Origin: Pristiophorus japonicus
Lineage: Eukaryota
NCBI RefSeq assembly: GCF_044704955.1
Contig: NW_027251843.1
Location: 1,116,001 to 1,180,000, forward strand
Length of the DNA: 64,000 nt
Direction: 5' to 3'
Shown here: in pieces, positions 1 to 64,000 of the stretch
How the letters are laid out: every line of letters starts with the position of its first letter
Position numbering within the stretch: the first letter of the stretch is position 1
Notes under the pieces: generated by a model
Seen by the model: the letters and a program-made list of their open reading frames with translations, nothing else
What the model was told of the DNA's origin: nothing
The model's database searches: none
Translations under genes and position numbers: made by a program

Positions 1-575
1 TGTCCGTTGTACCCCGTAGTGGACGGAATCCGCATTGTGACTCCGGCAGGAGCTCCTCAGCCACAGGGAGAAGACGGTTGAGGAGGATTCTAGCGATGAC
101 TTTCCCAATGGCTGATAACAGGGAGATTCCTCTGCTGTTGCCGCAGTCGAACTTGTCCCCTTTTTTAAAGATGGATCACGATTACTGCATCTCTGCGATC
201 TCCCGGCATGCTCTCCGCCCTCCTGATGAGAGAGATGAGGTCATGCATTCATGTCAATAGTGACGCTCTGCCATAAATTAATGCCTCAGCAGGGATTCCA
301 TCTGTCCCCGATGCCTTGTTGTTCTTGAGCTGACAGATGGCCTTTTCAACCTCGTGCAGGGCTGGGGTTTTACTGAGAAGGTGATGGGTAGCATGCTGCG
401 GGATGGAGTCGAGGACACTCAGATCTAAGGCAGATTCTCGATTAAGGAGATCTTCAAAGTGTTCCTTCCAGCAGGTTGTGACTGCCTCAGTGTCCTTGAT
501 GGGTGTCTCCTCGTTCTTGGCCAGCAGTGGGGTGGGGCCTTGGGTGCTTGGGCCGTAGGTGGATTGACTGCGGTG
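1..575 (-). mobile_element. RTE-clade LINE, reverse transcriptase fragment
   Basis: Minus strand translates to RGISLLSAIGKVIARILLNRLLPVAEELLPESQCGFRPLRGTTD, typical of RTE RT. Confidence 0.85.
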
Positions 576-829
576 TAAGTATTTTACCTACCCCTAAATC
601 CCTAAAATCCCGAACGCAAGGTCCCACTACCCATCGCCCATCCTCGGCCTACCTTCCAGGTCGACCTGCCTGCTGCCATGTCCCTCCAGCTGGACCCTCG
701 CTGCTCACTCCCCATTGGCCGACTCAGCTGCTCCAACCTATCCCGGCGAACTCAACGGCTGTGAGCCTCCGACCCGCCCCATCCACAGGTTTGGGCCCGA
801 CCTTCACTCCTCACCCTAACGTACGGGCC

Positions 830-1000
830 TCCCTCCCCCCCTCCCCCCCCCGGCGATGCTCGTGCCTCCCTCCCTCCCTCCCCCCGCCCCCCCCCCCCCA
901 GCGATGCTCGGGCCTCCCTCCCCCCCCCCCCGCCCCCCCCCCCCGGTGACACTCGTGCCTCCCTCGCCCCCGGCGACGCTCGGGCCTCCTTCCGGCCGCT
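830..1000. repeat. C-rich imperfect tandem repeat
   Basis: Recurring cggcga(t/c)gctcg(g/t)gcctccctcccccc units with poly-C runs. Confidence 0.7.
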
Positions 1001-1295
1001 GACCCCACTCAGCGGCGGAGTCCATGGTGAGCACAATGTCTGTGGTCTCTCTGACCTTTCCTCCTTCCACAAAATGGACCTCTGACCGTCACAATACCTG
1101 CCCTCAGACAGGCCTTGGTTTTCTCACTGAAGGGTGCCGCTCCTCCACTAGAGACCAGGAAACATGGCTCCTTCCTATTGGTTCTCCAAAGACTGAGCTT
1201 CGAACGCCACATCCTCTTATTTCCATCTCCAACGTTGCCCATCTCCGCCCTACATCAGCCCCTTGATGGAAGAAACCCATGGCTCTGCTTGGCTC

Positions 1296-1490
1296 TGTTG
1301 TGTATCTGTAAAGCATGCACTCCCATGTTCTGCCACCAGGGAGTACATCCCCTGAAGTCCCAAGGGATCCCAGCATCCCTTGGGAGCACTGTATATAAGC
1401 CAGCCCCTAAGGCCTGTTCCTCACTCTGGAGTGTCTTGATAAAGACTGAGGTCACTATTACTTTAACCTCCCTGTGTGCAGTCTCATCTC
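1296..1490 (+). mobile_element. Truncated solo LTR, Mag-like Gypsy family
   Basis: Starts TGTTG and has a TATA-like tatataag. Shares ccaagggatcccagcatcccttgggag and the overall layout with the Gypsy LTR at 54718-54940. Confidence 0.65.
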
Positions 1491-1669
1491 TAAACTCGAT
1501 TATTTCGTTGTCCCCTCCTGGCTTCCTTCATCCGCTCTCCATAAACCCCAACTTTCCAAAATGCAGTGTCCGTACCCTGCCTCACTCCAATATGAACCCT
1601 GACCTCACTGACCTACTGCCCCTGACCTCACTGACCTACTGCCCCTGACCTCACTGACCTCACTGACCC

Positions 1670-2135
1670 AGTGCGCTTACATATTGCAGTGTGGGCTGGC
1701 CCGTGCTGCCCCTGGGCCCTCGGCTCTTTTGGGCCGCGATCCCTCATTTGCCGCACCTCCACCACGATCCCTCACCGCTCCTCCGCCACCAACATTCGCC
1801 GCACCTCCGCCATGATCTCTCGCCGCACCTCTGCGCCAAACAGTCGCCTGACCTCCACCACGATCTCCCGCCGCACCTCCGCACCAAACATTTGCCGGAC
1901 TTCCGCCACGATCACCAACCGAATCTCAGCCACAATCCCTCATCGCTCCTCCACCTCGATCACTCACCACACCTCCCCGCGACCTTCCCACTCCTCTGCT
2001 TTACCTGGGTCCGCCGATGTTCCTGCCCACGCTCCAAATGCCGACCTGGGTCCTGATGACATCACCCAATCACCCACCTCGAAGCCATCGCTCACTTGGA
2101 GCTGCTCGCGCTGGAAGTTCTCATGGTATGATTGT
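1670..2135 (-). repeat. Unclassified interspersed repeat with internal short tandem units
   Basis: The start is the reverse complement of 7925-7975 (gcagtgtgggctggcccgtgct). It continues with degenerate cgcacctccgccac units. Confidence 0.55.
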
Positions 2136-2137
2136 AG

Positions 2138-4590
2138 TGGGTGATTTTAACCTGCACATTGATTTGACAAATCAAATTGGTCAGGGTAGCCTTGAAGAAG
2201 AGTTGATAGAGTGCATAAGGGACGGGTTCCTTGTACAGTATGTAAAGAAACTAACCGGGGGCAGGCTATCTTAGATCTGGTCTTGTGCAATGAGACAGGA
2301 TTAATAAACAATCTCCCAGTAAACGATCCCCTTGGAATGAGTGACCATATCATGGTTGAATTTCAAATTTAGATCGAGGGCGAGAAAGTTGAATCTCAAA
2401 CTAGTATACTAAGATTAAATAAAGGAGACTACAAAAGTATGAGGGCAGAGTTGGTTAAAGTGGACTGGGAAAATAGATTAAAATGTAGGACGGTTAATGA
2501 ACAGTGACGTACATTTGAGGAGATATTTAATCACTCTCAAGAAAAATATATTCCAGTGAGGAGGAAAGGATGTAAAAGAAAAGATAGCCATCCGTGGCTA
2601 ACTAAAGAAATAAAAGACGGTATCCAATTTAAAAACAAGGGCATACAAGGGCCAAAATTAGTGGGAGGACAGAAGACTGGGAAGCTTTTAAAATCCAGCA
2701 AAGAATGACTAAAAAAATGATTAAGAAATGGAAGATGAAAGTAAACTAGCACAAAATATAAAAACAGATAGCAAGAGTTTCTACAGGTATATAAAAAGGA
2801 AAAGAGCGGATAAAATAAATGTTGGTCCCTTAGAGGACGAGACCGGGGAATTAGACATGGGGAACATGGAGATGGCAGAAACACTGAGCAAATATTTTGT
2901 AGCAATCTTTACAGTAGAGGACACTAAAAATATCCCAACAGTGCATAGTCAGGGGTCTATGCGGGGGGGGGGGGGGGGAGGAGAGGAACTTCACACAATC
3001 ACAATCACTAAGGAGGTGGTTCTCAGTAAGATAATGGGACTAAAGGCGGATAAATCCACTGGACCTGATGGCTTACATCCTGGGGTCTTAAGAGAAGTAA
3101 CGACAGGGATAGTGGATGCATTGGTTGTAATTTACCGAAATTCCCTGGATTCTGGGGAGATCCCAGCAGATTGGAAAAATGCAAATGTAATGCCCATATT
3201 AAAAAAAGGATGCAGACAAAAAACAGGAAACTATAGAACAGTTGGGAAAATATTAAAGAAATAGTCGCAGGACATTTGGAAAATCATAATTCAGTCAGGC
3301 AGAGACAGAATGGATTTATGAAGGGGAAGTCATGTTTGACAAATTTGCTGGAATTCTTTGAGGATGTAATGAGCAGGGTGGATAAAGGGGAACCAGTGGA
3401 TGTGGTGTATTTGGATTTCCAGAAGGCATTCAATAAGGTGCCACATTAAAGGCACAGGATAAAAGTTCACGGAGTTGGTGGTAATATATAAACATGGATA
3501 GAGGATTGGCTAACTAACAGAAAACAGAGTCGTGATAAATGGTTCATTCTCGGGTTGGCAATCAGTCACTAGTGGGATGCTGCAGGAATCAGTGCTGGGA
3601 CCCCAATTATTTACAATCTCTATATCAACGACTTGGAAGAAGGGACCGAGTGTAATGTAGCCAAGTTTGCTGACAATATAAAGAAAGGAGTAAACACAAG
3701 GTATGAGGAGGAAACAAATAACCTGCAAAAGGACATAGACAGGCTAAGTGAATGGGCAAAAATTTGGGAGATGGAATATAATGTTGGAAAGTGTGAGGTT
3801 ATACACTTTGTCAGAAAAAAAATCAAAGAGCAAGTTATTATTTAAATGGAGAAAAATAACAAAGTGTTGCAGTGCAGCGGGAACTGGGGGTCCTGGTGCA
3901 TGAAACACAAAAGGTTATTACGCAGGTTCAGCAAGTGATCAGGAAGGCCAATGCAATCTTGGCCTTTATTGCAAAGGGGATAGAGTATAAATGCAAGGAA
4001 GTGTTTGCTACAGTTATACCGGGTATTGGTGAAGCCACAACTGGAATACTGCGTGCAGTTTTGGTTTCCATATTTAAGAAAGGATACACTTGCTTTGGAG
4101 GCATTCAGAGAAGGTTCACTAGGTTGATTCCGTAGATGAGGGCAATGACTTATGAGGAAAGGTTGAGTAGGTTTGGCCTACACTGAATGGAAATCAGAAG
4201 AATGAAAGGTGATCTTATCGAAACATGTAAAATTATGAGGGTGCTTGACAAGGTGGATGCAGAGGCTGTTTCCACTGATAGGGGAGACAAGAACTAGGAG
4301 GCATAATCTTAGAATAAGGGGCCGCCCATTTAAAACTGAAATGTGGAGGAATTTCTTCTCTGAGGGTTGTAAATCTGTGGAATTCGCTGCCTCAGAGAGT
4401 TGTGGAAGATGGGTCATTGAATAAATTTAAGACAGAAATAGACAGTTTCTTAACCGATAAGGGAATAAGGAGTTATGGAGAGCAAGCAGGGAAGTGGACC
4501 TGAGTCCATGATCGGATCAGCCATGATCATATTAAAAGGCGGAGCAGGCTCGAGGGGCCGCAGGCCTACTCCTGCTATTTCTTATTTTCT
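2138..4590 (+). mobile_element. CR1 LINE ORF2 (endonuclease end, RT, 3' UTR), decayed
   Basis: GDFNLHID, KADKSTGPDGLHP, KFADN and QRRFTRLIP pieces split by stops and frameshifts, followed by a CR1 3' tail. Confidence 0.93.
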
Positions 4591-5210
4591 AATCCCTCCT
4601 CCTCTCCAGCTCTCTCTCCTCCATCTAACGCCATTCTTTCACCCAGGCCTTCAATCACCCTTCCTAAAGCCCCCCGAACCCCCGCTCCCCACGTTCTTAC
4701 AGCAGCGATGTGAAGTGTCTTGTGACCTTTGGCACATTAAAGGCCCCAGATCAATGCAGACTGTGTGTGGATTTCGGGTGAGGACAGTGCTGGACACAGT
4801 GGTGAGGCCTCCTGCAGTCAGATATCCTGGTGATAGGGTCCAGGCTTACACACGTGGAATGAGGAAGTAGGTAAGGTCGGAATGTGCTGTCGGGGCCCAT
4901 GGAACTGGACCCCAGCATGAAGCCTTCCTCAGGAGAGGAGAGGGAATGTTCAGAGCCCTGGACTCCATTTCCCACACCAGGCATGTCCTGACCCAGTGAA
5001 TGAATGAGATGCCAATGTGGTGCCCAGGTTAGGGGCAGTCTAATGCTGTGGGCCCAGGTCTGCAAGAGGGAATTGGATATATACTTGAAAAGGAACAATT
5101 TGCTGGATTACGGGGAAATAGAGGCGGGGTGGGACTAATTGGGTAATTCTTTCAAAGAGCCGGCACAGGCACGATGGGCCGAATGGCCTCCTTCTGTGCT
5201 GTAAGATTCT

Positions 5211-5410
5211 CGGCTGTGAGCGCGGTTCACAGTTTTCTCCCGTGTCATTAACAGACGTACAGCTGTGACAACCTCCCTCTTTCACTTCCTCTGTGGGTGA
5301 AGTTTCATTCTTCCGATCTGACAGTCTCTTCAGTTATTTTTTGCACGGGGGATTTCTGCTGTGGTCTGAGTCTCTAATAATAACCGTCCAATCAGGCAGA
5401 ATAACAGCAG
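5211..5410 (-). promoter_or_regulatory. Candidate B-lymphoid enhancer, copy A (inverted duplicate of 15441-15640)
   Basis: E-box CAGCTG 5260-5265; TTTCACTTCC (reverse complement of EICE GGAAGTGAAA) 5280-5289; Runx-like TGTGGGT 5292 and TGTGGT 5360; kappaB-like GGGGATTTCT 5348-5357; CCAAT near 5388. Function is inferred. Confidence 0.55.
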
Positions 5411-5449
5411 CTAGGACCGCCTAGGACAGTGGACCCAGGCTCAGTGCTG

Positions 5450-5890
5450 ACCTTGCAACGTCCTCCTCACCAACATCTGGGGACTTGTGTCAAAAGTGGG
5501 ACAGCTGCCCCACAGACTAGTCAAGCACCAGCCTGACAAAGTCCTACTCACAGAATCATACCTTTCAGCCAATGTCCCAGACTCCTCCATCACCCGAGGT
5601 GGCAGCTCAGTGGTATACAGTCGGGAGGGAGTGGCCCTGGGAGTCCTCAACATTGACTCCGGACCCCATGAAGTCTCATGGCATCAGGTCAAACACGGGC
5701 AATGAAACCTCCTGCTGATTACCACCTCCCGCCCACCCTCAGCTGATGAATCAGTACTCCTCCATGTTGAACACCACTTGGAAGAAGCACTGAGAGTAGC
5801 AAGGGCACAGAATGTACTCTGGGTGGGGGACTTCACTGTCCATCACCAAGAGTGTCTCGGTAGCACCACTACTGACCGAGCTGGCCGAGA
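5450..5890 (+). mobile_element. LINE APE-endonuclease N-terminal fragment
   Basis: LVKHQPDKVLLTESYL and a GDF-type motif near 5825. A related piece (EPTRGKNLLDLVL) lies at 8390-8470. Confidence 0.7.
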
Positions 5891-5904
5891 GGGGCGATGC
5901 TGAC

Positions 5905-6950
5905 ATTGCAATCCCAGGTACCGGAGGACTGGAGGACTGCAAACGTGGTACCTTTGTTTAAAAAGGGAGAAAGGGATAGATCGAGTCACTACAGGTCAGT
6001 CAGCCTAACCTCGGGGGTGGGATAGGAGGAATCTTCATTTAACAAAACACGGATTAATCAAGGACAGTCAGCATGGATTTGTTAAGGGAAGGTCGTGTCT
6101 GAATGACTTGATTGAATTTTTTGAGGAGATAACCAGGAGGGTCGATGAGGGCAGTGCATATGATGCAGTGTATTTGGATTTTAACAAGGCTTTTGAGAAG
6201 GTCCCACACAGCAGACTGGTCACAAAAGTAAAAGCCCAGGGATCCAGGACAAAGTGACAAGTTGGATCCAAAATTGGCTCAGAGGCAGGAAGCAGAGGGT
6301 AATGGTTGATGGGTGTTTTTGTGACTGGCAGGCTGTTTCCAGTGGGGCTCGGCAGGGATCAGTGCTGGGTCCCTGGCTTTTTGTGGTATATATCAATGAT
6401 TTAGACTTGAATGTAGAGAGTATGATTACAGATGATACTAAGTTTGCAGATGATACTAAACTCGGCTATGGTTGATAATGAAGAAGAAAGCTGTAGACTG
6501 CAGGAAGATATCAATGAACTGTACCACAGCATTTTGTAATCTCTCCCCATTTAAATAATAATTTTTATTTTTCCTACCAAAGTGGATAACTTTACATTTT
6601 CCAACATTATACTCCATCTGCCATATCTTTGTCCACTCACTCAGCCTGTCTATATCCATTTGCAGAATCTTTGTGTCTTTCTCACAACTTGCTTTCTCAC
6701 CTATCTTTGTACATCAGCAAATTTGGTTACATTACACTCGGTCCCTTCATTCAAGTCATTAATTTCGGTTGTAAATAGTTGAGGCCCCAGCACTGATCCC
6801 TGCGGCACCCCACTAATTACAATTTGCCGACCTGAAAATGACCCATTGATCCCGACTCTCTGTTTGCTGTTAGTTAGCCAATCCTCTATCCATGCTAATA
6901 TATTACCCACAACCCCGTGAGCTCTTATCTTGGGCAGTAACCTTTTATGT
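5905..6950. mobile_element. Two opposed CR1 RT fragments (+ 5905-6520, - 6520-6950)
   Basis: QHGFVKGRSC and QGSVLGP motifs on +; GVPQGSVLGPQLF and KFADV on -. Confidence 0.88.
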
Positions 6951-7135
6951 GGCAAGGACGGCAGGTTTCCTTCCCTAAAGTATGTCACTGAACCAATTGG
7001 GCTTTTCTGACAATTTGACAGCTTTGTGGTCACTTTTACTGAGACCAGCTTTTTATTTCCAGCATTTAAAAAAGAGCTGAATTGAAATAGTCAAAGGGCC
7101 ATGGTGAGATTGTGGGGATTATTAGTGCAGGCCTG
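6950..7135 (-). mobile_element. tRNA-derived SINE fragment
   Basis: Similar to 63555-63715, which has a reversed B-box-like gtgggatttaaac. Confidence 0.5.
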
Positions 7136-7489
7136 TGGAGTGCTCTGCAGCAACATACCACGATATGACTGTACCCACAAGAGGTGTGTGTGCTGCTGGT
7201 GCCCGTGATCACAGGGCAATCATCGGCAAAGCAGCCCTGATAACATTCAGCTTTGGCTTTACATTGATCATTGTCCTGGATTGGTGCTGGGCACATCTCC
7301 TTGGGTTCTGTCCTCGGGTCTGGTGCTCACATTGTGCATACTATGGGGAGGTTGTGAGTGCATGATGTCACAATCAATGTTGACAATGTTCCTGTCTTGA
7401 TACATTGAGTATTCCCACCACTTCAAAGTTCTTGCCTTCAGTGTTTAATTAACAGTACGATTTCTTCGGACGAGACTTTAAACCGAGGG

Positions 7490-9600
7490 TACAGAGGATA
7501 TATGAGGATGTTGCCTGGACTGGAGAATTTTAACTATGAGGAACGATGGGATAGGCTGGGTTTGTTTTCTTTGGACAGAGGAGGCTGATGGGAGACCTGA
7601 TTGAGGTGTATAAAATTATGAGAGGCCTGGAAAGAGTTGGTAGGATGGACCTATTTCTGTTAGCCAGACACAAAAATATTACCTGAAATTGCTCTCTCCT
7701 ACAATAAAATAAGTTTTATTCCCATGTACAAAATCTTCAACAGAGCATGTAACTTTAATTATGCTTCAATTCATACTCAAGGAAGCAATGGTCTGTGCTT
7801 TGAACTCAGGGTTGGAGTTTCTGAATTTCCTCCTCCAGCTCAACAATCAGGGGGCATAGATTTAAAGTGATTAGAGGAGACTTGAGGGGAAATTTCTTCA
7901 CCCAGAGGGTCGTGGGGGTGTGGCCAGGGGCCCAGGGGTAGCACGGGCCAGCCCACACTGCGATATGTGTGCACACTCGGTCCGTACAGCAGAGCAGGTC
8001 TCCAGTCGTCTTGGTTAACCCTTGCCACTGGACCAAGACCTAGCTCTGTCGAGCCCGTGTGAAGGCTGGTGTGCAACGGTCACCACATGTTAAAAAAAAT
8101 CCACGCACAAGCATCCTCCACCCTTCAGGATGTAGGTCAGGACCTGGAATATTAGGTCCTTCATTAGTAGAGGCAGAAACCCTCACCACATTTAAAAAGT
8201 ACTTGGATGTTCACTTGAAGTTCCGTAACCTGCAGGGCTATGGACCCAGAGCTGGAAAGAGGGATTAGGCTGGATAGCTCTTTGTTGGGTGGCGCGGATA
8301 TGATGGTCTGAAACGGCCTCCTTCTGTGCTGTAAACCCCTGTGATTCTATGATTCTATGACATATCTGCCAGACTGGGCCCAGAGCAGGTGGGGAGAGAA
8401 CCAACACGAGGGAAAAACCTACTTGACCTCGTCCTCAACAATCTGCCTGTTGTAGATGCATCTGTCCATGATAGAATCATAGAAATTCACAGCACGGAGG
8501 GAATCCGTTTCGGCCTCTGCCAGCCAACCAAGAGCTATCCAGCCTCATCCCACTTTCCAGCTCTCTGTCCGTAGCCCTGTAACCTCTGCATCCTCTGCAC
8601 CCTTTCCAGTGCAATCACATCTTTCTTGTAATGTAATGTGGTGACCAGAACTGCACGCAGTACTCCTGCTGTGGCCTAACCAGTGTTTTATACAGTTCAA
8701 GCATAATGTCCTTGCTCTTGTATTCATGCCTCGTCTAATAAAGGCAAATATTCCACATGCCTTCTTAACCATCTTACCTTCCTGACCTGCTACCATCAGG
8801 AATCTGTGGACCTGTACTCCAAGGTCCCTTTGTTTCTCTGCACTTTTCAGTGTCGTACCAGTTAATGTGTATTCCCTTGCCTTGTTAGCCCTCCCCAAAT
8901 GCATTACCTCACACTACTCCGGATTGAATTCCATTTGCCACTGTTCTGCCCACCTGACCATTTCATTGATATCTTCCTGCAGTCTACAGCTTTCTTCTTC
9001 ATTATCAACCACACGGCCAATTTTAGTTTCAATTGCAAAATTCTTGATCATGCCCCTTACATTCAAGTCCAAGTCATTGATATATACCACAAAAAGCAAG
9101 GGACCTAGTACTGAGCCCTGCGGAACCCCACTGGAAACAGCCTTCCAGTCACAAAAACACCCGTTAACTATTACCCTTTGCTTCCTGCCTTTGAACCAAT
9201 TTTGGATCCAACTTGCCACTTTGCCCTGAAACCCATGGGCTTTTACTTTCATGAGCAGTCTTCCATGTGGGACCTTATCAAAAGCCTTGTTAAAATCCAT
9301 ACACACTACATCATATGCACTGCCCTCATCAATCCTCCTGGTTACCTCCTCAAAAAATTCATTTTATTCAGACACGATCTTCCCTTAACAAATCCATGCT
9401 GACTGTCCTTGATTAATCCGTGTCTTGTTAAATGAAGATTTATCCTGTCCCTCAGGATTTTTTCCAATAATTTCCCCACCACTGAGGTTAGGCTGACTGG
9501 CCTGTAATTACTCGGTCTATCCCTTTCTCCCTTTTTAAACAAAGGTACAACATTAGCAGTCCTCCAGTCCTCCGGCACCACACCTGTAGCCAGAGAGGCT
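7490..9600. mobile_element. Cluster of CR1 3' fragments (+ 7490-8360, interrupted; - 8470-9600)
   Basis: DFNKAFDKVPHGRL, GVPQGSVLGPLLF and NYRPVSLTSVVGK, with (attctatg)n tails. Confidence 0.88.
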
Positions 9601-10570
9601 CTGCATGCTTTCGGGTTTGGGACACATTTCGTCGCCCGGATCTGACTTTTGCACGTCGCCATGGATTGTCTGATTACGGTTAACGGGTCTTTGACGGCGT
9701 CCCTTTGCTTTGGGAAAGGGGTGTGCCAGGGATGCCCAATGCCTGGCCAGTTATATGCCATCTGCGTGGAGCCTTTCCTGCGCCTCTTGCGGAAGAGGTT
9801 GACGGGACTGGCTCTGTAATGGCCGGGCATGGAGGTTGTCCTCTCGGCTTACACTGATGATGTGCTCCTCATGGTCAAGGATTCCATTGACCTACTGAGG
9901 ATGCATGAGTGCCAGGAGATTTACTCGGCCGCATCCTCCGCCAGGATCAATTGGGAGAAATGTTCCGGACTCCTGGTCGGTCACTGGCAGATGAACTCCC
10001 TGCCAGAGGAGTTCAGGTCTTTTGCCTGGAGCATGACCCATCTCCTCTAAGCCTGGCCGGTGAACTGGCAGGAGCTGGAGGACAAAGTTGCCGCTCGCCG
10101 AGGGCGCTGGACAGGACTGTTCCAAGTGCTGTCCTACAGGGGTCGAGCGCTAGTCATAAACCAGCTAGTGGCCGCTATGCTGTGGTACTGGCTGGTCACT
10201 TTGCCCCCCCCCCCCCGGCCCTGCTTTTGTCGCCAAGATACAGAAGAAGCTGGTGGACTTCTTCTGGATAACAGGAAGCACTGGGTCTCTGCTGTGGTTC
10301 TGAGTCTCCTACTTAGGGAGGGCGGTCAGGCGTTGGTGTGCGTCAGTACCCAGCATGCGACTTTCCGTCTTCAGATCCTGCAGAGATACCTGTACGTCGA
10401 GCCCCTTCCTAGATGGTGTGCGCTGATGACATATTTCTTCCGCCAGCAGTACTGCCTCAATTATGGCACGCAGCTCCTGTTTGTGAGCCTGGGGGCATCA
10501 GGAGCACCATGCGTGGCTGCATGTCTTTTACCAGGAACTCATCAGGGTCTGAAACAGTGTTGCCACCAAG
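9600..10570 (+). mobile_element. Tx1-clade (L1 group) LINE RT fragment
   Basis: GVCQGCP..GQLYAICVEPFL, SAYTDDVLL, SSARINWEKC and LSYRGRALVINQL are characteristic Tx1/L1 RT motifs. Confidence 0.85.
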
Positions 10571-10830
10571 CGAGGAGGTGCAGAGGGGGTAGAGATGTTC
10601 TCTATCCAAGGGAGCGAGGAGGCTGCACCAGACAAACGTTTCAAAGGCAGTGAGACCAGGACCTGAGGACCTGGATGCAGTGCCACCAAATGTTCAATGA
10701 CCTAACGGAGTGGTCAAGGTCAGAGAATTCATCTTCAAAGTCCGTGTCCCACCAACAGCACCACTAGCCTCACACGCTGCTCAATGCACCACGCCCCCAT
10801 CACCCACCTGCCAACAAACTCTAGCAATCA
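10570..10830 (+). mobile_element. Probable Harbinger Myb/SANT ORF fragment
   Basis: RTWMQCHQMFNDL resembles the RTxxQCRKKFNDL motif of Myb/SANT-like proteins. Confidence 0.5.
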
Positions 10831-11279
10831 GGACTCATACACAAGAATATAAGGAAAAGGAACAGGAGTGGGCCGTACGGCCTCTCGAGCTGGTCCACCA
10901 TTCAATAAGGTAATGGCTGATCTGATCTTGGCCTCAACTCCACTTCCCCACCTGTTCCCCACAACCCGTGACTCCCCGTAGTTCAAGAATCTGTCTATCT
11001 CCATCTTAAATATATTCAATGACCCAGCCTCCACAGCTCTCTGGAATAGAGATTTCCGAAGATTCACGATTTTATTTCAGCACTGTGGCCAAGAGGACGC
11101 TGTGATGGTCAGTAACAGAGAGACGGTAAGGAATGGGACTAAAGTTGAAAAGGGATTGGAGATGTGGTCACTGGGACCACAGGCGGATGATTCGATCCCG
11201 GATATCCCGGCCAGAAAGTGGCTGTCTGGGTTGCCTCCTTCCTTCCACTTCCTCTCCTCCCTTTGCGAGCAGAAGCTGG

Positions 11280-11405
11280 AAATCTGAAATAAAGACAGTA
11301 AATGCTGGAAATACTCAGCAGGTCAGACAGCAGCTTGAGCTGAAACGTTAATTCTGTCTCTCTCCATGGATGCTGCCTGACCTGCTGAGTATTTACAGCA
11401 TTCTC
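11280..11405. repeat. Palindromic interspersed repeat (possibly Penelope-derived)
   Basis: aatgctggaaatactcagcaggtcagacagca is nearly the reverse complement of tgctgcctgacctgctgagtatttacagcatt. Confidence 0.55.
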
Positions 11406-11887
11406 AGTCTTTCCAGGGACCTTTCTTTACCACCCAAGGCCTTTAACACGTCCAGCAGCACCCCTTGCATTCCCTGCACACTGAGAAAATATTTAACATT
11501 TATTGCACCAAGCTACTACTTCCATAAAATATATTGTTTAAAACAGACCAGAGCTTAAATGCCAACATACCTGAAAGATGTGTGCCCCGTTAAGAAGCAC
11601 CAACAGCATCTGTGCAGGGCTGCTTCACGCCTGCTTTTCTGTGTGTGCTTAGGGCAGGGCTATATGGTGAGCGCCAACGCCCCAATTAACAGTCATGGCT
11701 CGAGCCAGGCATTGGTGTCACCATCTGACAATCCACACTGTGAGGCGAGTGCTGCCAACGACAGCGGTACGGCCCTTACCAAAATGGTGGATGACGTGTC
11801 CCGGGCCGCAAGCAAGGCGGCTGCGATTATTTGAACAAAACCCTCTTATTGGCTGGTGCTAGACCAGGGAAATTCTCGGCCAAAGAA

Positions 11888-14800
11888 TCATAAGAACATA
11901 AGAAATAGGAGCAGGACTAGGCCATTTGGCCCCTCGAGCCTGCTCCGCCATTCAATAAGATCATGGCTGATCTGATAATGGGCTCAGCTCCACTTCCCTG
12001 CCTGCTACCCAGAACCCTTTACTGCCTTATCGTTCAAAAATCCATCTACCGCCACCTTCAATATATTCAATGACCCAGCCTCCACAGCTCTCTGGGGCAG
12101 AGAATTGCACAGATTTACAACCCTCTGAGAGAAGAAATTCCTCCTCATCTCAGTTCCAAATGACCGACCCCTTATACTTAAACTCTGCCCGCTCGTTCTA
12201 GGTTCCCGTATGAGTGGAAACATCCTCACTGCATCCATCTTGTCGAGTCCCCTCAGAATCTTATATGTTTCAATAAGTTCATCTCTCATACTCTTTGGAG
12301 TTTACAAGAATATGTGGAGCAGGCGTGGAAGTTGAGCTGAGTGCATGATCAGATCAGCCATGACCTTATTGAATGGCGGAGGGGCCGTATGTCTTACACC
12401 TGTTCCTATTTCTTATGTTCTGATTAACCTGCTCAACCTTTCTTTATAAGTCAGCCCCTTCATCTCAGGAATCAACCTTGTGAACCTTCTCTGAACTGCC
12501 TCCAGTGCAAATATATCCCTCCTTACATAAGGAGACCAAAACTGTACACAATACTCTCGGTGTGGTCTCACCAATACCCTGTACAGATGTAGCAGGACTT
12601 CTCTGCTTTTATACTCCATCCCCCTTGCAATTAAGGCCAACATTCCATTTGCTTCCTGATTACTTGCTGTATCTGCATACTAACTTTTTGTGTTTCATAC
12701 ACAAGGGCCCCCAGGTCCTTCTGTACTACAGCATTTTGTAATCTTTCTCCATTTAAATAATAATTTGCTCTTTGACTTTTTACACTCCATCCGTTCATCC
12801 AAGTTATTAATATAGATTGTAAATAGGTGAGGCCCCAACACCGATCCCTGTGAAACCCCACTAATTACTGGTTGCCGACCAGAAAATGACCCATTTATCT
12901 TGACTCTCTGTTTTCTGTTAGTTAGCCAATCCTCGAACCATGCTAATGTATTAGCACCAACCCCGTGTTCTCTTATCGTGTGCGGTATTCTTTTATGTGG
13001 TACCTTATTGAATCCCTTCTGGAAATCCAAATACACCGCATCCACTTGTTCCCCCATATCCACCCTGCACATTACTTCCTCAAAGAACTCCAGCAAATGT
13101 GTCAAACATGATTTCCCTTTCATAAGTCCATGCTGACTCTGCTTGACTGAATTATGCTTTTCCAAATGTCCTATTACTGCTTTCTTAATAATGGACACCA
13201 GCATTTTCCCAACGACAGATGTTAGGTTAACTGGTCTATAGTTTATTGTTTTCTATCTCCTTCCTTTTGTAAATAGGGTCGTTATATTTGCGGTTTTCCA
13301 ATCTGCTGGGACATCTCCAGAATCCAGGGAACTTTGGTAGATTTACATAGAAACATCGGAAATAAGTGCAGGAGTAGGCCATTCGGCCCTTCGAGCCTGC
13401 ACCACCATTCAATAAGATCATGGCTGATCATTCCCTCAGTACCCCTTTCCTGCTCTCTCTCCATATCCCTTGATCCCCTTAGCAGTAAGGGCCATATCTA
13501 ACTCCCTCTTGAATATACCTAATGAACTGGCATCAACAAACCTCTGCGGCAGAGAATTCCACAGGTTAACAACTCTCTGAGTGAAGAAGTTTCTCCTCAT
13601 CGCAGTCCTAAATGGCCTACCCCTTATCCTAAGACTGTGTCCCCTGGTTCTGGACTTCCCCAACATCGGGAACATTCTACCCACATCTAACCTGTCCAGT
13701 CTCGTCAGAATTTTATCTGTTTCTATGAGATCCCATCTCATCCTTCTAAACTCCAGTGAATACAGGCCGAGTTGATCCAGTCTCTCCTCATATGTCAGTC
13801 CAGCCATCCCGGGAATCAGTCTGATGAACCTTCGCTGCACTCCCTCAATAGCAAGAACGTCCTTCCTCAGATTAGGAGACCAAAACTGAACACAATATTC
13901 CAGGTGAGGCCTCACTAAGGCCCTGCACAACTGCAGTAAGGCCTCCCTGCTCCTGTACTCCAATCGCCTAGCAATGAAGGCCAACATACCAAATGCCTTC
14001 CTCACCGCCTGCTGTACCTGTATGCCAACTTTCAATGACTGATGAACCATGACACCCAGGTCTCGTTGCACCTCCCCTTTTCCGAATCTGCCACCATTCA
14101 GATAATATTCTGTCTTCGCATTTTTACCCCCAAAGTGGATAACCTCACATTTATCCACATTATACTGCATCTGCCATGCATTTGCCCACTCACCTAACCT
14201 GTCCAATTCACCCTGCAGCCTCCTAGCATCCCTCTCACAGCTCACACTGCCACCCAGTTTAGTGTCATCTGCAAACTTGGAGATATTACACTCAATTCCT
14301 TCATCCAAATCATTGATGTATATTGTAAAGAGCTGGTGTCCCAGCACTGAGCCCTGTGGCACTCCACTAGTCACTGCCTGCCATTCTGAAAAGGACCAAT
14401 TTATCCCGACTCTCTGCTTCCTGTCTGCCAACCAGTTCTCTATCCGCGTCAGTATATTACCCCCAATACCAAGTGCTTTGATTTTGCACACCAATCTCCT
14501 GTGTGGGATCTAGTCAAAAGCCTTTTGAAAGTCCAAATACACCACATCCACTGGTTCTCCCTTGTCTACTCTCCCAGTTACATCCTCAAAAAATTCCAGA
14601 AGATTTGTCAAGCATGATTTCCCCTTTATAAATCCATGCTGACTTGGACCAATCCTGTCACTGCTTTCCAATTGCGCTGCTATTTCATCCTTAATAATTG
14701 ATTCCAACATTTTCCCCACTACTGATGTCAGGCTAACCGGTCCATAATTACCCACTTTCTCTCTCCCTCCCTTTTTAAAAAGTGGTGTTACATTAGCTAC

Positions 14801-15160
14801 CCTCCAGTCCAAAGGAACTGATCCAGAGTCAGTAGACTGTTGGAAAATTATCACAAATGCATCCGCTATTTCTAGGGCCACATCCTTAAGTACTCTGGGA
14901 TGCAGACTATCAGGCCCCGGGGATTTATCGGCCTTCAATCCCATCAATTTCACTTACACAATTTCCTGCCGAACAAGGATGTCCTTCATTTCCTCCTCCT
15001 CACTAGACCCTCTGATGCATTTCAACCAATGCATCCACTATCTCTGCAGCCACTTCATTGAAGAGCGTAGGATGCAGGCCATCAGGTCCAGGGGACTTGT
15101 CCACCTTTAGTTCCATTATTTTACCGAGTAACTTTTTCTCTCGTGATAGTGATTGTTTTC
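11888..15160 (-). mobile_element. Nested CR1 LINE fragments, including a little-decayed RT segment (13436-14953)
   Basis: The 147-aa and 352-aa ORFs carry GVPQGSVLG, KFADDTKL and RPHLEYCVQFWSP. Several (ttctatgt)n-type tails are present. Confidence 0.93.
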
Positions 15161-15440
15161 TCAGCACAGACTCTTTCACACCCAGAACTTCAATACAAAC
15201 TGTTCTTCAAACGGGTTCCTGCTTAAGGATTCACGGATTTCGGGGGCAGGAAGGTCAGTGGTGGGGGTGCAGTAGGACATTGGCTGAAAGGTCTGATTCT
15301 GTGAGTAGGACTATGTCAAACTGGTGCTTGACTAGTCTGTGGGGCAGCTCTCCCACTTTTGGCACAAGTCCCCAGATGTTGGTGAGGAGGACGTTGCAGG
15401 GTCAGCACTGAGCCTGGGTCCGCTGTCCTAGCCGGTCCGA

Positions 15441-15640
15441 GCTGCTGTTATTCTGCCTTATTGGACAGTTATTATTAGAGACTCAGACCACAGCAGAAAT
15501 CCCCCGTGCAAAAAATAACTGAAGAGACTGTCAGATCGGAAGAATGAAACTTCACCCACAGAGGAAGTGAAAGAGGGAGGTTGTCACAGCTGTACGTTTG
15601 TTAATGACGCGGGAGAAAACTGTGAACCGCGCTCACAGCC
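15441..15640 (+). promoter_or_regulatory. Candidate B-lymphoid enhancer, copy B, about 5.9 kb upstream of the C exon
   Basis: Runx ACCACA 15487; reverse kappaB-like AGAAATCCCC 15495-15504; IRF-like GAATGAAACT near 15542; EICE GGAAGTGAAA 15563-15572; E-box CAGCTG 15587-15592. Confidence 0.55.
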
Positions 15641-15734
15641 TAGAATCTTACAGCACAGAAGGAGGCCATTCGGCCCATCGTGCCTGTGCCGGCTCTTTGA
15701 AAGATTTACCCAATTAGTCCCACTCCTCCTCATT

Positions 15735-18700
15735 TTATGAACATACGAAATAGGAGCAGGAGTAGGCCACACAGCCCCTCGAGCCTGCTCCACCATTTAA
15801 TACGATCATGGCCAATCCGATCATGGACTCAGGTCAACTTCCCTGCCCGCTCCCCATAACCCCTTATTCCCTTATTGGTTATGAAACTGTCTATCTCTGT
15901 CTTAAATATATTCAATGACCCAGCCTCCACAGCTCTCTGAGGCAGCAAATTCCACAGATTTACAACCCTCTGAGAGAAGAAATTCCTCCTCATCTCTGTG
16001 TCCTCTACCGTAAAGACTGATACAAAATCATTGTTCAGAGTTTCTGCCATCTCCATGTTCCTCATCACTAATTCCCTGGTTTTGTCCTCTCAGGGACCAT
16101 CATTTACTTTAGCCACTCTTTTCCTTTTTATATACCGATAGAAACTCTTGCTATCTGTTTTTATATTTTGTGCTCGTTTACTTTCATCGTCTATCTTCCC
16201 TTTCTTAATCATTTTTTTAGTCATTCTTTGTTGGCTTTTAAAAGCTTCCCAATCTTCTGTCCTTCCATTAGTTTTGGCCACTTTGTATGCCCTTGTTTTT
16301 AATTGGATACCGTTCTTTATTTCTTTAGTTAGCCGCGGATGGCTATCTTTTCTTTTGCACCCTTTCCTCCTCACTAGAATATATTTTTCTTGAGAGTTGT
16401 GAAATATCTCCTTCATATGTACGCCACTGTTCATCAGCCGTCCTACACTTTAATCTATTTTCCCAGTCCATTTTAGCCAACTCTGCACTTATACCTTTGT
16501 AGTCTCCTTTATTTAAGCTTAGTACGCTGGTTAGAGATCCATCTTTCTCACCCTCCATCTGAATTTGAAATTGAACCATGTTATCATCACTCAGTCCAAG
16601 GGGATCCTTTACTGGGAGATTGTTTATTAATCCTGTCTCATTACACAGGACCAGATCTAAGATAGCCTGCCCCCTGGTTGGTTCCATTACAGACTGCTCA
16701 AGGAACCCGTCCCTTATGTACTCTATGAACTCTTCCTCAAGACTACCCTGACCAATTTGATTTATCCAATCAATGTGGAGGTTAAAATCACCCATAATTA
16801 TTGCTGTTCCATTTTTACAAGCCCCCACTATTTCTTGGTTTATACTCCGACCAACAGAGTTGCTACTGTTAGGGGACCTATAGACTATGCCCACCAGTGA
16901 CTTTTTCCCCTTATTATTCCTTATCTCCTCCCAAACAGTTTCAACATCCTGATCATTTGAGCCAATATAATTTCTCACTATTGCAGTAATTCCATCCTTT
17001 GTCAACAGAGCTACCCCACCTACTTTACCTTTCTGTCTGTCCTTTCCGGATTGTCAAGGACTCCTGAGTATTTAGTTCTCAGTCCTGGTCACCTTGCAAC
17101 CACGTCTCTGTAATGGCTATCAGATCATATTCATTTGTATCTATTTGTGCCATCAACTCAGCTATTTTGTTATTTAGGCAAAGAGCCTTTAAATTTGTTT
17201 TTTTACCGTTTTTATCTGCTTGTTTCCTCTCTCCTTCAAACTCACTTTCCTTATTTTTGCTTTCTAATTCCAGCTTTACTCCCCTCCCTACTGAATCTAT
17301 TCTCCAGTTCCCATCCCCCTGCCAAGCTATTTTAATCCCTCCCCAACAGCACGAGCAAATGCTCCCCTCGAGGATATTGGTCCCGGCTCTGTTGAGGAGC
17401 AACCCGGTCGGCTTGTACAGGTCCCACCTCCCCCAGAAGAGGTCCCAATGCCTCAGGAACCTAAAGCATCTCGCCTGCACCATCTCTCCCGTCACGCATT
17501 CATCTGCTCTATCCTCCTATTTCTGTATTCACCAGCTCGTGGCACCGGGAGTAATCCGGAGATTAGAGAATACTTAGAGATTAAAGATTCTGAGAGAAGA
17601 AATTCCTCCTCATCTCAGTTTTAAATGGGCGGCCACTTATTCTAAAATTAAGGCCCCTAGTTCTAGTCTCCCTTATCAGTGGAAACATCCTCTCTGCATC
17701 CACCTTGCATGGCCCCTCATAATCTTACATGTTTTGATAAGATCACCTCTCATTCTTCTGAATTCCAATGAGTCGAGGCCCAACCTACTCAACTTTTCTT
17801 CAAAAGACAACTCCCCTCATCTCTGGAATTAACCTAATGAACCTTCTCTGAACTGCCTCCAAAGCAAGTCTATCCTTTCTTAAATATTGAAGCCAAAACT
17901 GCACGCAATATTCCAGCTATGGCCTCACCAATATCTTGTATAACTGTAGCTAGACTTCCCTGCTTTTGTACTCCATCCCCATTGCATTAATGGCCAAGAT
18001 TCCATTGGCCTTCCTGATCACTTGCTGTACCTGCATACTATCCTTTTGTGTTTCATGCACAAGTACCCCCAGGTCCCGCTGTACTACAGCACTTTGCAAT
18101 TTTTCTCCATTGGAATAATAACTTGCTCTTTGATTTTTTTCTGCCAATGTGCATAACCTCACACTTTCCAACATTATACTCGATCTGCCAAATTTTTGCC
18201 CACTCACTTTGCCTGTCTATGTCTTTTTGCAGGTTTTTTGTATCCTCATCACACATTGCTTTTCCTCCCACCTTTGTATTATCAGCAAACCTGGCTTGAA
18301 ACCCCACATGAAACAGCCTTCCAGTCACAAAAACACCCGTTGATCATTACACTTTGCTTCCTGCCACTGAGCCAATTTTGGATCCAACTTGCCACTTTCC
18401 CTTGGATCCCTGGGCTTTTTACTTTTCTGCCATGTGAGACCTCACCAAAAACCTTGCAAAAGTCCATGTGTACGACATCAAAGATGCAAAACTCATCGAC
18501 TCTCCTTGTTATCTCCGCAATAAATTAAATCAAGTTCGTCAGGCACGACCTTCCCTGAATAAATCCATGCTGACTGTCCTTGATTAATATGTCCCTTTCT
18601 ATATGACAATTATTGTTTTCAATAATTTTCCCTCCACCAAGGTTCGGCTGACTGGCCTGTAATTACTCGGTCTATCCTTTTCTCACTTTTCAAACAAAGG

Positions 18701-19920
18701 TACACGTTAGCAGTCCTCCAGTCCTCTGGCACCACACTTGTAGCCAGAGTAGATTGGAAAATGATGGTCAGAGCCTCTGCTATATCCCCACTTGCTTCTC
18801 TTAAAAGCCTGGGATACATTTCATCCGGGCCTGGTGATTTTTCTACGATCAAAGATGCTATGCTCCTTAATACTTCTTCTCTCACTATGTTTATCTCATC
18901 AAATATTTCACACTTGTCCTCCTTAATTACAATGTCTGCATCATCCCTCTCTTCTGTGAAGACAGATGCAAAATATTCATTAAGAACCATTCCCCCGTCT
19001 TCCGCCTCCACACACAGGGTACCTTTTTGGTCTCCAATAGGCCCAAATCTTTCTTTCTTTATCCTCTTGCTCATTATGTATTTATAAAACATCTTTGAGT
19101 ATTCCTTGATTTTACTTGCCAGTATTTTTTCATGCCCTCTCTTTGCATTTCGAATTTCCTTTTTAATTTCACCCCTGCACTTTCTATGCACCTCTGGGCT
19201 TTCTGCAATATTTAGCTCTGGGTATCTGACATAAGCTTCCCTTTTTTGCCATAACCTATCCTGAATGCCCTTTGCCATCCAGGGGGCTCTAGATTTGGGA
19301 GTGCCACCCTTTTCCTTTGTGGGAACATACTTGCTCTGAACCCTCACTATCTCCCCCTTGATTGCCTCCCACTGCTCTGACACTGATTTACCTTCAAGTA
19401 GCTGTTTCCAGCCCACTTTTGCTAAATCACCTCTCAGCTTAGTAAAATTGGCCTTTCCCCAATTGAGAACCTTTATTCCTGCTCTACCTTTGTCCTTTTC
19501 CATAACTACACTAAATCTAACTGAATTATGATCACGAGCACCACAATGCTCTCTCACTGATCTCCCTTCCACCTGCCCAGCTTCATTCCCAAAAACTAAG
19601 CCCAGAACCGCGCCTCCCTTGCTGGGCTTGCTACGTACTGGCTGTAAAAGTTCTCCCGAATGCATTTGAAGAATTCTGCACCCTCTATACCTTTGACATG
19701 ATTCCATCCCAGTTAATGTGAGGGGAGTTGAAATCCCTGACTATTGCTGCCCGATTGTTTTTGCACTTCTCAGCAATTTGCCGACATATTTTCTCTTCTA
19801 TCTCCCTCTGACTGTTTAGGGGTCTATAGTACACTCCCAGCAGTGTGATCGTCCCTTTTCTGTTCATCAGTTTAAACCATATGGCCTCATTTGATGATCC
19901 TTCAAACATATCCTCCCTCT
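15735..19920 (-). mobile_element. CR1 LINE fragments (ORF1 esterase end, endonuclease, RT, tails)
   Basis: GLLLNRAGTNIL (ORF1 end), IAITETWL, VYRSPNS, GDFNLHIDW and EKSPGPDEMYPRLL. Confidence 0.92.
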
Positions 19921-20670
19921 GTCAGAGGTGCCGTCTTTCAGATGAGACGTTAAACCGAAGTCCCATCTGCCCTCTTAAGTGAACATGAAAGATCTCATAA
20001 TCATTATTGGAAGGGCATGGGGGTTCTTCCCAGTGTCCTGGCCAATATTTATCCCACAACTAACATAGTTAAAGCCGATGATCTGGTCATGATCTCATTG
20101 CAGTCTGGGAGCTTCATAGAATCAGAGAAATTTACAGCATGAAAGGAGGCCGTTCGACCCATCGTGTCTGCACTGGCCGGCAAAGATCTATCCAGCCTAA
20201 TCATACTTTTCAGCTCTTGGTCCGTAGCCCTGTCGGTTACAGCACTTCAAGTGTACATCCAAGTAATTTTTAAAAGTGATGAGAGTTTCTGCCTCTACCA
20301 CCCTTTCAGTCAGTGACTTCCAGATCCCCACCCCCTCTGGGTGAAGATATTTCCCCTCAAATCCCCTCTAAACCTCCTAGCAATTACTTTAAAATCTATG
20401 CCCTGGTTGTTGGCCAATCTGCTGAAGGAAATAGGTCCATCCTATCCACTCTATCTCGGCCCCTCATAATATTATACAACTCAATAAGGTCTCCCCTCAG
20501 ACTCCTATTCCAAAGAAAACAACCCCAGCCTATCCAATCTTTTTTCAGAGCTAAAATTTTCCAGTCCAGGCAACATCCTCGTAAATCTTCCTGTGTACAA
20601 TTGGTTGTAAAGCACCTTGGGACATCCTGAGGTTGTGAAAGGCGCTATATAAATTCAAGGCTTTCTTTCA
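19920..20670 (+). mobile_element. Deu-domain SINE fragment interrupted by a CR1 3' tail (-, about 20116-20595)
   Basis: Deu core ggtgccgtctttcagatgagacgttaaaccg. The SINE tail resumes near 20600. Confidence 0.75.
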
Positions 20671-20829
20671 TTGAAGTGGGAGGGCCCTGATCCTGACCCT
20701 CGGCCATTGTCCACGCACTCTGACCTTCCAGGAGATCACGGGATCATTGGGAGCAGTGACCCTGCCTGACCCTGGTACACTGAGGCTAATTGTAGCCTCA
20801 CCCTTGACCTCACCCCAGTATGATTTTGA

Positions 20830-21295
20830 GCATCAGCCGTGGCTCAGTGCGTTGCACTCTCGCCTCTGATTCAGAATGTTGTGGGTTCAAGTCCCATACC
20901 AGGCACTTGAGCACAAAAATCTAGGCTGACACTGCAGGGCAGTGCTGAGGGAGTGCAACACTGTTGGAGGTGTCGTCTTTCAGATGAAATTTTAAACTGA
21001 GGCCTCGTCTGCCCTCTCAGGTAGATGTAAAAGATCCAATGACCCTATTTTGAAGAAGAGCAGGGGTGTTCTCCCCGGTGCCCTGGTCAATATTTATCCC
21101 TCAACCAACATGACAAAAGAACAGATTATCAATCATTATCACATCCCTGTTTGTGGGAGCTTGCTGTGCGCAGATTGACTGCCGTGTTTCCCACATTACA
21201 ACAGTGACGACACTCCAAAAGTACTTCATTGGCTGAAAAGTGCTTTGAGATGTCCGGTGGTTGTGAAAGGCATAATATAAATGAAAGATTTTTTT
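20830..21295 (+). mobile_element. Near full-length tRNA-headed Deu-domain SINE (SacSINE1-like)
   Basis: A-box gtggctcagtg, B-box gggttcaagtccc, Deu core, LINE-type tail and T-run. Confidence 0.85.
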
Positions 21296-21534
21296 TTTTA
21301 AAAACCTTAACTTCAAACGCATTTATATTTATATTAAACTTATCAAGCGAGGCAAAGAAGATTAAGAGTTAGTGTTGCTCACCTCTAATGGTTAATCGCC
21401 AGCCATGAGTTCATTAACCCAACTCTCCGTTATCAGATGTGAATTATCCCCACACGGAAACACCCACAGTGACACACACACACATACACACACATGAATA
21501 TACACCTATTAAACATCCTTCTCCTCCCTTTCAG

Positions 21535-21863
21535 GCCGAGGGAAGACACCACCCACACTGACCCTGCTGCCCCCCTCCCCGGAGGAGCTCACGACCAAGG
21601 GCACTGCCACCCTGGTGTGCCTCGCCGATCACTTCTACCCCGATGCGGTGGAGATGGAGTGGAAGAAGGACGGGGCGACCATTTCGGCCGGGGTCCAGAC
21701 CAGCGACTACCTGCGAGCTTCGGACAACACCTACAGTGTCAGCAGCCTGCTGACCCTCTCTGGCTCCGACTGGGAGTCCAACGCCAGCTTCTCCTGCAGC
21801 CTCACCCACGAGAGCCTCTCCTCTCCCCTCAGCAAGGGAGTCAGGAGAGCAGAATGTGCGTAG
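21535..21863 (+). CDS. IGKC: Immunoglobulin light-chain constant exon, kappa (NS4/type III)-like
   Basis: Acceptor ccttctcctccctttcag, phase 1. Translation RGKTPPTLTLLPPSPEELTTKGTATLVCLADHFYPDAVEMEWKKDGATISAGVQTSDYLRASDNTYSVSSLLTLSGSDWESNASFSCSLTHESLSSPLSKGVRRAECA*. C1-set Cys/Trp/Cys and the terminal interchain Cys are intact. The kappa isotype rests on recalled similarity to nurse shark NS4. Confidence 0.93.
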
Positions 21864-22400
21864 TGTGTCAGGGACAGTCCGCGGGGGAGACGCAACTTTA
21901 AATAGAACAGGGGGTGAGCCGGGAGGGCAAAGGTCATTGTCAGCACTGCATTTCTACTCTCTTCCTTCTCGGGACTGGGTCAGGGAAAGCATCTGAGTGT
22001 CAGGGGGTAAGGCACATTATTGGGGCAGTGTCGAGGGAGCTTTACTCTGTATCTAACCCGTGCTGTACCTGCCCTGGGAGGGTTTGATGGGACAGTGTTG
22101 ACTCGTGCTGCCAAGTAAAACCTCTCGAAAATGCTGAAGACTGTCAGCAGAGTAAAATTAATGTTAAACTACGAAGTGCTGCTTCAGTGAGCAGACCCCC
22201 TCCCTGCTCACCCTGCTGTTACAATTCAAGGTTTAGTCCCCGTTTAAAGGGACAGGAAAATCCCCACAACTGTTTTAATAAAGCTGCATTCTCCCTGTGA
22301 ATGTCTCCAGCTCGCTCTCGCTGGGCTGTTTATTCAAGTCTTGTTTCTGTAAATGTGAATCTGTAAAAGGCAATAAACGTGAATAATATTCAGTCTGTGT
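21864..22400 (+). terminator. IgL 3' UTR with polyadenylation signals
   Basis: AATAAA near 22277 and 22372, the second followed by GT-rich sequence. Confidence 0.65.
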
Positions 22401-22634
22401 CTGGCGAGTGCTTTGGAAATGTCCCACCTCCCCCTCAGCTGGATTGGCTGCATTTCAGTAAGTGTCTGTCCTGATTGGCTGAGTGGGCTGTCAATCAATG
22501 GCATGTCGGCAGGAGATTTGATTCAAAGCCAATTATCAATCATTTTAAAACGATCAATTTGACCTCGAACCCCTGGAGTGCACAAGATGAAACACAGAGA
22601 CACTAAAAGCTGCTGGGATTAAACCATCCCAGTC

Positions 22635-23750
22635 TCATCATATCATCGGCAGTCCCTCGGAATCGAGGAAGACTTGCTTCCATCCTGAAGTGAGTTCATT
22701 TGTGGCTGAACAGTCCAATACGAGAACCACGGACTCTGTCACAGGTGAGACAGACAGTCATTGAGGGAAGGGGTGGGTGGGGACAGATTCGCCGCACGCT
22801 CTTTCCGCTGCCTGCGCTTGGTTTCTGCATGCTCTTGGCGACGAGACTCGAGGTGCTCAGCGCCCTGGCGGATGCACTTCCTCCACTTAGGGTGGTCTTG
22901 GGCCAGGGACTCCCAGGTGTCAGTGGGGATTTGCACTTTATCAGAGGCTTTGAGGGTGTCCTTGTAGCGTTTCCGCTGCCCACCTTTGGCTCGTTTGCCA
23001 TGAAGGAGCTCCAAGTAGAGCACTTGCTTTGGGAGTCTCGTGTCTAGCATGCGGACTATGTGGCCTGCCCAGCGGAGCTATCGAGTGTGGGCAGTGCTTC
23101 AATGCTGGGGATGTTAGCCTGACTGAGGACGCTGATGTTGGTGTGCCTGTCCTCCCAGGGGATTTGTAGGATCTAGCAGAGACATCGTTGGTGATATTTG
23201 TCCAGCAACTTGAGGTGTCTGCTGTACATGGTCCATGTCTCTGAGCCATATTGGAGGGCAGGTATTACTACAGCCCTGTAGACCATGAGCTTGGTGGCAG
23301 TTTGGAGGGCCTGGTCTTCAAACACTCTTTTCCTCAGGCGACCGAAGGCTGCACTGGCGCATGGAGGCAGTGTTGGATTTCGTCGTCGATGCCTGCTCTT
23401 GTTGATTGGTGGCTCCCGAGATATGGGAAGTGGTCCACGGTGTCCAGGGTAGCGCCATGGATCTTGATGACTGGGGGCAGTGCTGTGTGATGAGGGCAGG
23501 CTGGTGGAGGACCTTTGTCTTACAGATGTTTAGCGTAAGGCCCATGCTTTCGTACGCCTCAGTAAATACGTCGACTATGTCCTGGAGTGCGGCCTCTGTA
23601 TGTGCGCAGATGCAGACATCGTCCACATACTGTAGCTCGACGACAGAGGTTGGAGTGGCCTTGGATCTGGCCTGGAGACTGCGCAGGTTGAACAGGTTCC
23701 CACTGGTTCTGTAGTTTAGTTCCACTCCAGCGGGGAGCTTGTTGGCTCTC
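22635..23750 (-). mobile_element. RTE LINE 3' part (RT C-terminus and tail)
   Basis: ELQYVDDVC, GLTLNICKTKV and RLPKQVLY..GKRAKGGQRKRYKDTLK, with a short (tga)-type tail near 22636. Confidence 0.9.
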
Positions 23751-24419
23751 ACTCTGCACACTGGGGTTGTTGGGGTTGCCCCCGATGGTGGGATCGCACT
23801 GTGCACTGTGTGCTGACTGCTGGGGGCAATCTGGGGGCAGGAGGCCACAGTCACAATGTTGCATTCTCTCTCCTTAACGGGTGGCTCATGGCAGCAGCAC
23901 AAAACTGTACCAAGTGAGGCCTCAGCTTCGGGAGAGGAGCAGTCAGTGTATCACCGTGTACATGTCGCTGAGTGTTAGTGTGACTTACCCAGCACCGCCT
24001 GTAGGTGTGTGTGTGTGTGACTGTTACCCAGCACTGTCTGTAGGTGTGTGTATGTGTGTGCAAGACTGTTACCCAGGAGAGGGGAGACCGGGCCGGGGGA
24101 GGGTGGGCTTTATCGGGGGCTGACTGTGCGTGGAACAGGGGGGACCGGCGTGATCGGGGGTTGGGGGGGATCATGGGGGTCACGGGGAGGTCAGGGGCTC
24201 TGGGGGGGACTGGGTGCTGGGTATCGAGGGGGGGGATCCTGTTGGGACTGTGGGGTCGGGGAGGGGTCTCGGGGACCAGGGGACCAGCCAGTCACCACTC
24301 TGCACACACTTTGCTCCCTCTGTGTCTCAGTCCAGTGTTGCAGTGGACAGTTCAGGATCTGAGGCTCAGGCTGGTTCTCCGGCACCATCAGCACCCTGTT
24401 GGGTAAGGGTATTACGGAT

Positions 24420-27400
24420 TAAGAACATAAGAAATAGGAGCAGGAGTCCATTTGGCCCCTCGAGCCTGCTCCACCTTTCAATGAGATCTTGGCTGATCTG
24501 ATCGTGGACTCAGCTCCACTTCCCTGCCTGCTCACCATAACCCTTTATCCACTAATTGTTCAAAAATCTGTCTATCTCTGCCTTAAATATATTCAATGAC
24601 CTAGCCTCCACAGCTCTCTGCGGCATGAGAATTCCACAGATTTACAACCCTCTGAGAGAAGAAATTCCTCCTCATCTCAGTACTAAATAGGCGACCCCTT
24701 ATTCTGAAACTATGCCCTCTAGTTTTAGTTTCCTCTATGAGTGGAAATATCCTCTTTGCATCCACCTTGTCAAGCCCTCTCATTATTTTATATGTTTCGA
24801 GAAGATCAACTCTCATTTTTCTGAACTCCAATGAGTATAGGCCCAACCTATTCAACAAGTCTTCATAAGTCAACCCCCTCAGCTCCGGAATCAACCTAGT
24901 GGGCCTCCTCTGAACTGCCTTCAATGAAAGGATATGCTTTCTTAAATTTGGAGAACAAAACTGCACACAGTACTCCAGGTCTCCAAATACCCTGTACAAT
25001 TGTAGCAGGACTTCCCTGATTTTATACTCCACCCGCCTTGCAATAACGGCCAACATTCCATTTGCTTTCCTGATTACCTGCTACATTCTAAATGTTTGTG
25101 TTTCATGCACAGGACCCCCAAATCCCTCTGTACTGCAGCAGTTTGAAATTATTCTCCATTTAAAAAATAATTTGCTTTTCTATTCTTTCTGTCAAAGTGG
25201 ATAACCTCACATCTACCTGACCTGCTGCCTTCAGGTATCTGTGGATATGTCCCTTTGTTCTTCTACACTACTCTGTATCCTACAATTTAATGTGTATTCC
25301 CTTGCCTTGGTAGCCCTCCCCAAATGCATTACCTCACACTTCTCTGGATTAAATTCTATTTGCCACTGTTCTGCCCACCTGACCATTTCATTGATATCTT
25401 CCTGCAGTCTGCAGCTTTCTTCTTCATTATCAGCCACACGGCCGATTTTAGTATCATCTGCAAACTTCTTTATCATGCCCCCTACATTCAAGTCTAAATC
25501 ATTGATATATACCACAAAAAGCAATGACCTTGTACTGAGCCCTGCGGAACCCCACTGGAAACAGCCTTCCAGTCATTAAATCACCAACCATTACACTTTG
25601 CTTCCAGCCTCTGAGCCAATTTTGGATCCAACTTGCCACTTTGCCCTGGATCCCAAGGGGTTTCACTTTCATGACCAGTCTGCCATATAGGACCTTACCA
25701 AAAGTCTTGCAAAAATCTATCTACACTACATCATACGCACTGCCCTCATCAACCCTCCTTATTACTTCCTTGATGAATTCAATTCAGTTAGTCAGACACG
25801 ACCTTCCCTTTACAAATCCATGCTGACTGTCCTGGATTAATCCATGTCTTTCTAAATGAAGATTTATCCTGTCTCTCAGAATTTTTTCCAATAACTTTCC
25901 CACCATGAGGTTAGGCTGACTGGCCTGCAATTACTCGGTCTATCCCTTTCTCCCTTTTTAAACAAAGGTACAACATTAGCAGTCCTCCAGACCTCTGGCA
26001 CCAAACGTGTAGTCAGAGAGGATTGGATAATGTTGGTCAGAGCCTGTGCTATTTTCTCTTTTGCTTCACTTAACAGCTTGGGATACATTTTATCAGGGCC
26101 AGGGGATTTATCCACTTTCAAAGCTGCTGAGCCCCTTAATACTTCCTCTCTCACGATGTTTATTTCATCTAATATTTCACACTCCTCCTCCCTGATTGCA
26201 ATGTCTGCATTGCCTCTCTCTTTTGTGAGAACAGACAGAAAGTATTCATTCAGAAACATACCCACGTCTTACGCCTCCACACACAGATTACCTTTATGGT
26301 ATCGAATAGGCTCTACACTTTCTTTAATTATCCTCCTGCTCTGAATGTATTTATAAAACATCTTTGGGTTTTCCTTGATTTTACTTGCCAAAATGTTTTC
26401 ATGCTCTCTCTTTGCTTTCCTAATTTCCTTTTCAATTGCACCCTGCACTTTCTATACTCCTCTAAAGTTCCTGCAGTATTGAGCCCTCGGTATCTGTCAT
26501 AAGCCTCCCTTTTTTACTTTATCCTACACTGTATATCCCTTGACATCCAGGGACCCGAGGATTTTTAGTCCCACCATTTTTCTTTAAGGGAACAGACTTA
26601 CTCTGAAACCACAGTATTTCTTCCTTGAATGCCTCTCATTGCTCTGACACTGATTTACCATCAAGTAGCTGTTTCCAGTCCGCTTTGGCCAAATCTCATC
26701 TCAGCTCAGCAAAATTGGCTTTTCCCCAATTGAGAACTTTTATTCCTGGTCTATCTTTGTCCTTTTCCATAACTGCACTAAATCTAACTGAATTATGATC
26801 ACTGGCGCCAAAATGCTCTCCCACTGATACCCCTTCCACCTGCCCCTCTTCATTCCCCAAAACCAAGTCCAGATCCGTCCCCTCCCTTGTTTGGACTTGT
26901 TACATACTCACTGATAAAATTCTTCTGAATGCATTTAAGAACGATCCAGTCCAGAGGGTTCCCACGCAGAAGATGCAGTCATGTGTGGCTGCTCAGCCAA
27001 TCAGGTTGGTAGTTCACAGGTTCCCATTAATAGCACTGAGACTCGCGTATCTACCAGTTCTCAGTGCTATCAATGGTGACAAAACCAAACACACAAAATA
27101 ATAAAAACTAAAAAACAGACCACAGATATTTAAAATTATTTGAAATTAAAGTTATTGTGTCTTATAGAAATAAAATATGTTCCCGATTGCTAAAAAAGTT
27201 TTTTTAATTATGGTAATAAACTTACTGTAGTGGGGAGGTTTTTGAACAATAAACTATATGTCTATAATTTTATTTTACAATTGTTTCTGTATGTTTTAAA
27301 GCACTTACGCCTGTAAAAGTAGGCTATGATTTTTGAGGACATTTGCTGGGCAAGATATGGATAAATAGTCCCATCTTGCCCATACAAATGTCCTCGCTCA

Positions 27401-28790
27401 TGATCTGGCTACGATCTCTCCAGCTCCAGCTTGACAGATCGGAAAAGCAGGTTTTCAGTGCATGTGCATTGCACGCTGAAAACCGGCTTTTCTGATGCCT
27501 TCCCGGGTCCGTAGAAACTACGTACGGGCCCGGACACGTCAGAATTTCCATCCCAATATCGTTCTCTCAATTGTCTATCTGTGCTCTCAGCTCATCTGCA
27601 ATATTCACTATACTCCTTGCATTGAAGTATATACCATTGAGCAATGCCAACCATCTTTGCTGTCTATTTTCTGGGCTTTGTTTCCTCTGTCTTCCAAATT
27701 TACTTACTACTTTTCTGCTTTCCAATTCCAGATTTGCTTCTCTCCCCACTGAATCTATTCTCCGGTTCCCATCACCCTGCCAAGCTAGTTTAAACCCTCC
27801 CCAACAGCACTAGCAAACCCCCCCACGAGGATATTGGTCCCGGCTCTGTTGACGTGTAACCCGTCCGACTTGGACAGGTCCCACCTCCCCGAGAAATGGT
27901 CCCAATGCCTCAGGAAACTAAAGCCCTCCATCCTGCACCATCTCTCCAGCCACACATTCATCTGCTCTATCCTCCTATTTCGGTACTCACTAGCACGTGG
28001 CACCGGGAGTAATCCGGAGATTACTACCATTGCTGTGTTGCTTTTTAATCTAGCTCCCTAAACTCTGCCTGTAGGACCACATACTTCTTTCTACCAATGT
28101 CATTGGTATCGATATGGACCACAATCTCTGGCTGTTCACCCTCCCCCCTCAGAATGTACTGCAGCCAATCAGTGCCATCCTTGACTTTGGCACCAGGCAG
28201 GCAACATACCATCCTGGAGTCACGTCTGCGGCCACAGAAATGCCTGTCTGTTCCCCTAACTATCGAATCCCCTACCACTATTGCTCTTCCACTCTTCTTC
28301 CTCCCCGCTGTGCAGCTGAGCCACCCGTGGTGCCGTGGACTTGGCTCTGGCTGCACTTCCTAGAGGCACCATCGCCCCCACCAGTACTCAGAACACAATA
28401 CTGGTTGGAGAGTGAGATGGACTCAGGGGACTCCTGCACTACCTGCCTGGACCTCCTCTTCTGTCTGGTGGTCACCCATTCCCTCTCATGCCTGCACACT
28501 CTTAAGCTGAGTGGTGGCCACCTCTAGAAACGTGCTATCCACGAAGTTCTCAGCCTCGCGGATGCACCGCAGTGACTCCAGCCGCCGCTCAATCTTCGAA
28601 ACGCGGAGCTCGAGTTGCTGTAACTGGTGACACTTCCTGCACATGTGGTCGTCCAGGCCACGAGAAGCGTCCAGGACTTCCCACATGGCACAGGATGTGC
28701 ATTCCACGGGACAGAACTGCCCTGCCATGCCTCTATTTAATAGACTGAGAACTAACTTAGCAGAAATAATATTAAAACTAAAAAAAAGCA
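24420..28790 (-). mobile_element. CR1 LINEs: 3' fragment (24420-25215) and a long copy with ORF1 (zinc finger plus SGNH esterase) and ORF2 (25215-28790)
   Basis: CTSCAMWE..CRKC, AIVVGDSIVRG, SDGLHVNRAG and KFADDTK. Interrupted by non-CR1 sequence at about 26940-27555. Confidence 0.92.
26940..27555. mobile_element. Non-autonomous DNA transposon (MITE-like) fragment inside CR1
   Basis: Absent from the inverted paralogous CR1 at 61.9-62.4 kb. AT-rich centre; ends in aatttccatccc. Confidence 0.5.
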
Positions 28791-28894
28791 AATAATGGCC
28801 TAGCCTACATCATCCTGGCCATAATTTCTGGATTTGTTCACCCCACTGAGGGCGAACACCGTCGATGGGCCATTAATGAGCCTTAAGTTTCCAG

Positions 28895-29815
28895 CTCAGT
28901 CAGCTGTGGCTCAATGAGCAGCACACTCACCTCTGAGTCCGAAGGTCCACTCCAGAATAGGAGGATAGAGCAGATGAATGCGTGGCTGGAGAGATGGTCC
29001 ACTCCAGAGACTCTCAGAAATCCACACTGACAGTCCCAGTGCAGAACAGAGGTAGTGACGCACTGTCGGAGGGGCCGTCTTTCAGGCGAGAGGTTAAACC
29101 AAGGCCCCATCTGCTCTCTCAGGTTGGCGTTAACGATCCCATGCCAATGTTTTGAAGAAGAGCAGGGGAGTTCTCCCCAGTGTCCTGGTCAATATTTATC
29201 CCTCAATCAACATCACAAAAACAGACTGAGGATGAAATTCCCCCGCTGTGTGCCTGCCATTAGTGCCTCCGGAGGGCGCTTACGGGCTGTGACTGTGTTT
29301 TCCCCGAGGGTATGGAGTGGGGGCGGGGGGGAGACACGAAACGGAGAGTGCCCCGTGAGCCGTGTCCGCACCAGGCCTGTGGGTCACGAACCGGGCCGCA
29401 TTTCACTCACGGGGTGAAAGTTACAGGCAGTGCGCGCCTCTGCGCCCCGACATTTGTTTTGGACAACTAACCGGTCAGGCCTTTCTATGCCGATTTGACG
29501 GGGTCAGTGCCGCAATGGTGCAGCCTGACACTGGCCCCTGAGCCCGCCCCCAGGGGAAATGCTGTACACCACATTGCACTCCACTTCCTGTCAGGGGCTG
29601 TGACCCCAATTTTGTTTCCGGGGCGGTAGTTCGGCATGGAAAAGTTATAATTTGGGCCCAAAGTAACTTGTGGGAGCTTGCTGTGCACACACTGTCTGTC
29701 GTGTCTCCTCCATTACCACAGCGACTACACTTCAAAAGTACTTCATTGGCTGTAAAGCTCTTTGGGACGTCCTGAGGTAGTGAAAGGCGCTATATAAATG
29801 CAAGTCTTTCTTTCC
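28895..29815 (+). mobile_element. Deu-domain SINE interrupted by a MITE-like insert (about 29228-29665)
   Basis: tRNA head and Deu core, with the SINE body resuming at tgtgggagcttgctgtgc near 29669. Confidence 0.75.
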
Positions 29816-31227
29816 AATTCAGCTCTACATCTTTGAAACACAAACCCGCGGACAGTGACGGACAGGTAAAAACCCTGTGGTCAATCCAGCCCGTCCCACA
29901 CATTTGTGATACCTTGTGTATCACAGTATAGACTCTCCACCCCACCCAAAACTACCTGATCTCCTGGGAGAGGCAAAAAACCAGGGAAAAAACCCATTGG
30001 GGGAAATAAATCTGGGAAACTCCTCTCCGACCCCCGCCCCCGCCACCAGGCGATGGAAACTAGTCCAGGAGGTGACTGTGGCCCTGAATTCCCTGCAGTA
30101 ACGACCTTCTGTAAGTGGTGATCTCCGCACCGGCCACAAACAGGTCCTGCTCTCGCTTAGGTACAGCTCATGGATTTAAAATTACAAGCTTTCCCCAGAG
30201 TGTCAAGTGCTGCAAATACTGTGTTACATTATCAGGGTTATATTCTCGCTGTCTGTCATTGTCACAACACTCGCTATATAAATGCAAGTTGTTGTTGTGT
30301 TCAGGGGCCGCTGTATCTGGCTCAGGCTTCTTATCCATTCCCCCCTTCCCTTCCCCCTCCATTGGGGCCGTGCCTTCAGCTGCCTGGGTCCTAACTCCCT
30401 GCTCCCTAAACCTCTCTGACACTCCACCCCTCTCCTCTTTTAAGACCTCCCTTCAAACCCAATCTGTGACTGAGCGTTTTGATCACCCTCCCAGCCCCTC
30501 CCGCTTTGGCTCAGCACCACTTTGACCAGATTACGCCTCTATCAGCTGCCTTGGGATGTTGTTCTAATGTTCCAGTTGCTATAGCAATGCAGGTTGTTGC
30601 TGCTGTACCTGGCGGCAGAGCGGCTCTGTGTGGTTATACCCTGTGTACAGAGCTCTGCGGTGAGGCCTTCCACAGTGGAATGGCCTGCCGATGCTCGCTG
30701 CAGTGCGGAGTGGCTGCTGACCCACCAATCGGTCTGAGACACCGTCTCACGAGCGGACGAGTAGATACACGCTGAGATCCACCATCAAATGACACGTGGG
30801 GAACTGGAAATGATTCTGCAAACCTGACTGGAGGTTTGGTACAAACGGGTTTTACAAACCAATCAATTGAGTGACACACAAATTGTCAAAAAATGTGGTC
30901 TTTTCAGAACCAACATCGCCCCCTTTTGGTATGAAGGCAGCACTGACAATTTCCCTCACAATTTGACTGAACTGCAATTTTCAATGTCTCCTTACGTGGC
31001 TCGCTGTCAATCTTTATTCTATAACGCTCCTGTGAAGCGCTCGGGGAGTTTTACTGTGTTAAAGGTGCTGTATAAAAGTTGCTGTTGTTGTTTGTTCTAA
31101 GTTAGCTGTTCCAACTGAGGTCGGGATATGACTCACAGTCAGACTGTGCGGCATCCAGTGATGCAATGTTGTATCGTGGGTTCAAGCCACACTCCAGGGA
31201 CCTGAGTGTAAAATAAAGACATACATT

Positions 31228-31614
31228 ACTGTGCAGTCCTGAGGGAGTGCTGCACTGTCAGAGGGGCAGTACTGAGGGAGTGCTGCACTGTCAGAGGGGC
31301 AGTACTGAGGGAGTGCTGCACTGTCAGGGGGGCAGTACTGAGGGAGTGCCGCACTGTTGGAGCGTCAGTACTGAGGGAGTGCCGCAATGTTGGTGGGGCA
31401 GTACTGAGGGAGTGCCGCACTTTCGGAGCGTCAGTACTGAGGGAGTGCCGCAATGTTGGTGGGGCAATACTGAGGGAGTGCCACACTGTCAGAGTGACAG
31501 TACTGAGGGAGTGCCGCACTGTCAGATTGGCAGTACTGAGGGGCTGCCGCACTGCCGGAGGGGCAGTTTTGAGGGAGTACCGCACTATCGGAGAGGCAGT
31601 ACTGAGGGGGTGCC
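31228..31614 (+). repeat. 33-bp minisatellite (about 12 copies) expanded inside a SINE head
   Basis: Unit is approximately cagtactgagggagtgccgcactgtcggagggg. A B-box gggttcaagcc lies upstream near 31178. Confidence 0.9.
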
Positions 31615-33684
31615 TGTAGGTGGTTTTCTCGGGCGTAACACAAATGCACCTCCTACTACAAGTTCTGGACGATAGGATTATATGGACAGATCAGACTCGG
31701 ACACATTTTTTTCAGGCTCAACTGTATTATGTTTAATAAGATTAACAACACTCATAAACAGTGCAAAACAGTACAACCCTGGCTTGTCCAATAAGCCCTG
31801 CCGTGCTAAGTTACCACGGCTTAATAAAAGAACCCTCCCGTGAAATAAACTAACACAGGACCCCCCCAGCACTAAACCCCTTGGGTTTGGTTGGGACTTA
31901 CAATCACCCCCTCACACAGCTAAGTGGTCTTGCAGATGTGTAGGCGCAGGCAATATGCTCACACTGATTGCCCGATGTCTTGCTTGCAGCTTCTTCCTGA
32001 ACGTCTCACTCCTGGGTTTTTTCTGAGCTTTTTCCTGGGCTTTTACCTGAGCTTTTTCCGTAGCGTTCTTCCTCCTGAGCTGGAGCTTTTTGCAAAGCGG
32101 CTCCTTATATCCCCAAAACCCATCACCATTCCTCCCGCCAATAATGACCGATGGATTGACTCCGGTGATCTGTTTGGACCCCCCACCTCCCCGTGTCCTG
32201 GAGCAGCTCGTAGCCTTTGAAATCTTTGTGAAAAATTGTGTTTTGTTTTCCCGCTCCCAGGCCTTGCATCTGGAGAGACAATGGGTGCTGATTACTGGAT
32301 GTCTGTCGTTTCCTGAGTTGATGGCCCCCATTAGCAGGTAATGGGTTTCGATCACAAACTGATCTTGCTTAACCGGCTTATCTTCTGGAAGACAATGGCC
32401 CGGCCATTTCCTGTCCTGCACCAGTTTGGGTTGGGACTGAGTGGTGACTGTGCTTTAATAATGCGAAGGCACAGTGTCTCTGAGTTACCTCTCGGGGTAT
32501 TGTTCCCAGGAATCACTTTAGATGGTGATGACATCAATGGGCCTGGGTTCCCTGCCACCCAGCCTGTCAGTGTGAAATGTCCGGTTGTATATGAATGCAC
32601 CTCAGTGCCACCCCCACAAGCTCGCCAAACAGGACAGTTCTTTCTTGGGGATTTGGATTTAAGGATTTAAAGTATTGTTGATAGAAATGGCCAGAAAGCT
32701 GGAGCTACAATTCTTCACCTCTCCACTCACCCCCCCGCCCCCCAGGACAATAACGTATGTTCTTCAACGCTCCCCTCCCTCTCTCTCCTCTTCACCACCC
32801 CCACCCCTGTGGACAATAATGGTATGTTCCGCATCTCTCCCTCTCCTCTCGCCCCCCCGCCCCCTCCCCCGGGGACAATAATGGTATGTTCCTCACCTCT
32901 CCCCATTCGCTCCCTCCCCCAGGGAAAATAATGGTATGTACTCACCTCTTCTCCCCCCACGATGAAAACAATTGTATGTTCCTCACCTCTCCTTCTCCTC
33001 TCGCCCCCGGGGAAAATAGTGGTATGTTCCTCACCTTTCCCTCTCCTCTTGCCCCCCTCGGGGACAATAATGGTATGTTCCTGTTGGTTCCCCTGGATCA
33101 TTCTCAGTTACTGAGGAAGTCCATGTAGCCCCTGTTGGGTTCCCCTGGATCATTCTCAGTTCCTGAGGAAGTCCATGTAGCCCCTGTTGGGTTCCCCTGG
33201 ATCATTCTCAGTTCCTGAGGAAGTCCATGTAGCCCCTGTTGGGTTCCCCTGGATCATTCTCAGTTCCTGAGGAAGTCCATGTAGTCCCTGTGGGGTTCCC
33301 CTGGATCATTCTCAGTTACTGAGGAAGTCCATGTAGCCCCTGTTGGGTTCCCCTGGATCATTCTCAGTTACTGAGGAAGTCCATGTAGCCCCTGTGGGGT
33401 TCCCCTGGATCATTCCCAGTTACTGAGGAAGCCTCGGCAGATCCAATACGTGGGAATACCGAGTGCAGTGTTGAACAACAGGACCTGGTGACCTGCTCAC
33501 TGTTTCCATCCAGGTGCAGCAACACCATGACCCTCCGATTCCCCCCATGGCCAAGTTCCCCAGCACACTGAGCGCTTCAGCCCACACTTTATCACACGGC
33601 ATCGCAGAGCGGTTGGATCCTTGCGTGGGTTTTGTCTACAAACAGTTGGATGGTGTCTGCTCTCAACTGGATTATGTTCTTACA
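31615..33684 (-). mobile_element. Probable long solo LTR with internal tandem arrays
   Basis: On the minus strand it begins TGTAAG and ends aaaccacctaca; the provirus LTR at 35360-39481 begins TGTAAG and ends aaactacctaca. An ATTAAA signal lies about 115 bp from the end. No TSD found. Confidence 0.55.
33080..33432. repeat. 52-bp tandem repeat, about 7 copies
   Basis: gatcatt recurs at 33096, 33148, 33200, 33252, 33304, 33356 and 33408. Confidence 0.95.
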
Positions 33685-33721
33685 GAGGCTCGACAGCGCC
33701 TCCTTCTGGTTCTGTTTTTCC

Positions 33722-34390
33722 CAACAACAACTTGTATTTATATAGCGCCTTTAACGTAGTGAAACATCCCATGGTGCTTCACAGGAGTATTATGCGATAT
33801 AAATTTGAAACTGAGCCGCATAAGTAGAAATTAGCGCAGGGAGATAGAGTTTAAGGAGCATCTTGAAGGAGGAAAGAGAGGTAGAGAGGTGGAGAGGTTT
33901 AGGGAGGGAGTTCCAGAGCTTGGGACCCAGGCAACAGAAGGCATGGCCACCAATGGTTAAGCGATTATAATCAGGGGGGCACAATTAGAGGAGCTCAGAC
34001 ATCTCGAGGGGGTTGTGGGGCTGGAGGAGATTACAGAGATAGGGAGGGGCGAGGTCATGGAGCGATTCAAAAATAAGGATGTGAAATTTGAAATTGAGGC
34101 ATTACTTAACCAGGAGCCAATGTAGGTCAGTGAGCACAGGGGTGATGGGTGAGCGGGACTTGGTGCAAGTTAGGACACGGGCAGCAGGGTTTTGGATCAC
34201 CGCTAGTTTACGTAGAATAGAATCTGGGAGACCAGCCAGGAGAGCTTTGGAATAGTCGAGTCTAGAGGTAACAAAGGCATGGATGAGGGTTTCAACAGCG
34301 GATGAGCTGAGGCAGGGGTGGTGACGGGCGATGTTACGGAGATGGAAATAGATGGTCTTAGTTATGCTGCGGATGTGTGGTCGAAAGCTC
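33722..34390 (-). mobile_element. L2 LINE 3' fragment
   Basis: YFHLRNIAR..ETLIHAFVTSRLDYS..ITPVLTDLHWL, followed by an L2-type tail. Confidence 0.9.
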
Positions 34391-36631
34391 AGACTAATCA
34401 ATGTGCCCGTCACTTTATGAGAACAGTAATGGGCTCCAATTGTAAAGTTGCCCAGGCCCGTGACACACAGCAACTGGACAAGTGTAGAGCAAACACCCCA
34501 ACAATCTGCTCACCAGCGTGTCTGTGAGCTGCAGCTGTGAAACCCGTGGAGATTTGAACAACTCTCCGCAGGAGGAAGCCACGGTGATTGGCTGACAGTC
34601 TGGGACGGTAAGGATCGGAGCTGCCTGCCCTTCCACAATGCCAGGCAGGCTGAGGCCAGCGTATTTCACCATTGCTCTGGCCGGCAGGACAGCCTCCTTG
34701 CCGGACTTGCCCAGGTCCATCATCTGATCCCATCCCCCACTTTTCACCGTGTCCTTACTGACTGTTTTATTATTGGTCGGAGCCAGTGGGTCCTTTAGTG
34801 CCCCCACACAGTCCATGCCCATCTCTGCTTCTCCATGTTTCACACCCAGCTGAGCAATCTCTCTGCTTGGATTTGCCGTGGGGAGCAGTACCATTGAGCA
34901 GAGAAACATTAACACAGGGGTTGAGATGAATGAGCAGGGGGCAGAATAACAGCGGGAATAATGTAGTCACCACCACTGCCAACTCGGGCTTAGTGTTCAG
35001 ACGGCAGCCAGGGATCGAAGGTTTAAATAGATTGAAGCTCTCTCCTCATTGCTCTCTCTGGCACAAATGCACAGTCTGTAGCACTTTGCTGTGATTGGTC
35101 CACCCCTGCGGTTTCTGTGTTGCCATGGTTTCCATTGTGAGGCCAGGGGACATGAGCCCTCAGTGGTGATGTGTCCCGCGGGGGGTCATGTGCCCATATA
35201 AGTCCTGCCTGCTGTGTGTGTCAGTTTAAGGTGGGTGTTGGAGGTGGGAGAGGGGCGGTGTTGGGGGATGGAGAGGAGTTGTGTTGGGGGCGGGAGTTGG
35301 GGGCGGTGTTGGGGTTGGGCGAGGGGCGGTTTTGGGGGTGGGAGAGGTGAGGTGTTGTGTGTAAGGTTACCAACCTTCAGAAAAGCACAGAAGGAGACCA
35401 TGAAGTAAAAATTGCTTAATACAAGCTTTTGGAATTTAATACCAGCTTTTGGAATGAAGCTGGACAATTAATGACATTCTGTGGTCAGGGACCAAAACTG
35501 ACTCCATGCATAACAAGAATGGAGTTGTTACGTGAGGCCCTGAACTTGATTGACCAGGGTGGGGAACACAAGCTCACTGGAGACACCAAGGGCTAAAACC
35601 TCCACTTTTGAGCTTAGCACCCAAAAATCGGCGTGATTTCCGGCGTGTGTGGTAAAAAAGGATTTTCAGATCGCCGGCTTCTCGCCCATTCTCAAAACAT
35701 TTAGTTTACATCTTTGAAAATGGCCGTTATCGCGAACGAGTTCAAATGGGCAGCAGCGTAAAATTTTTCTGACCTTCTGTTGTAAAGTGTGGTCGTCCTT
35801 AGCAACAGCATGGGAATGGTCCATTCCCTCGATTCTGGAGGTCAAGGGTAACCATGACATACGCAGAAGAGGAGACAGAGAGAGAGGGAGCTCAGAGGCA
35901 CTGAAAGCGTGTGTGGCTGTGGTGTGTGCTTGTCTGGCTGTTGTGGGAGGCACGAGGGAGATTCACCAGCAGCAAAAAGCGCACTAAGCACCAAGAACAT
36001 AGTTGGCATCGAGTTTTAGTCCCACAAATAACATATAAAATGTAAGGGATGGAGGAGGCCCTGGAGCTGGTAGCCAGGAACACTGGTGGCAGAGGGCTCC
36101 CAGTGATCCCGGAGCGCCGCACTACACCCCAAGGTGAAGCAACCCCATTGCCAACCACACATGAGAGCCAGGAGCAACATCTCGCTTCTGGCTCGAAGCA
36201 CGTTCCCACCTTGGGACCATCTTCTCCCATATCCGTCCAAGCAGTGCTTTGTCCATCACCACCCACCTCCCAATGAAGCATCGCCTGAGAACCTCCGCGG
36301 TCAGGCGGCTTGGAGTCAGAGGGGGAAGGGGAAGGGGTAGAGTTGGGGAGGAGAAGCGGGGTGGGTGGGGGGAAGGGTTGGTTTGTACAGAAATACTGAT
36401 GATTTCAGACTAATGTTTGGTTTAAATGTTTTTTATTGAACCAAACCTTGCAGCACATTGGCTCAGATAGCTGTACCGTTACACGCTGGTGATTTGTTAA
36501 CATCAAAGGATATAATCACACTCAACTTCAATCAAAGTAAACTTTAACAGTCACCAAGGTGATGCCCATGATTAATTTATGACCTGCACACCCAGCAGTG
36601 TGTCAGCTGTGGAAATAACACCAACGTTCTT

Positions 36632-38158
36632 TCAGGCAAAGCGATCATTGATGAGCTCCTGGCGTAAGGCGCTTGCAGCTATCATGCCACCATGGGCCCT
36701 TTCATGTGATCTACAGAAGGGTGGGGGCGTGGCTTCAGCGTCAGCCTGATTGTCTGACCCGATGTCGGCGTCCGCCTCCTCGTCCTCCTCTTCCTCTCTC
36801 TGGTGAGGTGGACTGTCAAGCTCATCAGACAATTCTTGTCCCCTCCTGATAGCCAAGTTGTGCAGCATGGAGCACATCACCACGAATTGAGCTACCTGCT
36901 CAGGGTGGTATTGGAGCTCACCACCTGAGTGGTCCAGGCATTGCTTCTCGGCCTTTTGTCTAAGATCATGCGTAACTGACCTGACAGGGGAGTAACCATG
37001 ACCACAACGTGGTTCTCCCTGGATCAGGAAGGTGGTTCTCCTATGCTTTTTGGAAATAGGAGGTGGGTGGGGTGGCTTGACCCATCCACCTCCATGGCAC
37101 GAACCTGGTATTGCAGTACTTCCAGGAACGGTGCAGTGGCTCTAGGCCTTTTGGCTAAGAGCATTGGCGCAGAGTGATCCTTGATGTGTGCAAGGTGACA
37201 TCTGGCGTTTGTGATTTGACAAAGAATTGGAAAGATTGGCAACGAATAAATTTTAAAAAATAAATTAAAAAATCTATAGCGCTGCTTCAGCACGCCAATG
37301 GTTTTCTCCACAATATTGCGAGTTGCTCTGTGGCTCTCGTTGTATCACCTCTTGGCCTCAGTGTGGGTGTCACACAGGGGATCATCAGCCAGGTGGCAAG
37401 GCCATATCCTTTGGCCCCAAGTTTCCAGCATTGACCTTGTGGCTCAATGTTAAACAAGTCAGATACAATGCTCTCACGCAGGATGTGTGCAGCATGGATG
37501 CTGCCCGGAAATTGAGCATTCACTGCCAGTATAATTTGCTGGTGGTCGACAACCAGCTGGACATTCAGGGAGTGGAATCCCTTGCGGCATCCTGAAAAGG
37601 TGCCCACATCGCGATGTGCGTACAGTCTATTGCTCCCTGCATCTTGGAGAAGTTTGCAATTCTGGAGAAACCTCGAACCCTCTCACTCTGTGCCTCCCTG
37701 GTCATAGGGAAGCTGATCAAGTCTCTCCTGCGTGCGTACAGGGCTTCAGTGACCTGTCTAATGCAGCGATGTGTGGCATGCTGAGAAAGTCTGCAAATGT
37801 CGCCAGCTGTGGCCTGAAAAGAACCCGAAGCATAGAACGATAGTGGCGTGGTGACTTCGACCTCGACGGACAGTGCAGTTCTGATGGTGCTGGTAGGCTG
37901 TAGGCCTGCCCTTATCAGCTGGCATACCTCAGTGATAACCTCTTTGTGGAAGCGCAGTCTCCGAAGGCAGGTGGTGTCGGGCAAGTCGAGGTAAGAATGC
38001 TTCTCCTTGTACTTGCGGGGGGTGTAACGTCTGGTGCTCCTCATCTGTCTGTTATTTCGTACATTGGGCACATAATGCAATGTCGCGTTCCTTCAGCGAT
38101 GTTGAGTCTGCTGCATATATTTGGTCACCAAGAGAGGGTGAGAAAGGACAGGCCCCAT
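36632..38158 (-). pseudogene. HARBI1-like Harbinger transposase, frameshifted and interrupted
   Basis: FYASGSFQ, QGAIDCTHI, RKGFHSLNVQLV, PGSIHAA, EKTIGVLKQRYR|CLD and CSMLHNLAI. Confidence 0.92.
36940..37272 (+). mobile_element. Chimeric U2/U1 snRNA-derived retroposon (SINEU-like) with A-rich tail
   Basis: U2 5' end attgcttctcggccttttgtctaagatca; U1 5' end/SL1 acctgacaggggagtaaccatgacc..gtggttctccc; U2 3' half ..acctggtattgcagtacttccaggaacggtgca; second U2 5' piece ggccttttggctaaga; AATAAA and A-rich end. It cleanly interrupts the transposase reading frame. Confidence 0.88.
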
Positions 38159-39589
38159 TGCAGTAGCTCTCTGTCTGTCACCGATTGCACACAAGCAAAG
38201 AATGTCCCGACGAGCACACCTCTTCAATTCCAATCGGTCACAGTGTGGTCAAGATGTTTTCAGAGATGTTCACATCAACTCCAACGACCTGCAGAGTACA
38301 TCTGAACTCCGCCGAGGTGAAAGGACGCGACATGTGATCTACATCACGGCGTCCATAACGCTGTGATTCGTTCTGGTTAGTTCCACTTTTTGTGGGCGGT
38401 TTTTTGAGCGAGCGATATTGTGGGCGATATGTGTACGAGGTGGTGAAATTGACGGTGGGTGATCTCCATGGCCGTTACTTTGGGTAAATATGCTCTTCAT
38501 GACAAAAAACAGTCGCCGGGTGTTAATGTTGAATCTCGGCATTAATTCCATGAGGAAAGTAACGCTGGGTGATAATATGGGCGTTGAATTTGCCCATTCT
38601 GCTGATTCCACCCCAAAAAAGTAGGTGGGCGATAATATTTATTCTCTGCGTTAAGCCCATTGGGAAAGTAACACTCGGCGACAAGTCTCCTAAAAAAGCC
38701 CGTCAGTTTCCATTTTGTACCAAAATGGGTGATATCTGGGCATTATATGTCATTTCAGTGGTAAAATGGGTGTTAAGTGGGCATTAAACAGGCAATAAAA
38801 GAGGAGGTTCTAGCCCCAAGTCTGTAAAAGGACCTGACAACAAAGGAACCACAACAGTTGCACATTTTTTAGGATGAGGTGTTAAGATGAGAAATCAACT
38901 TGAGCCTTGCAGACTCAGTGTGCAAATGGGAAAACAGACGAGTTCATTATTGTAATCAATCAACCAAGGGGACCACAAAACAATGTATTGATGCAAACAC
39001 TTTATCAGAAAGCGCAGTGGCGGGAGATCAGTCATAACCTGGATATAAATATGTGAGCTAGAAGCAGCTCAGCAGGAGATGGAACAAGGACAGGAATAGA
39101 CGGAAGAAGAAGCACACAGAAGAAGTAGAAGGACACATGTACAGATGGACACAGGTCGAAAGCACGAACAGACGAATGGACGGAGGAACATGTTGTACGG
39201 AACGTACACAGAAGTAACAGCACTGCAGAGAACGGCCAGAAGAAGAACCAACCGGTCACGGAACCAATGACCACGAACCTACAATAGCTACAGCCAGGAA
39301 GGGCAATTGTATGATTTCAGTTGATTTCTCTCAGAAGTCTAGTCCTGTAGTTTTGAACGGTTTTTGTGCACAATAAAACTGACACTGGGTGAAGCCTAAA
39401 TGTTGTGCCACATGTTGTCCTTTCCCACTACAAGTTCCCAGGTCTAAGAATCAGAGTAGAGTGAAAAATAAACTACCTACAGAAATTGGTGACCGCGGCA
39501 GGACCTCGGCTTTGGGAATAGTATCATGGACACATACCAGGGCAAAAACCCCGAGGGAGGCTTGGTTATGTCTAAGGTCAGCTAAGGTG

Positions 39590-40250
39590 GTCGAAAAGGA
39601 TCTTCTCAAGGGCGGCTAGGGTGACCAGGAGAGTAACAGGGTCTGATAGGCTTGAGTCGTCTCCGTCGATTAGGGTAGCCACTGAGAAAAGAAGTCTCAG
39701 GTAGTTGTTCAGTGGTCTGAGGGAGACTATTGTACTCTCAAGGGCAGCTAGGGCAGCCAGCAAAGGAAGGAACAGTCTTGGGTAGGCTGGAGTAATCCCG
39801 GGTTGACGAGTGTAGCCACCGAGAAAGCCGCAGGTAGTCTGCGAAGGGGTCTCAGGGAGACCAAGGGAATCTCAAGGGGGACCAGGATTAGCCGAAGAGC
39901 TCCGGCTGACTAGGGCAGCCACCGGGTGAAGTAATCGCAGGTAGTCTGCGCAGGGGTGTCAGGGACGCCAGGGATAATCTCACGGGCGGCCAGGGCAGCC
40001 TGAGGAGAGAAACAGTCTCGGATAGGCTGGAATAATCTCGGTTGACTGGGGTAGTCACAGAGAAAAGCCAATATTGTCACGGGGTCGTCTCAGGAAGGCC
40101 AAAGGTGATCTCAAGGGCGACTAGGGGACCAGGAGAGAAAGTCTCTGACAGGCCGGAGTAGTCGCGGGTTGACTAGGGTAGCCACAGAGAGAAGCCAGAG
40201 TAACAGGAACCGCAGGTCACTGCGAGGTGGTCTCAGGGGACACCAAGGTA
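39590..40250 (+). repeat. Degenerate tandem repeats of 110-135 bp in the proviral leader
   Basis: tctca(a/c)ggg recurs near 39604, 39736, 39870, 39977 and 40109 with shared downstream tagggtagccac motifs. Confidence 0.8.
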
Positions 40251-40284
40251 GTCAGGGAGAATTTCTCAGCCAGAGGCACTGGAA

Positions 40285-41947
40285 ATGGACTCACCGCAGC
40301 AAAACGCGGTAGAGCCCGCGGCTAACAGTCGTCATAGGAAGTCCATGGAGGCTAAGGTAGCTGGATATATAGGCAACAAATTGAACATTTCAGGGCCATG
40401 GGCACGGGAAATGCTGCACTCTGGGGATCCGCAGGAAAAAACAGCAGAGTGGATAGTCAGTAGTAACCACAAAGGGTCAAAAAAGAAGGTGGTTTGGCTC
40501 ATGTGCCTGCAGAAGCAGACACAACTGTTCAGAGAAAGGATAGGAAAGCTGGAGAAGGAGAATAAAGGGTTAAAGGGCGAGGTAGGCAGTTTGGAGAAGG
40601 AAAGGCAGGACCAGGGTAGGAAGGAAGAAACGGCACGGAATCACCTTGAGTATTTACAATGCCAGGTGACTGAGTGCAAAAAGCAGCAGCAGACCCACAT
40701 TGAACAAAGTGAAAGGCATTTAGAAAGAGCCAAAGAGGCAGAGGACCAGGTCAGGAGAGTCGATAGCCTATCAGGTAGCTCAGAAACAGGGTTACGCGAG
40801 AGCAGATCACGGACCTTGTAAGGAAAAGATCCACCAATTAACGGCAGAGTTAGACAGGACCAAAGGGATGGTTTGTCTCAGGGCACACGGAACAGGCGAG
40901 GAAGATTGGGATCCAGAGGGGAAAGAGTCAGATGATGGGCCCGAGTATAGCGAGCATCGGCCGGCTCCCGAGGCACCGGGACCCCTGAAACCGATGTGTC
41001 CTTTGAGACAGCAGAAATTCGGCCCACCCCCACCAAATGGTGGTCCGGCACCATTACAGAGCGACTATATGATCCCATACACACCGCTTCAGCTGCAAGA
41101 GATGCTGACGGGTGTGGTACAGTTAAAGCAAGGAGGAGATGCCTCTGTTCATTTTACTAATATAGAGCAGATAGCGGGTATCAATAACTGCAGCGAGGAG
41201 GAGAAAGTGAAGCTAACACTGCTCTCGCTGGAGGGGAAGCTTTATCAGAGCTTGTCGACAGCCACCAAGTTAGGTGCAGGAACCCCACAGGGCTTAAAGG
41301 AGCAAATGATGGCAGTGCTCGGGTACAGTCAGGGTAGTCCGTTCTGGCAGGTAGAACAGACTAGGCAGCAAGTAAACGAATCACCCGATACGTTTGCAGA
41401 CAGACTGTGGGTGATTTATTTAAGGGCCGCTGGAGGAAATCTGGTACGGGCAGATTTAATAGAGGAACCCAGGAACCATTGGCTGAGAACCGTAATGGTA
41501 ACAGTTTGCCACAGCTCAGAGCAAAGGTTGAAGCATGGTTTGACCCAGACCATCTCCAGAATACAGAGGCAGGGGTGCTGAGAAGATTAACTCTAGCTTT
41601 AAGTCCAGGCAAGGGGAGGAGGAGAAACTAAACGGGAAGGTACACGAAGTAAAAGGAGAGGTTAGGCCATAGAAAGAATGGAGACAAGAGGGAGGTAATG
41701 CGGGTCGATCTAAAGGTGAGTGTTTTAACTGTGGGAAGTTGGGACACTGGAGCAAGGATTGTAGGCTCTCTAAAGGAGGGAAGCCAGGGTACGAGGTGCT
41801 GAGGCAGGAAAAGGCCAGAAGAAGGTAGCCGACGACCCAGTGCAGGTTTTAGTGGCCGCATTACAGCAGGTTATGGGCACGGGTGGAGGAAAGCTGTACG
41901 CAGCAGTGGGAGAAAAGGGACCCAATGTGTCGGCACCCCCTCTGTGA
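40285..41947 (+). pseudogene. gag: gag (coiled-coil N-terminus, capsid-like region, CCHC knuckle), frameshifted
   Basis: Heptad-rich IGKLEKENKGLKGEVGSLEKE, QQVNESPDTFADRL, and CFNCGKLGHWSKDC near 41721-41762. Confidence 0.85.
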
Positions 41948-44900
41948 CGGTGTGCCCAGCCAGAATACCTGTGTCTGCTCATATATGATGGGTGGGGCAG
42001 GTCATGTGTGGATGTGAAGGTGGAAACAGTTAGGGGAAGGGATCTAGTAGATACAGGAGCCTCTAGCACGGTTGTCCACTCACCGAATCCGACCACTTCC
42101 CCGTGGTTGAGCGGAGTACCATTTACACTGGTGGGTTTTACGGGTAATGAGCAGGCTGGGGCAGTGTGGAAACCCTTAACCATAGAGTTAGGACCGAACA
42201 TAATGAAATGGGAGGGCATTTTAATGAAGTGGGAACAGCCCGGTTCGGGAGTTCTCGGGACCGACTACATGTTGGCACACCACACCACAGTGGATATGGA
42301 AAACAATTGTCTATGGGGGGCAGTTGATGCAGATAAGATGGGAGAGATCGTAGTGATTCCCAGGAACAGTACAGACAAAGGCAGCATCTGCACGATGAAG
42401 CCGAAAGAGAGTTATGACTGAGAACGATTAGTCGATAACATTCCGGCCCGGTATCAAGGTATGTACGGTAGAATATGGATGCGTTTGCAATGCACAAGCA
42501 CGATTGCGGGATAGTATCTAGGGTAGAGGTGAAGATAGATGGGGATTCGATGACACGACCCCAGAAACAGTATAATTTTCCCCGGGAAGCAGAAAGGGAT
42601 TTGGAAACTGCTATAAATTCCCTGGTGGATCAAGGTGTGTTGAGGACCACAGCTACACATGTAAACTCACCCCTATGGCCAGTAAAGAAGCCCGATAACT
42701 CATGGAGGGCCACGGTAGATGACCGAATCCTGAATAAAAATATTCCAGCCTGTGCGCCCATGGTAGCAGTGGTAGCGGGAGTATCCCTGCGGCCACAACA
42801 ACTTTCACAGTGCTGGACATTTCAAACGGGTTTTTGTCCATTCCCCTGAGACGGGAGGACCAGTATAAATCTACCTTTACCTTTAAAGGTCAGCAGTATA
42901 CGTGGACATGTCTTCCACAAGGGTTTCACAACAGTCCCTCGAACTTTCACCAAAGTATGGCCGAGACATTAAACGGTTTTAGTCAGCCAGATCGGTTGGT
43001 ACAATACGTGGACGACCTGTTGTTATTCTCCGAAAGTGCGGAGGACCGCAGGCCATTATTCAGTGAGTTACTGCATTTGTTGAAAGAAGCAGGTTTTAAA
43101 GTAAATCCCCAGAAAGCTCAAATAGGCAAAGAGTAGGTGCAGTTTCTAGGTTTGACCATTAGGGCAGGAGAAAGGGCCATAGATAGAGCTAAGAGAAAGA
43201 CAGTCCAGGAACTACCTGTTCCCAAGGACGTGTCTGGAGTAAGGTCTTTCCTGGCAATAACGGGTTACTGCAGGGAATTCATAGAGGGATATATAACTAT
43301 GGCAGCTCCTTTGTTGAGGCTTCTTAGGAAAGGAGTAGAGTGGGAATGGAGTGAGACTTGTCAGGAAACTTTCATTTGGTTAAAAGAGGTGTTACAGACA
43401 GCACCAGCGTCGGGAGCAGTAAATGGGGACCAGGACTTCAGTCTGGAGGTAGCAATGACTGGGGACAGTTTGAGTGCAGTGTTACTCCAGGAGCGACACA
43501 GCAAGCTGAGACCGGTGGCCTCCGTCTCCCGAGTTCTCACCGAAGTAGAAAAGAGCTTTTCGAATTGCGAACGACATCTGTTAGCAACATTTTGGGCAGT
43601 GAAGCATTTTCGGTCGCTCACAGGGTTAGCTACAGTCACTTTACTGACCTGTCACACCACAACACAAATGTTACTGGACGGTAGAATGAAAGATGGGACA
43701 GTGAGCAGCAACAGGATTGCCCGCTGGACATTGTTGCTTACTCAGTTAGACCTGAAGGTCGAGAGGCCAGGAGAACCAAAGCTCGCCCCGAGCCTGGTTT
43801 ATCCGGGGGCAGCTCATGTGTGTTCAGTGGAAGGAGTGTGGGATGTAGATGTGGGATTCTGAGCTGGAGATCACCCGGCAGGCAGGGACATCTATGTAGA
43901 TGGGTCCAGTTCAGTAATAAACAGAGAGAGAAAGACAGGCTGTGGGATTTACGATCCTGAGGCAGTGATAGAGAAAGCCATAAAATCCCCAACACTTTGA
44001 GTATGCAGCAGGCCGACCTAGCAGCAGCAGCGTATGTAGTCACACACCCGAACGAATTCCCAACTCCCTGTACAATATGTTCAGACTCCATGTTCATTTC
44101 TAACTCCTGTACAGAGTATTTAGCCATATTGGCGAGGCGAGGGTTTAAGTCCTCAGATGGAAAATGGTTGGTGATGGTTCCATTGTTAAAAGTTATTTTG
44201 GACGTCAAGGGTACGGAGCAGAAGGGTGACTACATCCAAAAGGTCAAAGCACACTCTAAGACAGAGCCCAAGTGGGAAGGGAATGAGAAAGCAGACACAC
44301 TGGCTAAAACAGGGGCAGGAGAAGGGACACCTTGGGACCCATGTCACTGTGGACAGATCACGGCTGTAACAGGCAGAGAGGGGCCCAAAGAAGTCCCATT
44401 GCCGCCTGATTTAAAACAGGCTCAGCTACGGGATGCAGACCTTAGAGCAGCGATTAGGGACAAAATAGATGGGAAGTCTGTAGCGGGACCTTTGGGAGCT
44501 GCAGACATAGCAGTAAAGCAAGGAATGTTGTTCAAGGGAGATAGTTGGATCGTGCCAGGGCAGTGCAGGGAAGAATTCTTGCAGCTGGTGCATGTGGGTC
44601 CAGGAGCTGGCCATCCAGGGCCAGAAACAATGTGGAATAAAGTAGAAGCCGTGGGATGGTGGCCCGGGCTTAGAAGTGATGTCAGGGATTATTGCCAGAA
44701 TTGTCTGGTATGTGCCACAAACAATCCACACCCCCACCGAGGAAGGCTCCGTTGGGACACACGAGGAGGGTAGAGGGGCCATGGCAGTCTATACAGATAG
44801 ATTCCATTGGGCCACTGCCCACCTCAGGCAGAGGCAATAAATATTGCTTGGTGTTAATACATCTCTTTACAAAATGGGTTGAAGCTTTTCCATGTCGGGG

Positions 44901-45731
44901 CCACCGCGATAGTCACAGCAAAGATTCTGGTGCGAGAAGTATTTTCTCAATGGGGACTGCCCCTGATAGTGGAATCAGATCAAGGGAGTCATTTCACCGG
45001 AGCAGTAATGCAGGCCACCCTAAAGCTGTTAGGGATACAGGGGAAATGGCATGTGACGTATAACCCCCAATCGTCAGGTCCAGTAGAGGACAAACCGGAC
45101 CTTAAAAGAGAGGCTTAGGAAGAGAATAGGAGATACCCCGAAGAAATGGGGTGAGACCCTACCCCGAATACTGATGAGCCACCGAGCCAGTCTCTCTAAG
45201 AGTACGGGACACTCCCCACATGTGATGATGACAGGAGACTAATGATGACCCCGACTCATATCCTAGCACCAGTCCTGACTGAAACACAGGTTAAAGAGAT
45301 CACACGGGACAGGTTTGTCAGATCTGTATGGTAATCTGAAGGGGCTGCATTGGGAAACAGCTAACAATATGGGTAGGCAGCACCAGCAGAATAAACTGCT
45401 GCTGGAACTCTGGGTTACACAGGAATGGAGGGCAGGGGATCAGGTAATGGTCAGGAATTATGCCAGAATAGGGGCATTGTACAAAGGACCATATAGCATT
45501 GCAGACAAGGCAAGCCCTATGGTGTACGCGATCCAGCTGCCAAAACATATAAAATGGTTCCATATAAACCAGTGTAAGCTGTACAACCCCGGAGAGAAAA
45601 GTAAAAAGCGGGCCAAGGCCCCAGGAACAATAATGAGTTTGATCAGTGTAAGCCTCCCACCAATACTGTGGGATGATGAGGATGGAGAAGTAAGGGACGG
45701 AGCAGTAAGGTGGAGTGGTCAGGTACTGTGA
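41948..45731 (+). pseudogene. pol: pro-pol: protease, RT, tether RNase H, second RNase H, integrase; decayed
   Basis: LVDTGAS; NSPLWPVKKPD; LPQGFHNSP; QYVDDLLL; LRPVASVSRVL..CERHLLA; IYVDGS..CSDS..KVKAHS..GNEKADTLAK; GHPG..CQNC; [25 protein letters not shown]; KGPY. Confidence 0.92.
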
Positions 45732-46760
45732 CCTAGGGTGCCCTGGACACCTCCTCCATCTCCACCCCCGAGCCTCTGTAAGTCCAAGCATCGGGATAAA
45801 AGGAGAGGGAAGCAGTGATTGTAAAAAGGAGTTATGGACATTTGTGAATAACTGAAGGAGGACCTGTGAGGGGAAGGCCCCCCAGAGCAAAGGTATTTCT
45901 TTCATTTTTGTCTTTATAGGAGCGAATCGAGCCAAGGGTACGAGAGGAGGTGGACGTTGTGGATAGGCCTGTGGATTCCTGGCACAGGAGGTTGAATTAT
46001 TAGGAAGAAGGATCGCAGCAGATGGCATCAGACCGACCGACGCCAAGACGAAGGCCATCAAGAACACACTGTGACCACAGAACTGCCGTTGTTTCTGGGA
46101 CTCCTGAACTGCTTCGGTAATTTCCTACCTGGGTTAAGCACCCTACTAGAACCCTTGCATGCGCTATTGCGCAGGGGAGACGACTGGGTATGGGGGAATT
46201 CACAAGAGGCTGCTTTTAAGAAAGCCAGAAATTTACTGTGTTCTAACCAACTGCTTATCCTGTATAACCCATGTAAACGACTAGTGTTAGCTTGCGATGC
46301 GTCATCATACAAGTTCGGGTGTGTGTTACAACAGGCTAATGAATTGGGGATTTTGCAACCGGTTGCATATGCATCTAGGAGTTTGTCCAAGGCCGAAGGG
46401 GCCTACAGCATGATAGAAAAAGAGGCTCTGGCGTGTGTTTACATTGTAAAAAAAATGCACCAGTACTTGGTTGGCCTGACTTTCGAACTTGAAACAGATC
46501 ACAAGCCGCTCATTTCGCTATTCTCAGAGAGCAAACGATAAATACCAATGCCTCTGCCCGCATGCCAAGATGGGCGCTCATGCTGTTGGCATGCAACTAT
46601 GTAATTCGCCACAGACCGGGCACAGAGAACTGCACAGATGCTCTCAGTCGGCTACCATTGCCCACCACTGGGGTGGAAATGGCACAGCCAGCGGACTTGC
46701 TTCTGGTCATGGAGGCATTTGAGAATGAGAAATCCCCTGTTACGGCCCGCCAGATCAGGA

Positions 46761-47625
46761 CATAAGAACATAAGAACATAAGAACATAAGAATTAGGAAC
46801 AGGAGTAGGTCATCTAGCCCCTCGAGCCTGCTCCGCCATTCAACAAGATCATGACTGATCTGGCCGTGGACTCAGCTCCACTTACCCGCCCGCTCCCCAT
46901 AACCCTTAATTCCCTTGTTGGTTAAAAATCTATCTATCTGTGACTTGAATACATTCAATAAGCTAGCCTCAACTGCTTCCTTGGGCAGAGAATTCCACAG
47001 ATTCACAACCCTCTGGGAGAAGAAATTCCTTCTCAACTCGGTTTTAAATTGGCCCGTATTTTGATGCTGTGCCCCCTAGTTCTCGTCTCCCCGACCAGTG
47101 GAAACAACCTCTCTGCCTCTATCTTGTCTATCCCTTTCATTATTTTAAATGTTTCGACAATATCACCCCTCATCCTTCTGAACTCCAACGAGTAAAGACC
47201 CAGTCTACTCAATCTATCATCATAAGGTAACCCCATCATCTCCGGAATCAGCCTAGTGAATCGTCTCTGTACACCCTCCAAAGCTAGTATATCCTTCCTT
47301 AAGTAAGGTGACCAAAACTGCATGCAGTACTCCAGGTGCGGCCTCACCAATACCCTATACAGTTGCAGCAGGACCTCCCTGCTTTTGTACTCCATCCCTC
47401 TCGCAATGAAGGCCAACATTCCATTCGCCTTCCTGATTACCTGCTGCACCTGAAAACTAACTTTTTGGGATTCATGCACAAGGACCCCCAGGTCCCACTG
47501 CATCTCAGCATGTTGTCATTTCTCCCCATTCAAATAATATTCCCTTTTACTGTTTTTTTTCCCAAGGTGGATGACCTCACACTTTCCGACATTGTATTCC
47601 ATCTGCCAAACCTTAGCCAAACCTT
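46761..47625 (-). mobile_element. CR1 3' fragment inserted in the Gypsy pol
   Basis: (ataagaac)n tail, RPHLEYCMQFWSP, and tcaggac repeated at both junctions. Confidence 0.92.
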
Positions 47626-48075
47626 AGTCAGGACCTGGACCAGCCAGGATCCTTTACTGGCCCTGGTAAAAAAAACTGTGTCCTCCATGGGAACTGGTCC
47701 AGTGTCCCAGTGGAGATGCAGGAAGCGATTAAGCCATTCCATAGATGCAAAGATGAGCTGTCCCTGCAGGCGGACTGTCTCTTGTGGGGCAATCCTGTGG
47801 TATTGCCCAAGAAAAGCAGAGACACATTTATTGGGGAACTACACAGCACCCACTCAGGCATCATAATGATGAAAGCCATAGCCAGATCTCACGTGTGGTG
47901 GCCAGGCATCGACTCAGATTTAGAGTCATGTGTACACCAGTGCTTGCTCTCCATTGAGCAATGCACCCAGAGAGGCACCACTAAGTTTATGGTTCTGGCC
48001 ATCCAAACTGTGGTCGAGGATCCATGTAGACTATGCAGGCCCATTCCTAGGCAAAATGTTTTTGGTTGTCGTGGA

Positions 48076-51000
48076 TATATGTCCTTACACACGACTATAT
48101 ATTCACATGAGGCACATTCTGCAGACAAGGTCACTCTGTGACCTGAACCTTTATTCACAGGACCAAGAAGTGATGACCCTGCGTGAGACCTCCCTTTATA
48201 TACCTGGAAGACCAGGTGAGGAATGTCTCCCACAAGTTCACCCCCTGTGGTCAAGGTATGCATTTCTTAGGTGTATATAGTATGCAGTGTTATTACATAA
48301 AGGTTACAGTTACATGAAGGTTACATACATGACATCACCTCTCTCCAACATCTTATGGGGTTAAAGATTAAGTCTTTCAGGCGGTCGACGTTCTCTCGTG
48401 GAGCGCCGAAGTTGGGGCTCTGGTTGTTGAGCCTTGGTATGCGTGTCTGTCACCTGTGGTGACTCGGGCTTGTCCGGGCTGGCCACAGGAACTGTGCATG
48501 CTGCTGAATGTTCTTGTTGCTCGTTCACTGGCAGTGGTGTGGGCAACATCTCATGATCTTCCACAGGTTCCTCAGTGTCCATGCTGAACCTTTTTTTTTA
48601 CTTGGTCCACATGCTTGCGGCATATCTGTCCATTTTTAAGTCTGACCACTATGACCCTATTCCCCTCTTTGCCAATTACAGTACCCTCAATCTACGTGAT
48701 GAAGAACAAATACAGGGTCATCGATTTCTATACATCTCCCCTTTGAGTTACGGTCATGGCACTCATTTTGGGACTGGCGCTTGCCCACAACAATGTCTGA
48801 CAGGACTGGATGAATGAAGGACAGCCGAGTTTTAAGTGTACGTTTCATGAGTAGTTCCATGGGCGGGACTCCCGTGAGCGAATGCCAGCAGGAGTCACGA
48901 TAGGTGGCATTGAAGGGAGGGTCCTTGAATCTGGAGCATGCCTTGTTTTATGATTTGGACCGCACGTTCTGCCTGGCCATTGGAAGCCGGCTTGAACGGC
49001 GCCGTCCTGATATGTTTGATGTCATTACCCGACATGAACTCCCGGAATTCATAGCGAGTGAAACACGGGCCATTGTCGCTAACCAGAATGTCCGGCAAGC
49101 CGTGGATCACTCAGACCACATGCAGGCTCTCCACAGTGGTGGATGTCGTACACAAATTCAATATGATGCACTCGATCCATTGAGGAACAACAATGAGGAA
49201 CATTTTTTCCATGAATGAGCCCGCGTAGTCTAGGTTAATACGTGACCATGGCCTGGTGGGCAAGGGCCACGGGCTGAGTGCGGCCTCGCTGGGGGCATTG
49301 CCCAGCTGGGTATACGTCGTGCACCTGTGAACACAGTGTTCCAGGTCCGAGTCAATTCCCGGCCACCAGAGATGTGACCGGGCAATGGCTGTGCAGTTCT
49401 CTGACGAATGCTTCCCTGCCCCTCTGGGGCATGACTACCCGGCTGCCCCATAGTAGGTAGTCAGCTTGGATGGAGAGCTCATCCATCTGTCTGTGAAACG
49501 GTCTGACCTCCTCGGGGCATGCTCCATGTGCGGGCGCCAAATCCCCAGGCAGGACACATTTCTTAATCAAGGATAGGAGGGGATCTCTGTTGGTCCAGAT
49601 TTTGATCTGGCGGGTTGTGATGGGGGAGCCTGCGCTGTCAAAGGCATCGACAGCCATGACCATCTCAACATTTTGCTCTGCTGCCCCCTCTGTGGTGGCC
49701 AGTGGAAGCCTGCTGAGCGCGTCAGCGCAATTTTCGGTGTCTGGCCGGTGCCGTATGGTGTTGTCATATTCAGCCAGCGTGAGAGTCCATCGCTGTATGC
49801 GAGCTGACACATTGGCATTGACAGCTTTGTTGTCTGACAACAGGGATGTTAATGGCTTGTGGTCCATTTCTAACTTCTGCCAAAAAGGTACTGTGCATCT
49901 TTTTCACCCCGTAGACACATGCGAGTGCTTCCTTTTCAACCATCCCATATCCCCGTTCTGCTTGGGAGAGTGACCTGGAGGCATAAGCCACAGCTTGGAG
50001 TTGGCCCTCATCATTACTCTGCTGCAACACGCACCCAACCCCATAGGATGGTGCATCACATGTCAAATCCAATTTCTTACAGGGTTTGAACAGGGTCAAC
50101 AGCTTATTTGAACAAAGCAGGTTCCGCGCCCGATTGAAAGCCCATTCCTGACAGACCCCCAAAACCAATCGCAACCCTTACACAGGAGCATGAGTAGCAG
50201 CTCCAACAATGTGCTTAAGTTCGTCAGAAAGTTCCCGAAATAGTTCAAGAGTCCCAGAAGTGCATGTAACTCCGATGTGTTGCCGGGCCTGGGCGCACGA
50301 CGAATCGCCTCCGCTTTGGTTTCGGTAGGCCGGATCCGGTCTGCGACAACCATCCTGCCCAAAAACTCGACCTCTGGGACCAAAAACACACACTTGGACT
50401 TCTTTAGTCACAGGCCTCCTTGGTCCAGTTGGCGTAGCACCTCCTCCAGGTTGTGGAGGTGTTCCTCGGTGTCTCAACTCGTGATAAGGATGTCGTCATG
50501 AAATACGATTGTTCCAGGGATGGATTTGAGCAGGCTTTCCATGTTTCTTTGAAAGATAGCGGCTGCTGATCGAATGCCAAATGGACACCTATTGTAGACA
50601 AACAGCCCCTTGTGCGTGGTGATGGTTGTCAGTAGCTTGGATTGTTTGGCCAGTTCCAAGGCATGTAGACTGAAGTGACGTCCAACTTGGTGAACAGCTT
50701 GCTGCCTGCCAGCGTGGCAAAAAGTTCCTCCGCTTTCGGAAGCGGGTATTGGTCTTGTAGAACCACTCGGTTGATAGTGGCCTTATAGTCACCACAGATC
50801 CTGACCGAGCCATCCTTTTTTAGGACAGGGACGTTGGGGCTTGCCCAGTCGCTGAATTCAACGGGCGTAATTAAGCACTCTCTTAGCAACCTGTACAACT
50901 CACTCTCAATTTTCTACCGCATCACAGACGGCACAGCTCTGGCTTTGTGGTGCACTGGTCTGGCGTCCGGGGTGATGCGTATCACGACTTTGGTACCCTT

Positions 51001-53808
51001 GAACGTCCCAACACCGGGTTGAAATAGTGACTCAAATTTCTGTCGGACCTGTGAGCGTGAACTTTGCTCCACGGATGAAATGGTGTGCACATCCCCCCAT
51101 TTCCAGTTCATCTCGGCTAGCCAGCTCCTCCCCAAAAGCGCGGGACCATTTTCTGGGACAATCCAGAGTGGCAGCCGGTTCTCTGATCCATTATGTGTGA
51201 CCAGCAACATTGCATTGCCTCGCACTGGGATGATCTCTTTGGTGTACATCCGTAATTGCGTGTCAATGCATTCTAGTTTGGGTCTGCTAGCTCGGAGTGG
51301 CCATAACTTCTCGAATTGTTGGACACTCCTAAGTGGCTGGCTGGCCCCTGTGTCCAGCTCCATGCGTACCGGGATGCTGGTTAATAGGACTTTCATCATC
51401 ATGGCTGGCGTTTTGGTATATGAGCTGTGGATGTTTGCTACATGAACCCGCTGAACTTCAGCGTCCATTGCTTTGTCCCAAGCATCAACCTGCCTTGCAG
51501 ACCCCTCTTCTGGTTCATCTGCCTTGTAAATTAGCCTCGCTGCAGGCTTCCTGCACATTCTGGCTAAATGTCCACTGAAGTTACAATTTCTACAGATAAA
51601 TTGTTGAAACCTACAGGTTTTTGCAGCATGTTTGCCCCCGCACCTCCAGTGAGTAGTGGGGTACCGCAAGGTTCTGTGCTGGGGCCCCAGCTGTTTACAT
51701 TGTACATTAATGATTTAGACGAGGGGAATAAATGTAGTACCTCCAAATTTGCAGATGACACTAAGTTGGGTGGCAGTGTGAGCTGCGAGGAGGATGCTAT
51801 GAGGCTGCAGAGCGACTTGGATAGGTTAGGTGAGTGGGCAAATGCATGGCAGATGAAGTATAATATTGATAAATGTGAGGTTATCCACTTTGGTGGTAAA
51901 AACAGAGAGACAGACTATTATCTGAAAGGTGACCGATTAGGAAAAGGGGAGGTGCAATGAGACCTGGGTGTCATGGTACATCAGTCATTGAAGGTTGGCA
52001 TGCAGGTACAGCAGGCGGTTAAGAAAGCAAATGGCATGTTGGCCTTCATAGCGAGGGGATTTGAGTACAGGGGCAGGGAGGTGTTGTTACAGTTGTACAG
52101 GGCCTTGGTGAGGCCACACCTGGAGTATTGTGTCCAGTTTTGGTCTCCGAACCTGAGGAAGGACATTCTTGCTACTGAGGGAGTGCAGCGAAGGTTCACC
52201 AGACTGATTCCCGGGATGGTGGGACTCACCTATCAAGAAAGACTGGATCAACTGGGCTTGTATTCACTGGAGTTCGGAAGAATGAGAGGGGACCTCATAG
52301 GAACGTTTAAAATTCTGATGGGTTTAGACAGGTTAGATGCAGGAAGAATGTTCCCAATGTTGGGGAAGTCCAGAACCAGGGGTCACAGTCTAAGGATAAG
52401 GGGTAAGCCATTTAGGTCGAGATGAGGAGAAACTTCTTCACCCAGAGAGTGGTGAACCTGTGGAATTCTCTACCCCAGAATGTTGTTGAGGCCAATTCAC
52501 TAAATATATACAAAAAGGAGTTAGATGAAGTCCTTACTATTAGGGGGATCAAGGGGTATGGCAAGAAAGCAGGAATGGAGTACTGAAGTTGCATGTTCAG
52601 CCATGAACTCATTGAATGGCGGTGCAGGCTCGAAGGGACGAATGGCCTACTCTTGCACCTATTTTCTATGTTTCTATGTTTCTATGAGCTGAGATTGTTG
52701 TGAACAAAAGGGCTGTTGCCAGGCATTCCTCTCTGATTATCTCTTTGATTACTCTTGAGCACTCTGTTAGTGGGTGTCAATGGCCCCATCCCTCGACACA
52801 TTGTCCACCGTGATGGCGTAAATGTCCATTCAACCTGCCATTGTCTCTGTTGAGGACCCACTCTCGAGTCTGTTGCTGCCTGAGTGGTGTCGAATTGCCC
52901 TTGCCTGCCTGCGGGGTTCTGAGTCGCGTTTACAATGTTAACTCCCTGATCCATTGCCACGTTGGAAACAGAGTTGCACGCGTATATTGTCTTGGTTTCC
53001 TCTTCCCCTGCCATGAAGGTCTGAGCCATGAACGCCACCACTTCCAAGGTCAAGTCCTTGGTCTCAATTAGCTTTCTGAAAATCCCGACATGACCAATGC
53101 CCTCAATAAAGAAATCCCTTAACATCTCCCTCCTGCAGGCGTCTGTGAACTTACAGAGGCTGGCCGAGCACCGAAAGTCTGCATCGAAGTCCAGTATGCT
53201 CTGTCCTTCCCAACGTCGGTGTGTATAGAATCGGTGTCGGGCCATGTGTATACTGCTCGCCGGTTTGAGGTGCTCACTGATCAGTTTGCTGAGCTCTTCA
53301 AAGGTTTTGTCCGCCGGCTTCTCGGGTGCGAGCATGTCTTTCATCAGCGCGTACGTCTTAGGTCCACAGCTGGTCAGTAGATGCGCACTTCGCTTGTCAG
53401 CCGCTGCATCTCCCAGCAGACCTTTGTGACAAAGCTCTGCTGGAGCCTCTCAATTAAATCGTCCCAGTCGTTACCAACACAGTACCGTTTCTCTGTGCTA
53501 CCGGTGGCCATTCTCGTGAGTCGTTGATTCCTGTTTCTCTTCGCCAAATGTAATGTCCTTACACACAAATATAAATTCACATGAGGCACATTCTGCAGAC
53601 AAGGTCACTCTGTGACCTGAACCTTTATTCACAGGACCAAGAAGTGATGACCCTGCATGGGACCTCCCTTTATAAACCTGGAGGACCAGATGAGGAGTGT
53701 CTCCCACAAGTTCACCCCCTGTGGTCAAGGTGTGCATTTCTTAGGTATATATAGTATGCAGTGTTATTACATGAAGGTTACAGTTACATGAAGGTTACAT
53801 ATATGACA
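48076..53808 (-). mobile_element. Near full-length Mag-like Gypsy element with both LTRs
   Basis: LTRs 48076-48334 and 53549-53808; 5-bp TSD GTGGA (48071-48075, 53809-53813); PBS tggcgaagag; PPT ggagagaggtga; gag (52682-53500), MELDTGAS, RICGDYK, FHDDIL and VSDNGPCF. Confidence 0.94.
51648..52686 (+). mobile_element. CR1 3' fragment inserted in the Gypsy gag zinc-knuckle region
   Basis: GVPQGSVLGPQLF, KFADDTKL and a (ttctatgt)n tail. Confidence 0.93.
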
Positions 53809-55752
53809 GTGGATGCTTACAACAAAATGGATTGATTGTGCAGTAATGTTTGGAAGCACGTCCACGGCCACCATTGAAAGTCTAAGAGCTATGTTTGCCA
53901 CGCAAGGCCTGCCCAATGTCCTAGTCAGCGACAATGGGCCATGCTTCACGAGTGCTGTATTCAAAGAATTCATGACCCGCAACAGGATCAAACATGTCAC
54001 ATCTCTGCCGTTGAAGCCTGCATCCAATGGCCAGGCAGAACGGGCAGTTCAGACCATCAAGCAAAGCTTGAAACGCGTGTCGGAAGGCTCCCTGCCGAAC
54101 CGGTTGTTCCGAGTACTGCTCAGCTACTGCACCAGACCCCACTCACTGACAGGGATTCCCCCAGCCGAGCTGCTCATGAAAAGGGCGCTTAAAACAAGGC
54201 TCTCTCTGGTCCACCCTGATCTACATGATCACATGGAGGACAAGCGGCATCAACAGAGTGTGTATCATGACCTCGCAAACTTGTCACGCGATATTGAGAT
54301 CAATGATCCTGCGTTTATGCTCAATTTTGGACATGGTCCAAAATGGCTTGCTGGCATGACCACAGCCAAAGAGGGGAGTAGGGTGTTTGAGGTCAAAGTG
54401 ACCAATGGACAAATGCACAGAAAATACTTGGACCAAATTAAACTGCGGTTCACCAACAGCTACGGACAACCTCAAGAGGACGCTACCAACTTTGACCTTC
54501 CAACACGCACACAAGTGGCAACTGACATCACAGTTGACCAGGAAACAGAACTCGTCATCACCAGCAGCCCGGCAAGGCCGGCTGCCCAACAGTCCAATGA
54601 AGAACTGACCAACCCAATCATATCAACATTTGTACCAAGACGATCGACAAGGGAGCGCAGAGCCCCAGATCATCTCACCTTGTAAATAAGTGTATTGTTG
54701 ACTTCACGGGGGAGGGATGTCATGTATTTAACCCCTTGTAACCTTGTAACCTGCATCAGACCTGTCCACCAGAGTGCCGACCTGTTGGAGTTCCAAGGGA
54801 TCCCAGCATCCCTTGGGAGTACAGTCTATAAGCAGGCCACCCACGAAGTACCTGCATTCTGGAACTACAATAAAGGAGCTAAGGTCACACTTGCTAATGA
54901 CACACAGTACTCGGTCTGAACATTTATTATGAGCATCACAGTTATAAAATAAAGATTGACAGCGAGCCACGTAAGGAGACATTGAAAATTGCAGCTCAGT
55001 CAAATTGTGAGGGAAATTGGCAGTGCTGTCTTCATACCAAAAGGGGACGATGTTGGTTCTGAAAAGACCACATTTTTAGACAATTTCTGTATCACTCAGT
55101 TGATTGGTTTGTAAAACCCATTTGTACCAAACCTCCAGTCAGGTTTGCAGAATCATTTCCAGTTCCCCATGTGTCATTTGATGGTGGATCTCAGCGTGTA
55201 TCTCCTCGTCCGCTCATGAGGCGGTGTCTCAGATCGATTGGCGGGGCAGCAACCACTCTGCACTGCAGCAAGCATCAGCAGGCCATTCCACTGTGGGAGG
55301 CCTCACCGCGGAGCTCGGTGCACGGGGTATATCCACAGAGAGACGCTCTGTTGCCAGGTACAGCAGCAACAACCGGCATTGCTATAGAAACTGGAACATT
55401 AGAACAACATCCCAAGGCAGCTGAAAGAGGCGTAATCTGGTCAAAGTGGTGCTGAGCCAAAGAGGGAGGAGCTGGGAGGGTTGTACAAAATGCTCAGTCA
55501 CAGATTGGGTTTGAAGGGAGGTCTTAAAAGAGGAGAGGGGTGGAGTGGCAGAGAGGTTTAGGGAGCAGGGAGTTAGGGCCCAGGCAGCTGAAGGAGGCCC
55601 CCAATGGAGGGGGAAGGGAAGGGGGGGATGGATAAGAAGCCTGAGCCAGATACAGCGGCCCCTGAACACAACAACAACTTGCATTTATATAGCGAGTGTT
55701 GTGACAATGACAGACAGTGAGAATATTACCCTGATAATATAACCCTGATAAT

Positions 55753-58700
55753 AAAAAATTCTGGAATTTTTTGAGGATGCAACTCGTAGAGTGGACAAGG
55801 GAGAACCAGTGGATGTGGTGTATTTGGACTTTCAAAAGGTTTTTTGACAGGGACCCGCACAAGAGATTGGTGTGCAAAATTAAAGCACATGGTATTGGGG
55901 ATAATGTACTGACGTGGATAGAGAACTGATTGGAAGCAGTGTGTCGGAATAAACGGGTCCTTTTCAGAATGGCAGTCAGTGACTAGTAGAGTGCCGCAGG
56001 GCTCAGTGCTGGGACTCCAGCTCTTTGCAATATACATTAATGATTTGGATGAAGGAATTGAGTGTAATATCTCCAAGTTTGCAGAAGACACTAAACTGGG
56101 TGGCGGTGTGAGCTGTGAGGGGGATGCTAAGAGGCTGCAGGGTGACTTGGACAGGTTAGGTGAGTGAGCAAATGCATGTCAGATGCAGTATAATGTGGAT
56201 AAATGAGAGATTATTCATTTTGGAGGCAAAAAATGAAGGCAGAATATTATCTGAATGGCGGCAGATTAGGAAAAGGGGAGGTGCCATGAGACGTAGGTGT
56301 CACGGTTCATCAGTCTTTGAAGGTCGGCATGCAGGTACAGCAGGTGGTGAAGAAGGCAAATGGTTTGTTGGCCTTCATAGCTAGGGGATTTGAGTATAGG
56401 AGCAGGGAGGTCTTACTGCAGTTGTACAAGGCCTTAGTGAGGCCTCACCTGGAATATTGTGTTCAGGTTTGGTCTCCTAATCTGAGGAAGGATGTTCTTG
56501 CTATTGAGGGAGTGCAGCGAAGGTTCACCAGACTAATTCCAGGGATGGCTGGACTGTTATATGAGGATAGACTGGATCAACTGGGCCTTTATTCACTGGA
56601 GTTTAGAAGGATAGAAACATAGAAACATAGAAAATAGGTGCAAGAGTAGGCCATTCGGCCCTTCGAGCCTGCACCGCCATTCAATGAGTTCATGACTGAA
56701 CATGCAACTTCAGTGCCCCAACCCTGCTTTCTCGCCATACCCCTTGATCCCCCTAGTAGTAAGGACTACATTTAACTCCTTTTTGAATATATTTAGTGAA
56801 TTGGCCTCAACAACTTTCTGTGGTATGGAATTCCACAGTTTCACCACTCTCTGTGTGAAGAAGTTTCTCCTCATCTCGGTCCTAAATGGCTTACCCCTTA
56901 TCCTCAGACTGTGACCACTGGTTCTGGACTTCCTCAAAATTGGGAACATTCTTCCTGCATCTAACCTGTCTAAACCCGTCAGAATTTTGAATGCTTCTAT
57001 GAGATCCCCTCTCATTCTTCTGAACCCCAGTGAATACAAGCCCAGTTGATCCAGTCTTTCTTGATATGTCAGTCCCGCCATCCCGGGAATCAGTCTGGTG
57101 AACCTTCGCTGCAGTCCCTCAATAGCAAGAAGGTCCTTCCTCAAGTTAGGAGACCAAAACTGTACACAATACTCCAGGTGTGACTTCACCAAGGCCCTGC
57201 ACAACTGTAGTAACACCTCCCTGCCCCTGTACTCAAATCCCCTCGCTATGAAGGCCAACATGCCATTTGCTTTCTGAATTGCCTGCTGTACCTGCATGCC
57301 AACCTTCAATGACTGATGTACCATAAAACCCAGGTCTCGTTGCACCGTCCCTTTCATTAATCTGTCACCATTCAGATAATAGTCTGTCTCTCTGTTTTTA
57401 CCACCAAAGTGGATAACCTCACATTTATCCACATTATACTTCATCTGCCATGCATTTGCCCACTCACCTAACCTATCCAAGTCACTCTGCAGCCTCATAG
57501 CATTCTCCTCGCAGCTCACACTGCCACCCAACTTCGTGTCAACCACAAATTTGGAGATACTACATTTAATCCCCTCGTCTAAATCATTAATGTACAATGT
57601 AAACAGCTGGGGCCCAAGCACAGAACCTTGTTGTACCTGCCATTCTGAAAAGTACCCATTTCTCCTACTCTTTGCTTCCTGTCTGCCGACCAATTCTCAA
57701 TCCATGACAGCACTCGACCCCCAATCACATGTGCTTTAACTTTGCACATTAATCTCTTGTGTGGGACCTTGTCAAAAGCCTTCTGAAAGTCCAAATACAC
57801 CACATCAACTGGTTCCCCCTTGTCCACTCTACTGGAAACATCCTCAAAAAATTCCAGAAGATTTGTCAAGCATGATTTCCCTGTGACAAATCCTGCTGAC
57901 TTGGACCTATCATGTTACCTCTTTCCAAATGTGCTGCTATGACATCCTTAATAATTGATTCCATCATTTTATCCACTACCGATGTCAGGCTGACCGGTCT
58001 ATAATTCCCTGTTTTCATTCTCCCTCCTTTTTTAAAAAGTAGGGTTACATTGGCTACCCTCCACTCCATAGGAACTGATCCAGATTCTATGGAATGTTGG
58101 AAATTGACTGTCAATGCATCCGCTATTTCCAAGGCCACCTCCTTAAGTACTCTGGGATGCGGACCATCAGGTCCTGGGGATTTATCGGCCTTCAATCCCA
58201 TCAATTTCCCCAACAGAATTTCCCGCCTAATAAGGATTTCTCTCAGTTCCTCCTTCTTACTAGACCCTCTGACCCCTTTTATATCCGGAAGGTTGTTTGT
58301 GTCCACCTTAGTGAATAACGAACCAAAGTACTTGTTCAATTGGTCTGCCATTTCTTTGTTCCCAGTTATGACTTCCCCTGATTCTGACTGCAGGGGACCT
58401 ATGTTTGTCTTTACTAACCTTTTTCTCTTTACATATCTATAGAAGCTTTTGCAGTCCATTTTAATGATCCCTGTAAGCTTCCTCTCGTACTCTATTTTCA
58501 CTGCCCTAATCAAACCCTTTGTCCTCCTCTGCTGAGTTCTAAATTTCTCCCAGTCCCCGGGTTCACTGCTGTTTCTGGCCAATTTGTATGTCACTTCCTT
58601 GGCTTTAATAATATCCCTGCTTTCTCTTGATAGCCACGGTTGAGCCACCTTCCCTTTTTTATTTTTACGCCAGACAGGGATGTATAATTGTTGTAGTTCA

Positions 58701-59548
58701 ACTATGCGGTCTCTAAATGTCTGACAGTGCCCATCCACTGTCAACTCCTTAAGTATCATTCGCCAATCTATCCTAGCCAATTCACGCCTCATACCTTCAA
58801 AGTTACCCTTCTTTAAGTTCTGGACCATGGTCTCTGAATTAACTGTTTCATTCTCCATCCTAATGTAGAATTCCATCATATTATGGTCACTCTTCCCCAA
58901 GAGGCCTCGCACAACAAGATTGCTAATTAATCCTCTCTCATTACACAACACCCAGTCTAAGATGGCCTCCCCCCTAGTTGGTTCCTCGACTTATTGGTCT
59001 AGAAAACCATCCATTATGCGCTCCAGGAAATCCTCCTCCACCGTATTGCTTCCAGTTTGGTTAGCCCAATCTATATGCATATTGAAGTCACCCATGATAA
59101 CTGCTGCACCTTTATTGCATGCAGCCCTATTTTCCAGTTTGATCCCCTCCCCAACAGAAGGGATCTCATAGAAACGTATAAGATTCTGCTGGGACGGGAT
59201 ATGTTTGATGCAGGAAGAATGTTCCCGATGTTGGGGAAGTCCAGAACCAGGGGACATAGTCTTAGGATAAGGGGTAGGCCATTTAGGCCTGAGATGAGAA
59301 GAAACTTCTTCACTCAGAGAGTTGTCAATCTGTGGAATTCCCTACCGCAGAGAGTTGTTGATGCCAGTTCATTGGATATATTCAAGAGGGAGTTAGATAT
59401 GGCCCTTACGGCTAAGGTGTCAAGGGGTGTGGCGAGAAAGCAGGAAAGGGGCACTGAGTGAATGATCAGCCATGATCATATTGAATGGCGGTGCAGGCTC
59501 GAAGGGCCGAATGGCCTACTCCTGCACCTATTTTCTATGTTTCTATGT
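55753..59548. mobile_element. CR1 (+; 55753-56612 and 59157-59548) split by an antisense CR1 (-; 56611-59156)
   Basis: The + copy breaks at gagtttagaagga and resumes at gggatctcatagaaacg. The - copy has the 361-aa and 327-aa ORF2 pieces and its own tail. Confidence 0.9.
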
Positions 59549-60739
59549 AACACAGTATTTACAGCACTTGACACTGTGGGGAAAACTTGTAATTTTAAAT
59601 CCATGAGCTGGACATAAGCGAGAGCAGGACCTGATTGTGGCCGGTGCGGAGATCACCACTTACAGAAGGTAGTTACTGCAGGGAATTCAGGGCCACAGTG
59701 ATCTCCTGGACTAGTTTCAATTGCCTGCGTGCGGGGGGCAGGGGCGGGGTGTCGGAGAGGAGTTGCCCAGATTTATTTCCCCCCCATGGGTTTTTTACCT
59801 GGTTTATCTCCTCTCCCAGGAGATCAGGTAGTTTTGGGTGGGGTGGAGAGTCTATACTGTGATACACAAGGTATCACAATTGTGTGGCACGGGCTGGATG
59901 GACCACGGGGTTTTTACCTGTCCTTCACTCTCCATGGGTTTGGATTTCAAAGATGTAGAGCTGAATTGGAAAGAAAGACTGGCATTTATAAACTGCCTTT
60001 CACCACCTCAGGATGTCCCAAAGTGCTTTACAGCCAATGAAGTATTTTTGAAGTATAGTCACTGCGGTAATGGAGGAGACACAACAGACAGTTTGTGCAC
60101 AGCAAGCTCCCACATATGACTATGACCAGATAATGGGCCCAAATTGCTATTGCCCCACTTGGGGCGGTAACTTTTCCCACACCGAAATCCCGCCCTGGAA
60201 GCAAAATTGGGGTCACGACACCTGACAGGAAAGGGAGCGCAATGTGGTGTTCTGTACTTCCCCTGGGGGTGGGCTCGGGGGCGAGTTTCGGGCTGCACAA
60301 TTGCGGCATCGACCCCACCATATCGGCACAGAAAGACCCAACCGGTTAGTCGTCAAAAACAAATGACGGGGTGCGACAGCACGCACCTCCCGGTAAATTT
60401 CACCCCGCAACTGAAGTGCGGCCCGGTTAATGATCCACAGGCCCAGCGCGGACACAGCTCACGTACACCGCTCATGGTCATGGACACGGCTCACAGGAGG
60501 CGGACACGACTCACTGGGCGCTATCCGTTTCAAGTCTCAAGAATGTGACTTGAACCCACAACCTTCGGATTCAGAGGTGAGTGTGCTGCCCATTGAGCCA
60601 CAGCTGACTGAGCTGAAAACTTAAGGCCCATTAATGGCCCATCGACGGTGTTCGCCCTCAGTGGGGTGAACAAATCCAGAAATTATGGCCTGAATGATGT
60701 AGGTCAGGCCATTATTTGCTTTTTTTAAGTTTTAAGTTT

Positions 60740-63555
60740 ATTTCTGCTAAGTTAGTTCTCAGTCTTTTAAATAGAGGCATGGTAGGGCAGTTCTGTCCCG
60801 TGGAGTGCACATCCTGTGGCATGTGGGAAGTCCTGGACGCTTCTCGTGGCCTGAACGACCACATGTGCAGGAAGTGTCAGCTACAGCAACTCGAGCTCCG
60901 CGTTTCGGAGATTGAGCGGCGGCTGGAGTCACTGCGGTGCATCCGCGAGGCTGAGAACTTCGTGGATAGCACGTTTCTAGAGGTGGCCACCCCGCAGCTT
61001 AAGAGTGTGCAGGCAGAGAGGGAATGGGTGACCACCAGACAGAAGAGGAGGTCCAGGCAGGTAGTGCAGGAGTCCCCTGATTCCATCTCACTCTCCAACC
61101 AGTATTGTGTTCTGAGTACTGGTGGGGGCGATGGTTCCTCTAGGAAGTGCAGCCAGAGCCAAGTCCAAGGCACCACGGGTGGCTCAGCTGCACAGGGGGG
61201 AGGAAGAAGAGTGGAAGAGCAATAGTGGTAGGGGATTCGATAGTTAGGGGAACAGACAGGTATTTCTGCGGCCACAGACATGACTCCAGGATGGTATGTT
61301 GCCTGCCTGGTGCCAGGGTCAAGGATGTCACTGAGTGGCTACAGTACATTCTGAGGGGGGAGGGTGAACAACCAGAGGTTGTGGTCCATATCGGGACCAA
61401 TAACATAGGTAGAAAGAGGGATGAGGTCCTACAGGCAGTGTTTTGGGAGCTTGGAGAGAGATTAAAAAGCAAGATCTCAAAGGTAGTCATCTCCGGATTA
61501 CTCCCGGTGCCACGAGCTAGTGAGTACAGAAATAGGAGGATAGAGCAGATGAATGCGTGGCTGGAGAGATGGTGCAGGACGGAGGGCTTTAGTTTCCTGA
61601 GGCATTGGGACCATTTCTCGGGGAGGTGGGACCTGTACAAGTCGGACGGGTTACACCTCAACAGAGCCGGGACCAATATCCTCGCGGGAGGTTTGCTAGT
61701 GCTGTTGGGGAGGGTTTAAACTAGCTTGGCAGGGTGATGGGAACCGGAGAATAGATTCAGTGGGGAGAGAAGCAAAGCTGGAATTGGAAAGCAGAAAAGC
61801 AGAAAGTGAATTTGGAATACAGAGGAAACAAAGCCTAGAAAATAGACAAAAAGGTAGTTTGGCAGTGCTAAATGGTATATACTTCAATGCATGGAGGATA
61901 GGGAGTAAGGCAGATGAGCTGAGAGCACAGATAGACACTTGGGAGTACGATATTATAGTTATTACTGAGACATGGCTGAAAGAAGGGCAGGTATGGCAGC
62001 TCAACATTCCTGGTTACAGGGTTTTCAGACGGAATAGAGAGGGGATAAAAAAGGAGGAGTTCGCAGTTGTGAAACAATTGAAAGAAACAATTACAGCTGT
62101 GAGGAGGGATGATATGTCGGAAGGATCATCAAATGAGGCCATATAGGTCAAATTGAAGAACGAAAAAGAGGTAATCACACTGCTGAGAGTGTACTATAGA
62201 CCCCCAAACAGTCAGAGGGAGAGAGAAGAGTAGGCACATTTCTGACAATTGCAAAAACTATAGGGCAGTAATAGTCGGGGATTTCAACTACCCTAATATT
62301 AACTGGGATAAAATTAGTGTGAAATGTATAGAGGGTGCGGAATTCCTAAAAATGCATTCAGGAGAACTTTTTTAGCCAGTATGCAACAAGCCCAACAAGG
62401 GAGGGGACGGTTCTGGACTTGGTTTTGGGGAATGAAGAGGGGCAGGTGGAAGGGGTATAAGTGGGAGAGAATTTTGGTGCTAGTGATCCTAATTCAGTTA
62501 GATTTAGGGTAGTTATGGAAAAGGACAAAGATAGACCAGGAATAAAATTTCTCATTTGGGGAAATGCCAATTTTGCTGAGCTGAGATGAGATTTGACCAA
62601 AGTGGACTGGAAACGGCTACTTGAAGGTAAATCAGTGTCAGAGCAGTGGGAGGCATTCAAGGAGGAAATCCTGTAGTTTCAGAGTAAGTCTGTTCCCTTA
62701 AAGAAAAAGGGTGGGGCTAACAAATCTAGTGGCCCTGGATGTCGAGGGAAATACAGTGTAGGATAAAGTAAAAAAGGGAGGCTTATGACAGATACCGAGG
62801 GCTCAATACTGCAGGAACTTTAGAGGAGTATAGAAAGTGCAGGGGTGCAATTAAAAAGAAAATTAGGAAAGAGAGAGCATGAAAACATTTTGGCAAGTAA
62901 AATCAAGGAAAACCCAAAGATGTTTTATAAATACATTCAGAGCAGGAGGATAATTAAAGAAAGAGATTGGCCTAATTGAGACCATAAAGGTAATCTGTGT
63001 GTGGAGGGTCGATGAGGGCTGTGCGTTTGATGTAATGTCTATGGATTTTAGCAAGACTTTTGATCAGGTCCCACTTTACAGACTGGTATCAAAAGTAAAA
63101 GCCCATGGGATCCAGGGCAAAGTGGAAAGTTGGATCCAAAATTGTCTCAGAGGCAGGAAGCAAAGGGTAATGGTTGATGGGTGTTTTTGTGACTGGAAGG
63201 CTGTTTCCCCTGGAATTCTGCAGGGCTCAGTACAAGGTCCCTTGCTTTTTGTGGTGTATATCGAGGATTTAGACTTGAATGTAGGGGATATGATTAAGAA
63301 TTTTGTAGATGATATTAAAATTGGCCGTGTGGTTGATAATGAAGAAGAATGCTGTCGACTGCAGGAAGATATCAATGAAATGTTCAAATGGGCAGAACAA
63401 TGGCAAATGGAATTTAATCCGGAGAAGTGTGAGGTAATGCATTTGGGCTAACAAGGCAAGGGAATACACATTAAATGGCAGGATACTGAAAGGTGTAGAG
63501 GAACAAAGGGACCTGGGTATGCATGTCCACAGATCCCTGAAGGTAGCAGGCCAGG
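60740..63555 (+). mobile_element. CR1 LINE with ORF1 (zinc finger plus SGNH esterase) and internally deleted ORF2
   Basis: CTSCGMWE..CRKC, VGDSIVRG, VHIGTNN, SDGLHLN and VITETWL. It is the inverted paralog of 25215-28790. Confidence 0.92.
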
Positions 63556-63715
63556 TTGATGGGTTTTTACGACAATCCGGCAGTTTCATGGTCACCATTA
63601 CTGACACTAGCTTTTTATTCTAGATTTATTTAATTAACTGAATTTAAATTCCCCAGCTGCCATGGTGGGATTTAAACTTGTGTCTCTGGATCTTTGGTCC
63701 AGACCATAGTAGTCC
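63555..63715 (-). mobile_element. tRNA-derived SINE fragment
   Basis: Reversed B-box-like gtgggatttaaac and similarity to 6950-7135. Confidence 0.55.
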
Positions 63716-64000
63716 ATAGCTCTTTCAAAGAGCCAGCACAGGTTTGATTGTCCGAATGGCGTCCGTCTGTGCTGTGAGATACTGTGACGAAGGAGCGGGG
63801 CTCCAGCTAGCGTAGGCAATGTGGGTTCAAGGGTTGAAAGCAGGGGTTTGGGTGGAGCCCATATCGATGTACCACAAGGAAGCGCTACAGCATCGATTGA
63901 TCCAATTATTGGCAGCGAGGAAACCGGGGACGGGAATAGCTTTTAAAGTGGTCAACACCACCAGCACGATCATAGAATCACAGAAAATTACAGCACGGAA

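What the first reader, a model, noticed from the sequence alone, without database searches (positions are those of the whole stretch)
5125..15727. Inverted duplicate of a putative Ig enhancer with an invariant EICE/Runx/E-box/kappaB core
Seen: 5125-5578 recurs in reverse at about 15273-15727. By hand alignment about 128 bp (5256-5383) are identical, while the adjacent 165 bp, mostly LINE-derived, differ at about 10 positions. The invariant core holds a perfect EICE (GGAAGTGAAA), CAGCTG, two Runx-like sites, an IRF-like half site and a 9/10 kappaB site. Known: PU.1-IRF4 EICE, E2A and NF-kappaB sites define the mammalian Ig kappa and lambda enhancers. Inference: this is a constrained shark IgL enhancer combining intronic-type and 3'-type motifs. 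Copy B would sit in the presumptive J-C intron, and copy A may belong to an oppositely oriented cluster.
Basis: partly seen in the sequence, partly recalled or inferred. Interest (0 to 1): 0.78.

Follow-up and report, generated by a model that had tools for sequence, protein, structure and literature searches.

The report
Duplicated enhancer-like island beside shark kappa genes
A short stretch of non-repeat DNA, present twice in mirror orientation next to a shark antibody light-chain gene, carries the same set of protein-binding motifs as known bird and mammal antibody-gene enhancers, so it is a good but untested candidate for the switch that turns these shark genes on.

Summary
The inverted duplicate is real: 5116-5577 matches 15275-15736 (462 nt, about 96%), with a mismatch-free block at 5255-5384 (130 nt; P=0.023 by simulation). 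Reads-derived contigs show that both edges are very high-copy transposon pieces. The 216-nt core (5211-5426) is not: its depth is about 50-100 times that of single LINE copies in the source species, and it is low-copy but present in two other species.

Ig linkage is direct. A kappa-type C exon lies at 21534-21860, 5.8 kb from copy B. No V, J or RSS was found anywhere in the window, so placing copy B in a "J-C intron" is not supported.

The invariant block holds an E-box, a PU.1-IRF composite site identical in its 10-mer to the mouse lambda-B site, a 9/10 kappaB site, RUNX and MEF2. This is the motif set conserved in human, mouse and chicken Ig-lambda enhancers. It occurs nowhere else in the 64 kb and in none of 21 Mb of simulated sequence.

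The evidence for constraint is modest (P about 0.02-0.05 per test), and gene conversion is not excluded. Function is untested. First-stage readers of this scan flagged the same module at other kappa clusters of this genome. Verdict: credible candidate enhancer, partly supported.

The parts
5116..5577 (+). Copy A of the inverted duplicate (TE tail + non-TE core + LINE 5' start)
   Evidence: 462 nt, 20 mismatches to copy B
15275..15736 (-). Copy B of the inverted duplicate. It is cut on both sides by later LINE insertions.
   Evidence: position in B = 20852 minus position in A
5255..5384 (.). 130-nt block identical in A and B (B: 15468-15597). It spans all five main motifs (5260-5383).
   Evidence: (P=0.023)
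5211..5426 (.). Non-TE core. Summed contig depth is 717-2891 in organism A, against 10^4-10^6 in the TE flanks. It is low-copy in organisms B and D and not covered in C.
   Evidence: tables 2, 3 and 8
5260..5265 (.). E-box CAGCTG (copy B: 15587-15592)
   Evidence: no listed difference in organisms B or D
5280..5289 (-). Ets-IRF composite element GGAAGTGAAA (copy B: 15563-15572, plus strand). The 10-mer equals that of the mouse Ig-lambda2-4 lambda-B site.
   Evidence: the only 2 GGAANNGAAA matches in 64 kb; PMC4872103, Table 1 passage
5348..5357 (+). kappaB-like GGGGATTTCT, 9 of 10 of GGGRNWYYCC (copy B: 15495-15504)
5360..5365 (+). RUNX consensus TGTGGT (copy B: 15487-15492)
5374..5383 (.). 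MEF2 consensus CTAATAATAA (YTAWWWWTAR) (copy B: 15469-15478)
   Evidence: 2 of the 4 matches in 64 kb are in the two copies
5292..5307 (.). Non-consensus Runx-like TGTGGG and IRF-like AGTTTCA. Both are changed in organisms B and D (5295 G>T, 5303 T>C).
   Evidence: table 3
5055..5210 (+). 3' tail of a very abundant LINE/SINE family. Copies elsewhere end at 5203-5210. The part 5116-5210 is shared with copy B.
   Evidence: tables 2 and 7; (other copies in the window)
5427..5900 (+). 5' start of an abundant LINE (endonuclease N-terminus NIWGL...LLTESYL...GDFTVHH). It has a sharp copy-number step at 5427-5457 in organisms B, C and D. The part up to 5577 is shared with copy B.
4594..5054 (.). Non-TE flank of copy A with no counterpart beside copy B. 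The part tested (4900-5054) has about the same depth as the core in organisms A, B and D.
21534..21863 (+). Orphan Ig light-chain constant exon, kappa-type. It has a splice acceptor ttcag|G, ends ...RRAECA and then a stop.
   Evidence: Pfam C1-set E=5.1e-24; C-terminal 47 aa best match kappa C chains
15739..17580 (-). LINE whose 3' end abuts copy B. It is internally deleted relative to the related LINE at 2138-4593. The upper boundary is approximate.
   Evidence: Exo_endo_phos_2 in 16343-17005
17590..19919 (-). Second LINE between copy B and the C exon
13348..15274 (-). LINE whose 5'-truncated end cuts copy B at 15274/15275
   Evidence: RVT_1 in 13436-14491 and 14510-14950
2138..4593 (+). LINE 522 nt outside copy A. 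It belongs to the same family as 15739-16794 (88%) but has different truncation points, so it is probably an independent insertion.

Best explanation
The duplicated element is a 216-nt island of non-transposon DNA, caught between two old transposon pieces, that belongs to the repeat unit of this shark's kappa-type light-chain clusters. Its invariant 130-nt centre is most likely a B-cell cis-regulatory module, that is, an enhancer.

Inferred mechanism, by analogy with tetrapod Ig enhancers:
- A PU.1/SpiB-IRF4/8 pair binds the composite GGAAGTGAAA.
- E2A binds CAGCTG 14 nt away.
- About 58 nt to the other side, a tight group of a Rel/NF-kappaB-like site, a RUNX site and a MEF2 site binds its factors.
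- Together these would open the neighbouring cluster for transcription and V-J joining, and perhaps for somatic hypermutation.

The two copies are the two arms of an old inverted (head-to-head) duplication of a cluster. The right arm has lost V and J and keeps only its C exon. The left arm would serve an intact cluster just outside the window.

Shown here: the repeat, its TE/non-TE anatomy, the linked C exon, the motif set and its rarity, intermediate copy number, and presence in other species.

Inferred: factor binding, enhancer activity, the position relative to V, and the head-to-head model.
For: 1. Anatomy. Contigs of four species laid on 4900-5800 show that 5055-5210 and 5427-5800 are very high-copy (summed depth 10^4-10^7). 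The core sits at 717-2891 in organism A, 36-197 in B, 30-47 in D and about 0 in C. The boundaries are sharp.

2. Co-duplication. The non-TE flank 4900-5054 has about the same depth as the core in A (874-1041), B (48-107) and D (30-97). One contig of D spans TE tail, core and LINE start (5184-5443). The unit was therefore copied as a segment, not by transposition.

3. Ig linkage. A kappa-type C exon lies 5.8 kb from copy B.

4. Motif set.
- E-box, PU.1-IRF composite, kappaB-like and MEF2 sites, plus RUNX, lie within 124 nt.
- Of 63,850 windows of 150 nt, the 144 with at least 4 of 5 motif classes all fall in the two copies.
- 21 Mb of order-3 Markov sequence gave 1366 composite sites and 0 four-class clusters.
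- This four-motif set is reported as strikingly conserved between human, mouse and chicken Ig-lambda enhancers and needed for their activity (PMC3972084, passages).
- The 10-mer equals that of the mouse lambda-B site (PMC4872103, passage).

5. Constraint.
- The mismatch-free run 5255-5384 coincides with the motif span 5260-5383 (P=0.023).
- 0 of the 12 listed differences of organism D within 5241-5400 fall in the 42 motif positions (P=0.026).
- The core contig of D has 19 differences in 243 nt, against 31 in 224 for the flank contig (P=0.037).

6. Unchecked first-reader notes of this scan place the same kind of module at other kappa clusters of this genome.
Against: - No functional datum of any kind was obtained. 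No RNA or chromatin run was available (one search lists no holder on record as RNA).
- Each conservation test is only P = 0.02-0.05 and was chosen after seeing the data.
- The core as a whole is not cleaner than its TE flanks (P=0.36).
- Using only the listed differences, core versus flank in organism D gives P=0.087.
- The table of differences was truncated ('62 more are not shown'), so differences inside motifs cannot be fully excluded.
- The kappaB site is 9 of 10.
- The position is unlike known Ig enhancers. Copy B is 5' of an orphan C, with no V or J in the window.
- Contig depth is not a copy number (tool caveat).
- In organism A the depth rises stepwise from 717 to 2891 across 5334-5426, which I cannot explain.
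- Ig linkage of the other roughly 10^2 copies rests on unchecked notes.
- Shark genomes evolve slowly (recalled), so 92% identity between species need not mean constraint.
Confidence: 0.48

Rival explanations
1. Neutral passenger. The island is just a piece of the kappa-cluster repeat unit that was copied along with it. The identical 130 nt reflect a gene-conversion tract or chance, and the motif cluster is fortuitous.
For: - Overall A-B divergence is only 4%, so a 130-nt clean run is not extreme (P=0.023).
- Core versus TE flanks is not significant (P=0.36).
- Multi-copy Ig clusters are classic substrates of concerted evolution (established knowledge).
- LINEs abut both ends of copy B. The LINE at 15739-16794 is only 88% like its relative beside copy A. 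This could mean the arms are older than their 96% identity suggests, which would point to homogenisation.
- The motif classes were chosen after the fact.
Against: - The four-motif set was defined independently in the literature and was found 0 times in 21 Mb of simulated sequence.
- The clean block coincides with the motif span.
- Differences in two other species avoid the motifs (P=0.026).
- Conversion between A and B would not explain conservation in organism D.
Confidence: 0.3
2. Transposon-derived sequence. The core is the little-represented 5' region (promoter or upstream part) of the LINE that starts at about 5427, or part of another composite element. Its transcription-factor motifs would serve the element, not the Ig genes.
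For: - The core lies directly upstream of a LINE endonuclease start that has no ATG of its own.
- In organism A the depth climbs stepwise (717, 989, 1420, 2891, 10715) towards the LINE, as 5'-truncated families do.
- About 10^2 copies would fit a set of full-length elements.
Against: - In organisms B, C and D the same LINE is equally abundant, but depth drops from 26,000-74,000 to 0-56 at one sharp step (5427-5457). The core is at about 2 copies in D and is not covered in C.
- The flank on the far side of the TE tail (4900-5054) tracks the core's depth in three species.
- The TE tail/core junction is shared by A, B and the contig of organism D.
- The window holds no other copy, although it is full of LINEs.
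Confidence: 0.1
3. A regulatory element of another kind. Examples are a promoter of a sterile/germline or non-coding transcript in the spacer between head-to-head clusters, or a boundary element.
For: - It lies in the spacer between two oppositely oriented arms.
- It is motif-dense and conserved.
Against: - No Rfam family matched in 4000-17000.
- The block holds no octamer. The only ATGCAAAT in the window, at 3179, lies inside a LINE ORF.
- No RNA data were available.
Confidence: 0.1

Closest known systems
Tetrapod Ig-lambda enhancers (mouse E-lambda2-4 / E-lambda3-1, human hIg-lambdaE, chicken cIg-lambdaE)
   Same: - They carry the same motif set: E-box, NF-kappaB, MEF2 and a PU.1-IRF4 composite site in a compact element. 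These motifs are conserved while the sequence between them is not (PMC3972084, passages).
- The composite 10-mer GGAAGTGAAA equals that of mouse lambda-B (PMC4872103).
- Read on the strand where the composite site is PU.1-then-IRF, the kappaB/MEF2 pair comes before it and an E-box follows it. Mammals likewise have an E-box downstream of the PU.1 site.
   Different: - The lambda enhancers lie downstream of C. Here the copies lie in a spacer, with copy B 5' of an orphan C.
- The order of kappaB and MEF2 is swapped.
- No upstream E-box is present.
- The downstream E-box is 14 nt away, not about 50.
- The kappaB site is 9 of 10.
- A RUNX site is intercalated.
- The linked gene is kappa-type.
- No activity data exist.
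- I saw only text passages. The alignment figures are supplements, which were closed.
Mammalian Ig-kappa 3' enhancer
   Same: It has a PU.1-IRF4 composite site plus E-box and NF-kappaB sites (legend of Figure S5 in PMC3972084). It is linked to a kappa C gene.
   Different: It lies 3' of C-kappa. MEF2 is not among its listed conserved sites. No sequence similarity was tested.
Mammalian Ig-kappa intronic enhancer
   Same: It has NF-kappaB and E-box sites (same legend).
   Different: It is defined by its place in the J-C intron. No J exists in this window. It has no composite PU.1-IRF site. The kappaB site here is imperfect.
Mouse Ig-lambda shadow enhancers (E-lambda3-1s, E-lambda2-4s)
   Same: They are duplicated copies of an Ig enhancer in one locus, 95% identical to each other, that keep the factor sites (PMC3972084, passage). 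Copy A and copy B are likewise 96% alike.
   Different: Those are direct products of the lambda locus duplication and lie 20-25 kb downstream of the canonical enhancers. Here the copies are inverted and 9.7 kb apart.
Teleost Ig light-chain enhancers
   Same: They are enhancers of cluster-type light-chain loci in a fish.
   Different: I could not read that work (search did not list it), so no feature could be compared.

Membership tests
Ig light-chain enhancer of the Ig-lambda type | Compact cluster of E-box, NF-kappaB, MEF2 and PU.1-IRF4 composite sites | tested here: met
   All four lie within 5260-5383, in both copies. The kappaB site is only 9 of 10. The set is as described in PMC3972084.
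Ig light-chain enhancer of the Ig-lambda type | Linked in cis to an Ig light-chain gene | tested here: met
   A C1-set, kappa-like C exon at 21534-21860 lies 5.8 kb from copy B and 16 kb from copy A.
Ig light-chain enhancer of the Ig-lambda type | Location downstream of the C gene | tested here: not met
   Copy B is upstream of the only C exon in the window, on that exon's strand. The position relative to the cluster outside the window is unknown.
Ig light-chain enhancer of the Ig-lambda type | Motifs conserved between species while the intervening sequence drifts | tested here: inconclusive
   0 of 12 listed differences of organism D fall in the 42 motif positions of 160 (P=0.026). The list was truncated, and only two other species were seen.
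Ig light-chain enhancer of the Ig-lambda type | B-cell-specific enhancer (or hypermutation-targeting) activity; binding of PU.1/IRF4, MEF2, E2A and NF-kappaB | not testable with these tools
   No chromatin, RNA or binding data were available. One search found no holder on record as RNA.
Ig-kappa intronic enhancer | Lies in the J-C intron | tested here: not met
   No J (FGxG), V or RSS was found in any frame of the 64 kb.
Dispersed transposable element (LINE/SINE) | High copy number with own termini, independent of flanks | tested here: not met
   This holds for the core. Its depth is 3-4 orders of magnitude below the flanking TE pieces, it has sharp steps at 5210 and 5427-5457, the junctions are shared by A, B and organism D, and the flank co-varies in depth. 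The feature is met for 5055-5210 and 5427-5800.
Gene-conversion tract within a multigene family | A block of identity bounded by diverged sequence, with both copies equal to the family consensus | tested here: inconclusive
   The 130-nt identical block has P=0.023. At 5254 the contigs of organism A carry copy B's letter. Selection and conversion cannot be told apart with two copies.

The most novel reading that the evidence does not exclude
The E-box / NF-kappaB / MEF2 / PU.1-IRF4 enhancer grammar of tetrapod Ig-lambda enhancers is already present in a cartilaginous fish, attached to kappa-type clusters. That would make it the ancestral light-chain enhancer of jawed vertebrates, possibly including its role in targeting somatic hypermutation. 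One copy sits on each arm of a head-to-head cluster pair, so it could also be the element through which a shark B cell activates only a few of its many clusters.
Probability: 0.2. Interest if true: 0.85.

Novelty: new member of a known kind. Interest (0 to 1): 0.58.

Why it matters
How sharks choose and activate a few of their many separate Ig clusters is an open question. PMC2435157 (passages) proposes that infrequent formation of a promoter-enhancer complex limits the number of active genes, but names no shark enhancer. Four searches of the paper library listed no paper describing a shark light-chain enhancer. A defined 130-nt candidate with five named sites makes the question testable by reporter assay, site mutation, ATAC-seq and the DT40 hypermutation-targeting assay. 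If it is active, it would date the Ig-lambda-type enhancer grammar to before the split of cartilaginous and bony vertebrates.

Tried and rejected
- Ig segments near the repeat. Motif scans of all six frames for J (FGxG), V (YYC, WYQQ, Cys-Trp-Cys spacing) and RSS found one C exon only. A tblastn of that C exon against the window found no second C.

- A wide palindrome around the repeat. BLAST of 1-10400 against 10400-24000 gave collinear inverted matches only for LINE pieces of one family (88%) and for the 462-nt repeat itself. The flank 4594-5115 has no partner anywhere in the window. So only the 462 nt are shared by the two arms in this window.

- 'Ghost cluster scaffolds'. Matches between 19919-21296 and 28.9-29.8 kb / 60.0-60.6 kb are not collinear, because several query pieces hit the same target. 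I take them for dispersed repeats and make no claim.

- RNA gene. No Rfam match at E up to 0.1 in 4000-17000.

- V promoter. The only octamer in the window lies inside a LINE ORF at 3179.

- LINE 5' UTR reading. Considered seriously and ranked low, for the reasons given under the rival explanations.

- Retroviral LTR reading. The core and the flank have no match to the provirus-like region or to anything else in the window. The copies are inverted rather than direct.

- Isotype by whole-domain PDB search. This was uninformative, because multi-domain heavy chains top the list. The C-terminal 47 aa gave kappa chains.

- Fetching other clusters' DNA through the C-exon protein.

- The large protein searches were not used.

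- The organisms are coded, so I do not know the species or their distances.

- The search of earlier findings by sequence and by seven words gave nothing.

- Papers not held: PMC2736800 and PMC364111. PMC2192082 is held only as a 9.8-kb text without the word 'enhancer'. In PMC3308330 the word occurs only in the reference list.

- Supplements were closed. The motif alignments of PMC3972084 (Figures S2, S4, S5) were not seen, so the order and spacing of the lambda-enhancer motifs come from text passages and legends only.

Full report
**Observation**

The window holds an inverted repeat with arms at 5116-5577 and 15275-15736: 462 nt, 96% complementary, 9.7 kb apart. BLAST gives 95.9%. The window contains no further copy of 5212-5800.

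An ungapped comparison gives 20 mismatches in 462 positions. The longest clean run is 5255-5384, 130 nt. In 200,000 random placements of 20 mismatches, a run that long arose with P = 0.023.

**Anatomy**

I laid Logan contigs of four coded organisms (A-D) on 4900-5800 at 80% likeness.

- 5055-5210 is the 3' tail of an extremely abundant LINE/SINE family. Summed depth reaches up to 10^7, and thousands of copies elsewhere end at 5203-5210.
- 5427-5800 is the start of an abundant LINE (10^4-10^6). Its translation shows the first endonuclease motifs.
- The 216 nt between them are different. Depth is 717-2891 in A, 36-197 in B, 30-47 in D and about 0 in C.
- In B, C and D the step at 5427-5457 is sharp: from 0-56 to 26,000-74,000.
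- Contigs carrying single diverged LINE copies have depths of 2.6-14.5 in A and 16.6-19.9 in D. The core therefore looks roughly 50-100-fold repeated in A and about two-fold in D.
- The tool warns that contig depth is not a copy number, so this is a rough reading.
- The non-TE flank 4900-5054 tracks the core in all three species (A 874-1041, B 48-107, D 30-97).
- One contig of D spans TE tail, core and LINE start (5184-5443; 19 differences and a 17-nt deletion).

The unit, old TE pieces included, was therefore copied as a segment and predates the split of A and D. It is not itself a dispersed element.

**Surroundings**

Between and around the two copies lie LINE fragments in both orientations. 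RVT_1 was found in 4 of 7 ORFs tested, and Exo_endo_phos_2 in 1 of the 4 proteins of the other Pfam call.

Copy B is cut on both sides by LINE insertions, at 15274/15275 and at 15736/15739. A related LINE lies 522 nt outside copy A, but it has different truncation points.

At 21534-21860 on the plus strand there is an intact Ig constant exon. It has a splice acceptor, matches Pfam C1-set (E = 5.1e-24) and ends RRAECA followed by a stop. Its last 47 residues match kappa constant regions best, aligning to DSTYSLSSTLTLSK...SSPVTKSFNRGEC.

No V, no J and no RSS were found in any frame of the 64 kb. The C exon is therefore an orphan. The 5.8 kb between copy B and the C exon are mostly two LINEs (15739 to about 17580, and 17590-19919).

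**The wider picture, from unchecked notes**

Earlier notes of this scan describe two things.

- A complete V-J-C kappa cluster lies just before my window (s1-900295).
- On another piece of this genome, a follow-up (s1-874485) found a normal cluster with, 23 kb upstream on the opposite strand, a mirror copy that lost V and J but kept C.

My orphan C lies about 22.8 kb from the noted cluster's near end, if the noted 1312 letters separate that end from the start of my window, and the two module copies lie between them in mirror orientation. This fits a head-to-head pair with one module per arm, upstream of V. I checked only the part inside my window. The strand of the outside cluster is an inference. 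First readers flagged the same kind of module at several other kappa clusters of this genome. Those notes have no follow-up and are not independent evidence.

**Motifs**

The clean block carries, in order:

| Site | Sequence | Copy A position |
|---|---|---|
| E-box | CAGCTG | 5260-5265 |
| Ets-IRF composite | GGAAGTGAAA | 5289-5280, minus strand |
| kappaB-like | GGGGATTTCT (9 of 10) | 5348-5357 |
| RUNX | TGTGGT | 5360-5365 |
| MEF2 | CTAATAATAA | 5374-5383 |

The MEF2 site was a lead from a scan note, and I confirmed it.

Counts in the whole 64 kb, both strands:

| Motif class | In the two copies | Total in window |
|---|---|---|
| Composite site | 2 | 2 |
| MEF2 | 2 | 4 |
| E-box | 2 | 58 |
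| RUNX | 2 | 95 |
| Strict kappaB | 0 | 9 |

Of 63,850 windows of 150 nt, the 144 with at least four of five classes all lie in the two copies. In 21 Mb of order-3 Markov sequence modelled on the window there were 1366 composite sites and 0 clusters of composite site + E-box + kappaB (9 of 10 or better) + MEF2 within 150 nt.

This four-motif set was not my choice. [quoted passage not shown] Mutating these sites impairs activity. PMC4872103 (Table 1 passage) gives the mouse lambda-B site, whose 10-mer is the one found here.

The closest known system is therefore the Ig-lambda enhancer, rather than a mix of kappa intronic and 3' types. There are differences:
- kappaB and MEF2 are in swapped order.
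- There is no upstream E-box.
- The downstream E-box is closer, at 14 nt.
- A RUNX site is added.
- The kappaB site is imperfect.
- The location is not 3' of C.

**Constraint**

For:
- The clean block (5255-5384) coincides almost exactly with the motif span (5260-5383).
- None of the 12 listed differences of organism D in 5241-5400 falls in the 42 motif positions (P = 0.026; 0.047 without RUNX).
- D's core contig differs at 19 of 243 positions, against 31 of 224 for the flank contig (P = 0.037).

Against:
- The core as a whole is not cleaner than the TE flanks between A and B (7 of 216 against 13 of 246, P = 0.36).
- Using only the listed rows, core versus flank in D gives P = 0.087.
- The difference table was truncated.
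- Contigs drop rare variants, so the single contig over the core in A does not prove that the copies are identical.
- A conversion tract would look the same between A and B.
- The stepwise rise of depth in A across 5334-5426 is unexplained.

**Verdict**

Best reading (about 0.48): a B-cell enhancer-like module of the kappa cluster unit, duplicated with the cluster in head-to-head orientation.

Rivals:
- A neutral passenger with a fortuitous motif cluster, or a conversion tract (0.30).
- TE-derived sequence (0.10).
- Another kind of regulatory element (0.10).

No paper on a shark light-chain enhancer was listed by four searches. PMC2435157 (passages) invokes a promoter-enhancer complex in shark heavy-chain (IgH) gene choice without naming an element.

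The finding is a new member of a known kind, resting on sequence evidence only. The scan has flagged the same module on other DNA of this genome.

I could therefore inspect neither other clusters' DNA nor the published motif alignments.

Noticed in passing
window 21534-21863 (+): An intact kappa-type constant exon with a good splice acceptor, but no V, J or RSS anywhere in the 64 kb: an orphan C.
   Followed up: partly
window 26408-31025 and 54941-62877: A chain of inverted matches (91-95%, pieces of 200-540 nt). It forms a large inverted duplication that brackets the region noted by others as a provirus (35-46 kb).
   Followed up: no
window 31168-31680 and 33034-33501: Two tandem arrays. One has a period of 33 nt (11 registered copies) and one a period of 52 nt (7 copies, up to 98% alike).
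   Followed up: no
window 1-2000: A GC-rich (58%), strongly C-skewed stretch (GC skew -0.28) with proline-rich pseudo-ORFs. A 58-nt piece (1662-1719) recurs inverted at 7928-7985.
   Followed up: no
window 19919-21296: Short repeats just upstream of the C exon recur at 28.9-29.8 kb and inverted at 60.0-60.6 kb. They are not collinear, so they are probably dispersed repeats rather than cluster scaffolds.
   Followed up: partly
window 5334-5426 (organism A only): Contig depth rises stepwise (717, 989, 1420, 2891) towards the LINE start in the source species only. Possibly some LINE copies there carry part of the core. This is unexplained.
   Followed up: no
window 13436-14494 (-) and 18619-19707 (-): Long open LINE ORFs (352 and 362 aa) in fragments between the module and the C exon. 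This suggests fairly young insertions.
   Followed up: no
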